NCBI GenBank assembly: GCA_038087875.1
Contig: CM075995.1
Location: forward strand, 4,652,001 to 4,716,000
DNA length: 64,000 nt
Direction of reading: 5' to 3'
Source: Malacoraja senta
Lineage: Eukaryota
Part shown: positions 1 to 64,000 of the stretch, one piece after another
How positions within the stretch are numbered: position 1 is the stretch's first letter
How the letters are laid out: each line of letters opens with the position of its first letter
The notes under the pieces: generated by a model
Told to the model about the DNA's origin: nothing
The model's database searches: none
What the model saw: the letters and a program-made list of their open reading frames with translations, nothing else
Made by a program: the position numbers and the translations under genes

Positions 1-2
1 GC

Positions 3-110
3 CACACCGGGCATATCTACGTCGACATCCTGGGACCCCTGCATCCATCCAGAGGTGTCATCCACCTTCTCACCATCGTGGACCGATTCACGAGATGGCC
101 GGAAGCCGTC
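3..110 (+). mobile_element. Gypsy/Ty3 LTR retrotransposon integrase fragment
   Basis: Frame 3 reads HIYVDILGPLHPSRGVIHLLTIVDRFTRWPEAV, a typical rve integrase core start. Confidence 0.8.
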
Positions 111-1018
111 AATTCTCTATATTAAACTCCATCAACCATTCCTCAGCCCACCTAGCTAGTCGATCAAGATCCTGCTGCAATTTTTGACCACGATCTTCCC
201 AATCTATAATACGTCCCATTTAAGTGTCATCTGCAAACTTACTAATCATGCCTCAACTACATCTGATGGCATCTCATTGCAACTTAGGTCATGTGATAGG
301 AGCAGAATTGGACCATTTGGCTGATCAAGTCTACTCCACCATTCAATCAAGGCTGATCTATCTCTCCCTCCAAACCCCATTCTCCTGCCTTCTCCCCATA
401 ACCCCTGACATCCGTACTAATCAAGAATCTATCTATCTCTGCTTTAAAAATATCCATTGACTTGGCCTCCACACAGCCGTCTGTGGCAAAGAATTCCACA
501 GATTCACCACCAACATACTGATTCCCCTACCCTGGGTAAAAAGCACTGTGCATTCACCCCAATTATTCCTCTCATCATTAATACACGTCTATAAGACCAC
601 CCCTCATCCTCCTATGCTCCAAGGAATAAAATCCTAACCAATCCAATCTCTCCTTATAGCTAAGGCCCTCGAATCATGGCAACATCCTCGTAAATCTTCT
701 CTGCACACTTTCCAGCTTAATGGCATCTTTCCCACAAGGAGGGGAAACATTCACCGACCAAATCAAGTCATCCATCATTCCTTTCACAAATAAATAATAA
801 AGTTTTGCTCAGTATTTCGAACAACCCCCTAATAGAAGTGAGCGAACATTCATTACAAGTGTCCCACCTCACCGTGACAATAAAAACATTCTGTAATGAT
901 AGCCTCATTAATCCCACTGGCAATGTCGTAAACTGTTCGATCAATCTGGTGGAAGGGTGGAGCCCACAATGGCCCATTGTTGGCTGGGGAAGACAAAGGG
1001 ATACAAGGATGCGAACAG

Positions 1019-2785
1019 TCATAGAAACATAGAAAATAGGTGCAGGAGGAGGCCATTCTGCCCTTCGAGCCAGCACCGCCATTCATTGTGATCATGGCTG
1101 ATCATCCCAAATCAATAACCCGTGCCTACCTTCTCCCCATATCCCTTGATTCCACTAGCCCCTAGAGCTCTATCTAACTCTCTTAAATCCATCCAGTGAT
1201 TTGGCCTCCACTGCCCTCTGTGGCAGGGAATTCCACAAATTCACAACTCTCTGGTTGAAGAAGTTTTTTCTCACCTCAGTCTTAAATGGCCTCCCCTTTA
1301 TTCTAAGACTGTGGCCCCTGGTTCTGGACTCGCCCAACATTGGGAACATTTTTCCTGCATCTAGCTTGTCCAGTCCTTTTATAATTTTATGTGTTTCTAT
1401 AGGATCCCTCTCATCCTTCTAAACTCCAGTGAATACAAGCCTAGTCTTTTCAATCTTTCCTCATATGACAGTCCCGCCATCCCAGGGATCAATCTCGTGA
1501 ACCTACGTTGCACTGCCTCAATGTCAAGGATGTCCTTCCTCAAATTAAGAGACCAAAACTGTACACAATACTCCAGATGTGGTCTTACCAGAGCCCTATA
1601 CAACTGCAGAAGAACCTCTTTACTCCTATACTGAAATCCTCTTGTTATGAAGGCCAACATTCCATTAGCTTTCTTCACTGCCTGCTGTACCTGCACGCCA
1701 ACTTTCAGTGACTGTTTTTCAAGGACACCCAGGTCTCGTTGCACTAACCTTACCTAACCTAACCCCATTGAGATAATAATCTACCCCCTTGTTTTTGCCG
1801 CCAAAGTGGATAACCTCACATTTATCTATATTATACTGCATCTGCCACGCATCTGCCCACTCACTCAACCTATCCAGGTCACCCTGCAACCTCCTAACAT
1901 CCTCTTCACAGTTCACACTGCCACCCAGCTTTGTGTCATTCGCAAACTTGCTAGTGTTGCTCCTAATTCCCTCTACCAAATCATTAATATATATGGTAAA
2001 CAGTTGCAACCCCACACCGAGCCTTGCGGCACTCCACTCGCCACTGCCTGCCGTTCTGAAAAGGACCCGTTCACTCCTACTCTTTGCTTCCTGTCTGCCA
2101 ACCAATTTTCTATCCATGTCAACCCCCCTACCCCCAATACCATGTGTTCTAATTTTAGTCACCGGTCACCCGTGCGGGACCTTATCAAAGGCTTTCTGAA
2201 AGTCTAGATACACTACATCCACTGGCTCCCCATCCATTTTACTTATCACATCTTCAAAAAATTCCAGAAGATTAGTCAAGCATGATTTCCCTTTCATAAA
2301 TCCATGTTGCCTTGGACTAATCCTTTTACTGCTATCCAAATGCCCCATTATTACCTCTTTATCCATCTTTCCCACCACCGAAGTCAGGCTAACTGGTCTG
2401 TAATTCCCCGTTTATTCTCTCGCTCCTTTCTTGAAAAATGGGATGACGTTAGCTATCCTCCAATCCACAGGAACTGATCCTGAATAGACAATAGGTGCAG
2501 GAGTAGGCCATTCGGCCCTTCGAGCCAGCACCGCCATTCAATGTGATCATGGCTGATCATCCCCAATCAATACCCCGTTCCTGCCTTCCCATATCCACTG
2601 ACTCCGCTATTTTTAAGTGCCCTATCTAGCTCTCTCTTGAAAGCATCCTGAGAACCTGCCTCCACCGCACTCTGAGGCAGAGAATTCCACAGACTCACCA
2701 CTCTCTGTGAGAAAAGGTGTTTCCTCGTCTCCGTTCTAACGAATCTATTGAACATTGGAAAATGATCACCAATGCGTCCACTAGC
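1019..2785 (-). mobile_element. CR1 LINE 3' part (degraded RT), with a second CR1 3' end nested at ~2487-2740
   Basis: Minus ORFs QHGFMKGKSCLTNLLEFFE, YLDFQKAFDKVPH, LVRPHLEYCVQFWS. (CTATGTTT)n tail at ~1020; the nested copy has a CTATTGT-type tail. Confidence 0.9.
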
Positions 2786-3698
2786 AGTACGCCTAGAGGG
2801 GGGGGGGGAGAGGGAGGGAATGCAGTGGTTACTTCACATAACAGAAATCAACGTTCATACCGCTGGATAGACACAAAAAGCTGGAGTAACTCAGCAGGAC
2901 AGGCAGCATCTCTGGAGAGAAGGAATGGCTGACGTTTCAGGTCGAGGCCCTTCTTTATACCATTAGGTTGTAAGCTGCTCAAGCAAAATACGAGGTTGGG
3001 AGAGGCCAACAACTCGGAGGCTTTGTTGATTTTTTTTAAATCCCAAAATTAAAAAAAATATTTCTCCACGTTATTCGTACTGATAATTGAATTACGCACT
3101 CATTCCAGTGCAATGTTACTCCAGCATTTCGTGTCTATCTTTGGTATAAACCAGCATCTGCAGGTCCAGTCTGAAGAAGGCTCTCCCTCCCCCCTGAAAC
3201 ACCACCCATCCCTTCTCTCCAGAGATGCTGCCTGACCCGCTGAGTCACTCCAGCTTTGTGTGTCCATCTTCGGTTTAAACCATGCATCTGCAGTTCCTTC
3301 CTCACACACCATTCCATCTGCAGTTAGTTCCTTGTTGTGACACATAAGCAGGCTGCTTCCTTACCAGGGGAATCCTGTGATGGTTCTTCAGCAGGGCAAG
3401 GTTGTGGCAGGGAACTGGGTTTGTCCGCTTGGCTGCCTTTATGGAATCGCGACCCTAGGCTTCAGCAACTATGAGAGGGGGGTGCAGGGAGTACATCATA
3501 CCCGGGCCCGGGGTCCAAAAGGGAGCCAATGGAAGGGGGGCCGGGAATTTCCTGAAATCTCAGAAAATGTTTGCATATATTTTGTGAACACTAGCATTCA
3601 CATTTTGTGTGAGCCTACATAGTTTTATACATCGTAATTCGTAAAAATTATGATCCATAATATTATGTCGTTTTGGGAAATGTAGAGGTATAATGAAT

Positions 3699-4172
3699 AA
3701 GCATCGAAGCCTTCGTCATCAAGAACCAACTAAGATGGGTCGGTCATGTCGTTCGGATGGAAGACGAGAGTCTACCAAAGCAAACCTACTCCCAGCTTAG
3801 AGAAGGCAAACGTAAAAAAGGCGGACATAAGAAGAGATTCAAAGACGCCTTAAAAGCCAGCATGAAGAAATGTGAAATCGACATAGACAATTGGGAAACC
3901 AATGCCAAGGACAGGAAACTGGCGAACCATCATCCAAGAAGGAACCGCGACCTTCAAAGCCAAGAGATGCGCAGAATTAGAAGAAAAGATAAGAAAATGG
4001 AAAGAGAGACAGCAACAACCAAAGCCCGATCTGCCATCTGGAATTACCTGTCCTGAATGTCGAAGAACTTTCAAAGCCAGGATTGGACTCGTAAGCCACC
4101 TGAGAGTCCATAAAAACAACAGAAGGTAGACCATCATCCTCGACCTCGAGGGATAGCGACGACGATAATAAT
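3699..4172 (+). mobile_element. RTE-clade LINE 3' fragment
   Basis: Frameshifted QLRWVGHVVRMEDESLPKQ...KRFKDALK...CPECRRTFKARIGLVSHLRVH (C2H2-like C-terminus), short-repeat tail gacgacgataataata. Confidence 0.8.
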
Positions 4173-5899
4173 ACCTATGTATGCATATTATTTATAATTT
4201 TACTTCGGAGTCACGTGAGTGACTACGTGAAGAAGCCCCGTCCAGCCGCACACGCGTCATTATCGATCAGACGCATAGCGTTCATGACCGTGTGTGGAGG
4301 AGCAGGAGCTCCTCCAGCCGGTGAGTAAAACAAAAGTAAAACAAAAGTCGGAAGGTAAGTGGAGTTATTTTTCACTTACAGGAGCGTTTCCTTCCCGTTT
4401 AGACTTGTTGGTAGAGCTCCACACAAGTTTATTATGGAGAAATGGGAAGGAGAGGGGCCAGGGACGCACCGTAGTAAAACCCCAGGCCCTAAGGGTAGCG
4501 GGCGTCAGTCAGGGGAGTCAGTGGCAGCGAAGCCATTAACTCCCGTTGTGGTCGAATGTGCGTTAAACCGCCGCGGGCGGGCGCAAGGCTGAGGAAAAAA
4601 AAAAGAAAAAAAATCGGCCCGATCTGTAGACTCGGATGAGTCAGACCCGGAGGTATGCCCTCCTCAGGCAGGTAAGAGTATTACACTGCAAGGGTCAAAA
4701 ACTTTTTAACTCCTTATGGGGCAGATGATTTGTAAAGAACCCCCACAGGAGGATTTAAGTCGGTGTTGGCCAATGAAGTATAGCACAGGAGGTGCCTTGG
4801 AACAGGCACAAGGGTGGCCTACAGGAGAGCCATCAGTACCTGTGCAGAAACATTAAAGAGGTTGACCTACAGGAGAGCCAGTGCCCAAAAATGCCAGAAA
4901 AAAAGGCAAGTTATGTGTTGGCCTATTGGAGAGCCAGTACTAGAAATGCCTGAACAAAAGGCAGCACAAACGTGCAATGATAAATGTGCCAGCACCGACA
5001 AATATAAAGAGTAAAAATAATGAAGCGTTGGCCTAGAATTGAGCCAGCGCAAGCAGCACCTGAAGCAGGGCTGCCTGTCCGTGGGCCTACAAGAGAGCCC
5101 GCGCAGGGGGAATCTGGCAGAGACTTACCTGAAACAGGGGAGCCAGAAATTACCCAACATAAAAATGAATATCTAGATTTAGATGATGATTTAAATGAGG
5201 ACCAGAGCCCATTATCAGAGCCAAAAATGTTCCAAAAAGGCTGGCACAAAACTTTGCTGTTCCCAGAGTAACAGGGGAACCTTTGAGAGAGGAAATAGCT
5301 ATGACTATAAATTATCTACTCTCCCATCAGCCCAGGAATTAACCATGGATGAGACTATCAAAAAATATGAGACCCGGGAAATTGTAGCAGTTACAGCAGT
5401 GAATAAACTTGATATGGGTAATTTGAGCAGTGGTTTACGCTCACAAGAATTGAAATTACACAAGTGCTGAAATTTCTGGGGTCAGTGGTTTGGATGAAGG
5501 TTATATATCGTATTCACAACAAAATGTAGCACTCATGTGTAGTGCGCACTTTGAAATAAATTGTATTCATAAAAATGCAATAAGACCAAATATTCATCCT
5601 AAGTATGCAGGCTCTGCAAACCATGCAATATACAAATGCCTAAATCTGTTTTGGAGAAAATCTAGCAAAGAAACTAAAGGATCACCTATGCTGAGCAGAG
5701 CGGTGAGAAGGCAGTATCCCTACAGGCGAAATGTGGTGCTGGAGAAGGAACAATCCTATCATTCTCGTATACACATTGACGTGCTGCACCGAGGATACGT
5801 GGAGGTTACAATGTGCCTACTAGAAGGGGACAACAACTGCCGGTGGCAAACCCCGAGGTTAGGGGGCTTGGTCTGGTAAGAAACACAACAAATGTTTCA

Positions 5900-7476
5900 C
5901 ACTCACAAATAGGGGGAAGGTTACGATTCTTCCTAAAAGAATGGCAATCAATAACAAATGATTCATTTATTCTATGTAGCATTGTAGGATTCAAAATTGA
6001 GTTATCTCCACGTTTGGATCCTCCAATTCAACATAATTCAAACTGGTCACGGATTTTCTCAAAGGAAGAGAATGGGTTGATCAAAGGAGAATTGAAAAAC
6101 TTTATGCAGAAAAGGATGATATAAATGTCAGGAGAACAACACCATCAGTTTGTGTCAAATATTCTCCTAGGAATATTCTCCTAGAAAAGGGATGGTGGAC
6201 ATAGAATCATTTCCGATCTGACAAATCTTAACCTTTATGTACAATAGAAACATTTCAAAATGGAAACATTTACTAATGCCATTTAGCTAGTCACAAAGAA
6301 TTGCTATAAGGCAAGCATAGATCTGCAAAATGCATATTATTCTGTGGCAATGCATGGTAATGATCAAAGATATTTGAAATTTAGATGGATGAGTCAGTTA
6401 TGGCAATTTAAAGCATTGCCCAATGGTCTGATTTGCCCAAGATTATTCACTAAATTGCTCAAACCAAATTTTAGCTCTGTTAAGAGCTGAGGGCCATGTA
6501 TTAATGGCTTATTTAGATGATATCCTCATTGTAGGGGACACTTTGGCTGCTGCAAAATTGTCAGTATCCAAAGTCAAATACATNNNNNNNNNNNNNNNNN
6601 NNNNNNNNNNNNNNNNNNNNNNNNNNNNNNNNNNNNNNNNNNNNNNNNNNNNNNNNNNNNNNNNNNNNNNNNNNNNNNNNNNNNNNNNNNNNNNNNNNNN
6701 NNNNNNNNNNNNNNNNNNNNNNNNNNNNNNNNNNNNNNNNNNNNNNNNNNNNNNNNNNNNNNNNNNNNNNNNNNNNNNNNNNNGAATCAATTATCTAGAG
6801 CTATTTGGCGCATTTTACGGCCTTAGAGCTTATTGCACTGATATGGGAAATGTGCATGTTCAGGTACAGGTTGACAATACTACAGCTGTAGCATACATAA
6901 ATCACATGGGTGGTATAAAATCAGAATCATGTGATAAATTGGTAAATGAAATTTGGACCTGGGGTATTGCCAGAAAAATTTGGCTGTCAGCAATATATTT
7001 ACCAGGTAAAAATTAATACAATTGCAGACAAAAGATCACGTAAATTTAATGATAATACAGAATGGATGTTAAATCGGAAAATATTCACACAAATTATCAC
7101 ACAATTTGGAATGCCAGAAATTGATCTGGTTGCATCAAGATTGAACCACCAGTTGACTAAGTATGTGTCATGGGAACCTGATCCTGGAGCAGTAGTGGTG
7201 GATGCTTTCTCGCTACATTGGGGTGGTATGTTTCTGTATGCTTTTCCACCATTTTGTTTAATCCACAAATGCATACAGAAAATTAAACAAGATTCAAGCC
7301 TCAGGGATTTTGGTAGTACCAGATTGGCCTACACAGGTATGGTACCCACTGGTGTTAAAAATGATCAAAAAAACCCTTATGGTTATTCCAAAGCAGATTA
7401 AACTGCTTGTACACCCTGTGACTAATGAATCACATCCTTTACATAATCGTATTGGTTTGTTGATTTGCAGATTCTA
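5900..7476 (+). pseudogene. DIRS RT/RNase H/MT region with stops, frameshifts and an assembly gap
   Basis: GGRLRFFLKEWQSIT, HFKME, IDLQNAYY, AYLDDIL, INYLELFGA, VDNTTAVAYINHMGG, ADKRSR, YAFPPF; in-frame stops and a small duplication near 6158-6184. Confidence 0.85.
6584..6783. other. assembly gap (200 N)
   Basis: Run of N inside the DIRS RT/RNase H region. Confidence 1.
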
Positions 7477-7514
7477 AGAAGGCATATCGTGGAAAAGGAT
7501 TATCAGACCGTACG

Positions 7515-8400
7515 GTGGATGTTATGACAGCAGCCTGGAGGAATAGTACCCAGAAGCAGTACATTTCCTATATAAAGAAATGGGAGGTGTTTTGTTCAGG
7601 AAAGAATATTGCATATAACACAGTAGAAGTTTCAGATGTAATAGAGTTTCTTTCAACTCTACACTATGAATTGAAATTAAGTTATAGTGCAATTAATACT
7701 GCACGAAGTGCACTCTCTGCATATTTAAGCAGTGAATCAGAACAAACTCCAATTGGAGAACATCCTTGGGTCTGTAGGTTTATGAAAGGAATTTTCAACT
7801 CTAATCCTCCCAGACCCAGGTATACAGAAATTTGGAATGTAAAAGATGTACTGATGTTCCTAAGGAGTTGGAATCCAGTTGAAACCCTGTCATTATCCAA
7901 AATTACCATGAAATTGGTTATGCTCATGGCATTAGTTTCAGCGCAGAGAGTTCAAACATTACAGAAACTCAGAATTGATAGAATGAAAGTAGGGCAAAAT
8001 GCCGTGACATTCTATGTCTATGATTTACTGAAGCAAAGTAGACCTGGGTCCACAGGATGCAAGTTGGAATTTTTAGCATTACCTACAGATTCACGACTGT
8101 GTGTAGTAACATATGTGAAATGTTACATAGAAACAACAAAAGTTTTAAGAGGCGCCGAATTAGCAATTTTTATTAGTCATAAAAAGCCTCATAAGAAAGT
8201 ATCAACACAAACAATTTCACGATGGTTGAAACAGGTGTTGAGATATTCAGGTATTGATACTGATAAATTTAAATCTCATTCCACGAGGGCGGCATCAACA
8301 TCAGCGGCCAGGGATTCAGCTTGCCAATAGACCTTATTCTCGCGGCCGCAGGATGGGCAAGTGAACAGATGTTTCACAAGTATTACCACAAGGAGATTAA
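7515..8400 (+). pseudogene. DIRS tyrosine recombinase (frameshift near 8320)
   Basis: 271-aa ORF with SAQRVQTL and KSHSTRAAS; the shifted frame continues LPIDLILAAAGWASEQMFHKYY. Confidence 0.9.
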
Positions 8401-10466
8401 AGATCTCAGATGGGTTTGGTGATGCCGTGCTGGATACAGTATTAAATCCCCCATTATAAATGGGCCTAATATTTGTTATTTTTATTAAAACAAATAAAAC
8501 CATTAACTGATTACATTCAAATGTTGTGGTTATGCATTGTTGATTGTGCTTACTCAAATAGAGTCAATCGATGCAGTGAACACCTGGATTTGAATCCACG
8601 GTGTGAAATCACAGAGCTTTGAAATCTTCACGTAGTCACTCACGTGACTCCGAAGTAAAATAGTAAGATTAAACGAGAACTTACCAAGTTTGAAGTTTGA
8701 TCTTTATTTTATGAGGAGTAACGTTGAGGGATTACGTGCCCTCCGCTCCCACCCTCATAAAAGGATCAAGCTGGTAGTTCTAAGTCTTTATGCATCTTAC
8801 TATCATACTTCAGTAATTATCGTCTGTGATTGTCACTCCGCTGCTTTGAAAGATTGACGCGTGTGCGGCTGGACAGGGCTTCTTCACGTAATCCCTCAAC
8901 TTTACTCCTCATAAAATAAAGATCAAACTTCAAACTTGGTACGTTCTCGTTTAATCTTACTATTATCAAATACTACGTTACGTGCTTTTTTTAGATGAAA
9001 TACTGCCTATAAACGCATTAAAGAAAAAAGAACATTTTGCCTTCGAGTCTCAAGTAAAAAACAGTTGCCGAACATGTGGTCAGCTGATGCGTGGCCACTT
9101 GTCTTAGCCGTCGCGCCATCACGGCATGTAAGTAGACATGGACCTCATGTAAATATTTAACCCAAATATTTCACCCTAATATTTGCCCGGCAGGGTAGCC
9201 GAGTGTGTGAAACCGAGGGATTTGGGGTTTTAGAACTGGCATTAAGGCAGAATTTGTACTCGTTTAGACAGCTAGTTTATTACTGAGGGTGGGATTCACA
9301 TCGGTAGTATGGTGGAGTGACTGGGGATCATGGATCAGCATGCTGAGTAGGCTATATTTACGACCATACATGACAAAATAGACAATTAAGAGGTATGTTA
9401 CTGTTCCTCACCAGCAGGCATGTTTTAGGGAATTTGGAATTTTACTAATGACACTGAATATTCCATGCCAGACTTAACAGTACTGACCTTTTGAAGATTT
9501 ATGTTTTAGAACTGACATAATTCCAAGTGCCTGTTTGATACATAGGGTGGGCAATATGGCGATGGTCGTTTCACCTTGCAACTTAGCGTAGTAGCCTTTG
9601 ATCACCCCAAAATAAGTCAGGCCTATAGGATTTAAGCTTGGATAAAGACAAAAGGTAGCAGGAGGAGCAAAAAGGCAGCAAGTATGCACAGAAATGCATC
9701 ATAAAAATGTTATTTGTTACTTTTGAGTTACCCAATATTTTTCTGTGTTGCTATCTAACGAAATACTGCCGCTTTCTGGTGCCTGTTGTCACTGCCGTAT
9801 AACTAACGTAACGCATGTATTAACTGTAACCTATATTACACATTATTGCAACAGTTCATAGCTTATCTATAGAACTTTTGTGGCCCAATGATGATAATTT
9901 GATCGCCAGCTTGGCTAAGCCTATTCAAAAGATCAGGCATCACATGGAAATTACTACAAAACCGTATTGGTTGTTCTCTTCATGCTATGTCTGAAACAAG
10001 ATGGTCAGATCGTGTTATATGTGTAAAGCCTTTTGCAGCTCACTTGCCTGGCATTAAATTTGCACTGGAAGACCTCGTAGAACTAAATTTGACAGCCAAA
10101 ACAAGAAATGAAGTCCATGGAGTTTTATTGTATGTGACATATTTTGCCTGTGTTAATGTCAGCTGTGTGGTACAAAATATTTGCTGGCATAGATATTTGC
10201 TACAAGGTCATCCAAGCTAGAGATACTACACTGGATGTTGAAGTAGCAAACATAGAATCTCTCCTCACGGATCTGACAAAACTTCGAAACAATTGGAAAT
10301 CCATGTGGAATGAAGCCAAATCGGTTGCGTCAAACCTAAAGATAGAAATAAAACTCTCCCTTAGATGTGGTGGAGTTAGGCGCAAGAGGGCAAAGCCGCA
10401 TGATGACAGCACACCTGATGCTAACTTGGAGGAAATTAATGATACAGATGATACGCCAGAAGAGGC

Positions 10467-11000
10467 TGTTACGCCTCCCCGAAAGCAGGCAATCCAGAGC
10501 CGCGTAACACAGTTCAAAAGCCAGGTTTAAGTTCAAAAATAGTTTAATTATTTAATAACACACCAAAACCCAAACCTGATTCAAACAACCCAGACAAGGA
10601 TGAATGGATTAACAAACAACTTAAAAGTGCTCAGGCCAGCCACGCGATGGACCGTCGAACCTGAGACTCTAAACCTGCCTAAAAGAAAGCTATCCCTGAA
10701 ACAAAATACCGATAACTTCTAAGGACAGCCCAATCAATATTTGGTACTACGTAATGTTGAAATTACACGAAGTTCTATGCCATGTGGCCGGGCCTTCCAC
10801 AGCCCACAACAGCAATCAGCTCACGAGGCAGGGTCGTCGAAGAGAGAGCGAGAATTCTGGGAACTCTCGTATTTATACTTCAGATGAGTCACCCGTCACC
10901 TGACGCAGCTTGGCCAAACGGGTACAGGAGCCTTTTAGCCTGCACTCGGGAAAGAAACAGAGAAAGGTTAATACATAACATTGACCAGGAGGGGCTACCA
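10467..11000 (-). mobile_element. solo LTR with 5-bp TSD (GAGGC)
   Basis: TG...CA ends. GAGGC at 10462-10466 and 11001-11005; removing the insert restores the hAT frame EEA-YFRK. TATAAA (~10875) and ATTAAA (~10545) on the minus strand. Confidence 0.75.
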
Positions 11001-11259
11001 GAGGCCTACTTCAGAAAGTGTGTGTTTTACGTTTTGGTAGACAATGTTATAGCAGGATTAACTGTCCGCTTCAATGCCATTAAGTAGTTGGCAGAAAAAA
11101 AATCTACTATGTCTGAAAGTGATGTGGAGAGAAAAGCTTTATCTTTATCAGAACAATATCCTGCTGACCTTAACGGTGATGATTTTGAAAAATAAATGCA
11201 ATATTTACCCTCAGTACATAAAGCTAATTTTGTAAATGCACAGTTAAAGCCATTAGATC

Positions 11260-11385
11260 TCAAGAGTCAAGAGTGTTTTAGTGTCATATGTTCCAGATAG
11301 AACAATGAAATTCTTACTTGCTGCAGCACAACAGAATATGTAAACATAGTACATGTAAATAATATGATAAACATAGCATAACTAT
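11260..11385 (-). mobile_element. short LINE-type 3' end with (TCTTGAC)n tail (Rex1-like) interrupting hAT transposase
   Basis: The same sequence recurs at ~61085-61185 (+) and ~60775-60870 (-); it splits KPLD|LNLL. Confidence 0.55.
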
Positions 11386-11574
11386 GTTTGAACTTGTTAA
11401 CAGAGTACAGACCTGATGACCTGTTTCCAAATGTTTGTGTTAGCTTAAGAATACAATTAACAATTCCAGCAACAGTAGCTTCAGCTGAGAGGTCATTCAG
11501 CAAACTCAAGCTGATTAAGAATTATTTAAGGTCTACAATGTCTCAGGAACGTCTTGTGGATTTGGCCAGGCTAA

Positions 11575-11861
11575 TGGGGCTGTCCCAATGTACGAGTTAA
11601 TTCAAGAGTTCTATCCGGGTTTCCTCTGATTCGAACTCGGAGAATTACGTTAATAGCCGCTCGTAGGTACTCGGGGCTCTCGTGGACATTTTTCAACATG
11701 TCCCGAGCTTACCGCGTTTCCCGAGTACCTGCCGTTAGCGTTACGAGCCACTAAGTGACGTCCCGAGCTCCGACTACGTACATTCTATGTGTTTCCAAGA
11801 GTTTGATTTTTTTTAAACTCGGGAGAGCTCTTGGGTGAACTCGTACAGTGGGACAGGCCTA
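11575..11861. mobile_element. PIF/Harbinger-like MITE
   Basis: TIR gggctgtcccaatgtacgagtt / aactcgtacagtgggacaggcc, flanked by TAA and TTA; splits hAT LAR|SI. Confidence 0.75.
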
Positions 11862-13194
11862 TTAGTATTAAATCAAACATTGCCATAACAATTAATTTTC
11901 ATGCTGTGATTCAAGTTTTTTCACAAAAAAAGGCCAGGAAAGCTTTTTTTTAAAGTATATATTAAGCCTATCTACCTATTTTTACTTTTTACCAATAATT
12001 ATGTCTTCTGATGATCTGATCTGCATTGCAATATAATAGGATGTTGCAATGTGAATTTTTTCCCCTTATCTGTATTGTAGCATAAACAAAGATGTTCAAA
12101 ACAAAGGCGCTTTCTTCTCTCTGATCCTTTTATTTTATTTATATTTATTTATATTTATTTATATTTATCATGGCGGGAGTATAGGAGCATAAAGCCTCAA
12201 ATGCAGAAAATCAACAGAGCGCTCCATTCCACCCCTCTCTCATGTTCCATACCCTTTTTGGCCTGACAGGCTACAGCTCATGGCATAAAACCGTAGTGGA
12301 TAAAAACAGGATGACTAATGGAGAAGGGAAGGGGGCCCCGAAAGAAACTTTGTACCAATGATAAAATTCCTCTCAAGAGGCCCTGTGTGGCTTGAGTCAA
12401 CGCCTGTGGTCTCGGCAGAGGCAGCGAGCCACTCGAACTCTCCTCCCCGGTTCCACATGCGATGTGGTGCCGTGAGTTCGTTGCACGCTAATCCTCAGCC
12501 CATCCCCAGCCGACGCTCACATCTGACGTCTCATTGTAAGGGAGAAAATACTGACCAAGTATCTCACTGCCGGGATTAAAAAGGTCACCCCTAATACAAT
12601 TATCAATGGCCAAAATTGTACAACAGTTAACCCTCTACTCTTCAACCTGCACTTACTTTAAAGACAAATCGCTGAGGCAGCGTTTGCAAGAGTCAGAGAC
12701 CTCTCCCTCTTAACAATACACCAGAGAGGGTTGCAGACAAAAGATTTCAGATGCCTTTATTACTCCGTGTTACTTTTCAGCTAAGATTCGGCAGTCTAAA
12801 GGGGAATGTTGGCTATATGTACAACTTGGCAGCACCATGTACAGTAATATCTATCTATATTACTAAAAGTCTGATCTTGACCTCTTTTGGCTCACTGTGC
12901 TGTGATTTCCGAGAGAATGCCGCCACCTACAGCCGTCATTTTGGCCACCTCGCTCAGAGCCCCCCTCCACCTTCCAGGACCAGAGGATTTTTCCCATCAA
13001 TGAAAAGTCAGAGAGATATTAATGTGTTTTTTTTTAATTGCCATTCTCTCTGCTGCCCCTGCTGGAGGGAGCGTGAGGGACTATAAAACCAGGAAGTGAT
13101 GTGTCTCACTCAGTCTCTGCAAGATGGAGGAAGCCAGAGGGTCACATCTCTCTGAGCTCTGAATAACACTGAACACATGTCTACTCAACTGTGG

Positions 13195-15540
13195 TTTGAA
13201 GTGAAAAGGCACTGCCTGCAAATGGTTGTTTGGGGGGTTTGTGTTGAAGTGAAAAGGCACTGCCTGCAAATGGTTGTTTGGGGGGTTTGGGTTGAAGTGA
13301 AAAGGCACTGCCTGCAAATGGTTGTTTGGGGGGTTTGGGTTGAAGTGAAAAGGCACTGTCTGCAAATGGTTGTTTGGGGGGTTTGGGTTGAAGTGAAAAG
13401 GCACTGCATGCACATGGTTGTTTGGGTTGAAGTGAAAAGGCACTGCCTGCAAATGGTTTTTTGGGGGGGTTGGGTTAAAGTGAAAAGGCACTGCCTGCAA
13501 ATGGTTGTTTGGGGGGGTTGGGTTGAAGTGAAAAGGCACTGCATGCACATGGTTGTTTGGGTTGAAGTGAAAAGGCACTGCCTGCAAATGTTTTTTTGGG
13601 GGGTTTGGGTTGAAGTGAAAAGGCACTGCCTGCAAATGGTTGTTTTGGGGGGTTGGGTTGAAGTGAAAAGGCACTGCCTGCAAATGGTTGTTTGGGGGGG
13701 GGGGGGTTGGGTTGAAGTGAAATGGCACTGCCTGCAAATGGTTGTTTGGGGGGGTTGGGTTGAAGTGAAAAGGCACTGCCTGCAAATGGTTGTTTGGGGG
13801 AGTTGGGTTGAAGTGAAAAGGCATTGCCTGCAAATGGTTGTTTGGGGGGGTTGGGTTGAAGTGAAAAGGCACTGCCTGCAAATGGTTGTTTGGGGGGGTT
13901 GGGTTGACGTAAAAAGGCACTGCCTGCAAATGGTTGTTTGGGGGGGGGGGTTGAGTTGAAGTGAAAAGGCACTGCCTGCAAATGGTTGTTTGGGGGGTTT
14001 GTGTTGAAGTGAAAAGGCACTGCCTGCAAATGGTTGTTTGGGGGGTTTGGGTTGAAGTGAAAAGGCACTGCCTGCAAATGGTTGTTTGGGGGGTTTGGGT
14101 TGAAGTGAAAAGGCACTGTCTGCAAATGGTTGTTTGGGGGGTTTGGGTTGAAGTGAAAAGGCACTGCATGCACATGGTTGTTTGGGTTGAAGTGAAAAGG
14201 CACTGCCTGCAAATTGTTTTTTGGGGGGGTTGGGTTGAAGTGAAAAGGCACTGCCTGCAAATGGTTGTTTGGGGGGGTTGGGTTGAAGTGAAAAGGCACT
14301 GCATGCACATGGTTGTTTGGGTTGAAGTGAAAAGGCACTGCCTGCAAATGGTTTTTTGGGGGGGTTGGGTTGAAGTGAAAAGGCACTGCCTGCAAATGGT
14401 TGTTTTGGGGGGTTGGGTTGAAGTGAAAAGGCACTGCCTGCAAATGGTTGTTTGGGGGGGTTGGGTTGAAGTGAAAAGGCACTGCATGCACATGGTTGTT
14501 TGGGTTGAAGTGAAAAGGCACTGCCTGCAAATGGTTTTTTGGGGGGGTTGGGTTGAAGTGAAAAGGCACTGCCTGCAAATGGTTGTTTTGGGGGGTTGGG
14601 TTGAAGTGAAAAGGCACTGCCTGCAAATGGTTGTTTGGGGGGGGTTGGGTTGAAGTGAAAAGGCACTGCCTGCAAATGGTTGTTTGGGGGGGTTGGGTTG
14701 AAGTGAAAAGGCACTGCCTGCAAATGGTTGTTTGGGGGGGTTGGGTTGAAGTGAAAAGGCATTGCCTGCAAATGGTTGTTTGGGGGGGTTGGGTTGAAGT
14801 GAAAAGGCACTGCCTGCAAATGGTTGTTTGGGGGGGTTGGGTTGACGTAAAAAGGCACTGCCTGCAAATGGTTGTTTGGGGGGGGGGGTTGAGTTGAAGT
14901 GAAAAGGCACTGCCTGCAAATGGTTGTTTGGGGGGTTTGGGTTGAAGTGAAAAGGCACTGCCTGCAAATGGTTGTTTGGGGGGTTTGGGTTGAAGTGAAA
15001 AGGCACTGTCTGCAAATGGTTGTTTGGGGGGTTTGGGTTGAAGTGAAAAGGCACTGCATGCACATGGTTGTTTGGGTTGAAGTGAAAAGGCACTGCCTGC
15101 AAATGGTTTTTTGGGGGGGTTGGGTTGAAGTGAAAAGGCACTGCCTGCAAATGGTTGTTTGGGGGGGTTGGGTTGAAGTGAAAAGGCACTGCATGCACAT
15201 GGTTGTTTGGGTTGAAGTGAAAAGGCACTGCCTGCAAATGTTTTTTTGGGGGGGGTTGGGTTGAAGTGAAAAGGCACTGCCTGCAAATGGTTGCTTTGGG
15301 GGGTTGGGTTGAAGTGAAAAGGCACTGCCTGCAAATGGTTGTTTGGGGGGGGGGTTGGGTTGAAGTGAAAAGGCACTGCCTGCAAATGGTTGTTTGGGGG
15401 GTTTGGGTTGAAGTGAAAAGGCACTGCCTGCAAATGGTTGTTTGGGGGGTTTGGGTTGAAGTGAAAAGGCACTGTCTGCAAATGGTTGTTTGGAGGGTTT
15501 GGGTTGAAGTGAAAAGGCACTGCCTGCAAATGGTTGTTTG
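13195..15540. repeat. 48-bp G-rich minisatellite array with 39-bp variant units
   Basis: Unit ttgaagtgaaaaggcactgcctgcaaatggttgtttggggggtttggg; it explains the long repetitive ORFs on both strands. Confidence 0.97.
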
Positions 15541-15919
15541 TCTAAACTTGACAACTTCCTGTTTGCACTATATTGATTTTAGATAAAACGCTACCACTTA
15601 CGGCTGTGATTTTTGGCCATCTTACTCAGTCCCCCTCCGCTCATCAGGTGCAGAGGATTCATCCCATCAATGAAAAACAAAAGTGTTATTAGTGTTTAAA
15701 AAATGTTGAGAATCCTCTCCTGTCAATCACGCCATGAAGGCCACACCTTTTCCGGTGGGAGGGGGAGTGATTATAAAACCCAGAAATGTGGGTGTGGCTC
15801 AGTCTCTGCATGATGGTGGAGGGAGAGGTCATGACTGTCTGAGCTGTGAATCAACTGAACACACTGAATGTCTACTGAACTGCGAGTGTGGTGTTTTGTG
15901 TGGTTTTATGGTGGTTTTC

Positions 15920-16282
15920 ATGGTGGTTTCACCCTGCTTGAAATAGTATGAAACTGCATTTGAATGTGGTGTCGTTGCATCCTGCATGAAATGGTATGAA
16001 ACTGCATTTGAATTTGGTGGACTTGCATCCTCCTTGAAATGGTATGAAACTGCACTTGAATTTGGTGGCCTTGCACCCTGCTTGAAGTGGTAGGAAACTG
16101 AACCTGAATTTGGTGGCCTTGCACCCTGCTTGAAGTGGTATGAAACTGCACTTGAATTTTGTCACCTTGCACCCTGCTCGAAGAGGTAAGAAACTGCACT
16201 TGAATTTGGTGGCCTTGCACCCTGCTGGAATTGGTAGGAAAATGGATTTGAATTTGGTGGCCTTGCACTCTGCTTGAAATGG
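15920..16282. repeat. second, more diverged 48-bp tandem array
   Basis: Unit tggtggccttgcaccctgcttgaagtggtatgaaactgcacttgaatt, about 7 copies. Confidence 0.9.
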
Positions 16283-17055
16283 AATTTCAAGGAATAGCTG
16301 TAAGTCAACTGCCAGCCCACCAGCCGTGAGTGAGCTGCCAGCACATCAAGCTTGAGGGACTGAGCTGCCACCCCAAGAATCCATTTGGCCCACAATGTCC
16401 ATACTAGCCCTCTGGAGACCAGTAAGTCCCTGCAGCCAACAACACCCATACCAGCGCTCCAGAAAGCCCCCCCCCCCACACTGGCCACCAATATTGGAAT
16501 TGGTGGAGAGGTGGAATATTGCGTCGGGGGACAAGCCCTCCCGTGTGAACATGGGACCCAACGGGTCCCACTTAGTCTAGTAGTTAACTAAAAATGTTCT
16601 TCCCCTGTACAATCAAACCAAAATCAAATAACAGGGAGGCAAGTCTTTAGTATGTCTCAAAGAAAACACCTTAAAACACAGAAAATGCTGGAAAAGCTCG
16701 TCAGATCAGGTGGGAACTTGTTGGAAGAGAAAGGGGCAGTGTTTGGGGTCTCCGACCCTTTGTCGGAAATGAGAAAGGGAGAGATACGTTTGCTTTGTGG
16801 TAGAGAAGGGGGAGGGGGCGTTGATGTGCAGAACAAAGAGAAAACAAGATACTGCAGATGCTGAAATATTGAGTAAAACACAAAGTGTTGGAGGAACTCA
16901 GTGGGTCAGACAGATGGGTCAGGGAATGGACAGACAACGTTGTTGACTTATTAAAAACGTTTGTCAATGATTGTTGACTTTGGAAAGGGAAATTTTAGGA
17001 TCCACAAATCTGTCTTCATCAATAGGTTTGCGGGAGAGTCTGCACGTCTTACCAC

Positions 17056-17595
17056 GGTGCTGGTAAGGCCGCATTTGGAATATTGTGAGCAGTTTTGGGC
17101 ACCATATCTGAGGAAGGAAGTGCTGGCTCCAGAGGATGTTTACAAGAATGATTCCAGGAATGAGTAGGTTAACCTATGATGAGCGTGTGTCGGCACTGGG
17201 TCTGTACTCGCTGGAGTTTAGTAGAGTTAGGGGGGACTTCAATGAAACATACAGAATAGTGAAATGTTTGGATAGAGTGGATGTGTAAAGAATGTTTCCA
17301 CCAGTGGGAAAGTCTAGGACAAGAGGTCATGGCCTCAGAATTAAAGGACATTCTTTTAGGAAGGAGATGAGGTGAAATTTCTTTAGTCAGAGGGTGGTGA
17401 ATCTGAGGAATTCTTTGCCACAGAAGGTTGTGGAGGTCAAGTCAGTGGATGTTTTTAAGGCAGAGATAGATTCTTGATTAGTAGGGGTTATGGGGAGAAG
17501 GCATGAGAATGGGGTTAAGAGGGAGAGATAGATCAGCCATGATTGAATGGCGGAGTAGACTTGATGGGCCGAATGGCCTAATTCTACTATTCCTT
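17056..17595 (+). mobile_element. CR1 LINE 3' fragment
   Basis: LVRPHLEYCEQFWAPYLRK followed by the CR1 3' UTR (gatcagccatgat...gggccgaatggcct). Confidence 0.85.
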
Positions 17596-17944
17596 ATGAC
17601 CTTGGAGCGCCAGAGACCCTGGTTCGATCCTGACTAGGGGTGCTGTCTGTACAGAGTTTGTATATTCTCCCTGTGACCATGTGTTTTTTCTCGTGGGGCT
17701 CTGGGTTCCTCCCACACTCCAAAGACATAGAGGTTTGTAGATTGATAAGTTCGGTAAAAAGTCTTTGATTATGATGGCTACTTTCCTGGGTCAGCAAGAA
17801 GGGTAAATGGAGTCAATGGTTGGGAGTCTGGTTACGTGATAAACCCGGCTAAATCTACAACGCTGCAATTTCTTGTGGTCTTAGGCAGAGCTGCTGCTAA
17901 ACTAAGCTGTGGTGTAACCAGACTAAAATTGCACGCAATACTCC

Positions 17945-18515
17945 AGGTGCAGTCTGTACAGGGCCCTGGTGAGACCGCACCTGGAGTATTGTGTGCAATT
18001 TTGGTCTCCTAATTTGAGGAAGGACATTATTGCTATTGAGAGATTGCAGTGTAGGTTCACCAGGTTAATTCCCGGGATGGCGGGACTGACGTATGATGAA
18101 AGGTCGACTGGGCTTGTATTCGCTGCAATTTAGGACGAGAGGGGATCTTACAGAAACATATATTATTCTTAGAGGATTGGACAGGGTAGGTGCAGGAAAC
18201 ATGTTCCCGATATTGGGTGAGTCCCAAACGAGGGGTCACAGTTTAAGAATAGGGGTAGGCCATTTAGTACTGAGATGAGGACAAAATTATTCACCTAGAG
18301 AGTTGTGAATCTGTGGAATTTTCTGCCACAGAAGGCAGTGTAGGCCAATTGACTGGATGTTTTCAAGAGAGAGTTAGATTTAGCTCTAAGGGCGAAAGGA
18401 ATCAAGGGATCTGGGGAAAAAGCCAGAACAGGGTACTGATTTTGGATGATCAGCCATGATCATATTGAATGGTGGTGGTGGCTTCAAGGGCCGAATGGCC
18501 TACTCCTGCACTTTT
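17945..18515 (+). mobile_element. CR1 LINE 3' fragment
   Basis: RT C-terminus (YRALVRPHLEYCVQFWSP) plus the CR1 3' UTR. Confidence 0.85.
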
Positions 18516-18539
18516 ATTCTGTCTTTGCTTTCTATGCAT

Positions 18540-18841
18540 CTTTAGTTTAGTTTTGAGATACAGTGCGGAAACAGGCCCTTTGGCCCATCGAGTCCATGCT
18601 GACCAGCGATCCCCGCACACTATCCTACACACACTAAGGACCACTTACAATTTTACCAAGCAAATTAGCCTACAAACTTGTACTTCTTTGGAGTGTGGGA
18701 GGAAACCGGAGCTCCCAGTGAAAACTCACGCAGGTCATGGGGAGAACATACAAACTCCGTACAGACAGCACTCGTAGTCAGGATCGAACTCGTGTCTCTG
18801 GCGCTGTTAGCCAGCAACTCCACCGCTGCGCCACCGTGCCG
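18540..18841 (-). mobile_element. tRNA-derived V-SINE (HE1-like)
   Basis: Minus strand: ggcacggtggcgcagcgg A-box-like head, gttcgatcc B box, ggtttcctcccacactccaaag core, CR1-like tail with (CTAAA)n. Other copies near 17600, 23060-23345, 24230-24750, 25820-26000, 38380-38590, 42546-42835, 46970-47355, 47795-48088 and 50172-50445. Confidence 0.85.
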
Positions 18842-19979
18842 CCTCTGTAGAAACTTCGTCCCAACATGCATCAGGCTCTTGAACAGTACACAACACTAAC
18901 CTCAACTATGAACAATGTGATTGGTTGCACTGACTTCAAGGTATTTTCCCCACAGGTGTTGAGGTTCTTAATTTATTGAATTGTTGTTTATTATGTCGGT
19001 GCCAGAACACTGTCTGGATTAGAGGGTTTCAGCTGCATGGAGGTTGGATAGACTTGGATTGTTTTCCTGGAACACCTGCGGTTCAGGGGAGTCTTGATGG
19101 AAGTATATAAAATTTTGAGATCCCACAATCAGGCCACATCCCACAATAGGCCAAGTCAGTGGATATTTTTAAGGCAGAGATAGACACATTCATGATTAGA
19201 ACAGGTGTCAGGAGTTACGAGGAGAAGGCAGGAAAATGGGATTAGGAGACGGAGATCAGCCATGATTGAATGGCGGGGTAGACACGATGGGCCAAATGGC
19301 CTAATTCTACTCCTATAACTTGCGAACTTTTGAATCAAGAGCTCTTACCCATGCTCGTAATATAGCGTTGTTACAAATTCCTGCCATCAGTGGTGCTCAC
19401 TGCCTGTGTGTGGGGGGGGGGGGGGGGGTAGTAAAATGCAGGTTTTTATTGGTTGTCAGGGAGGGATTTTCTCGTGAGACAAGCTTAAGAGGAAATTTCA
19501 TTCTGTCATCCCGTTCGCAATTTTTTTATAAACGTTGCTGGTCTATTGAATTGCTGGTTGGACCCAACTTCAACGCCTTAAAAATCACAGATCTCAAGTT
19601 CAGGACAAAACAAAAGGTATGTACTGTAGGACGTTTATTTAACATCTTATGTAGTTTTTGGTGTAATTTCATTTTAATCTGATGATGCAAAATATGTTAT
19701 TTAGGCGCCGACATCGGTCGTGTCTTGCCTGCCGACTGAGTGTGAGCAAAATCATCGCGGCGGCCACAATCCGATCTCTGTATCATAATCCACAAACATC
19801 CACTCCCAAGATAATCAAATTCAATATTTTTGGTACAATCATGTTATAACATCTAAATTATTTGTATTTTGTGTTGTCTATCCATGATCAATATTTTCAT
19901 ACTAAATATCTGACTAAAAACTTCCACAGTACAGTTTTTAGTCAGATACTTAGTACGAAAATAGTGATCATGGACAATT

Positions 19980-21203
19980 AACATATAACATATAACAATT
20001 ACAGCACGGAAACAGGCTATCTCGGCCCTTCTAGTCCGTGCCGAACACTTATTCTCACCTAGTCCCATCTACCTGCACTCAGACCAGAACCCTCCATTCC
20101 TTTCCCGTCCATATACCTATCCAATTTATTTATAAATTATAAAATCGAACCTGCCTCCACCACTTCCACTGGAAGCTCATTCCACACAGCTACCACTCTC
20201 TGAGTAAAGAAGTTCCCCCTCATGTTACCCCTAAACTTCTGTCCCTTAATTCTCAAATCATGTCCTCTTGTTTGAATCTTCCCTACTCTCAATGGAAAAA
20301 GCTTATCCACGTCAACTCTGTCTATCCCTCTCATCATTTTAAAGACCTCTATCGTCCCCCCCCTTAACCTGCGCTCCAAAGAATAAAGACCTAACTTGTT
20401 CAACCTTTCTCTGTAACTTAGTTGCTGAAACCCAGGCAACATTCTAGTAAATCTCCTCTGTACTCTCTCTATTTTGTTGACATCTTTCCTATAATTTGGC
20501 GACCAAAATTGTACACCATACTCCAGAATTGGCCTCACCAATGCCTTGTACAATTCTAACACTACATCCCAATTTCTATACTCAATGCTCTGATTTATAA
20601 AGGACAGCACACCAAAAGCTTTCTTTACCACCCTATCTACATGAGATTCCACCTTCAGGGAACTATACACAGTTATTCCTAGATCCCTCTGTTCAACTGC
20701 ATTCCTCAATTCGCTACAATTTACCATGTACGTCCTATTTTGATTTGTCCTGCCAAGATGAAGCACCTCACACTTATCAGCATTAAACTCCATCTGCCAT
20801 CTTTCAGCCCACTCTTCCAAATGGCCTAAATCTCTCGGTAGACTTTGAAAATCTACTTCATTATCCACAACACCACCTATCTTAGTATCATCTGCATACT
20901 TACTAATCCAATTTACCACACCATCATCCAGATCATTGATGTATATGACAAACAACAGTGGACCCAACACAGATCCCTGAGGCACCCCACTAGTCACCGG
21001 CCTCCAACCTGACAAACAGCCATCCACCATTACTCTCTGGCATCTCCCATTCAGCCACTGTTGAATCCATCTTGCTACTCCACCATTAATACCCAACAAT
21101 TGAACCTTCTTAACCAACCTTCCATGTGGAACCTTGTCAAAGGCCTTACTGAAGTCCATATAGACAACATCCACCGCTTTACCCTCATCAATTTCCCTAG
21201 TAA
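19980..21203 (-). mobile_element. young 5'-truncated CR1 LINE (RT ORF open)
   Basis: 393-aa ORF with DFSKAFDKVPH, GVPQGSVLGPLLF, YADD; (TTATATG)n tail; nearly identical to 52230-54030. Confidence 0.95.
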
Positions 21204-21942
21204 TTACACAAAATAGTAACCTAGTAATTACACAAAATAGATTATTTAGATGATCTTCGGACATGATTGTGCATTTTCTTGAGAGTGGATGTTTGTGGAT
21301 CATTACTATTTCTGTCACAACGGTTAATTTTGTAATTAGCTACTTAATTAGGTAATTAACTAATTATATACTTTAATTTCAGGTCATCCAAGTAAAATGT
21401 ATAATATGTTTCAGAATGCTTCAATCTATAATAACTGAAAATGTCATTCAGTTCTCTTAATTTTTAAGAAAGTTATGGGCTTTTATGTCAGATGACTGTC
21501 CTTGATTACAGCTTTTGTGTTAAGTTAATGGAAAAGCAATAGGGAGCAAGATGCTAATTTCCGAGTATGCAAATGACCATAACTTTTTTAATACTGAAGA
21601 TATGAAAGTGAATTAGGTATCAAATTAAAGTTCGTTTTATGCTTTATCTGATGGGATAAATTACCGGCTTGATTTTTAACATCTCAAAATTTTGTAACAT
21701 CCCTACGTAATACTCAATGCAACATTCCTGAAAGAAACAGCCACAATGATATTTTCAACCAGCTTCCCAGGATATTAAAATTAAAAAGATAGACAACAAA
21801 ATGCTGGAGACACTCAGTGGGTCAGGTAGCATCTCAGGAGAAAGGGACATTTCGGGTCGAGACCTTTCATCAGACGGAGTGTCAATGGAGGAAAACTAGA
21901 GGTATGAAAAAGTAGAGTTCTTCTTTGTAGTGAAATATCATC

Positions 21943-21948
21943 TTTATT
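21943..21948 (-). promoter_or_regulatory. candidate TDP2 polyadenylation signal AATAAA
   Basis: TTTATT on + strand about 620 nt past the stop, at the end of an AT-rich non-repetitive stretch, followed by U-rich sequence on the minus strand. Confidence 0.45.
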
Positions 21949-22568
21949 TGTAACGTTAAAAAAATGCATCTAAAGACACAATTGAACTTTCTATTAATGT
22001 TTAAAATGAGGCAAAAGGGATTTTTCCCACTTACATAAATTCCTAAAATTAAGAGGATATTGCAAAGAGAAATAAAACCAAAAGGTATTTTCCATAAATG
22101 GAGAATTATTACATATAAAACCATTTCAAAGACACCCAACACAGCTAAACTGAAGTAGGAACTGAGGCATTGCAATAAGAGCCATTCTAGAAAAGTGAAT
22201 TTAAAAACAAATTGCATGGAATGTTTTCCCCCACTCATCTTGGCAAGAAATGAGCTGGGGAAAGGAGCACATCACTGCAAGCAGTTGGTTTTAGAATGGT
22301 GTTCTTCCATCATGAAGATCTGCTCCAATAAATAACTTGGCACAAGAACCTGTATTCCAATAATGTGCCACAATACAATTTTCCTCACGCATCTCTTTAG
22401 CTCGTCAGAAGGATGACTGCAAACTGAAATGGCGTGGTAAATTTGGGTAGGATGTAGCTAATGGGACATCCCATCAACTCAGAAACAACCCTGATTATTT
22501 TAACTCCAGAAATCATACAACTCAGACTTTCAGGCACAATTGTTTTGTTCCAGGTATTGCAGTTTGTC

Positions 22569-22847
22569 TTAGAGGATGACATCAAAGTCACAAAAAAGTC
22601 CCCAGTGATCACTGCAAAACCGTCCACACTCCAGTCTCTCTTGCCCCACGAGGCTCATTTCCTTTGGAATGATTTGACCTTCTCTGGAAGCCCTGAAAAA
22701 CACGCGGTCGAAACGGAGCCTGCAAGAGTAGAACGCCTTCAAATTATTGTTAGTTGTGGTATCCCAGGTGTAACGACAGTGTTCTGGTTTGTTCAAGGAT
22801 TCCCACACATCCGAGATGCCAGCTGGTAATCCTCCCAATCTTTTCAC
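22569..22847 (-). CDS. TDP2: TDP2 coding exon 7 (terminal)
   Basis: Acceptor ttgcag|, translates VKRLGGLP...YTWDT...LRFDR...SDHWGLFCDFDVIL* (catalytic SDH). The seven exons total 1197 nt = 398 aa + stop. Confidence 0.97.
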   Translation of the reverse strand: MKRLGGLPAGISDVWESLNKPEHCRYTWDTTTNNNLKAFYSCRLRFDRVFFRASREGQIIPKEMSLVGQERLECGRFCSDHWGLFCDFDVIL

Positions 22848-25340
22848 CTGCAAGGTAAAGCAAAAAAACGAAAAGCTAAAGACAATTCACGCTCAACTTT
22901 CATCTGTGGCGGATTACTAGATCACGTTCATGGCCAGATTCCCACCCACCAGGTTCACCCTCGTTCACTAGCACATCAATGCCAAGCACCAGATGGAAGA
23001 CTAGCAGCAAGAAGGCACACAACAGATGGCAGTTACCGTCCATTACTCAAATGTTCTGTTTAGTTCATTTTGTTTCGAGATACAGTGTGGAAGCAAGCCC
23101 TTCGGCCCACCGAGTCCTCGCCGACCAACGGTTACCCATACACTAGTTCTATCGTACACACTAGGGACAATTTACAGAAGCCAATTAGACTATAAACCTC
23201 CACATCTTTGGAGTGTGGGAGGAAACCAGAGCACCCGGAGGAAACCCACGTGGTCACAGGGAAAACGTGCAAACACAGCAACCGTAGTCAGGATCAAACC
23301 CGGGTCACTGGCGCTTTAAGGCAGCAACTCTACCACTGTGCCACTCAGTTGCAAAACACTTTCCACATTGGTACATGTGACAAGCTAAACTCAACATGCC
23401 AGCAGACATTGCAGGTCCACATACTTTTGGCCAGGCCGAACCTGCAATGCAGCCAGGACAACGTGCCTTCATGGTCAGATCAAGATCCCTGTACTTACAA
23501 CAACTGGGACTTGAAAATGGCACCAGACTGGCGACTCTGTATACTGTCTTAGTGTACTACTGCAAAACACCTGTACTGTATCTGAGATGCATGTCTAATA
23601 TGTATCTAAGTGCTCATGTATAAGTATACTTGTACTGAACTGTATACAAAAATGAATTTCACTGTACCTCGATACATGTGACAAAGTACCATTCGATACC
23701 AAGACATAGAAAATAGGTGCAAGGGTAGGCCATTCGGCTCTTCGAGCCAGCACCTCCATTCAATATGATCATGGCTGATCATCCAAAATCAGTACCGTGT
23801 TGCTGTGTTTTCCCTTTATCCCTCACATCGGCACTCACAGTGTTGGTCTGGTTACAGCTTGGAACCTCGCACATCAAAGCTAATGGGCCATATAACTCAA
23901 CCAAGCCTGCCCAAAGCTAGCCTTCACAGTCTCTTGCTAATACATCTTGAGTGCTTGACAAGGTATCATACACGCGAAAGATGGGCCCCAAACTGAAATG
24001 TCACCTGTCTATTCCCTCCACAGAGGTTTGCTGTCCCGGTGAATTGCTCCAGCACTTTGTATTTTACTCAAGGTTCCGGTATCTGCAGTCCCTTGTGTCT
24101 CTATCGTACATGCTAGTCAATATATGGTAAAAGTTTAGGCCATACCAATACCTTTATTTTTTTTAATATATGGGAATTTTCTCCATGGCAACAAATCAAT
24201 AACGTGTAATGTATTCTAAATGGATGAGTAGGCGGTACAGTGGCACAACAGTAGAGCAGTAGAGTTGCTGCCTCACGACGCCAGAGACCCGCCGTGATTT
24301 GGACCACGGGAGATGGCGCCCAAGCCAGGCGACCCCCTGCATGCTGGTCCCAGAAGTGGATCTGCAATCACGCATTACAATTGCTTCACTCTCTTAAACC
24401 TCTACTCCAACAGCAGATCTGAACACTGCAGATGGCTCGATTATAATCATGTATAATCTTTCCGCTGACTGGTTAGCACGTAACAAAATCTTCCCACTGT
24501 ACCTCGGTACACGTGACAATAAACTAAACTCAACTAAACTACTTTGTACGTTCTCCGTGTGACCGCATGGGTTTCCTCCGGGTGCTCCAGTTTCCTCTCA
24601 CATTCCAAAGATGTGCAGGTTTGCAGTCTAATTGGCTTCTGTAAAAATTTCTCCGAGTGTGTAGCATGTAGAACTAGTGTGCAGGTGATTGATGGTCAGC
24701 ATGGACAGTGGGCCAAGGGGCCTGTTTCCGTGCTGTAAATGAAAACTAAAATAAATTCCATGGCCTTAACACTTCTTTAATTCATTCATATAATGTGGAT
24801 ATTGCCAGCAAGGCCAGTGTTTGTCACCCATGAGAGATATTGATGAGTTATGTTCTGAACTCCTGCTGGCCACAGACTAAGAACACCATCACAGCATTGA
24901 TGAATAGAAATGTAAGCATTTACACACAATAACATTGAAGGTACGAGTGCTTAACTTTCAGTTTGTGTCATTTCAATATGGCAAGTGACCACAGGATTGG
25001 AAGGTGGCCAATGAAATAATGAAAATATTCTGGAAATGCTGGGTATATGGAACAAGCTACCAGAGGAGGTAGTTGAGGCAGGTACTATCACAATGTTTAA
25101 GAAGCATTTAAACAGGTATATGGATAGGATAGGTTTTTAGGTCAAACCCAGTCTGGTGGAACTAGTGTAGATGGGGCATGTTGGTCGGCGTGGGCAAGTT
25201 GGGCCTGTTTCCACGCTGTATGACTCTATCTCAATAATTTCTACTACTCCACTGACTTCTTCCCCAATATCAGCAACCAACAAGCAAATCTCTAAATTCA
25301 AGGTCATTCAATCCATAGTTCTGTAAAATGCCCCACTTAC

Positions 25341-25511
25341 CTCATGATCTCTCAGGTTGGTATCCCCTCCAAATATAACAGTGGCACAATCTGGAACCTC
25401 TTTCATTTTCTTCAGGACAGTCCCCAGTTGCCTAACCCGCTCCTTAGAATGATCCTTTGTGCTCTCCAGATGGGATGTCATTAAGTAGAGTTCATTCCCT
25501 GCGATGTTTAC
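25341..25511 (-). CDS. TDP2: TDP2 coding exon 6
   Basis: Acceptor gtaacag|, translates VNIAGNELYLMTSHLESTKDHSKERVRQL...VIFGGDTNLRDHE (TSHLES and GDTN motifs), donor |gtaagt; 171 nt. Confidence 0.97.
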
Positions 25512-26079
25512 CTGTTACACAGCGTCGGTGAGGACAGGACAAGGTCATTTATTTGATCCATCAATTCTTAGTTGCTCTTTGAAATTGGATGCTCAATGTT
25601 AAATAAGTAACATTTATAATTAATCTCCTACACATGATAGGCACCATTTAAAAATGTACAAGTACTTTCCAATATTCTGCAAAACATTCTACATTTTATG
25701 TACCATAATAAATCAACTTATTTTCCTCTTTAATGGCAACAAAAAGTTATTCATCTAAACCTTCCTCAGTTATGAGGCATGAGAACCAGTTGTGAGCATT
25801 CATAGTTTGCTCGATGGTCAAATTTAGTTTAGTTTTAGAGATACAGCGCAGAAACAGGGTCTTCAGCACACTGGGTCCGCGCCGACCAGCGACCCCCGTA
25901 CATTAACATTATTCTACACACACGAGGGACAATTTACAATTACACCAAGCCAATTAGCCTACAAACCTTTACGTCTTAGGAATGTGGGAGGAAACCAGAG
26001 ATCTCTTTGCGAGATAAATTCGAGGAGGCAAGGAGGCTACACTTATCCTGTTGTGCGTTCAATTTAAATATTTAAGCGT

Positions 26080-29000
26080 AATGGCAGGGAGGCTGGTGCA
26101 GTGCGAATGCTGCAGGATGTGGGAAGTCAGGGGCACTGCTGGTGTCACTGAGCATTACACCTGCGGGAACTGTGTCCAGGTGCAGCTCCACAATGATCGA
26201 GTTAGGGAACTGGAGCAGCAGCTGGATGACCTGCTGTGCATCCGGGAAGGTGAAAGCTTCCTGGACATGACCTACAGTCAGATCGTCACTCCAAGAGTGC
26301 AGGAAGTTCGACGGGTAGGGACGGAAAGAACGAGGATGAAGCGGGTGAAGGAAATATCGGTGGAAGTTCCTCTTGCAAACAGGTGCGCCCTCTTGAGAGC
26401 TGTCGGGCCAGACGACACTTCCAGTCCAGTTGGTGGCTCCAATCCTAGCGATGTGACTCGACCGATGAGACCGACATCGGGCAGAGCCATAGTGGTGGGT
26501 GACTCCATTGTCCGAGGTGCAGACAGGAGATTCTGTGATGGCAGGCGAGACTCGAGGATGGTGTGTTGCCTCCCTGGTGCCAACATCCAAGATGTCTCGG
26601 ACCGACTTCAGAACATCCTCGAGAGGGAAGGTGAACAGCTGGAAGTGGTCGTGCATGTAGGCACAAACGACGTCTGAAAGAAGAGGAAGGAGATTCTGCA
26701 ACGCGAGTTTAGAGAGTTAGGAAGAAGACTGAAAAGCAGGACTTCTAGGTTGGTTAACTCTAGATTGCTTGCAGTAGCTCGTGCTGGTGAGGGCAGGAAC
26801 AGGGAGATAGGGGATCTGAATGTGTGGCTGAGGGGCTGGTGCAGGGAGCAGGGATTTAGAATTATAGACCACTGGGACCTCTTCTGGGGTAGGGGTGACC
26901 AATACAAAAGGGATGGGTTGCACCTTAACTGAAGGAGACCGACTATCTGGCAGGCAGGTTTGCTAGTGCCTCAGTGATGGGTCTAAACTAAATAGTGGGG
27001 GAGAGGGGTTGACAAATTGGGAGTATAAGGATGGAGTTAAAGGGGAAGAGAGTACAAGAAAAGCTACGTAAGACACCCAAATTAGTGGGACGGAAAGTAC
27101 AAGAAGGAATGAGAGAGTAAGGTCAGGTGAATTGGAACCGGTGTGAGAGGGAAGGTGAATTCTGAATTCAAAGTATATATGAATGCGCAAAGTATACGAA
27201 ATAAAGTGGATAAGCTTGAGGCTGTTAGAAATTGGTAGGTATGATGTAGGAATTACAGAGACATGGCTGCAAGAGGATCAGAGCTGGGAACTGATCATTC
27301 AGGGGTATACGTCCTATCGAAAAGACAAACACAGGTGGGCAGAGGGGGTGGGGTGGCTCTGTTGGTGAGGAATGAAATTCAATCCCTTGCGAGGGGTGAC
27401 ATAGAATCAGAAGATGTAGAGTCATTGTGGATAGAACTGAGAAATTGTAAGGGTAAAAATACCCCAATGAGAGTTATCTACAGGCCCCCAAACAGTAGCC
27501 TGGAGAAAGGTTGCAATTTGCATCAGGAGTTAAAATTGGCATGTAACAAAGGTGGTTATGGGAGATTTCAACATGCAGGTAGACTGGGAAAATCAGGTTG
27601 GTACTGGACCCCAAGAAAGGGAGTTTGTAGAGTGCCACCGAGATGGATTCTTAGAGCAGCTTATACTGGAGCCTACCAGGGAGAAGGCAATTCTGGATTT
27701 AATGTGTAATGAAACAGATTTAATAAGGGAACTCAAGGTAAAGGAACCATTAGGAGGTAGTGACCATAATATGATAAATTTTAATCTGCAATTTGAGAGG
27801 GAGAAGGTATAATCGGAAGTGGCAGTATTGCAGTTGAACAAAGGGGACTATGGAGGCATGAGGGAGGAGCTGGCCAAAGTTGACTGGAAATGGACCCTAG
27901 CAGGGATGACGGTAGAATAGCAATGGCAGGTATTTCTGCGAATAATCCAGAAGATACAGGATCATTTCATTCCAAAGGGGAAGAAAGATTCTAAGGGGAG
28001 TAAGAGGCGACTGTGGCTGACAAGGGAAGTCAAGGACAGTAGAAAAATAAAAGAGAAGTATAACATAGCAAAGATGAGCTGGAAGCCAGAGGATTAGGAA
28101 ACTTTTAAAGAGTAACAGAAGATAATATGGGGGAGAAAAGATGAGGTATGAAGGTAAGCTAGGAACTGAATAGTCCTCTTGAGTAATTAAAGGAGGATAG
28201 TAAAAGCTTCTTTAGGTATGTGAAGAGGAAAAAATTAGTTAAGACAAATGTGGGTCCCTTGAAGACAGAAACAGGTGAATTTATGATGGTGAACAAGGAA
28301 CTGGCAGATGAGTTGAGCAAGTACTTTGGTTCTGTCTTCACAAAGGAAGTCACAAACAATCTCCCAGATGTACCAGGGGACAGAGGACCTAGTGTGACGG
28401 AGGAACTGAATGAAATGGTATTGGGTAGACTGATGGCACTGAAGACTGATAGATCCCCAGGGCCTCATGGTCTGCATCCCAGAGTACTCAAGGAGGTGGC
28501 TCTAGAAATCGTGGGTGCATAGGTGATAATTTTCCAATGTTCTATAGATTCTGGATCGGTTCCTGTGGATTGGAGGGTAGCTAATGTTATACAATTTTTT
28601 GAGGATGTAACAAGTAAAATGGACAAGGGAGAGCCAGTAAATGTAGTGTACCTGGACTTTCAGAAAGCTTTTGATAAGGTCCCACACAGGAGATTAGTGG
28701 GCAAAATTAGAGCACATGGTACTGGGGGCAGGTTATTGACATGGATAGAAAATTGGTTGGCAGACAGGAAACAAAGAGTAGGAATTAACGGGTCCCTTTC
28801 AGAATCGCAGGCAGTAACAAGTGGGGTACCACAAGGTTCGGTGCTGGGACCGCAACTATTTACAATATAGATTAATGATTTAGTTGAAGGAATTAAAAGT
28901 AACATTAACAAATATGCAGATGACACAAAGTTGGGTGGCAGTGTGAACTGTGAAAAGGATGCTCTGATGCAGAGTGACTTGGACAGGTTGGGTGAGTGGG

Positions 29001-29808
29001 CAGATGCATGGCAGATGCAGTATAATGTGGATAAATGTGAAGTTGTCCAATTTGGTGGCAAGAACAGGAAGGTAGATTATTATCTGAATGTTGTCAGGTT
29101 AGGAAAAGGGGAAGTACAATGAGACCTGGGTGGCCCTGTACATCAGTCACTGAAAGTAAGAATGCAGGTACAATAGGCAGTGAAGAAAGCGAATGGCATG
29201 TTGGCCTTCATAATGAGAGGAGTTGAGTATAGGAGCAAAGAGGTCCTTCTGCAGTTGTACAGGGCCCTGGAGACACTGCATCTGGAGTATTGTGTGCAAT
29301 TTGAGGAAGGACATTCTTGCTATTGATGGAGTGCAGCAGAGGTTCACAAGGTTATTTCCCGGGATGGCGGGACTGTCATACGATGAAAGAACGGAGCAGC
29401 TGGGCTTGTACACACTGGAATTTCGGATGAGAGGATATCTTATAGAAACATAAAATTATTAAGGGATCGGACACGCTAGATGCAGGAAACATGTTCCCGA
29501 TGTTGGGGGAAGTCCAGAACCAGGAGCCACAGTTTAAGAATAAGGGGTAAGCCATTTAGAACTGAGATAAAGAAAAACGTTATCACACAGAGGTGTGAAT
29601 TTGTGGAATTCTCTGCCTCAGAAGGCAGTGGAGGCCGATACACTGGATGCATTCAAAAGAGAGTTTGAGTTCTTAGGGCTAGTGGAATCAAGGGATATGG
29701 GGAGAAGGCAGGAACCGGGTACTGATTATGGATGATCAGCCATGATCACATTGAATGGTGGTGCTGGCTCGAGGGGACAAATGGCCTACTCCTGCACCTA
29801 TTGTCTAG
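26080..29808 (+). mobile_element. near full-length degraded CR1 LINE (ORF1 zinc-finger + SGNH esterase, ORF2 APE-EN/RT)
   Basis: ORF1 has CxxC..CxxC, IVVGDSIVR, CCLPGA, VHVGTND, DGLHLN. ORF2 has GITETWL, MGDFN, SDH, YADD with stops and an internal deletion near 28587. CTATTGT tail. Confidence 0.92.
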
Positions 29809-30337
29809 TTCAAGTTCACATTTATTGTCACATGCACCAATTAAGGTACAGTGATATTTGAGTTACCATACAGCCATACAAGTAAAAAGAACAATACACG
29901 ATAATACTTAACATAAACATCCACCAGTGGAATCAGCATTTTTCACTGTAATGGAAGGCAATAAAGTTCAGTCATCTTCCTCCTTGTTCACCCATGGTCG
30001 GGTCCATGAACCCTCCGCAGTCGCCGCTACAGATGTTCAGGCCTTCTCGTCGAGATGATCGAAACTCCGACGTCGGGTCAGATCGGAACACACGCTTAGA
30101 GTTCACGAATCGGCCGCTTCTTACCGGAGACCGCGGCTTCACGATATTAAAGTCCACAGGCCCCACGGTCGGAGCTCCAACACTGGCGATCCTCGGCAAA
30201 GGAACGCAGCTCCGCAATGTTAAAGTCCGCGCCGTGCCCGCGGCTAGAAGCTCCGTAGACCGCTGCTCCACGATGTTAAAGTCAACAGGCACCCACGGTC
30301 ACAGGTCCAACACTGGCGATCCTCGGCAAAGGATGCC
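29809..30337 (-). mobile_element. non-coding retroelement with LINE-type (Rex1-like) 3' end
   Basis: Minus 3' end ...catgtgacaataaa + (TTGAAC)n; GC-rich body with internal direct repeats. Confidence 0.5.
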
Positions 30338-33215
30338 ATAGAAACAGAAACATAGAAAATAGGTGCAAGAGTAGGCCATTCGAGCCTCCACCATTCAATA
30401 TGATCATGGTTGATCATCCAACTCAGTATCCTGTACCTGCCTTCTCTCCATACCCCCTCATCCCTTTAGCCACAAGGGCCACATCTAACTCCCTCTTAAA
30501 TATAGCCAATGAACTGGCCTCAACTACCTTCTGTGGCAGAAATTCCACAGATTCACCACTCTCTGTGTGAAAAATGGTTTTCTCATCTCGGTCCTAAAAG
30601 ACTTCCCCCTTATCCTTCAACTGTGACCCCTTGTTCTGGACTTCCCCAACATCGGGAACAATCTTCCTGCATCTAGCCTGTCCAACCCTTTAAGAATTTT
30701 GTAAGTTTCTATAAGATCCCCCCTCAATCTTCTAAATTCTAGCGAGTACAAGCCGAGTCTATCCAGTCTTTCTTCATATGAAAGTCCTGCCATCCCAGGA
30801 ATCAGTCTGGTGAACCTTCTCTGTACTCCCTCTATGGCAAGAATGTCTTTCCTCAGATTAGGAGACCAAAACTGTACACAATACTCCAGGTGTGGTCTCA
30901 CCAAGGCCCTGTACAACTGCAGTAGAACCTCCCTGCTCTTATACTCAAATCCTTTTGCTATGAATGCTAACATACCATTCGCTTTCTTCACTGCCTGCTG
31001 CACCTGCATGCCTATTTTCAATGTCTGGTGTACCATGACACCCAGGTCTCGTTGCATCTCCCCTTTTCCTAATCGGCCACCATTCAGATGATAGTCTACT
31101 TTCCTGTTCTTGCCACCAAAGTGGATAACCTCACATTTATCCACATTATACTGCATCTGCCATGCATTTGCCGACTCACCCAACCTATCCAAGTCACCTT
31201 GCAGCCTCCTAGCATCCTCCTCACAGCTAACACTGCCCCCCAGCTTCATGTCATCCGCAAACTTGGAGATGTTGCATTCAATTCCCTCGTCCAAATCATT
31301 AATATATATTGTAAATAGCTGGGGTCCCAGCACTGAGCCTTGCGGTACCCCACTAGTTACTGCCTGCCATTCTGAAAAGGACCCGTTTACTCCTACTCTT
31401 TGCTTCCTGTCTGCCAGCCAGTTCTCTGTCCACATCAATACTGAACTCACAATACCGTGTGCTTTAAGTTGGCATACTAATCTCTTATGTGGGACCTTTT
31501 TGAAAGCCTTCTGAAAGTCCAGATATAACACATCCACTGGTTCTCCCTTATCCACTCTACTAGTTACATCCTCGAAAAATTCTATAAGATTCGTCAGACA
31601 TGATTTACCTTTCATAAATCCATGCTGACTTTGTCCAATGATTTCACCACTTTCCAAATATGCTGCTATCCCATCTTTAATAACTGACTCTAGCATTTTC
31701 CCCACTACCGATGTTAGACTAACTGGTCTGTAATTCCCCGTTTTCTCTCTCCCTCCCTTTTTAAAAAGTGGGGTTACATTAGCTACCCTCCAATCCTCAG
31801 GAACTACTCCAGAATCTAAAGAGTTTTCAAAAATTATCACTAATGCATCTACTATTTCTGGGGCTACTTCCTTAAGTACTCTGGGATGCAGCCTATCTGG
31901 CCCTGGGGATTTATCGGCCTTTAATCCATTCAATTTACCTAACACCATTTCCCGACTAACCTGGATTTCACTTAGTTCCTCCATCTCATTTGACCCCCGG
32001 TCCCCTGCTATTTCCGGCAGATTATTTATGTCTTCCTTAGTGAAGACAGAACCAAAGTAGTTATTCAATTGGTCTACCATGTCCTTGTTCCCCATGATCA
32101 ATTCACCTGTTTCTGACTGCAAGGGATCTACATTTGTTTTAACTAATCTTTTTCTCTTCACATATCTATAAAAAAACGTTTGCAGTCAGTTTTTATGTTC
32201 CCTGCCAGTTTTCTTTCATAATCTATTTTCCCTTTCCTAATTAAGCCCTTTGTCCTCCTCTGCTGGACTGAATTTCTCGCAGTCCTCTGGTAGGCTGCTT
32301 TTTCTGGCTAATTTGTATACATCTTTTGTTTTGATACCATCCCTGATTTCCCTTGTTATCCACGGATGCACTACCTTCCCTGATTTATTCTTTTGCCAAA
32401 CTGGGATGAACAATTGTTGTAGTTCATCCATGCAGTCTTTAAATGCCTTCCATTGCATATCCACCGTCAACCCTTTAAGAATCAATTGCCAGTCTATCTT
32501 GGCCAATTCACGTCTCATACCCTCAAAGTTACCTTTCTTTAAGTTCAGAACCCTTGTTGCTGAATTAACAATGTCACTCTCCATTCTAATGAAGAACTCA
32601 ACCATATTATGGTCACTCTTGCCCAAGGGGCCACGCACAACAAGACTGCTGACTAACCCTTCCTCATTACTCAATACCCAGTCTAGTATAGCCTGCTCTC
32701 TCGTTGGTTCCTCTACATGTTGGTTTAGAAAACTATCCCGCATACATTCCAAGAAATCCTCTTCCACAGCACCCCTGCCAATTTGATTCACCCAATCTAT
32801 ATGTAGATTGAAGTCACCCATTATAACTGTTTTACCTTTGTTGCACGCATTTCTAACTTCCTGTTTGATGCCATCCCCAACTCCACTACTACTGTTAGAT
32901 GGCCTGTACACAACTCCCACTAGTGTTTTCTGCCCCTTAGTGTTTTGCAGCTCTACCCATATCGATTCCACATCCTCCAAGCTAATGTCCTTCCTTTCTA
33001 TTGCGTTAATCTCCTCTCGAACCAGCAACGCTACCCCACCTCCTTTTCCTTTCTGTCTATACCTCCTGAATATTGAATATCCCTGGATGTTCAGCTCCCA
33101 GCCTTGGTCACCCTGGAGCCATGTCTCCGTGATCCCAACTATATCATATTCATTAATAACTATCTGCACATTCAACTCATCCACCTTATTACGAATGCTC
33201 CTTGCATTGGAGTTC
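30337..33215 (-). mobile_element. CR1 LINE ORF2 (endonuclease 334 aa + RT 514 aa, broken between them)
   Basis: NARSIRNK, GITETWL, GDFN, SDH; NYRPVSLTS, FADD; (CTATGTTT)n tail. Confidence 0.95.
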
Positions 33216-33725
33216 GTGTAGCGATAATGTGGTAAGTACATTTCTTGGTGCTTTATGTTTTTAAATACCGTATTTCCCGGGGTGTGGGGATGGGGGGAGA
33301 GCTCCTTTCACAGCGTTTGGGGAGTCCGGCCCGGGGTAAAGTCGCCCGCTCTGCGATGGTAAGTCTGCGCCGCCCCTGCTGCTGGAAGCTCTGGGCCTGT
33401 CCCGGTCTGGAAAGGCCACACCAAACCAGTTGTTAGGCCGTGTGCGATGTGAGACGGAAAAAAGTTGTGTCTCCGTCGAGGTAAGTGACTGAAGTGATCT
33501 ATTTCCCCCCGCCCCCCCCCCCATCAGACATACAGAGAGACATTAAAACATACATTTAGACACACTAAAAATAACCACAAAAAAAAAAAAAACACGTGAG
33601 CTTTAGAGGGATATGGGCCAACCGCAGGCATGTGGGACTAGTGTAGATGGGACTGGCAAGTGGAGCAAAGGCACTATTCCCACACTGTATGGCACTAAGA
33701 CATCAAAGCCTCTCCCCCTCTCCCT

Positions 33726-33787
33726 AACCAGTTGTTAGGCCGCGAGGGTTGCAGAGACTCACAACCCTCGCGGCCTAACAAATGGTT
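33726..33787. repeat. 62-bp inverted repeat (probable miniature TIR element)
   Basis: aaccagttgttaggccgcgagggttg pairs with caaccctcgcggcctaacaaatggtt: 26-bp stem with one mismatch, 10-nt loop. Confidence 0.8.
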
Positions 33788-34180
33788 TGATGCATCCAGA
33801 ATCTTCATCTAAATGAGGCACGTTTGTTTGCTCCACTCTTTCTTTCTAAGTTGCATTAGCCATTCGGCCCATCAAGTCTACTCTGTCATTCAATCATGAT
33901 TGATCTATCTTTCCCTCTCAACCCCAATCCTCTGCCTTCTCCCCATAACCCCTGACACCTATTCACCTACTCCAATCACATTAAATAAATGCACATTATA
34001 CTCATGCAAGGAGTACAATTTTCACAACCTACACAAAAAGAACATTAAATATATATTTTTAAACAATGTTAACTGTAAAACATTTTGATATTAAGAGAGG
34101 CTAAAAAGTTGTTTAGGAAACAAATGCCTTTAGTGATCTGCCTATGTACAACTCAGACCATCCTTTCATGTTCCACTTAC

Positions 34181-34299
34181 CTGAACAACGAGGAGGTTTC
34201 TCATCATAGAGGTGGTTGGGAAATCTATTACTTCTTGTGTCAATAATTTCACTCGGGACTTTTGTAGCATAATAACAGTGAAGTAATCATCACTGTTTG
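34181..34299 (-). CDS. TDP2: TDP2 coding exon 5
   Basis: Acceptor ccctttag|, translates (A)NSDDYFTVIMLQKSRVKLLTQEVIDFPTTSMMRNLLVVQ, donor |gtaagt; 119 nt. Confidence 0.96.
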
Positions 34300-34649
34300 C
34301 TAAAGGGAAAAAAATGCACATTAGGTTTATTTAGTAGCACCTCTCTTCCACTTGCCTCCTCCGGCATAAAGCCAAATGCATTCCATTCACCTCATTACTT
34401 TTGCAATTTATAGTAGGTTTAAAGAGGTAATATACTCAAAGATGTGACACTGAAAAACTAACTGAAGTGCTGGAGTAACTCAGCGAGTAAGGCAGCATTC
34501 CTGGAGAACATGGATAGATGACGTTTCAGGTCCCGACCAGAAACGTCACCTATCCACATTATCCCAGACCCGTTGAGTTACTTTAGATTTGTTTATTATT
34601 GTCACGTGTACCGAAGTAGATTGAAAAGCTTTAGTTTGTGTACCATGCA

Positions 34650-35280
34650 ATAATACTTTATTAGCCAAGTATGTTTTGCAACATACAAGGAATTTCATTT
34701 GCCAAGTCAGTCATACAAATAAAAAGCAACAAGACACACAAAATACATTTTAACATAAACATCCACCACAGTGACTCCTCCACATTCCTCACTGTGATAG
34801 AAGGCGAAAAAAAGTTCAATCTCTTCCCTTCTTTGTTCTCCCGCGATCGGAGGCCTCGAGCCTTCCGTTGACGGGACAATCTTACTCCCATATCTGGCGG
34901 CAGGCCTCCGCGCCGGGGCGATCAGTTCCTGCATCAGGGGGGAATCTCCGCTCCCCACGCCGAGCGATCTGACCCCCTGGGGCTGTCGGGGCTGTCGAAC
35001 CTTCCCCGTCGTTGGAGCTTCCGACTCGGCCTCTCCTGAGACTGCAAGCTCTCGATTGTAAAGTCCGCAGGCCGCTGTTGGAGAATCGATCCCAGGCCGC
35101 AGAGCGACCGGAGATATGATCCGGAAAACAATCGCATCTCCGGCAAGGTAAGAGATTGAAAAAAAGTTTCCCCCGACTCCCCTCCCCCCACATCAAACAA
35201 ACAAGAGAACATTAACACAAACTTTAAAAACGCACTAAAAATAACAGATAAAAACAGACAGACTGTTGGCAAGGCTGCCA
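34650..35280 (-). mobile_element. non-coding retroelement with LINE-type 3' end
   Basis: Minus 3' end ...tgttgcaaaacatacttggctaataaa; part of its 5' region resembles 33450-33590. Confidence 0.5.
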
Positions 35281-35445
35281 ATCAAGTCTGGCTGCCTGCA
35301 GTGCACAGATAAAGGATACACAGAACAACATTTAGTCAGGGCTGCCAACTCTCACGCTTTGAGCGTGAGAGTCACGCATTTCAGCCAATTCTCACGCCCT
35401 CACGCTGATGACAGAATTCTCACGCTGTCTTCAGTCCCTGCACAG

Positions 35446-35469
35446 CAACGATCCTATAGCGGAGCTTTG
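35446..35469. mobile_element. 24-bp collapsed hAT-type element, 8-bp TSD CTGCACAG
   Basis: caacgatcctatagcggagctttg between ctgcacag repeats (35438-35445, 35470-35477); the empty paralogous site is at 36322-36329. Confidence 0.8.
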
Positions 35470-35744
35470 CTGCACAGTTTGTCTCTTTGCACCACATGAC
35501 TGTGATCTGTGCGGTCTGGGGAAGCGCGTCGGTTGACGGCTGTGAGTGACGTCGCGTCTCTTCTCTCTTGGTCGGATGTGCAGCCGCCTGGTGTCAGCAG
35601 CTCTGTGCGCCGGCTGCGAGCGCTGCGCTGCCGGCCGCCCGCCGCTGCAGCCTCGCTCCCTCCTGCCCTTCAACTCACACGGCAGCGGCAGCGCCGCCAA
35701 TCCACGCTACACCGTGCCCGCAAGACTCCCCATTGGGCGGCCGG

Positions 35745-36200
35745 GGAGAGAGAGGGAGGAGAGAGAGAGGGGAGAAAGAGAGAGAGAGGGAAAGAAAAAA
35801 AGGGAGGGATGGAGGCAAAGAGAGACGGGGAGGGAATGTAGAAAGGGGATGAACGAAGGGAAGGAGAAAGGGGAGAAAGAGGGAGGGTGATGAAAGAGAG
35901 GGAGGGGGAGGAAAGAGGGTGGAGGAGAGAGGGAGGGATGGGGGAGGAAAGAGGAGGGAGGAGAGGGGGAAGGAAAGGTGTGTGTGTGTGTCCTTGTATG
36001 CGTCTCCTTGTGTGTGTGTGTGTCTCCGTGTGTGTGTGCGTGTCTCTGTGTGTGTGTCTCCCTGTGTGTGTGTGTGTCTCCCTGTGTGTGTGTGTGTGTC
36101 TCCCCGTGTGTGTGTATGTGTTTCCCCGTGTATGTGTCTCCCCGTGTGTGTGTGTGTGCGTGTGCGTGTGTCTTCCGTTGTGTATATGTCTCCCTATGTG
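35745..36200. repeat. polypurine tract followed by interrupted (GT)n microsatellite
   Basis: Low-complexity GA-rich then GT-rich sequence. Confidence 0.9.
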
Positions 36201-39200
36201 TCTGTTGTCACATCCTGGCCTTAGACTACAGGGCTGCCAACTCTCACACTTTGAGCGTGAGAGTCATGCATTTCAGCCAATTCTCACGCTGATGACAGAA
36301 TTCTCACGCTGTCTTCAGTCCCTGCACAGTTTGTCTCTTTGCGCCACATCACAGCAATCTGTGCGGTCTGGGGAAGCACGTCAGTTGGCGGCTGTGAATG
36401 ATGTCGCGTCTCTTCTCTTCTTTCTTGGTTGGATGAGCAGCCGCTGACAACATGAAGCAGCCGGAGATAGAACTAACCAGGGGACCACAATGAGGCCAAA
36501 CATCTAGGACAGGGTTCGGCAACCTACGGCACACGGGCCGAATCCGGCCCGTAACCCGAAGAACCGCGGGGTTTTTTCAATTCGTTTTCGAGCCGCACTG
36601 AGAACTGCAGCCAGTCCCTGGGACGTGAGCTGATCTGGGAACGGCAGCCAGTCCCTGGGCACACAACGCCAACTTGATCATTATGGACAAATGGGCCAGC
36701 CATGTACATGTTGTATAACTCTGACTCTATGCAGATCTGAATGGGATTAGAATTACCATTTAAGCAAAATTGCCCCCACTTTCCCCATTTTGATTCTTTA
36801 GGTTATCCCTTTGTTCAAGAAGGAACTGCAGATGCTGGAAAATCGAAGGTAGACAAAAGTGCTGGAGAAACTCAGCTGGTGCGGCAGCATCTATCCCTTT
36901 GCTCTGTTAAAAGCGTTAAAGTACTTATGAGGTAGAGTCAGGAAAGGGAACACGTTATTTTTTTTTAGTTTGCTTTAATTTGTTAGTTGATTGTTGACTG
37001 CCATAATTTCCGAAATGGTCTTAAAGTAACTTAATTGTTATAAAGCAGTAATAAGTGATTTTTGTCCAAACAATTGGAACTTGCATAAAATGTTTGCATT
37101 ATTAGCAGGGCTGCCAACTCTCACGCATTGAGCATGAGACTCACGCATTTCACAAAATTCTCACGCTCTAATGCTGATCACAAAATTTCTCACGCTCAAA
37201 CATCTGCAGGTGCTGGAAGTTCAAAATAAAGCAAAAATTGTTTTAGGGGTGAGTAAAAACCACGAGGGGAATATAAGGTGAATGCATAGTCTTTTTCCCG
37301 GGATATGTGATTCAAGCACTAGAGGGCATTGGTTTAAAGCAGGGCTGTCAAACTACCGGCCCGCCGGATGATTTAGGGGAAAAAAAAGTAGTTTAGTTTC
37401 TCCCATGCAGATGGTGTGATAGGTGAGACACGACGGCGGTGGTCCCAGCACCAACTCCCCTCCCCCTTCCCCCCTGAGGCACGGCACACACCTCCCATCC
37501 TCACCTCCAGCGGCTCTATGTCCGTCAGCCGCTCTGTTCACACCCCATGGAGTTTTAACCCTGGCCCGGAGCGAGGAGCGGACCGGGAGAGTGGGGGCGT
37601 CCGATGCCTGACCCCCGGGTCACTGACCCTCACCTCCCCCGGACCCCAGCTGGACAAGGAGCACCTGGGCCGGCCCGCATTCCCGGGAGGGGGGGGGGGG
37701 AGGGAAAAACTCCCCGGGCTTCGCTAAGTCTCCGCTCACTCCGGATGTTGTCGCCGCTTCACTGACACTGACACACTCTCATACACACACTGGCACACAC
37801 AAGGTTTAAAGGGATATGGCCAAATGTGGATAAATGGGACTAGTTTAGATGGGGCATCTTGATCTGCATGAACAAGTTGGGATGAAGGGCCTGTTTCCAT
37901 GCTGTAAGACTGTAACACATTGTAGAAAGGGTGCAATTGCTCTGGAGAGGATCCAAGGACGATTTATGAAGATGTTGGCAGGGCTGGAATTTTTTTTTCA
38001 TTTTGAAGAAAGATTTGATAACTGGTATTGTATTCTCTGCAGCAACGGTGGTGAAGAAAAAACTTAGTTGAGGTGAATAATATTATGAGAATAGGACCTG
38101 TTTTGCTTAACAAATAGTGTAGGAAGGAATTGCAGATGCTGGTTTAAACTGAAGATAGACACTAAAAACTAGAAAAACTCAGCAGGACAGGCAGTATCTC
38201 TGGAGAGAAAGAATGGGTGATGTTTCAGGTCGAGACCTTCAGCCTGAAGAGGTTGAAAACCAGCCATAAAACACAATGACTGGACATGTGTGTTATCCAA
38301 CTAAGGGCAGAAATCAGAATCATGTGTTCATCTTTATTCACGTGACACCATAATAAATATTACAGAAAAAATAATTTAATGGGGTGGCACGGTGGCGCAG
38401 CGGTAGAGTTGCTTCTTTACTACCACATGGGTTTTCTCTAGATATTCCGGTTTCTCCCATATCCGAAAGAAGTGCAGGGTTGTAGGTTAATTGGCTTCTG
38501 TAAATTGTCCCTGGCGTGATGAATGGAATTGGTGTATGATAGATTGTTGGTCGGTGTGGACTTGGTGGGCTGAAGGGCCTGTTTCCATATTAATTTTTAC
38601 ATATATATATCTTAATTTCATTGAACAATATATGATTGAATATGTGGCATTATTTTCGTCTTGTTTCTATATTCAAAGGGTAAGGTTGATTGATTTATTT
38701 GTGCAGAACAGTGATGGAAGTCCGACTTTTGCTTTCTCTGTGTTTTTCTCTATATATATGCATAACAGCATGAATATAATCTGATTTCCATACATGAATA
38801 TAGTCATTCATGTGCTGCATCTGTTGATCAAAGCCTGGCTCTATTGTGAAATGTAATTAGGAATGTAATTTAGCCTAACCTTATTCATACCTAATCCAAT
38901 TTAAAGCATAAATGTTGCATTCAAGTGTAAGTAGTCTGTGGAATTCTCTGCCTCAGAGGGCAGTGGAGGCAGGTTCTCTGGATGCTTTCAAGAGAAAGCT
39001 AGATAGGGCTCTTAAAAATAGCAGAGTCAGGGGATATGGGGAGATGGCAGGAACGGGGTACTGATTGGGGATAATCAGCCATGATCACATTGAATGGCGG
39101 GGCTGGCTCGAAGGGCCGAATGGCCTACTCCTGCACCTATTGTCTATAGTAAGTTAAAAGGCTTGCTACAGTATGCACCAATTTCAAGCTGAAAAATGCA

Positions 39201-39521
39201 AAAGCTCCCCCCCTCTGTCGCTACGCTCCCTCGCAATTTCTCACTCTCAACTCTCACCCAATGTTGGCAGCCCTGTTTAGTACAAGATAAAGTCCAATAA
39301 AAGATAGTTCAAAAGGTCTCCAGAACAGTTTTATTTTGTAAACAAGCATCTGCAGTTCATTGTTTCTACCAACTGACTCCGATAAGAGCAACATCCATAT
39401 ATGTAATTTTATTTTTGATGCATAAAAAAAAAAGGAGAGAGGCCAAGATATTCGGAAAAGGGAATTCATGCGCTTAAGTGACATGCAGCTGAAGATACTG
39501 CAACTGCAACTGCAACTGCAA

Positions 39522-41091
39522 CCCATTCGCTGTGATGGTATTTCAGTCTCAGTCACAGAGGCCGACGTCAGGAAATCCTTCAGAGGGGTGAACCCTCGAA
39601 AAGTGCCTGGACCTGATGGTATACCTGGTCGTGTTCTAAAAACCTGTGCAGACCAACTGGCTGGAGTTTTTACGGACATTTTCAACCTCTCACTTCTGAG
39701 GTCTGAGGTTCCCACCTGCTTTAAAAGGGCATCAATTATACCAGTGCCTAAGAAGAGTAAGGTGACGTGCCTCAATGACTATCGACCTGTGGCACTAATG
39801 CCTGTGGTGATGAAGTGCTTTGAGAGGTTGATCATGACGCAGATCAACTCCTACCTCGACAAAACCCTGGACCCACTACAGTTTGCTTACCGCCACAACA
39901 GATCAACGGTGGATGCGATCTCGCTGGCCCTCCACTCCGCTCTGGACCACTTGGACAACAAAAACTCATATGTCCGGTTGTTATTCATCAATTACAGCTC
40001 GGCATTTAATACAATCATCCCCTCCAAGCTGGTTACCAAACTCGCAGAACTGGGTCTCTGCGCATCCCTCTGCAATTGGATCCTCGACTTCCTCACTCTC
40101 AGACCACAGTCTGTTCGTATTGGTGGAAATGTGTCAGACTCGATAACAATCAGCACGGGAGCACCTCAAGGCTGCGTGCTCAGCCCCCTGCTGTACTCAC
40201 TCTATACTCATGACTGCGTAGTGCGAACTCCATCATCAAGTTCGCTGACGACACCACTGTTGTGGGACGTATCACTGATGGGGATGAGTCAGAGTATAGA
40301 AGAGAGATCGAGCAACTGTCCATATGGTGCCAGCACAATAACCTGGCCCTCAACTCCAGCAAAACCAAGGAATTGCTTATGGACTTTGGAAGGAGTAGGA
40401 TGGGGACCCACAGTCCTGTTTATATCAACGGGTCGATGGTTGAAAGGGTCAAGAGCTTCAAATTCCTGGGCGTGCACATCTCTGAAGATCTTTCCTGGTC
40501 CGAGAACACTGATGCCATTATTAAGAAAGCACATCAGCACCTCTACTTCCGGAGAAGATTACGGAGAGTTGGTTTGTCAAGGAGGACTCTCTCTAACTTC
40601 TACAGGTGCACAGTAGAGAGCATGCTGACCGGTTGCATCGTGGCTTGGTTCGGCAACTTGAGCGCCCTGGAGAGGAAAAGACTACAAAAAGTAGTAAACA
40701 CTGCCCAGTCCATCATTGGCTCTGACCTCCCTTCCATCGAGAGGATCTATCACAGTCGCTGCCTCAAAAAGGCTGGCAGTATCATCAAGGACCAACACCA
40801 TCCTGGCCACACACTCATCTCCCTACTACCTTCAGGTAGAAGGTACAGGAGCCTGAAGACTGCAACGACCAGGTTCAGGAATAGCTACTTCCCCACAGCC
40901 ATCAGGCTATTAAACCTGGCTCGGACATAACACTGAACTTTATTAGCCAATACTGTTATTTGCACTTTTTCAGTATATTGATTCATGTGTGTATATATTT
41001 ATAGAATGCCTTGTAGTCAATGCCTACTATGCAAAGCAAGAATTTCATTGTCCAATCAAGGACACATGACAATAAACTCACTTGAACTTGA
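39522..41091 (+). mobile_element. Rex1/Babar LINE 3' portion (RT, one frameshift)
   Basis: [65 protein letters not shown]; 3' aataaa + (TTGAAC)n. Confidence 0.92.
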
Positions 41092-42485
41092 ACTGCAACT
41101 TTATTTATATAGCACATTTCATACACGAGGCAGACTCAGTGCTTCACATAAAAACATGTCATACAATAAAATGAAATAATAAAATGAAATAAAATAGAAG
41201 AATTAAAAGAAAATAAAAGCAAAGTTAAAAATGCATTATAGAAAAGTGCAAAAGTTAAAAGTGCAATGTAGTTAAGATTTAGCTGAAAGCTAAAGTAAAC
41301 ATAAGTTTTCAGTCTTGTTTTAAAATTGGTGAAAGTAGGGGCAAGTCTTAAATCTTCAGGAAGTTTATTCCAGCTATTTGTTGCATAGTAACTAAATCCT
41401 GCTTTCCCATGTTTTGTATTTACTCTGGGAATCACTAACAGATTGGTCTCAGAAGATCTTAGCAGTCTAGAAGGCTTATATAGTGGAAGCATGTCAGTGA
41501 TATACTTTGGCCCTAAACCATGTAGTGATTTATAGGTGAGCAGCAGGATTTTGAAATCAATTCTCTGACATACAGGGAGCCAATGTAAGGATTTAAGAAT
41601 TGGTGTAATGTGTTCAAATTTTTTGGTCTTTGTTAGAACTCTAGCAACAGCGTTCTGAACAAGCTGTAGCTGCCTGACAGTTTTTTTCGGAAGACCTGCA
41701 AGGAGACCGTTACAATAATCTAGCCTACTAGTAATAAAGGCATGTACAAGTTTTTCTAAGTCTTGAGCTGACATGAGTCCTCTTAGTCTTGCTACGTTTT
41801 TGAGGTGATAGTAGGCCGATTTTGTTACTGATTTGATGTGACTGTCGAAATGTAAATCTGAATCCATAATAACCCCGAGATTTCTGGCTTTGTTTGAATT
41901 TTAAGGGACAGAGAGTGAAGGTGTTGGGTTACTTTAAGCCTTTCTTTTTTAGCACCAAAAACAATTATCTCTGTTTTGTCCTTATTTAGTTGGAGGAAAT
42001 TTTGGCACATCCAGTCTTTGACTTGCTCAATGCACTGGCACAGCAGATCTATGGGGCGATAGTCATTTGGTGATAGCGCTACATAGATTTGAGTGTCATC
42101 GGCATAGCAGTGGTGGTCAATATTATTATTTCGCATGATTTGCCCTAGTGGGAGCATGTAGTTGAATAAAGAGGGCCCTAAGATCGAACCTTGCGGGACT
42201 CCACATGTCACGTTGGTTGGTTCTGATACAAAGTCGCCAATGGAAACAAAATAGTTCCTATCTTGTAGATATGACCTGAACCAACTTAAGACTGTGCCTG
42301 ATAGCCCCACCCATTTTTCCAACCTGTCCAAAAGTATTGAGTGATCAAGTGTCGAATGCAGCACTGAGGTCTAATAGCATTAATATTGAAACTTTGCCAG
42401 AGTCTGTGTTAAGACGGATGTCGTTTACAACTTTAATAAGGGCGGTCTCAGTGCTATGAAGAGGTCGAAATCCTGACTGGAAGTT
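41092..42485 (-). mobile_element. L2-clade LINE 3' portion
   Basis: CGVPQGSILGP, YADDTQIY, HAFITSRLDYCN, HITPILKSLHWLPV; (GTTGCA)n tail. Confidence 0.9.
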
Positions 42486-42993
42486 GTCGTGGCAAATTAA
42501 ATTTGGAACATCTAAATTGTCTGGTGTAATTTCAATTATAAGTCAGGGGTGGCACAGCAGCAGAGTTGCTGCCTTACAGTGCCAGAGACCCGGGTTCATC
42601 CTGACTACGGGTGAATTGAGATTATACGTTCTCCATGTGACCGCGTGGGTTTTCTCCAAGTGCTCCGATTTTCTCCCGCACTCAAAGACATACAGGTTTG
42701 TAGGTTAATTGGCTTCAGTAAAAAATGTAAATTGTCTCTATTGTATGTAGGATAGTGTTCGTGTATCGTTGGGTGATCGTTGGTCGGCACGGACTCAGTG
42801 CGCCGAAAGTCATGTTTCCGCGCTTTATCCCTAAAGTTGAAAGCAAGGATAAGCTGGAAAACTCCCAGTAAATCAAACCAAATTTACAATATTTTCAAAA
42901 TTAAGAATTCACGACAATATTTTTTCCCTCATCCGGATAAAAATGATAAAGAAGCCTCAAGGTTGTGGTTCTAGACCAGAGCTCGTCTCCTAC

Positions 42994-43085
42994 CTGGAAT
43001 TACGATGTAGCTCACTGCTCGCTTCTTTATGTATTTGTAATAGGGCATTGTCACCTCCTGAAGAAACACTATGTCGGGACTGTAC
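42994..43085 (-). CDS. TDP2: TDP2 coding exon 4
   Basis: Acceptor tttttaaag|, translates YSPDIVFLQEVTMPYYKYIKKRAVSYIVIP (metal-binding LQE), donor |gtagga; 92 nt. Confidence 0.96.
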
Positions 43086-44519
43086 CTTTAAAAACAAAAG
43101 AAAGCCTGGTTAGATATTATAAACTAATTTCAAAATCCTAGTAATTTTTGAATATTCTAATAGTTATAGCCATACAGCGTGGAAATAGGCCCTTCAACCA
43201 TACCTGCCCACACCAACCAACATGCCCGATCTACACCTGTCCCACCTGCCTGCATTTGACCCATATTCCTCTAAACCTATCCTATCCATGTACCTGTCCA
43301 ATTGTTTCTTAAACATTGTGATAGTACCTGCCTCAACTCCCTCCTCCGGCAGCTTATTCCATACACCCACCACCCTTTGCGTAAAAGTGCCTCTGCGATT
43401 ACTATTAAATCTTTCTGCCCTCACATTAAACCTACTGTATGTCCTCTGGTTCTCGATTCCCCTACTCTGGGTTTATATGAACCAACAAAGTGCCCACAAA
43501 GTCTTTAAAATCATGATGTATTGGTTTATTATTGTCACTCGTGTCCAGATACAGTGAAAAGCTTTGTTTCTATGTCACATCATTCTATTCATGAGTACAA
43601 TCATGCCAAACACAAGTATCACGGGTAGTGTAAAGAGAAAAATACCAGAGTGCAGAATGCAATATTACAGCATTATAGGATTTCAATTACAGTGAAAAGG
43701 TCTTAGATCTATAAGAGGCAAGTTGAAAGATTGGGACTACCGAAGAACATAGAACAGTACATGTATGGGCCCTTTGGCCCACAATGTTTGTGCTGAACAC
43801 AATGCCATGTTAAATCTGCCCGTACCTGATCCATATCCCTCTATTCCCTGCACTCCCCTGTGCCTATCTGAAAGCCTTCTAAATGCCACTATCATATCTG
43901 CCTCCTCCACCACCCCTGGCAATACATTCCAGGCCCCCACCACTCTCTGTGTCAAGAAACTTGCCCCACATATCTCCATGAAGACCCCTCTCACCTTATA
44001 GCTATGCCTTTAGTGTTAAACATTTACACCCTGGGAAAAAGGTTATGACTGTCGATGCCTCATAATTTTATAGGCCCCATAGCAGAAGGGTCCACGTCGC
44101 GGGGCTGGAAACTGAAAGTATCCCGAGCTAGTTCTGCTACCACCGTCATCTATTGCAACAAGTGATGGCTCCCACTGATTATTGCCGGAAGCTTACGTCC
44201 CTTTCAGGACGGACGATGACAGCAATATCAACATTTAAAACATGGAAGATGGGCACGAAAGAAGAGGATCATTTTATATACTGTTATCATGTCTCCCCTC
44301 AACATCTGATGTTCCAGAGAATATACCTTAGCTTATGGAAGGACTGTTTAGTTGTCTGATTACAATGGGTAAGAACGTTTTCCTGAATCTGGTGGTATAT
44401 GCTTTCAAGCTTTTGTACCTTCTGCCCAAAGCGAGAAGAGAGCAGAGGGAATAGCCGGGTTGAAAAAGGCTGCTTTTCCCAGGCAGCGTGAAGTGTACAT
44501 GGAGTGGATGTCCATGTAA

Positions 44520-44960
44520 AGAATGGATCGACTGGGCTTATATTCACTGGAATTTCAAAGGCTGAGATGGGATCTTATAGAAACATATACAATTCTGAAG
44601 GGATTGGACGGGTTAGATACAGGAAAAATATTCCTGATGTTGGGGGAGGCCAGAACCAGGGGTCACAGTTTAAGAATAAGGGATAGGACATTTAGGACTG
44701 AGATAAGGGAAAAACTTTTTCACCCAGAGAGTTGTGAATCTGTGGAATTCTCTGCCACAGAAGGCAGTGGAGGTCAATTCACTGGATGTATTCAAGAGAG
44801 AGTTAGATTTAGCTTTAAGGCCTAAGGGAATCAAGGGATATGGGGAAAATGCAGGAATGGGATACTGATTTTGGATGATCAGCCATGATCATATTGAATG
44901 GCGATGCTGGCTCTAAGGGCTGAATGGCTTACTCCTGCACCTATTTTCTATGTTTCTATG
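44520..44960 (+). mobile_element. CR1 LINE 3' fragment
   Basis: MDRLGLYSLEFQRLRWDLIETY plus 3' UTR and (CTATGTTT)n tail. Confidence 0.85.
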
Positions 44961-45657
44961 AGTCGATTGTGGGGAGGCTGGTCTCTGTAATGGGCTGGGC
45001 TACATCTACAACTGACTGCAATTTCCTATAGTCTTGGGCAAAGTTATTGCCATCTCATGCAGTGATTTATCCTAATAGGATGCTTTCTACCATGCATATG
45101 AAGTGGTGAGAGTTGTTGGATATGCCGAACTTCCATAGACTTCTGAGAAAGTGGGAGCATTGGTATGTTTCTTGGCAGTAGCTTCAAATAAATGGAATGA
45201 ATGAATGAATATTTATTATCACATGTGACAAGTCACTGTGAAATTCTTTGTTTTGCATACCCACGGTATGTAAAGAGTCACCACATAAAGGGCACAGACA
45301 AAGTTACAAAGTATCCTGCACCAAACCAAAGTATTAGCTGGTCCAGGACAAATTGTTGGTGATATTTTCACCATGGATCTTGAAGCTCTATATACCACAC
45401 TGATAACTCCAATTTATGCCGTACCACAATAGATTGACCCGAAGGTTCTTTGCAGATGATAGTGAAGGATACCTCTGGAACAATGGTGGATAAAGTTTCC
45501 GACAAAGAAATAAAATAAGAATACAATGACTGGTGTGGAATCACTAGGACATAGAAGTTGAGCTGAAATTAGCTTGGGGGCATCTGAACCATGTGTATCA
45601 AATGAATTGGGTGCAGTCAAGATGGGTCCCGATTGAAACATCACCTATTGTCACCAT

Positions 45658-45950
45658 GGGTGGTGCAGCGGTAGAGTTGCTGCCTTACAGCGCCAGACAC
45701 CAAGGTTCGATCCAGTCTGTAGATGCTGTTTGTACAAAGTTTGTACGTTCCCCCGTGACCGCATGGGCTTTCTCAGAGATCTTCGGTTTCCTCTCGCACT
45801 CCAAAGACGTACAGGTATTTAGGTTAATTGGCTTGGTATAAATGTAAAAATAGTCCCTAGTGTGTGTAGGATTGTGTTAATGTGCGGGGATTGCTGGTCG
45901 GCATGGAAGGACCGAAGGACCTGTTTCCACACTGTATCTCTAAACTAATA
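45658..45950 (+). mobile_element. tRNA-derived V-SINE (HE1-like)
   Basis: tggtgcagcgg head, ggttcgatcc B box, central core, ...ctgtatctctaaactaa tail. Confidence 0.85.
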
Positions 45951-46198
45951 ACTAATAAGTGGCAATGCCTGCAGATTGTGCAAAAACTACAGGACAAAAT
46001 AGAACAGAATCAGTATTTACATGTTAGAAAATAATTTTTTTTTTTTAAAGACACAACACAACAGTAAATTAGTACAGTAAATTTGTCCCTGGTGAGATAA
46101 GAGTTTACAGTTCCATTCACTATCTATACAAATAATGAGACAAATTATTTAAAGAATTAACTGGGGCTTGCTTATACGAGTGAAACAATTGTACTTAC

Positions 46199-46360
46199 AG
46201 TGCCAGGCAGGAACAAACACCTCGAGCTCGTTCCTGTAAGTTTGTCTCATCAAGTCCATCTATGTTCCAGGTTAACAATGAGATGACACTTTCATCTAGT
46301 TGTAACTTTGCACCTTCTCCTTTGCTTGTCTGTACAGGACTGGCATCTGTTAAATCAATG
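46199..46360 (-). CDS. TDP2: TDP2 coding exon 3
   Basis: Acceptor aaatgcag|, translates (C)IDLTD...SLLTWNIDGLDETNLQERARGVCSCLAL with the EEP-domain TWN motif, donor |gtaagt; 162 nt. Confidence 0.96.
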
Positions 46361-47516
46361 CTGCATTTTAAAAAAATCAACATGTAAGAGGCATGGAGTT
46401 ATGAAACAGCTGTTAAGACTGTGCATCTGAATGTTTTATAATTTTATGGAATATTCCTCATGTTGGACACAAATTCGGATGGAGAATTTTTTGAGGGTAT
46501 TATGGAGATTTCTATCCAAACAAAACACAAGCAATTAATGAAGGAAATTCTTGTCTTGTGCGATGATCTACAATGCCCCGAGTTTTGAACTGGGAAATTA
46601 CAAGGAAGCGTGTATACGATTCGCATTTAAAGGGAAAATAATTTTTACAAGGTGCCATATTATCAATAAAAATGTTATATCAGGCAAACCACTTCCCAGA
46701 CATCCGTTCATTAAAACTAAAACTAAACATTAAAACTAATAAACTAAAAAAACAAGATAGGCTGCAGTTCTAGTTACTATCTGCTGCATTTTTACTAACA
46801 TTAGTAATATTTACATAGTAATACTATATATGCAACACCCTTTCCATTTATTTTTTAACTCAGAATTATTCTGTATCATTCCATTGAATCTGCCTTCAGT
46901 AAGTGTCAGGCATCAACTCTAATTTTAGTTGCTAAGTCACTGTGGACTCATTTAATATTTTTTTTCTCGTTTTGTTTAGAGATACAGCATGGAAACAGGC
47001 CCACCGAGTCCGCACCGACCAACAATCACCCCGTACACTAGTTCTATCCTACACGCGAGGGACAATTTACAGAAACCAATTAACCTACAAAACCTGCACA
47101 TCGTTGGAATGTGGGAGGAAACCGGAACACCCGGAGAAACCCACACGGTCACAGGGAGAACGTACAAACTGTACAGACAGCATAGCCCCCAATGTAAAGA
47201 AAGGTCTCGACCCAAAACGTCACCCATTACTTCTCTCCAGAGATGCTGCCTGTCCTGCTGAGTTACTCTAGGATTTTATGTCTATCAGTAGTCAGGATTG
47301 AACTCGGGTCTCTGGTGCTGTAAGGCAGCAAATCTACCGCTGCGGCATTGTGCTACTCGCTAACAACTAAACACACAAACGAATCGCGCTTATACTATCT
47401 ACCTGTGAGACCACTTTCAAGGACCTATGTACCTACATGCCTAGATTCCTCTGCTCCACAACACTCTCCAGGGTCTTACCATGCACTGTGTAGGTCCTCC
47501 TGAGGAAAGTCCCAAG

Positions 47517-47538
47517 CAAAGATCCTATATGATCTTTG
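47517..47538. mobile_element. 22-bp collapsed hAT-type element, 8-bp TSD GTCCCAAG
   Basis: Near-palindrome caaagatcctatatgatctttg between gtcccaag at 47509-47516 and 47539-47546. Confidence 0.85.
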
Positions 47539-48116
47539 GTCCCAAGATCCCCAAGGACTTCCCAAAATGCATCACATTGCACTTATGTGTTAAACTCCAT
47601 TAACCATTCCTCAGCCCACTTGCCAACTGATCAAGATCCTGCTGTAAGTTTTTCATAACCATCATTACTATCTACAATACCACACACACTTTGGTGTCAT
47701 ATGCAAAATTTGAACAAAGGTAAACTTCAAAGTTAACTTTTCTGACTGCAATAATTAGTTAAAAATCAAGAGTATTAACGAGATACTTTATTTTAACTTT
47801 ACTCTAAAGATACAGCGTGGATAAAGCCCACCAGGTTTGCGTCGACTAGCGATCACGCGTACACAAGCACGGTCCTACACACAAGGGACAATTTACAATT
47901 TTGACAAAGCCAATTAGCCTACAAACCTGTACATCTTTGGAGTCCGGAAGGAAACCAGAGCTCCCGGAAAAACCCCACACGGTCACAGGGACAAGGTACA
48001 AACTCTGTACAGACAGCTCCCTGAGGATCAAACCAGAGTCTCTGGTTGTGTAAAGCAGCTACATTACCGCTGCGCCACCATGCTGCCCCAATGTTCGAAA
48101 GGACAGTGGGGCTTTA

Positions 48117-48653
48117 TCTATCTATCTATCTATCTATCTTATCTATCTATAAACTATTAAAACTCTGTGTATGTGTGGATGTGTGTGTGTGTGTGTTTGT
48201 AGGTGTCAGATTTGGCCTATGATTCCTTGCTCCGCCAAAACCACATGCGAAAACTCCGCGATTATTTCCATTTCGCTAGACATTACACTTTTACATACCC
48301 TAACACATTAGATCTAGACATTTTTATGTACACATTTTTAAATAAAGTCCACCCCCCCCCCACTCACTCATTTTGTCGCCTCCTGCTGGCCAGCCACCAT
48401 AATGGCTGCTGCCGCCCGGCTCTGCTCCATAAAACGCCGACATTTTTCTTCTTTCGCTGGCGATTTTATCTGCTGCCGCCCGCCTCTCCTCCACTACCCC
48501 CCCCCCCACCCCCCCCTCCCCTGGGGCGGCTCTCTCACGCTGGCTCAAGACGCTGTCTACGCCGTCAACGACGCTGAAGCACATTCGGGAACCAGACCCC
48601 GGGGTCTGAAGCACGTTCGGGGTCCAGACCCAACGGGTCTGCTCTTGGTCTAG
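48117..48653 (+). mobile_element. non-autonomous Helitron
   Basis: Starts in (TCTA)n; hairpin CAGACCC-aac-GGGTCTG at 48625-48641; ends CTAG|T. Confidence 0.82.
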
Positions 48654-48657
48654 TATA

Positions 48658-49716
48658 TCTATAAAAGTCTCAGAGTGTGTGAGTGTGTGTGTGTGTACGC
48701 ACGCATGTGTCTTTCTACCTTTGTCAAAACGCCACGCGCTGCCGCAGAAATTTTCAGACTATTAATCACAATAACCCAGTTGACAAAATAAACTGCTTCA
48801 CTTCACATTTCATGCTATATTTCACGTTATAGCATTTTAAAAATAGCCAAAACCCAGTTTTTAAACGGCAAACGTCCTTCAACCCGCTTTGAGTGGCGTC
48901 ACAAAGGGGGGGTGGGCGGCCACCAAGGGGGAGTGGGTGGCCACCAAGGGGGAGTGGGTGGCCACCAAGGGGGAGTGGGTGGCCACCAAGGGGGAGTGGG
49001 TGGCCACCAGGGCAGAGTGGGCGGCCACCAGCTTCCAGTCACGTCAGGGGGAGGGCCGCATTAAAATTAACGTTCCGCTTTATCCGGCCAGGGCTTCTAC
49101 CCATGACACCCCGGCTGGGGTTTTACGCGGCCATCAAGGAGACATCGAGACCGCAGCGGTGATGTAGCAGCGGCGGCAGTAGGGGAAAGGAGAGGGAAAG
49201 AGAGGTGAAGGAGGGATTGGGGGAGGGGAGGAGGAGAGGGGAAAGATCCTGGGGAGGTGAGGAGGGAGCATGGGGGGGATTGGGGGAGAGGAAGGGGTAG
49301 GGAGGGTAGTTGCCACGTCTACACTCCCTCTCTTGCCCCCTCCATCTCTACCCTCCCTCCTCTCTATTTACCCTCACTCCCATCCTCTCTACCCCCCTCC
49401 CTCTCCCCCTCCCTCTCTGCCCCTCCCCCACCCTCTCTACTCCCCTTCCTCCCTACCACCCTTCCCTCTCTACCTCCCTCTCTACCCCGCCCCTCCCTCT
49501 CTACCTCCCCTCCCTCTCTAGGGATTGAAGAGGGAGGGTAAAGAGGAGGAGGAGGAGGAGGGAGTGCTGGGGGATGAGGAGAAATGAGCTGCACCTGCGC
49601 AGTTGAGAGCTATGTGTTAGTGTGGAATATTGCGTTGGGGGAATGGGTTGCGTTGGGGGAATGCGTGAGTGGTGGAATATTGCGTTGGGGGAGCAACATG
49701 TCTGCACTTGGTCTAG
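48658..49716 (+). mobile_element. second non-autonomous Helitron in tandem (contains a 21-bp minisatellite ~48905-49030)
   Basis: Start tctataaaagtct resembles the other Helitron 5' ends. gtggaatattgcgttggggga is shared with ~16512. Ends cacttggtCTAG; hairpin degraded. Confidence 0.65.
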
Positions 49717-49842
49717 CAAAATTATAAAACTCATATTCCAAATCTCTTCACTTTAAGCTTAATATTTCCTCTGTAAATATGCTACACAACGCTCAACCAA
49801 GAATGACAATAGCAACGGTTAAGGTAAATGTGTGTGCATTAC

Positions 49843-49940
49843 CACATTTGGAAATCTGCTCCATTCAGTAACCGTGGGGTAGCTTCCACGACAGAACAAG
49901 ATGGCTGAACAGCTGCTTCAAAATAGGAGTTGAGGGCTCT
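49843..49940 (-). CDS. TDP2: TDP2 coding exon 2
   Basis: Acceptor ttatttgtag|, translates RALNSYFEAAVQPSCSVVEATPRLLNGADFQM (RALNSYFE as in human TDP2), donor |gtaatg; 98 nt, phase 2. Confidence 0.92.
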
Positions 49941-50109
49941 CTACAAATAATTAACAAAAATCATTACTTCTCAATAAAATGGGTTGTATTATATAATTTA
50001 TATACATTGTAAACCAGTATATGTTATTTCTTGTGTATTCATATTATATACTGGTTAACTATACAAGTGCTTGAGGCTGTAAATATACCTCTGAACACTA
50101 ATCATCTCA

Positions 50110-52035
50110 CAATATGATACAATACGATTCTATAGAACATTATTTATCCCAGGGGGGAAATTGATCTGCCAAGGGTGGCCATGGTGGCACAGCGGTAGAG
50201 TTGCTGCCAAACATCGCTTGCAGCGGAGATTATAAGTTCTCCCCATGACCGCGTGGGTTTTCTCCGAGATTTTCGGTTTACTCTCACACTCCAAAGACAT
50301 ACAGGTATGTCGATTAATTGGCTTGGTATATGGGTAAATTGTCCCCAGTGTGTGTAGGATAGTGTTAATGTGCAGGGATCACTGGTCGGTGCGGACTCGG
50401 TGGGACGTAGGGCCTGCTTCCGGCTGTATCTCTAAATTACACTAAACAGTCATAAAACACAAGATACATGAAACATGAAATTAAAGTGATGAGTGGAAAG
50501 GATTGGGGATGTGCAAAGATTTGGGGAGGGAGGGGGTGTGGGGGGGGGGGGGAGAAGGGGAGTCAGTCTATTCTACGACTGAAGGGAGAGGAATTGTACA
50601 GTTTGATAGCCACAGGGAATAAGGATCTCCTGTGGAGTTCTGTCCTGCATCTTGGTGGAACCAGTCTATTGCTGAAGATACTCCTCAGGTTGACCAGTGC
50701 GTCATGGAGGGGATGAGCTGTATGGTCCAAGATGCTCTGCAGTTTGAGGAGCATCCTCCCCTCCAAGACCACCTCCCTTGAATCCACCTCTACCCCCAGG
50801 ACAGAGCCTGCCTTCCTGATGAGCTTGTTAATCTGTTGGCGTCCGCAGCTTTCTCCCTGCTGCCCCAGCACACGACAGCGAAGAAGATGGCACTGGGCCA
50901 CCACCAAGTCAAGTCACATTTATTTATATAGCACATTTAAAAAACAACTCTCGTTGGCCAAAGTGCTTTACATTTGTTATAAGAATAGTATAAACAAACA
51001 AACTACATACATATATACATATAGCCCTCGCTCAGAGGACGTCAAGAAAGGCTTGGGAGTATAGATACGTTTTTAGTCATGACTTAAAGGAGTCGATGGA
51101 GGGGGCAGTTCTGATGGGAAGGGGGATGCTGTTCCACAGTCTAGGAGCTGCAACCGCAAAGGCGCGGTCGCCCCTGAGCTTATGCCTAGACCGCGGGATA
51201 TTCAGCAACCCGAAGTCGGCCGATCTGAGGGACCTGGAGGTGGAGTGGTGGGTAAGAAGCCTTTTAATGTAGGTGGGGGCAAGCCCATTGAGGGCTTTGT
51301 AGACATAGAGGAGGATCTTGAAATGTATACGGAACCGCACAGGGAGCCAGTGGAGAGAGGCCAGGATCGGGGTGATGTGGTCCCTTTTTCGGTTGCCCGT
51401 CAGGAGCCTCGCTGCGGCGTTTTGGACCAGTTGCAGGCGGGACAGGGAAGATTGGCTGATGCCAGTGTAAAGGGAGCTGCAGTAATCTAGGCGGGAGGAG
51501 ATAAATGTGTGGATGATCTTTTCGAGCTCATCAAACTGGAGGAATTGTTTTATTTTAGCTATCGTCCGAAGCTGAAAGAAGCTAGCTTTTACCACGGCAT
51601 TGACTTGTTTGTCAAATTTCAGTGCCGAGTCAAATATCACGCCAAGGTTTTTGACGTGAGGTTTGAGTAGTGGGGTAAGGCTTCCAAGGCTGCCTGCTAT
51701 CATTTTGATTGAGTCCGAGGGGCCAAGAAGGATGACCTCAGACTTACTCTCGTTTAGTTGGAGGAAGTTCTGGGCCATCCAACACTTTATATCCTCAAGG
51801 CAGTGGGTAAGGTTAAGCAGATTTGATTGTTTTTTGGGCTTCAGGGGGAGATAGAGTTGTGTATCGTCTGCCAATTGGTAGAACATCTGCAGCATCTTAT
51901 TGCAGGCCTTCTAAAAAAGTATAGCCGGCTCAGAGTTCCTGGACCAGTCTAGTTTACTGTCCAGGTAAACTCCAAGGTATTTGTACTCCTTGGTAAACTG
52001 CACATCCACACCATTGATGGAGACAGGGGACAGGA
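50110..52035 (-). mobile_element. Rex1/Babar-like LINE 3' fragment split by a SINE (50172-50445) and an L2 (50925-51870)
   Basis: YKYLGVYLD, MLQMFYQ | VVA..., INKLIRKAGSVLG, PRCRTELHRRSLFPVAIKLYN. Confidence 0.75.
50925..51870 (-). mobile_element. L2-clade LINE 3' fragment
   Basis: ADDTQLY, HTFISSRLDYC, HITPILASLHWLPV; (GACTT)n tail. Confidence 0.9.
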
Positions 52036-52227
52036 ACTTATAGGTATCCCCGCTTTCACATCCCAACACTATTCTCCCACTTTAAACAACAGTCAATGAA
52101 ACCTAAATCAGGTTTAGGTTTATTATTGTCACGTGTACCGAGGTACAGTGAAAGGCTTTGCTTTTCATGCTATCCAAATGGATCAGATAATACTGCACAT
52201 ACATATAACGAAGTCAGCCTCAAGCAT

Positions 52228-55200
52228 AATAACCATATAACCATTACAGCACGGAAACAGGCCATCTCGGCCCTTCTAGTCCGTGCCGAATTTTGTTTTT
52301 TTCTCTCTTCCCCCTAGTCCCATCTACCTGCACTCAGACCATAACCCTCCATTCCTTTCCCGTCCATATACCCATCAATCTATTTTTAAAGGATAAAATC
52401 GAACCTGCCTCTACCACTTCCACTGGAAGCTCATTCCACACAGCTACCACTCTCTGAGTAAAGGCTCTGTCTTACCTGTTTGCGGTCATCGGTGGTGAAG
52501 CGCGGCTTCGCCTGTAGAGTGGACCGCACGGCAATGGCGAGAGCGCCGAGCCTATCCACGGGAGCGCCGCACGGATGCTGCGCGGGGGCCGAGTGATTCA
52601 AATACGGCGGGTCCCACGTGCTTGCGGTAAGTAAAAAAAAGGGCGGGCCGACTGCGATGACGTCGGTCCGCCGCACGTGACTCACGAGCGGCGGCTGTGG
52701 CGGCAGCCGTCCTGATCGCGGCGCTGTAGCGGTGGCTGTGCCTGTGGCCATGCCGCACACGTGCCTCACTGGCGGAGGCTGTGGCAGTGGAAGTTTGACG
52801 CACGGCGCTCGAGCCACACTGGCGGCGGCCCGTGCAGGCGGCCGTGCCGCACTCGTGCATCACTGGTGGAGGTTGTGCGGTAAGAATATAGTTTTCAACA
52901 GTGTAGGTTTTATTTTAGCACCATGCACCGCCGCACGGCCCCGGAATTGTGCGTTCTCACGAGTGCGCGGTCTATGGCGGCAGATTCTTTCCGTTTCGCC
53001 GCCAATGACCGCAGATTCGTGAGACAGGCCTTTAAAGAAGTTCCCCCTAATGTTACCCCTAAACTTCTATCTCTTAATTCTCAAGTCATGTCCCCTTGTT
53101 TGAATCCTCCCTACTCTCAATGGGAAAAGCTTATCCACGTCAACTCTGTCTAACCCGCTCATCATTTTAAAGACCTCTATCAAGTCCCCCCTTAACCTTC
53201 TGCGCTCCAAAGAATAAAGACCTAACTTGTTCAACCTTTCTCTGTAACTTAGTTGCTGAAACCCAGGCAACATTATAGTAAATCTCCTCTGTACTCTCTC
53301 TATTTTGTTGACATCCTTCCTATAATTATGCGACCAAAATTGTACTCCATACTCCAGAATTGGCCTCACCAATGCCTTGTACAATTTTAACATTACATCC
53401 CAACTTCTATATTCAATGCTCTGATTTATAAAGGCCAGCACACCAAAAGCTTTCTTTACCACCCTATCTACATGAAATTCAACCTTCAGGGAACTATGCA
53501 CAGTTATTCCTAGATCCCTCTGTTCAACTGCATTCCTCAATTCGCTACCATTTACCATGTATGTCCTATTTTGATTTGTCCTGCCAAGATGTAGCACCTC
53601 ACATTTATCAGCATTAAACTCCATCTGCCATCCTTCAGCCCACTCTTCCAAATGGCCTAAATCTCTCTGTAGACTTTGAAAATCTACTTCATTATCCACA
53701 ACACCACCTATCTTAGTATCATCTGCATACTTACTAATCCAATTTTCCACACCATCATCCAGATCATTGATATACATGACAAACAACAGTGGACCCCACA
53801 CAGACGCCTGAGGCACCCCACTAGTCACCGGCCTCCAACCTGACAAACAGCCATCCACCATTACTCTCTGGCATCTCCCATTCAGCCACTGTTGAATCCA
53901 TCTTGATACTCCACCATTAATACCCAACAATTGAATCTTCTTAACCAACCTTCCATGAAGAACCTTGTCAAAGGCCTTACTGAAGTCCATATAGACAACA
54001 TCCACTGCTTTACCCTCATCAATTTCCCTAATAACCTCTTCAAAAAATTCAATAAGATTAGTCAAACATGACCTTCCAGGCACAAATCCATGTTGACTGT
54101 TCCTAATCAGACCCTGCTTATCCAGATGCTTATATATATTATCTCTAAGTATCCTTTCCATTAATTTGCCCACAACTGACGTCAAACTAACAGGTCTATA
54201 ATTGCTAGGTTTACTCTTAGATCCCTTTTTAAACAACGGAACAACATGTGCCAATCCTCCGGCACTATTCCCGTTTCTAATGACATTTGAAATATTTCTG
54301 TCATAGCCCCTGCTATTTCTACACTAACTTCCCTCAATGTCCTAGGGAATATCCTGTCAGGACCTGGAGACTTATCCGTTTTCATATTTTTCAAAAGTGT
54401 CCGCACCTCCTCTTCATAGTTTCCATTGCTACTCTGCTTGTTTCCCTTACCTCACATAATTCAATATCCTTCTCCTTGGTGAATACCGAAGAAAAGAAAT
54501 TGTTCAATATCTCCCCCATCTCTTTTGGTTCTGCAGATAGCTGTCCACTCTGACTCTCTAATGGACCAATTTTATTCCTTGTTATCCTTTTGCTATTAAT
54601 ATAGCTGTAGAAACCCTTTGGATTTACTTTCACCTTACTTGCCAAAGCAACCTCATATCTTCTTTTAGCTTTTCTAATTTCTTTCTTAATATTCTTTTTA
54701 CATTCTTTATACTCCTCAAGCACCTCATTTACTCCATGCTGCCTATAATTATTGTAGATCTCTCTGTTTTTCCGAACCAAGTGAACAATTTCCCTTGAAA
54801 ACCATGGCTCTTTCCAATTTTTACTATTTCCTTTCAACCGAACAGGGACATAAAGATTCTGTACTCTTAAAATGTCACCTTTAAATGTCCTCCATTTCTC
54901 TTCTACATCCTTCCCATAAATCAACATGACCCAATTCACTCCTTTTAAATCCTTTTGCATCTCCTCAAAGTTAGCCTTTCTCCAATCAAAAATCTCAACC
55001 CTAGGTCCAGTTCTGACCCTCTCCATAATTATATTGAAACTAGTGGTATTGTGATCACTGGACCCGAAGTGCTCCCCAACGCATACCTCCGCCACCTGCC
55101 CTGTCTCATTTCCTAAAAGGAGGTCCAGCACTGCCCCTTCTCTAGTAGGTACCTCTATGTATTGCTGCAAAAAACTATTCTGCACACATTTTACAAACTC

Positions 55201-55720
55201 CAAACCATCCAGCCCTTTCACAGAATGTGTTACCCAGTCTATGTGTGGAAAATTGAAATCTCCCACAATCACTACCTTGTGCTTACTACTAATATCTGCT
55301 ATCTCCTTACATATTTGCTCTTCCAATTCTCGCTCCCCATTAGGCGGTCTATAATACACCCCTATAAGTGTTGCTACACCTTTCCCATTTCACAGTTACA
55401 CCCAAATAGCCTCCCTAGACGAGCCCTCTAATCTATCCTGCCAAAGCACTGCTGTAATATCTTCCTTGACAAGCAATGCAACACCCCCACCTCTTGCCCC
55501 TCCAATTCTATCACCCCTGAAGCAACGAAATCCTGGAATATTTAGTTTCCAATCACAGCCCTCCTGCAACCATCTTTCACTGATCGCCACAACATCATAC
55601 TTCCAGGTGTCAATCCAGGCTCTAAGCTCATCCACCTTTCTTACAATGCTCCTAGCATTAAAATATACACATTTAAGAAACCCACCACCACTTATTCTCT
55701 GTTTATTATCTTTTTCTTCT
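52228..55720 (-). mobile_element. young CR1 LINE ORF2 (EN+RT, few frameshifts) interrupted by a MITE
   Basis: ORFs of 141, 322, 74 and 395 aa with FNARSI, GDFN, SDH, YADD. Confidence 0.95.
52462..53032. mobile_element. CpG-rich PIF/Harbinger-like MITE, TSD TAA
   Basis: Imperfect ~40-bp TIRs; TAA at 52459-52461 and 53033-53035. The uninterrupted CR1 paralog near 20200 reads ctctgagTAAagaagttcc. Confidence 0.82.
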
Positions 55721-57865
55721 TGTCTAGAACACAAGAGAAGATACTGAGTGCAGAACATAGTCATACAGCGTGGAAACAGGCTCTTCGGCCCAACTTGCCC
55801 ACGCCAACCAACTTGCCCCATCTACACTAGTCCTACCTGCCTGTATTTTGCCCATATCTCTACAAAACTTTCCTATTCCATTTACCTGACCAAACATTTC
55901 TTAAATGTTGTGATTGTATCTGCCTCAACTACCTTCTCTGGCAGCCCGTTCTACATACCAATCACTCTTTGTGTAAAATGGTCGCCCCTCAGGTCCTTAT
56001 TAAAAATGTTCACCCCTCACCTTAAATTTATGCCCTCTGGTTCTTGATTCCCCCACTCTGGGTAAAAGACGGAGTAAAGTCAACAATCAGTTCCTTGGTT
56101 TCATTGACATCGAGCAAGATTATTGTTCTGGCACCATTCAATCAGAGGATCACTCTCCCTCCTACACTCCGACTCATCAATATTGTAATTTGTCCAACAA
56201 CGGTGGTGTCATAACAGTTCCAGAGCATAACAGTTCCAGAGTAAAAGTCCAATGATGTAGCTTGGAAAAACATGACTGCACCCTAGGACCTTTTCAAAGT
56301 CTGATAGCAAAAGGTAAGAAGTTGTTCCTGAGTCTGATGACATGTGCTATCAAAATATTAATATTTCTGCACAACAGGAGCAGGGAGAAACAGTGTTGAT
56401 CAGAATGGAAAAAGTACTTGATTACATTGGCTGCTTTCCTGAGGTAGAGGGAATTGTAGATGGAGTCAATGTTGGGGAGTCTGGTCTGTATGATGGACTG
56501 GGCTACCCCCACAACTCTGCCATTTCTTGCGATCTTGGACAGAGCTGTTCCCAAAACATGCTGTGATTCAACCCGGCAGTATGTTTTCTACGGCGCATTG
56601 CAACACTGCATCTCTCTCAGTAACTAGAACTCTAACACTCAATGCAAATACCATATTAATTAATAGCAACCCGTTAAATCATATACATTTGTGTAGATGT
56701 GCTAAATACTGCTATATTGTTACAGAATGGCCTTTGGGGAGGGCCACAATCATATCCATTGCATGCATAAAAGTTAATAGAGGAGGATGCTTTGAGGAGA
56801 GCTTTAAGGGTGACACAAGTGACTACAGATGCTGGAATCCTGAGCAAAAAAAGAAAGTGCTGGAGGAAGTCTGCTTGACCCACAGAGTTCCTCCAGCATT
56901 TTACTTTTTGTTAATAAAATGCCATGTTTAGTGATTTCAAACCAATGGTATGAACATTGAGTTCTCCAATTTCAAGTAATACCCCCTCCCACCCTTTCCC
57001 CTGCCTTCCTCCATCCCAATGTACACACATCTCCCCATCATCTACCATCACTCAGTCACCCTGCTCCTTTCCCCTCTTCCATGCACGGTGTGGGCAAGTT
57101 GGGCCGAAGGACCTATTTCCGCACTGTATCATTCTGACTCTTCTATGACTCTATCCCTCAAGTCCGACATTTCCCTTATATTCCACTCTCTTCCCCTTCT
57201 TTCTGTTCCTTTGCAGTGTTGCATACATTTCCTTAAATGGGAGATAGACACAAAGTGCTGGAGAGGCAGCATCTCCGGAGGAGGAGTTGTTGACATTTCG
57301 GGACGAGATACTTCTTCAGACCGAGTCGGGAAAAAGGGAAACGAGAGATATAGACGGTGATGTCGAGAGATATAGACAATAGACAATAGGTGCAGGAGTA
57401 GGCCATTCGGCCCTTCGAGACAGCACCGCCATTCAATGTGATCATGGCTGATCATCCCCAATCAGTACCCCGTTCCTGCCTTCTCCCCATATCCCCTGAC
57501 TCCGCTATTTTTAAGAGCCCTATCTAGCTCTCTCTTGAAAGCATCCAGAGAACCTGCCTCCACCACCCTCTGAGGCAGAGAATTCCACAGACTCACAACT
57601 CTCTGTGAGAAAAAGTGTTTCCTCATCTCCGTCTAAATGGCTTACTCCTTATTCTTAAACTGTGGCCCCTGGTTCTGGACTCCCCCAACATTGGGAACAT
57701 GTTTCCTGCATCTAGCGTGTCCAAACCCTTAACATCTAGCGTGTCCAAACCCAAATCCTCCCCTCCCCTTCATCAGCCATCTGGTTGTCTCCTCCCCTCC
57801 CCCAGCCCTCGGGCTCCTCCTCCGCCTTTTCCTTTTTTCCTTTCTTCTCCCCACCCCCTATCAGT

Positions 57866-57894
57866 CTGAAGAAGGGTTTCGGCCCGAAACGTTA
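57866..57894 (+). ncRNA. minimal hammerhead ribozyme-like core in Penelope-type repeat
   Basis: CTGAAGA-a-GGGT ttcg GCCC-GAAAC-GTT; variants recur many times in the window. Confidence 0.5.
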
Positions 57895-58183
57895 CCTATT
57901 TCCTTCGCTCCATAGATGCTGCTGCACCCGCTGAGTTTCTCCAGCATTTTTGTGTACCTTAACAATCTTATATGTTTCAATGAGATTCGCTCTCATCCTT
58001 CTAAACTCCAGAGTGTACAAGCCCAGCTGCTCCATTCTCTCAGTATATGACAGTCCCGCCATCCCGGGAATTAACCTTGAAAACCTACACTGCACTCCCT
58101 CAATAGCGAGAATGTCCTTCCTCAAATTAGGGGACCAAAACTACACACAATACTCCAGGTGTGGTCTCACTAGGGCTCTGTAC

Positions 58184-58567
58184 CAAAGATCCTATAGCAA
58201 GCAAGATAGATCACTCCTTCTAAATGCAATGGGCTGACGTGTAGTACGCAACGGAGCGGAATGCGGAACTTTTTTTCATCCATTTCAGTAACCCGACCCG
58301 ATCCGACTCGCAGTGTAATCAACGTTGCGGGGAACAGTTTTTGTTAATAAATTATAATTCTGAAAATGAGGAGGAGGTTTTTTACCAAATAACTTTTATT
58401 TTTACGAGGATGTTTCCGTAACCAGCGCTAGTTATCTTTGCTCCGCTATGGGATCTTTGGTGCGGAGACGGAAGCCGGTTACGGAAATGGGGCCGAAAAT
58501 TACCCATGAATCTGCCCATGACGTCTTTTTCGTCGAGTGATCTATCTTGCTTGCTATAGGATCTATG
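58184..58567. mobile_element. hAT-type MITE, 384 bp, 8-bp TSD CTCTGTAC
   Basis: TIR caaagatcctatagcaagcaagatagatcactc / gagtgatctatcttgcttgctataggatctatg; TSD at 58176-58183 and 58568-58575. Confidence 0.92.
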
Positions 58568-59767
58568 CTCTGTACAACTGCAGAAGGACCTCTTTGCTCC
58601 TATATTCGATTCCTCTTGTTATAAAGGCCAACATGCCATTCCCTTTCTTCACTGCCTGCTGTACCTGCATGCGTACTTTCATAGACTGATGAACAAGGAC
58701 CCTCAGATCCCGTTGTACTTCCCCTTTTCCCAACTTGACGCCATTTAGATAGTTATCTGCCTTCCTGTTATTGCTACCACAGTGGATAACTTCACATTTA
58801 CCCGCATTAAACTTCATCTGCCATGCATCTTCCCACACCACCAACCTGTCCAAGTCACCCTGCATTCTCATAGCATCCTCCTCACAGTTCACACTGCCAC
58901 CCAGCTTTGTGTCATCTGCAAATTTGCTAATGTTACTTTGAACATTATAGACTTTCCTTCATTAGCCAAGACACAGACCATGAAAGCAGGGTGGTTATGC
59001 CAGAATCGTATGCAATAACAAATGAGCTATAGTTTGAGTACTACATACCACGCCTATCCATGGCCTATGCATTTCCTCCAGAGATCCTGCCTGACCCATA
59101 CAGTTACTCCAGCACTTTCTGTACTGTTCTACGCTCCCTCTCCATTACGCCCCACAGATGCTGCCTGACCCACTGAGGCTTTCCGTTTGAATTTTTTTTT
59201 TCTCCAGACCTCAGCATTCGAGGAATTGATCGGATAGATGCACTGAGTCACTTGCCCAGAGTAGGTGAATCGAGCACCAAAGCACATGGTTTAAGGTGAA
59301 GGGGAAAAGATTTAATAGGAATCTGAGGTGTAACTTTTTCCACACAAAGGGTGGTGGGTTTATGGAACAAGCTGCCAGAGGAGGTAGTTGAGGCAGGGAC
59401 TATCCCAACATTTAAGAAAGTTAGACTGGTACATGGATAGGAAAGGTTTGGAGGGATATGGGCCAAAAGCAGGTAGCGTAGCTGGGACATGTTGGCGGGT
59501 GTGGGCAAGTTGGGCCGAAGGGCCTGTTTCCACATTGTATCACTCTATGACTATATTATACCTCCACCATGCATGAATGCTTCAAAATCAAGTCAAGTCG
59601 AGATTTATTACTATATGCTCAAGCATGAGCAAGTTACAGAGAAATATAGAAAATAGGTGCAGGAATAGGCCATTCGGCCCTTCGAGCCAACACTGCCATT
59701 CAATATAATTAGTACCCCATTCCTGTTTTTTCCCCATATCCTTTGATTCCGCTAGCCAAACAAGGTC

Positions 59768-60043
59768 ACAGCCCTGTCCCACGGTGCGAGTTCATTCCAA
59801 GAGCTCTCCCGAGTTTAAAAAAAAATCAAACTCGTAAGCACAGAGAATGAACGTAGCGGGTACGTCGGAGCTCGGGGAGGTACTCGGGAAGACTCGCTAA
59901 CGGCAGGTAAGCATGGGAAGACTCGTGAAGATTTTTCAACATGATGAAAAATGTCCACAAGAGCCCACGAGTGGCCATTACCGTAAATCAGGGCAAACTC
60001 GGGGAGAACTCGTGGAACGAACTTGTACCGTGGGACAGCTGTT
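59768..60043. mobile_element. Harbinger-like MITE, same family as 11575-11861 in opposite orientation
   Basis: ctgtcccacggtgcgagttc ... gaacttgtaccgtgggacag; the internal sequence is the reverse complement of the 11.6-kb copy; inserted in a CR1 3' end. Confidence 0.75.
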
Positions 60044-60336
60044 TAACTCTATTGAAAACATCCAGTGAATTGGCCTCCAGTGGCAGAGAATTCCACAGAT
60101 TCATAACTCTCTGGGTGAAAAAAGTTTTTCCTTATCTCAATCCTAAATGGCCTACCACTTATTCTTATACTGTGACCCCTGGTTCTGGACTCCCCCAACA
60201 TGGGGAACATTTTTCCTGCAGTTACAGGAGTTACAGTAAGAGTGAAAATCTAGCAGGCAAGCAGGATATTTTATCCAACCACCCCCATTTGAACGCCACC
60301 AACTTCCACCGCTTCTACTCAGTGCTTGGTACCTAC

Positions 60337-60612
60337 ATCCAGCAGCCACTGGTTGTCCTCCAGGATGCAACGAGCCGCAGCCTGGTCCATGCCGGTCACC
60401 AGGGCGAATTCGGCGCAGAGACTCTCCCGGCAGCGGCGCAACGCTTCCTCCTCGCCTTCAACCTGAGGCCCGGCCGCCTCCGACGGCCCGAGACTCTTGC
60501 ACTGAGGCTGCTCCATGGCCGGAGCTGCAGCGAGCGGCTCGCCAGCCCCACAAACACTCGCCAGCCCCGGTTCCCCGACCTCCGCCGCTGCTGCTTGTGC
60601 TACTGCTTCCAT
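60337..60612 (-). CDS. TDP2: TDP2 coding exon 1 (Ala/Glu/Pro-rich N-terminus + UBA-like domain)
   Basis: ATG at 60612 (gggATGG). Translates MEAVAQ...LCAEFALVTGMDQAAARCILEDNQWLLD, matching the TDP2 UBA-like region. Donor GAT|GTAGGT; 276 nt, phase 0; GC/CpG-rich. Confidence 0.9.
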
Positions 60613-60899
60613 CCCTCGCTCCGCCCCGGCTCTCCAATTCCAACACCCGCGACCAAAGATACGAGAGCACTTTCCTTTTTGCACAAGATTCTTTGGTGTT
60701 TGCCCACGACCAGGTTGCTCAGTGCGCAGCAGCGCCTCGTCCAAAGCCGGAATCACTGAGAATTACCCAACTAGCAAGAGTCAAGAGTCAAGTGTGTTTA
60801 ATTGTTAAATGTGGCGAAACGGAGCAATAAAAGTCTTGCTTGCAACAGCATAAGGGCTGTAAACACAGTACTCATAGAGAATATGGCACGATTATAGTT

Positions 60900-61050
60900 T
60901 GTTTTTATTTATATGTATATATATCTTATATTTGTGAGAATGTGTATATATACACACACTTAACCATTTCCTCTCTATATATAATATATATAATATATCA
61001 CAAATAATATATTTATCATATCTATATAGATCATATATATATACACAATT
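60900..61050. repeat. degenerate (TA)n tract
   Basis: Low-complexity AT sequence between TDP2 and ACOT13. Confidence 0.85.
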
Positions 61051-62277
61051 AACTTTTCTTCTTCTCGTTTATTATATTGTTTACAGTGTACTATGTTTAC
61101 ATATTCTGTTGTGCTGCTGCAAGTAAGAATTTCAGTGTTCTATCTGGGACATATGACATTAAAACACCTTGATTCTTGACTCTTGAACATTATTTTTTTT
61201 TTAACCCAAATAAATCCAAAGTTAGACACAAAGTTCTGGAGTAACTCAACGGGGCAGGCAGCATAGTCATAGAGTGATACAGTGTGGAAACAGTCCCTTC
61301 GGCACAACTTTCCCCACACTGGCCAACATGGCCCAGCTACACTCGTCCCACCTGCCTGCGTTTGCCCCATATCCCTCCAATCCATGTACTTGTCTAACTG
61401 TTTCTTGAACGTTGGGATAGTCCCTGCCTCAACTTCGTCCTCTGGCAGCGTGTTCCATACACCCACCACCCTTTGTATGAATCTCTGTTTGCATCTCTGG
61501 AGAAAATGGATAGGTGATATTTCGGGACGAGACCTTTCTTCTTTGAACGTGAAATGTCACCTAATAATTTTCTCCAGGGATGCTCCACTGAGTAACTCCA
61601 GCATTTTGTGCCTATCCCTGGTATAAACCAGCATCTGCTGTTCCTTTTTAATTGAAGGTAGACACAAAAAACTGGAGTAACTCAGCAGGACAGGCAGCAT
61701 CTCTGGAGAGAAGGAATGGGTGGCGTTTCGGGTCGAGACCCTTTTTCAGACTTAGGGATAAGGGAAACGAGATATAGACGGTGATGTGGAGAGATTTAAA
61801 AAACTATGAATGAAAGATATGCAAAAAAAAGTAAAGGAAACTGGCCATTGTTAGCTTTTGGGGGGGGGGGGGGCTTGAAGCTGGTGCGACTTGGGTGGGG
61901 AAGGGATAGAGAGAGAATGCCGGGGCAACTTGAAGTTAGATACATCTTTTTTTAATTACTCTATTTCCACAGACTTGACTGGCTGAGTTCTTGCAGAGTT
62001 TCTATTTGTGTTTCCGTTTCCAGCATCTGCAGTTTTATTTGCACCGTAGCTGTAACAATAAGTTTCTCTTTGCACAGATGAGTGATTGCAGCATCTTATG
62101 TTTCTCTGAGTGAAGCGTGGGGGTTTTCGCTGCAACAGAGGGCGTGTTGTATGATCTGGGGGCAGGTCAATCACCGGGAGTGTGCGTCCCGGATTCTCAT
62201 CTGCTGCAGGAAGAGGTTTGCCTGCAACCCCTGATCACCTTCCCCGGCAAACAGCAGCCCGAACCAAATATCTGCCC

Positions 62278-62361
62278 ATGGCTGGGTCGTCTTTGAACAC
62301 TCTTCGACAGATCGTCCGGGCTTTGACGGGAGGAACCGGCTTCGATCGAATCTTGAATAAG
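62278..62361 (+). CDS. ACOT13: ACOT13 (acyl-CoA thioesterase 13 / THEM2) coding exon 1; later exons not seen in window
   Basis: cccATGG start, translates MAGSSLNTLRQIVRALTGGTGFDRILNK then AAG|GTGAAT donor. Resembles human ACOT13 exon 1 (...SLREVIKAMTKARNFERVLGK), and the head-to-head position with TDP2 matches human synteny. Confidence 0.85.
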
Positions 62362-63209
62362 GTGAATTGCTGACGGCCCTGTGCCAGCAGTGAGCATGCA
62401 AACATCACCAGCATTTACTCAAGGGCATTGCAAGAAACTCCAATATATACGCCGAATGCCTGCAAAGAAAGCTCGACTTTGCATTTATGCTTTCATACGT
62501 TTTTTTTGTAATCAAAATATTGTTCCTAGTTGTCAAGGCAGTTGCTCCGCCTGCTCTAAACTGCTAAGGGGATTTCTGCAAGGTGAGAGATTGGCCTTTC
62601 TTCACACCTCACACCTATCATTCTTTTAGCTGGGAATGGACACAAAATGCTGGAGTAACTCAGCGGGACAGGCAGCATCTCTGGAGGGAAGGAATGGGTG
62701 ACGTTTCGGGTAGCGACCCTTCTTCAGACTCCTATTCTTTCTATCAGGCTTTTGTTCCAATCATCTGCCTGTCACTAAACCCCCCTCGCCTGTGTCGACA
62801 TATTGCCTGCCACGCTTTGTCCTGCCTCCCCTTTTCCAGCTTTCTTCTCCCTCCCCCCCCCCCCCACCATACAATTACTGAAGAAAGGTCACCTATCCAT
62901 GTTCTCCAAAGATGCTGTCTGCCCTACTGAGTTACTCCTGCACTTTGTATATTAACCAGCATCTGCAGCTCTTAGTTTCTAGATATTTTACTAAAACGCG
63001 AGCATGGATCCGGTTCTTTTGACGTCCATAATCATCCATTTATTTGATACCATATTTAAAAACATGGTTTCAGTGTTGAAAGCACTAAACATGACAATTT
63101 GTTAGTAGAAAGACACCAAATATATGCTGGAGTAGCTCTGGAGGACATCTTGGTTGGCACGGGTGAGTTGGGCCAAAGAGCCTGTGTCCGTGCTGAATGA
63201 CTCTCTGTA

Positions 63210-63732
63210 ATAGAAACACAGAAAATAGGTGCAGGAGTAGGCCATTTGGCCTTCGAGCCAGCACGCCATTCAATATGATCATGGCTGATCATCCAAAATC
63301 AGTACCCCGTTTCTTCTATCTCCCCATATACCTTGATTACGTTAGCCCTAAGAGCTAAATCTAACCCTCTCTAGAAAACATCCAGTGAATTTGCCTCCTG
63401 TGGTAGTGAATTCTTCAGATTCACAACTCTCTGGGTGAATTGGCCTCGACTGCCATCTGTGGTAGAGAATTCCACAGATTCACAACTCTCTGGATAAAAA
63501 AGTTTTTCTTCATCTCAGTCCTAAATGGCCTACCCCTTATTCTTAAACTGTGACTCCCCCAACATCGAGAACATTTTTCCTACATCTAGCCTGTCCAATC
63601 CCTTAAGAATTATATATGTTTTTATAAGATTCCCCCTCATCCTTCTAAATTCCAGTGGATACATGCCGAGTCGATACATTCTTTCATCATACATCAGTCC
63701 CGTCATCCCAGGAATTACCCTGGTAAACCTAC
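63210..63732 (-). mobile_element. CR1 LINE 3' fragment with internal ~65-bp duplication
   Basis: CR1 3' UTR and RT C-terminus; gaatt...cagattcacaactctctgg is repeated at ~63390-63495. Confidence 0.8.
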
Positions 63733-64000
63733 ACCCCCTTGTGTTTCAACAGTATCCAAAGCCTTTCTCTCCAAGCTGATAAAACTGGAACCATCCTCCA
63801 AGTAATATATTAACAGCTGCAAAACGTCAGGCTGAGTCTCCCACAAGCAGCCAGAGCAGGTAGTTCTTATCCTGAGGATGATCTTAGTATCTCTTAACCA
63901 GTCAGTCACCAAGATTGGAATTTCCTCTGATTTGAATGTTGCATTTTTATTTTCTTGTATTTCATCCCACTTCCCACTTCACTGTCAACCATTCAGAGAC

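Follow-up and report, generated by a model that had tools for sequence, protein, structure and literature searches.

The closest known counterpart of what we describe here was made in a fly laboratory. P transposase cuts at the 3′ end of the element and, on the other strand, 17 nt inside the terminal inverted repeat (TIR) (PMC7776569), so the donor ends retain 17-nt 3′ tails. Repair junctions from Drosophila P{wa} (PMC2895639, Table 1) carry an 8-bp target-site duplication (TSD) and both element tips, each of 17 nt or less, joined at microhomology, bluntly or through templated filler. Zebrafish THAP9, excising in fly cells, gives larger flanking deletions, and its stagger length is not given in the portion of PMC10983969 available to us. 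The hAT element Ds excises by way of hairpins on the flanking DNA, and element bases occur in 0 of the 17 donor footprints in Table 1 of PMC1978519. TSDs are 8 bp long for P and 7 bp for Galileo and 1360 (PMC3698922), with the consensus GTANTAC in Galileo (PMC4168063); Repbase also includes hAT families with 7-bp TSDs (PMC4455052).

Our locus comes from the skate Malacoraja senta. The window, meaning the whole stretch of DNA that we analysed, is 64,000 nucleotides long. Positions 47517–47538 read CAAAGATCCTATATGATCTTTG, a 22-bp near-palindrome with a copy of GTCCCAAG on either side. The initial annotation had reported this 22-mer with its perfect 8-bp TSD, and direct reading of the sequence bears it out. 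The site is laid out as follows:

47395 to 47710, plus strand: decayed LINE (CR1-type) fragment, host of the 22-mer, from paralogue comparison
47509 to 47516, plus strand: left copy of the 8-bp TSD GTCCCAAG, from direct sequence reading
47517 to 47538, unstranded: 22-bp remnant consisting of two TIR tips only, from tip comparison
47539 to 47546, plus strand: right copy of the 8-bp TSD GTCCCAAG, from direct sequence reading
47547 to 47555, plus strand: extra 9 nt beyond the right TSD, from local repeat comparison

The 22-mer is made up of 13 nt of left tip and 14 nt of right tip with one mismatch, 5 nt (CTATA) being common to both. That mismatch could have arisen by substitution afterwards or come from a variant terminus; the right tip of one metagenome locus (L052) has the same variant. 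Where paralogous CR1 copies have 16 nt, this copy has 63 (47499–47561). Subtracting the 22-mer and one TSD leaves a surplus of about 17 nt, and direct and inverted local copies are present. On the right flank, nt 3–9 of the tip recur at 47544–47550 and the end of the TSD at 47550–47555; the extra 9 nt are possibly the debris of a templated insertion. Four runs over 46400–48400 all have depth at 47529, in tables so swamped by repeats that orthologue and paralogue are inseparable. One contig of X1 lacks two single bases of the 22-mer, with orthologue and paralogue again not separable, and no full, collapsed or empty orthologous state of the site showed in these four runs.

The tips belong to a family of which the window holds one full element, a 384-bp MITE. 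That the 22-mer consists of two TSD-flanked TIR tips of this family was proposed at the outset, and the comparison supports it. The features of the MITE are these:

58176 to 58183, plus strand: left 8-bp TSD of the MITE, from direct sequence reading
58184 to 58567, unstranded: non-coding MITE, 384 bp, same family as the 22-mer, with TIRs at 58184–58216 and 58535–58567
58280 to 58293, unstranded: left arm of a subterminal inverted repeat, 14 bp with 1 mismatch, partner at 58477–58490
58445 to 58459, minus strand: third TIR tip, within the MITE, from a sister subfamily, resembling the tip at 35446
58477 to 58490, unstranded: right arm of the subterminal inverted repeat, partner at 58280–58293
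58568 to 58575, plus strand: right 8-bp TSD of the MITE, from direct sequence reading

The element stands as the initial annotation drew it, with TIRs of 33 bp (97% complementary) and an exact 8-bp TSD, CTCTGTAC. Paralogous CR1 copies within the window have the target once, so the MITE is a true insertion. The arms of the subterminal inverted repeat (MITE nt 97–110 and 294–307) lie 78–97 bp in, and there is one copy only. The fold has a long terminal stem (z −5.6). No match, and no transposase or THAP domain, came from a Pfam scan of the 12 MITE reading frames, and an Rfam search of 46500–59000 gave 0 matches. Its sequence suggests that the MITE combines two subfamilies as a mosaic. On either side of the internal tip stand the two halves of an 11-bp inverted pair (MITE nt 230–240 and 294–304). 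The tip motif AAGAT is repeated within the TIRs at about nt 20–25, both in the window (58184–58216) and in a metagenome subfamily (L017). The MITE has ATGGG at nt 46 counted from its left end and at nt 49 and 61 counted from its right; these motifs may be related to the internal THAP-binding sites of the P superfamily, which are unequally spaced from the two TIRs.

There is a second remnant in the window, and its empty counterpart lies close by:

35438 to 35445, plus strand: left 8-bp TSD CTGCACAG of the 24-bp remnant, from direct sequence reading
35446 to 35469, unstranded: second remnant, 24 bp, from its TSD and an empty paralogous site
35470 to 35477, plus strand: right 8-bp TSD CTGCACAG of the 24-bp remnant, from direct sequence reading
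36322 to 36329, plus strand: empty paralogous site with a single CTGCACAG, from a 32-nt gap (24 + 8) against the 35.4-kb copy

By eye, the 24-mer has about 20 nt of left tip and 5 nt of right tip with a 1-nt overlap, and its junction, unlike that of the 22-mer, is not at CTATAG. The tally for the window is two remnants with different junctions to one full element (2 to 1). The tips at the three sites belong to different subfamilies, and for that reason we rejected the idea of one local-hopping trail linking them. All three sites lie in one gene:

22572 to 60576, minus strand: host gene TDP2, seven coding exons, from an exon 1 match and exon mapping

Exon 1 of this gene matches skate TDP2 proteins (three matches: Rhinoraja, Leucoraja and Amblyraja). 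The MITE sits in intron 1, the 22-mer in intron 2 and the 24-mer in intron 4, each within an older repeat; we imply no effect of the three copies on TDP2. Five CAGGG-type ends, which we take to be hAT-like, are clustered at 35337–39275 in intron 4, and one of them hosts the 24-bp remnant. These five ends, which belong to other repeats, have given no tip-only remnants.

How often would chance make such a site? We scanned the window blind to family, asking for an exact 8-bp repeat around 10–800 bp with CA..TG ends and 5-bp inverted ends (at most one mismatch), leaving out the tandem array at 13.0–16.6 kb and low-complexity 8-mers. Three sites came back, all with the tip of the 22-mer/MITE family. 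In order-4 Markov simulations (n = 150, 64 kb), sites of 10–60 bp averaged 0.11 (1 of the 150 had at least two), and demanding an 8-bp inverted end left 0 sites of that size in the 150. Over the full 10–800 bp the loose criterion yields 1.0 site per simulation, so the case for the MITE rests on its 33-bp TIR and not on the family-blind scan. The 14-nt tip itself, allowing two mismatches, occurs 6 times against 0.62 expected.

Relatives turned up in metagenome contigs. The pattern we used was a 13-nt left tip, 0–30 free bases and an 8-nt right tip, which misses any remnant longer than 51 bp and any whose tips are very short, the 24-mer in the window among them. It found 111 loci; one without a full flank and 12 duplicates were dropped, two host-repeat groups (12 and 15 loci) entered as one locus apiece, and 73 independent loci were left. 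Twelve of these have an 8-bp TSD and 17 a 7-bp TSD (at most one mismatch); the other 44 take in chance matches, decayed sites and a locus (L076) with the one exact 9-bp TSD. The 92 distinct flank pairs include 18 repeats of 7 bp (0.14 expected) and 12 of 8 bp (0.04 expected), again with at most one mismatch, and those of 4–6 bp are at chance level. The recurrence of TSD-flanked tip remnants far beyond chance, which the initial annotation had proposed to look for genome-wide, is seen in the window and in the metagenome contigs alike. In viral contigs, our control, the pattern matched five times, none with a TSD and four with the same sequence.

The 29 TSD-flanked remnants come from 11 assemblies and are all distinct. 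Their lengths are distributed evenly between 22 and 49 bp, as far as the 51-bp maximum of the pattern, and they are joined at microhomology or through filler. Three are near-perfect palindromes of 46–49 bp; lopsided joins (23 + 11, 20 + 9, and 20 + 12 with filler) also occur among the loci. In the best-sampled subfamily, with 12 TSD-flanked remnants, tips run from 9 to 24 nt. Eight of the 12 overlap by 1–5 nt (the 5-nt case has a mismatch and is strictly blunt) and four contain filler, of 1, 1, 4 and 12 nt, the longest of which copies the opposite tip. Of 14 GGCC-type remnants, five stop at nt 24 and none has unexplained sequence beyond it, as read against a reference that is itself only 24 nt long with a pattern that could take a tip as long as 43 nt; those five tips hint at a stagger of more than 17 nt. 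TSD length tracks the bases that follow the shared tip, the best-sampled subfamily accounting for 11 of 12 8-bp sites and 1 of 18 7-bp sites (Fisher test, p 2.5e-6), a split that we offer as descriptive because we drew the classes with the data already in view and a single assembly supplies 12 of the 29 loci. In the 7-bp TSDs, T at position 2 goes with A at position 6 in 12 of 17.

The loci with the family tip hold pieces of LINE reverse transcriptase, tetraspanin and DUF4517, and no repeat beyond the 22-mer is common to them and the window; they therefore seem to be DNA of animals not related to skates. The canonical CTATAG-joined 22-mer does recur, as the initial annotation had expected, at two unrelated sites, L051 with a near-perfect 7-bp TSD and L037 with a decayed one. 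Where copies of a remnant are repeated, their flanks are repeated with them, which points to passive carriage inside larger repeats. One host-repeat group (L005, L044, L010, L028, L013, L046, L068 and five more) has a single remnant in a larger repeat, in 51-, 45- and 37-bp versions; the other, of 15 loci, carries mostly 30-bp remnants, also passively. The 37-bp version is a deletion variant of the 51-bp remnant in the same host repeat, so slippage also acts. End-pattern scans for an autonomous element gave 0 and 1 (chance) hits in viral collections and 0 and 0 in prokaryote genomes, and Pfam found no transposase or THAP domain in 53 selected ORFs from the window and the loci.

To which superfamily does the family belong? 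The initial annotation said hAT, and that label is not supported. An 8-bp TSD is common to hAT and P, the TSDs of relatives that share the tip are 7 bp long, and the published donor sites of Ds are without element sequence (PMC1978519). If the remnants are direct excision products, their donor sites are not of the hAT style; both tips and both TSD copies are kept. The window sites do resemble hAT MITEs in their 8-bp TSDs with T2 and A7 (3 of 3), a likeness that is not exclusive to hAT. The terminal motif of hAT, YARNG (PMC3014272), is given for P as well (PMC2820524). It fits six of the seven ends, and the right end of the MITE (CATAG) breaks it. We leave aside the motif CANRG for P ends, which the tip CAACG would not fit.

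The likeness to the P superfamily (P, Galileo, 1360 and the MITE BuT5; PMC7776569) is broader, taking in CA..TG ends, a TIR of about 30 bp and subterminal inverted repeats. TSD lengths are those of the superfamily, 8 bp at 3 of 3 window sites and 8 or 7 bp at 12 and 17 loci. The MITE has a 33-bp TIR and a 14-bp subterminal repeat where Drosophila P has a 31-bp TIR and 11-bp repeats about 100 bp in. The 7-bp TSDs with T2 and A6 resemble the GTANTAC of Galileo (PMC4168063), and the occasional 9-bp TSD of BuT5 has its counterpart in the 9-bp locus. Among vertebrates, zebrafish Pdre2/THAP9 (PMC10983969) and medaka Izanagi (PMC2820524) are alike in having non-autonomous members, TIRs that start with CA and 8-bp TSDs. 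Their TIRs are 13 bp (Pdre2) and 27 bp (Izanagi, with a THAP remnant), whereas the skate MITE is without a Pfam match, and the portions of those two papers available to us do not describe tip-only remnants. The terminus, CAAAGATCYTATAG, is unlike that of Drosophila P or Pdre2, and one tip is common to the 7-bp and 8-bp subfamilies. None of this evidence (TSD, TIR or subterminal repeat) is decisive. From the sequence features together, membership of the MITE family in the P superfamily is likely, and hAT is unsupported.

We think it probable that the 22-mer is the footprint left at a donor site when a member of a P-superfamily-like cut-and-paste family excised, and that it is not itself mobile. 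All 29 TSD-flanked remnants differ and one alone is the CTATAG 22-mer, which argues that the 22-mer is immobile and that collapse at CTATAG is just one of many kinds of junction. The sequence of events would run as follows. A longer member of the family would insert and make the 8-bp TSD, an event that empty paralogous sites document for the MITE and the 24-mer and that the TSD implies for the 22-mer. A transposase would then cleave at the element boundary on one strand and inside each TIR on the other, and single-stranded TIR tips would stay on both chromosome ends. End joining, to judge from the shapes of the junctions, would trim and join the tips, often at microhomology and sometimes with filler. 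Because the two 3′ tails are identical and CTATAG is self-complementary, they could anneal there, and the 22-mer would be one favoured product. The product would have the order TSD, tip, tip, TSD; it would be unable to move and would differ from site to site. Some tips may be longer by a few bases where gap-repair synthesis began and was aborted. As no transposase was found, we infer both the P-superfamily membership and the staggered cut, and hold the two together to be a reasonably good reading of the family.

The junctions of P{wa} (PMC2895639) have just this form, and palindromic products are common among them. They differ from ours in coming from a laboratory assay with tips of 17 nt or less, and P transposase made them; the remnants here are natural and known without a transposase, the tips in their relatives reach at least 24 nt, and the terminus is unrelated. 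Tips beyond 17 nt speak against a staggered cut of exactly the Drosophila P kind, and a continuum of internal deletions would also give the even spread of 22–49 bp. These two points would also suit a second account. An element of any superfamily, hAT included, could excise flush, and copying from the sister chromatid could stop after 5–25 nt per side before joining, so that the remnants would be no more than the shortest of the usual internal-deletion derivatives. This account does equally well with the unique junctions, the microhomology and the filler, takes in tips longer than 17 nt, and draws on a route, synthesis-dependent strand annealing (SDSA) and then end joining, that is more frequent than any other outcome in wild-type flies (PMC2895639). 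The account predicts many lopsided products with one long tip, however, and 0 of the 14 GGCC-type remnants go past nt 24 (of a 24-nt reference). Nor does it explain the excess of tip-only remnants over full copies for this family and not for CAGGG-type ends, a comparison of small numbers. Ds donor sites are without element sequence in 17 of 17 cases (PMC1978519, Table 1). We regard it as rather unlikely, and as the rival to be taken most seriously.

The initial annotation had favoured a family that collapses on itself. Here the paired TIRs would form a hairpin, and a replication slip or a nuclease cut between short repeats such as CTATAG would delete the inside with no transposase at all; the ‘nearly precise excision’ of Tn10 is the analogue. 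The long terminal stem of the MITE suits this, as do the three near-perfect palindromic remnants, the recurrence of the CTATAG product at L051 and L037 and the 51-bp remnant that became a 37-bp variant in one host repeat, where later shortening does happen. The CTATAG deletion product was said to be one mismatch from the 22-mer. That product requires CAAAG at both element ends; the right end of the MITE is GATCTATG, so its collapse gives two mismatches. As a mechanism, collapse at CTATAG accounts for only 1 of the 29 TSD-flanked remnants, and the 24-mer in the window is joined elsewhere. Filler and lopsided joins (20 + 5 in the window and the three among the loci) indicate break repair, and other inverted-repeat elements in the window have left no such remnants, which makes self-collapse improbable. 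It had also been suggested that such 22-mers are themselves mobile, a minimal element mobilised in trans. The 22-mer has both ends and a perfect TSD, and its canonical form stands at two unrelated metagenome sites; yet that recurring form is equally the predicted microhomology product. Uniform, near-identical copies at unrelated sites are not what we see, with 29 of 29 distinct and the two window remnants different as well, and repeated copies share their flanks, as passive carriage would have it. The 22-mer is also without the subterminal repeat of the MITE, and P transposase requires internal sites beyond the TIR (PMC7776569). Mobility is a very poor bet. Still harder to credit is that the 47.5-kb site was a single complex break repair with templated copies, its ‘TSD’ a repair duplication and no element ever present. 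The surplus of about 17 nt over the paralogous CR1 copies and the direct and inverted local copies would fit, and no empty 47.5-kb site was seen in the four repeat-swamped runs, in which orthologue and paralogue are inseparable. Against it, the duplication is exactly 8 bp and adjoins both tips, which also holds for the two window sites whose empty paralogues are proven, and both tips match a family terminus.

Back to the excision footprint, then, and what would follow from it. Tip-only remnants between intact TSDs would be a diagnostic of P-type staggered cleavage that needs sequence only, and orphan MITEs otherwise called hAT from an 8-bp TSD alone could be classified. Past excisions, which normally leave nothing recognisable, could be counted, and the length at which tips cease would tell how widely a vertebrate P-like transposase staggers its cuts. 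More tentatively, as a possibility that we would not press, there may be an undescribed P-like lineage, with one terminal sequence in a skate and in unrelated animals, that cuts about 24–26 nt inside its TIRs, against 17 nt in Drosophila P, and whose unannotated tip-only scars may outnumber its intact copies. Were that so, a histogram of scar lengths would read out the cleavage geometry of a vertebrate P/THAP9-type enzyme together with the end-joining choices of the germline. Palindromic scars of 20–50 bp probably escape repeat annotation and could pass for regulatory palindromes. This type of scar is already known from fly experiments; what is apparently new is its natural occurrence, from a P-like family undescribed so far. 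Our search of the literature for the terminal sequence and for skate P elements, with Repbase, Dfam and most subscription journals outside its scope, brought up nothing relevant, and the family may already be catalogued in Repbase or Dfam.

The window has other features of interest. A broken element at 6432–8330, interrupted by an N gap, has tyrosine-recombinase and weak Dam-like Pfam matches and, by eye, RT/RNase H-like frames; on these sequence matches we read it as a putative remnant of a DIRS-type retroelement. A 306-bp element at 8659–8964 has 80-bp inverted ends that are 98% complementary. Long tandem arrays at 13081–16587 give rise to open frames in several phases. At 17920–18007 a piece of CR1 is folded back head to head, perfectly, with 44-bp arms and no spacer.
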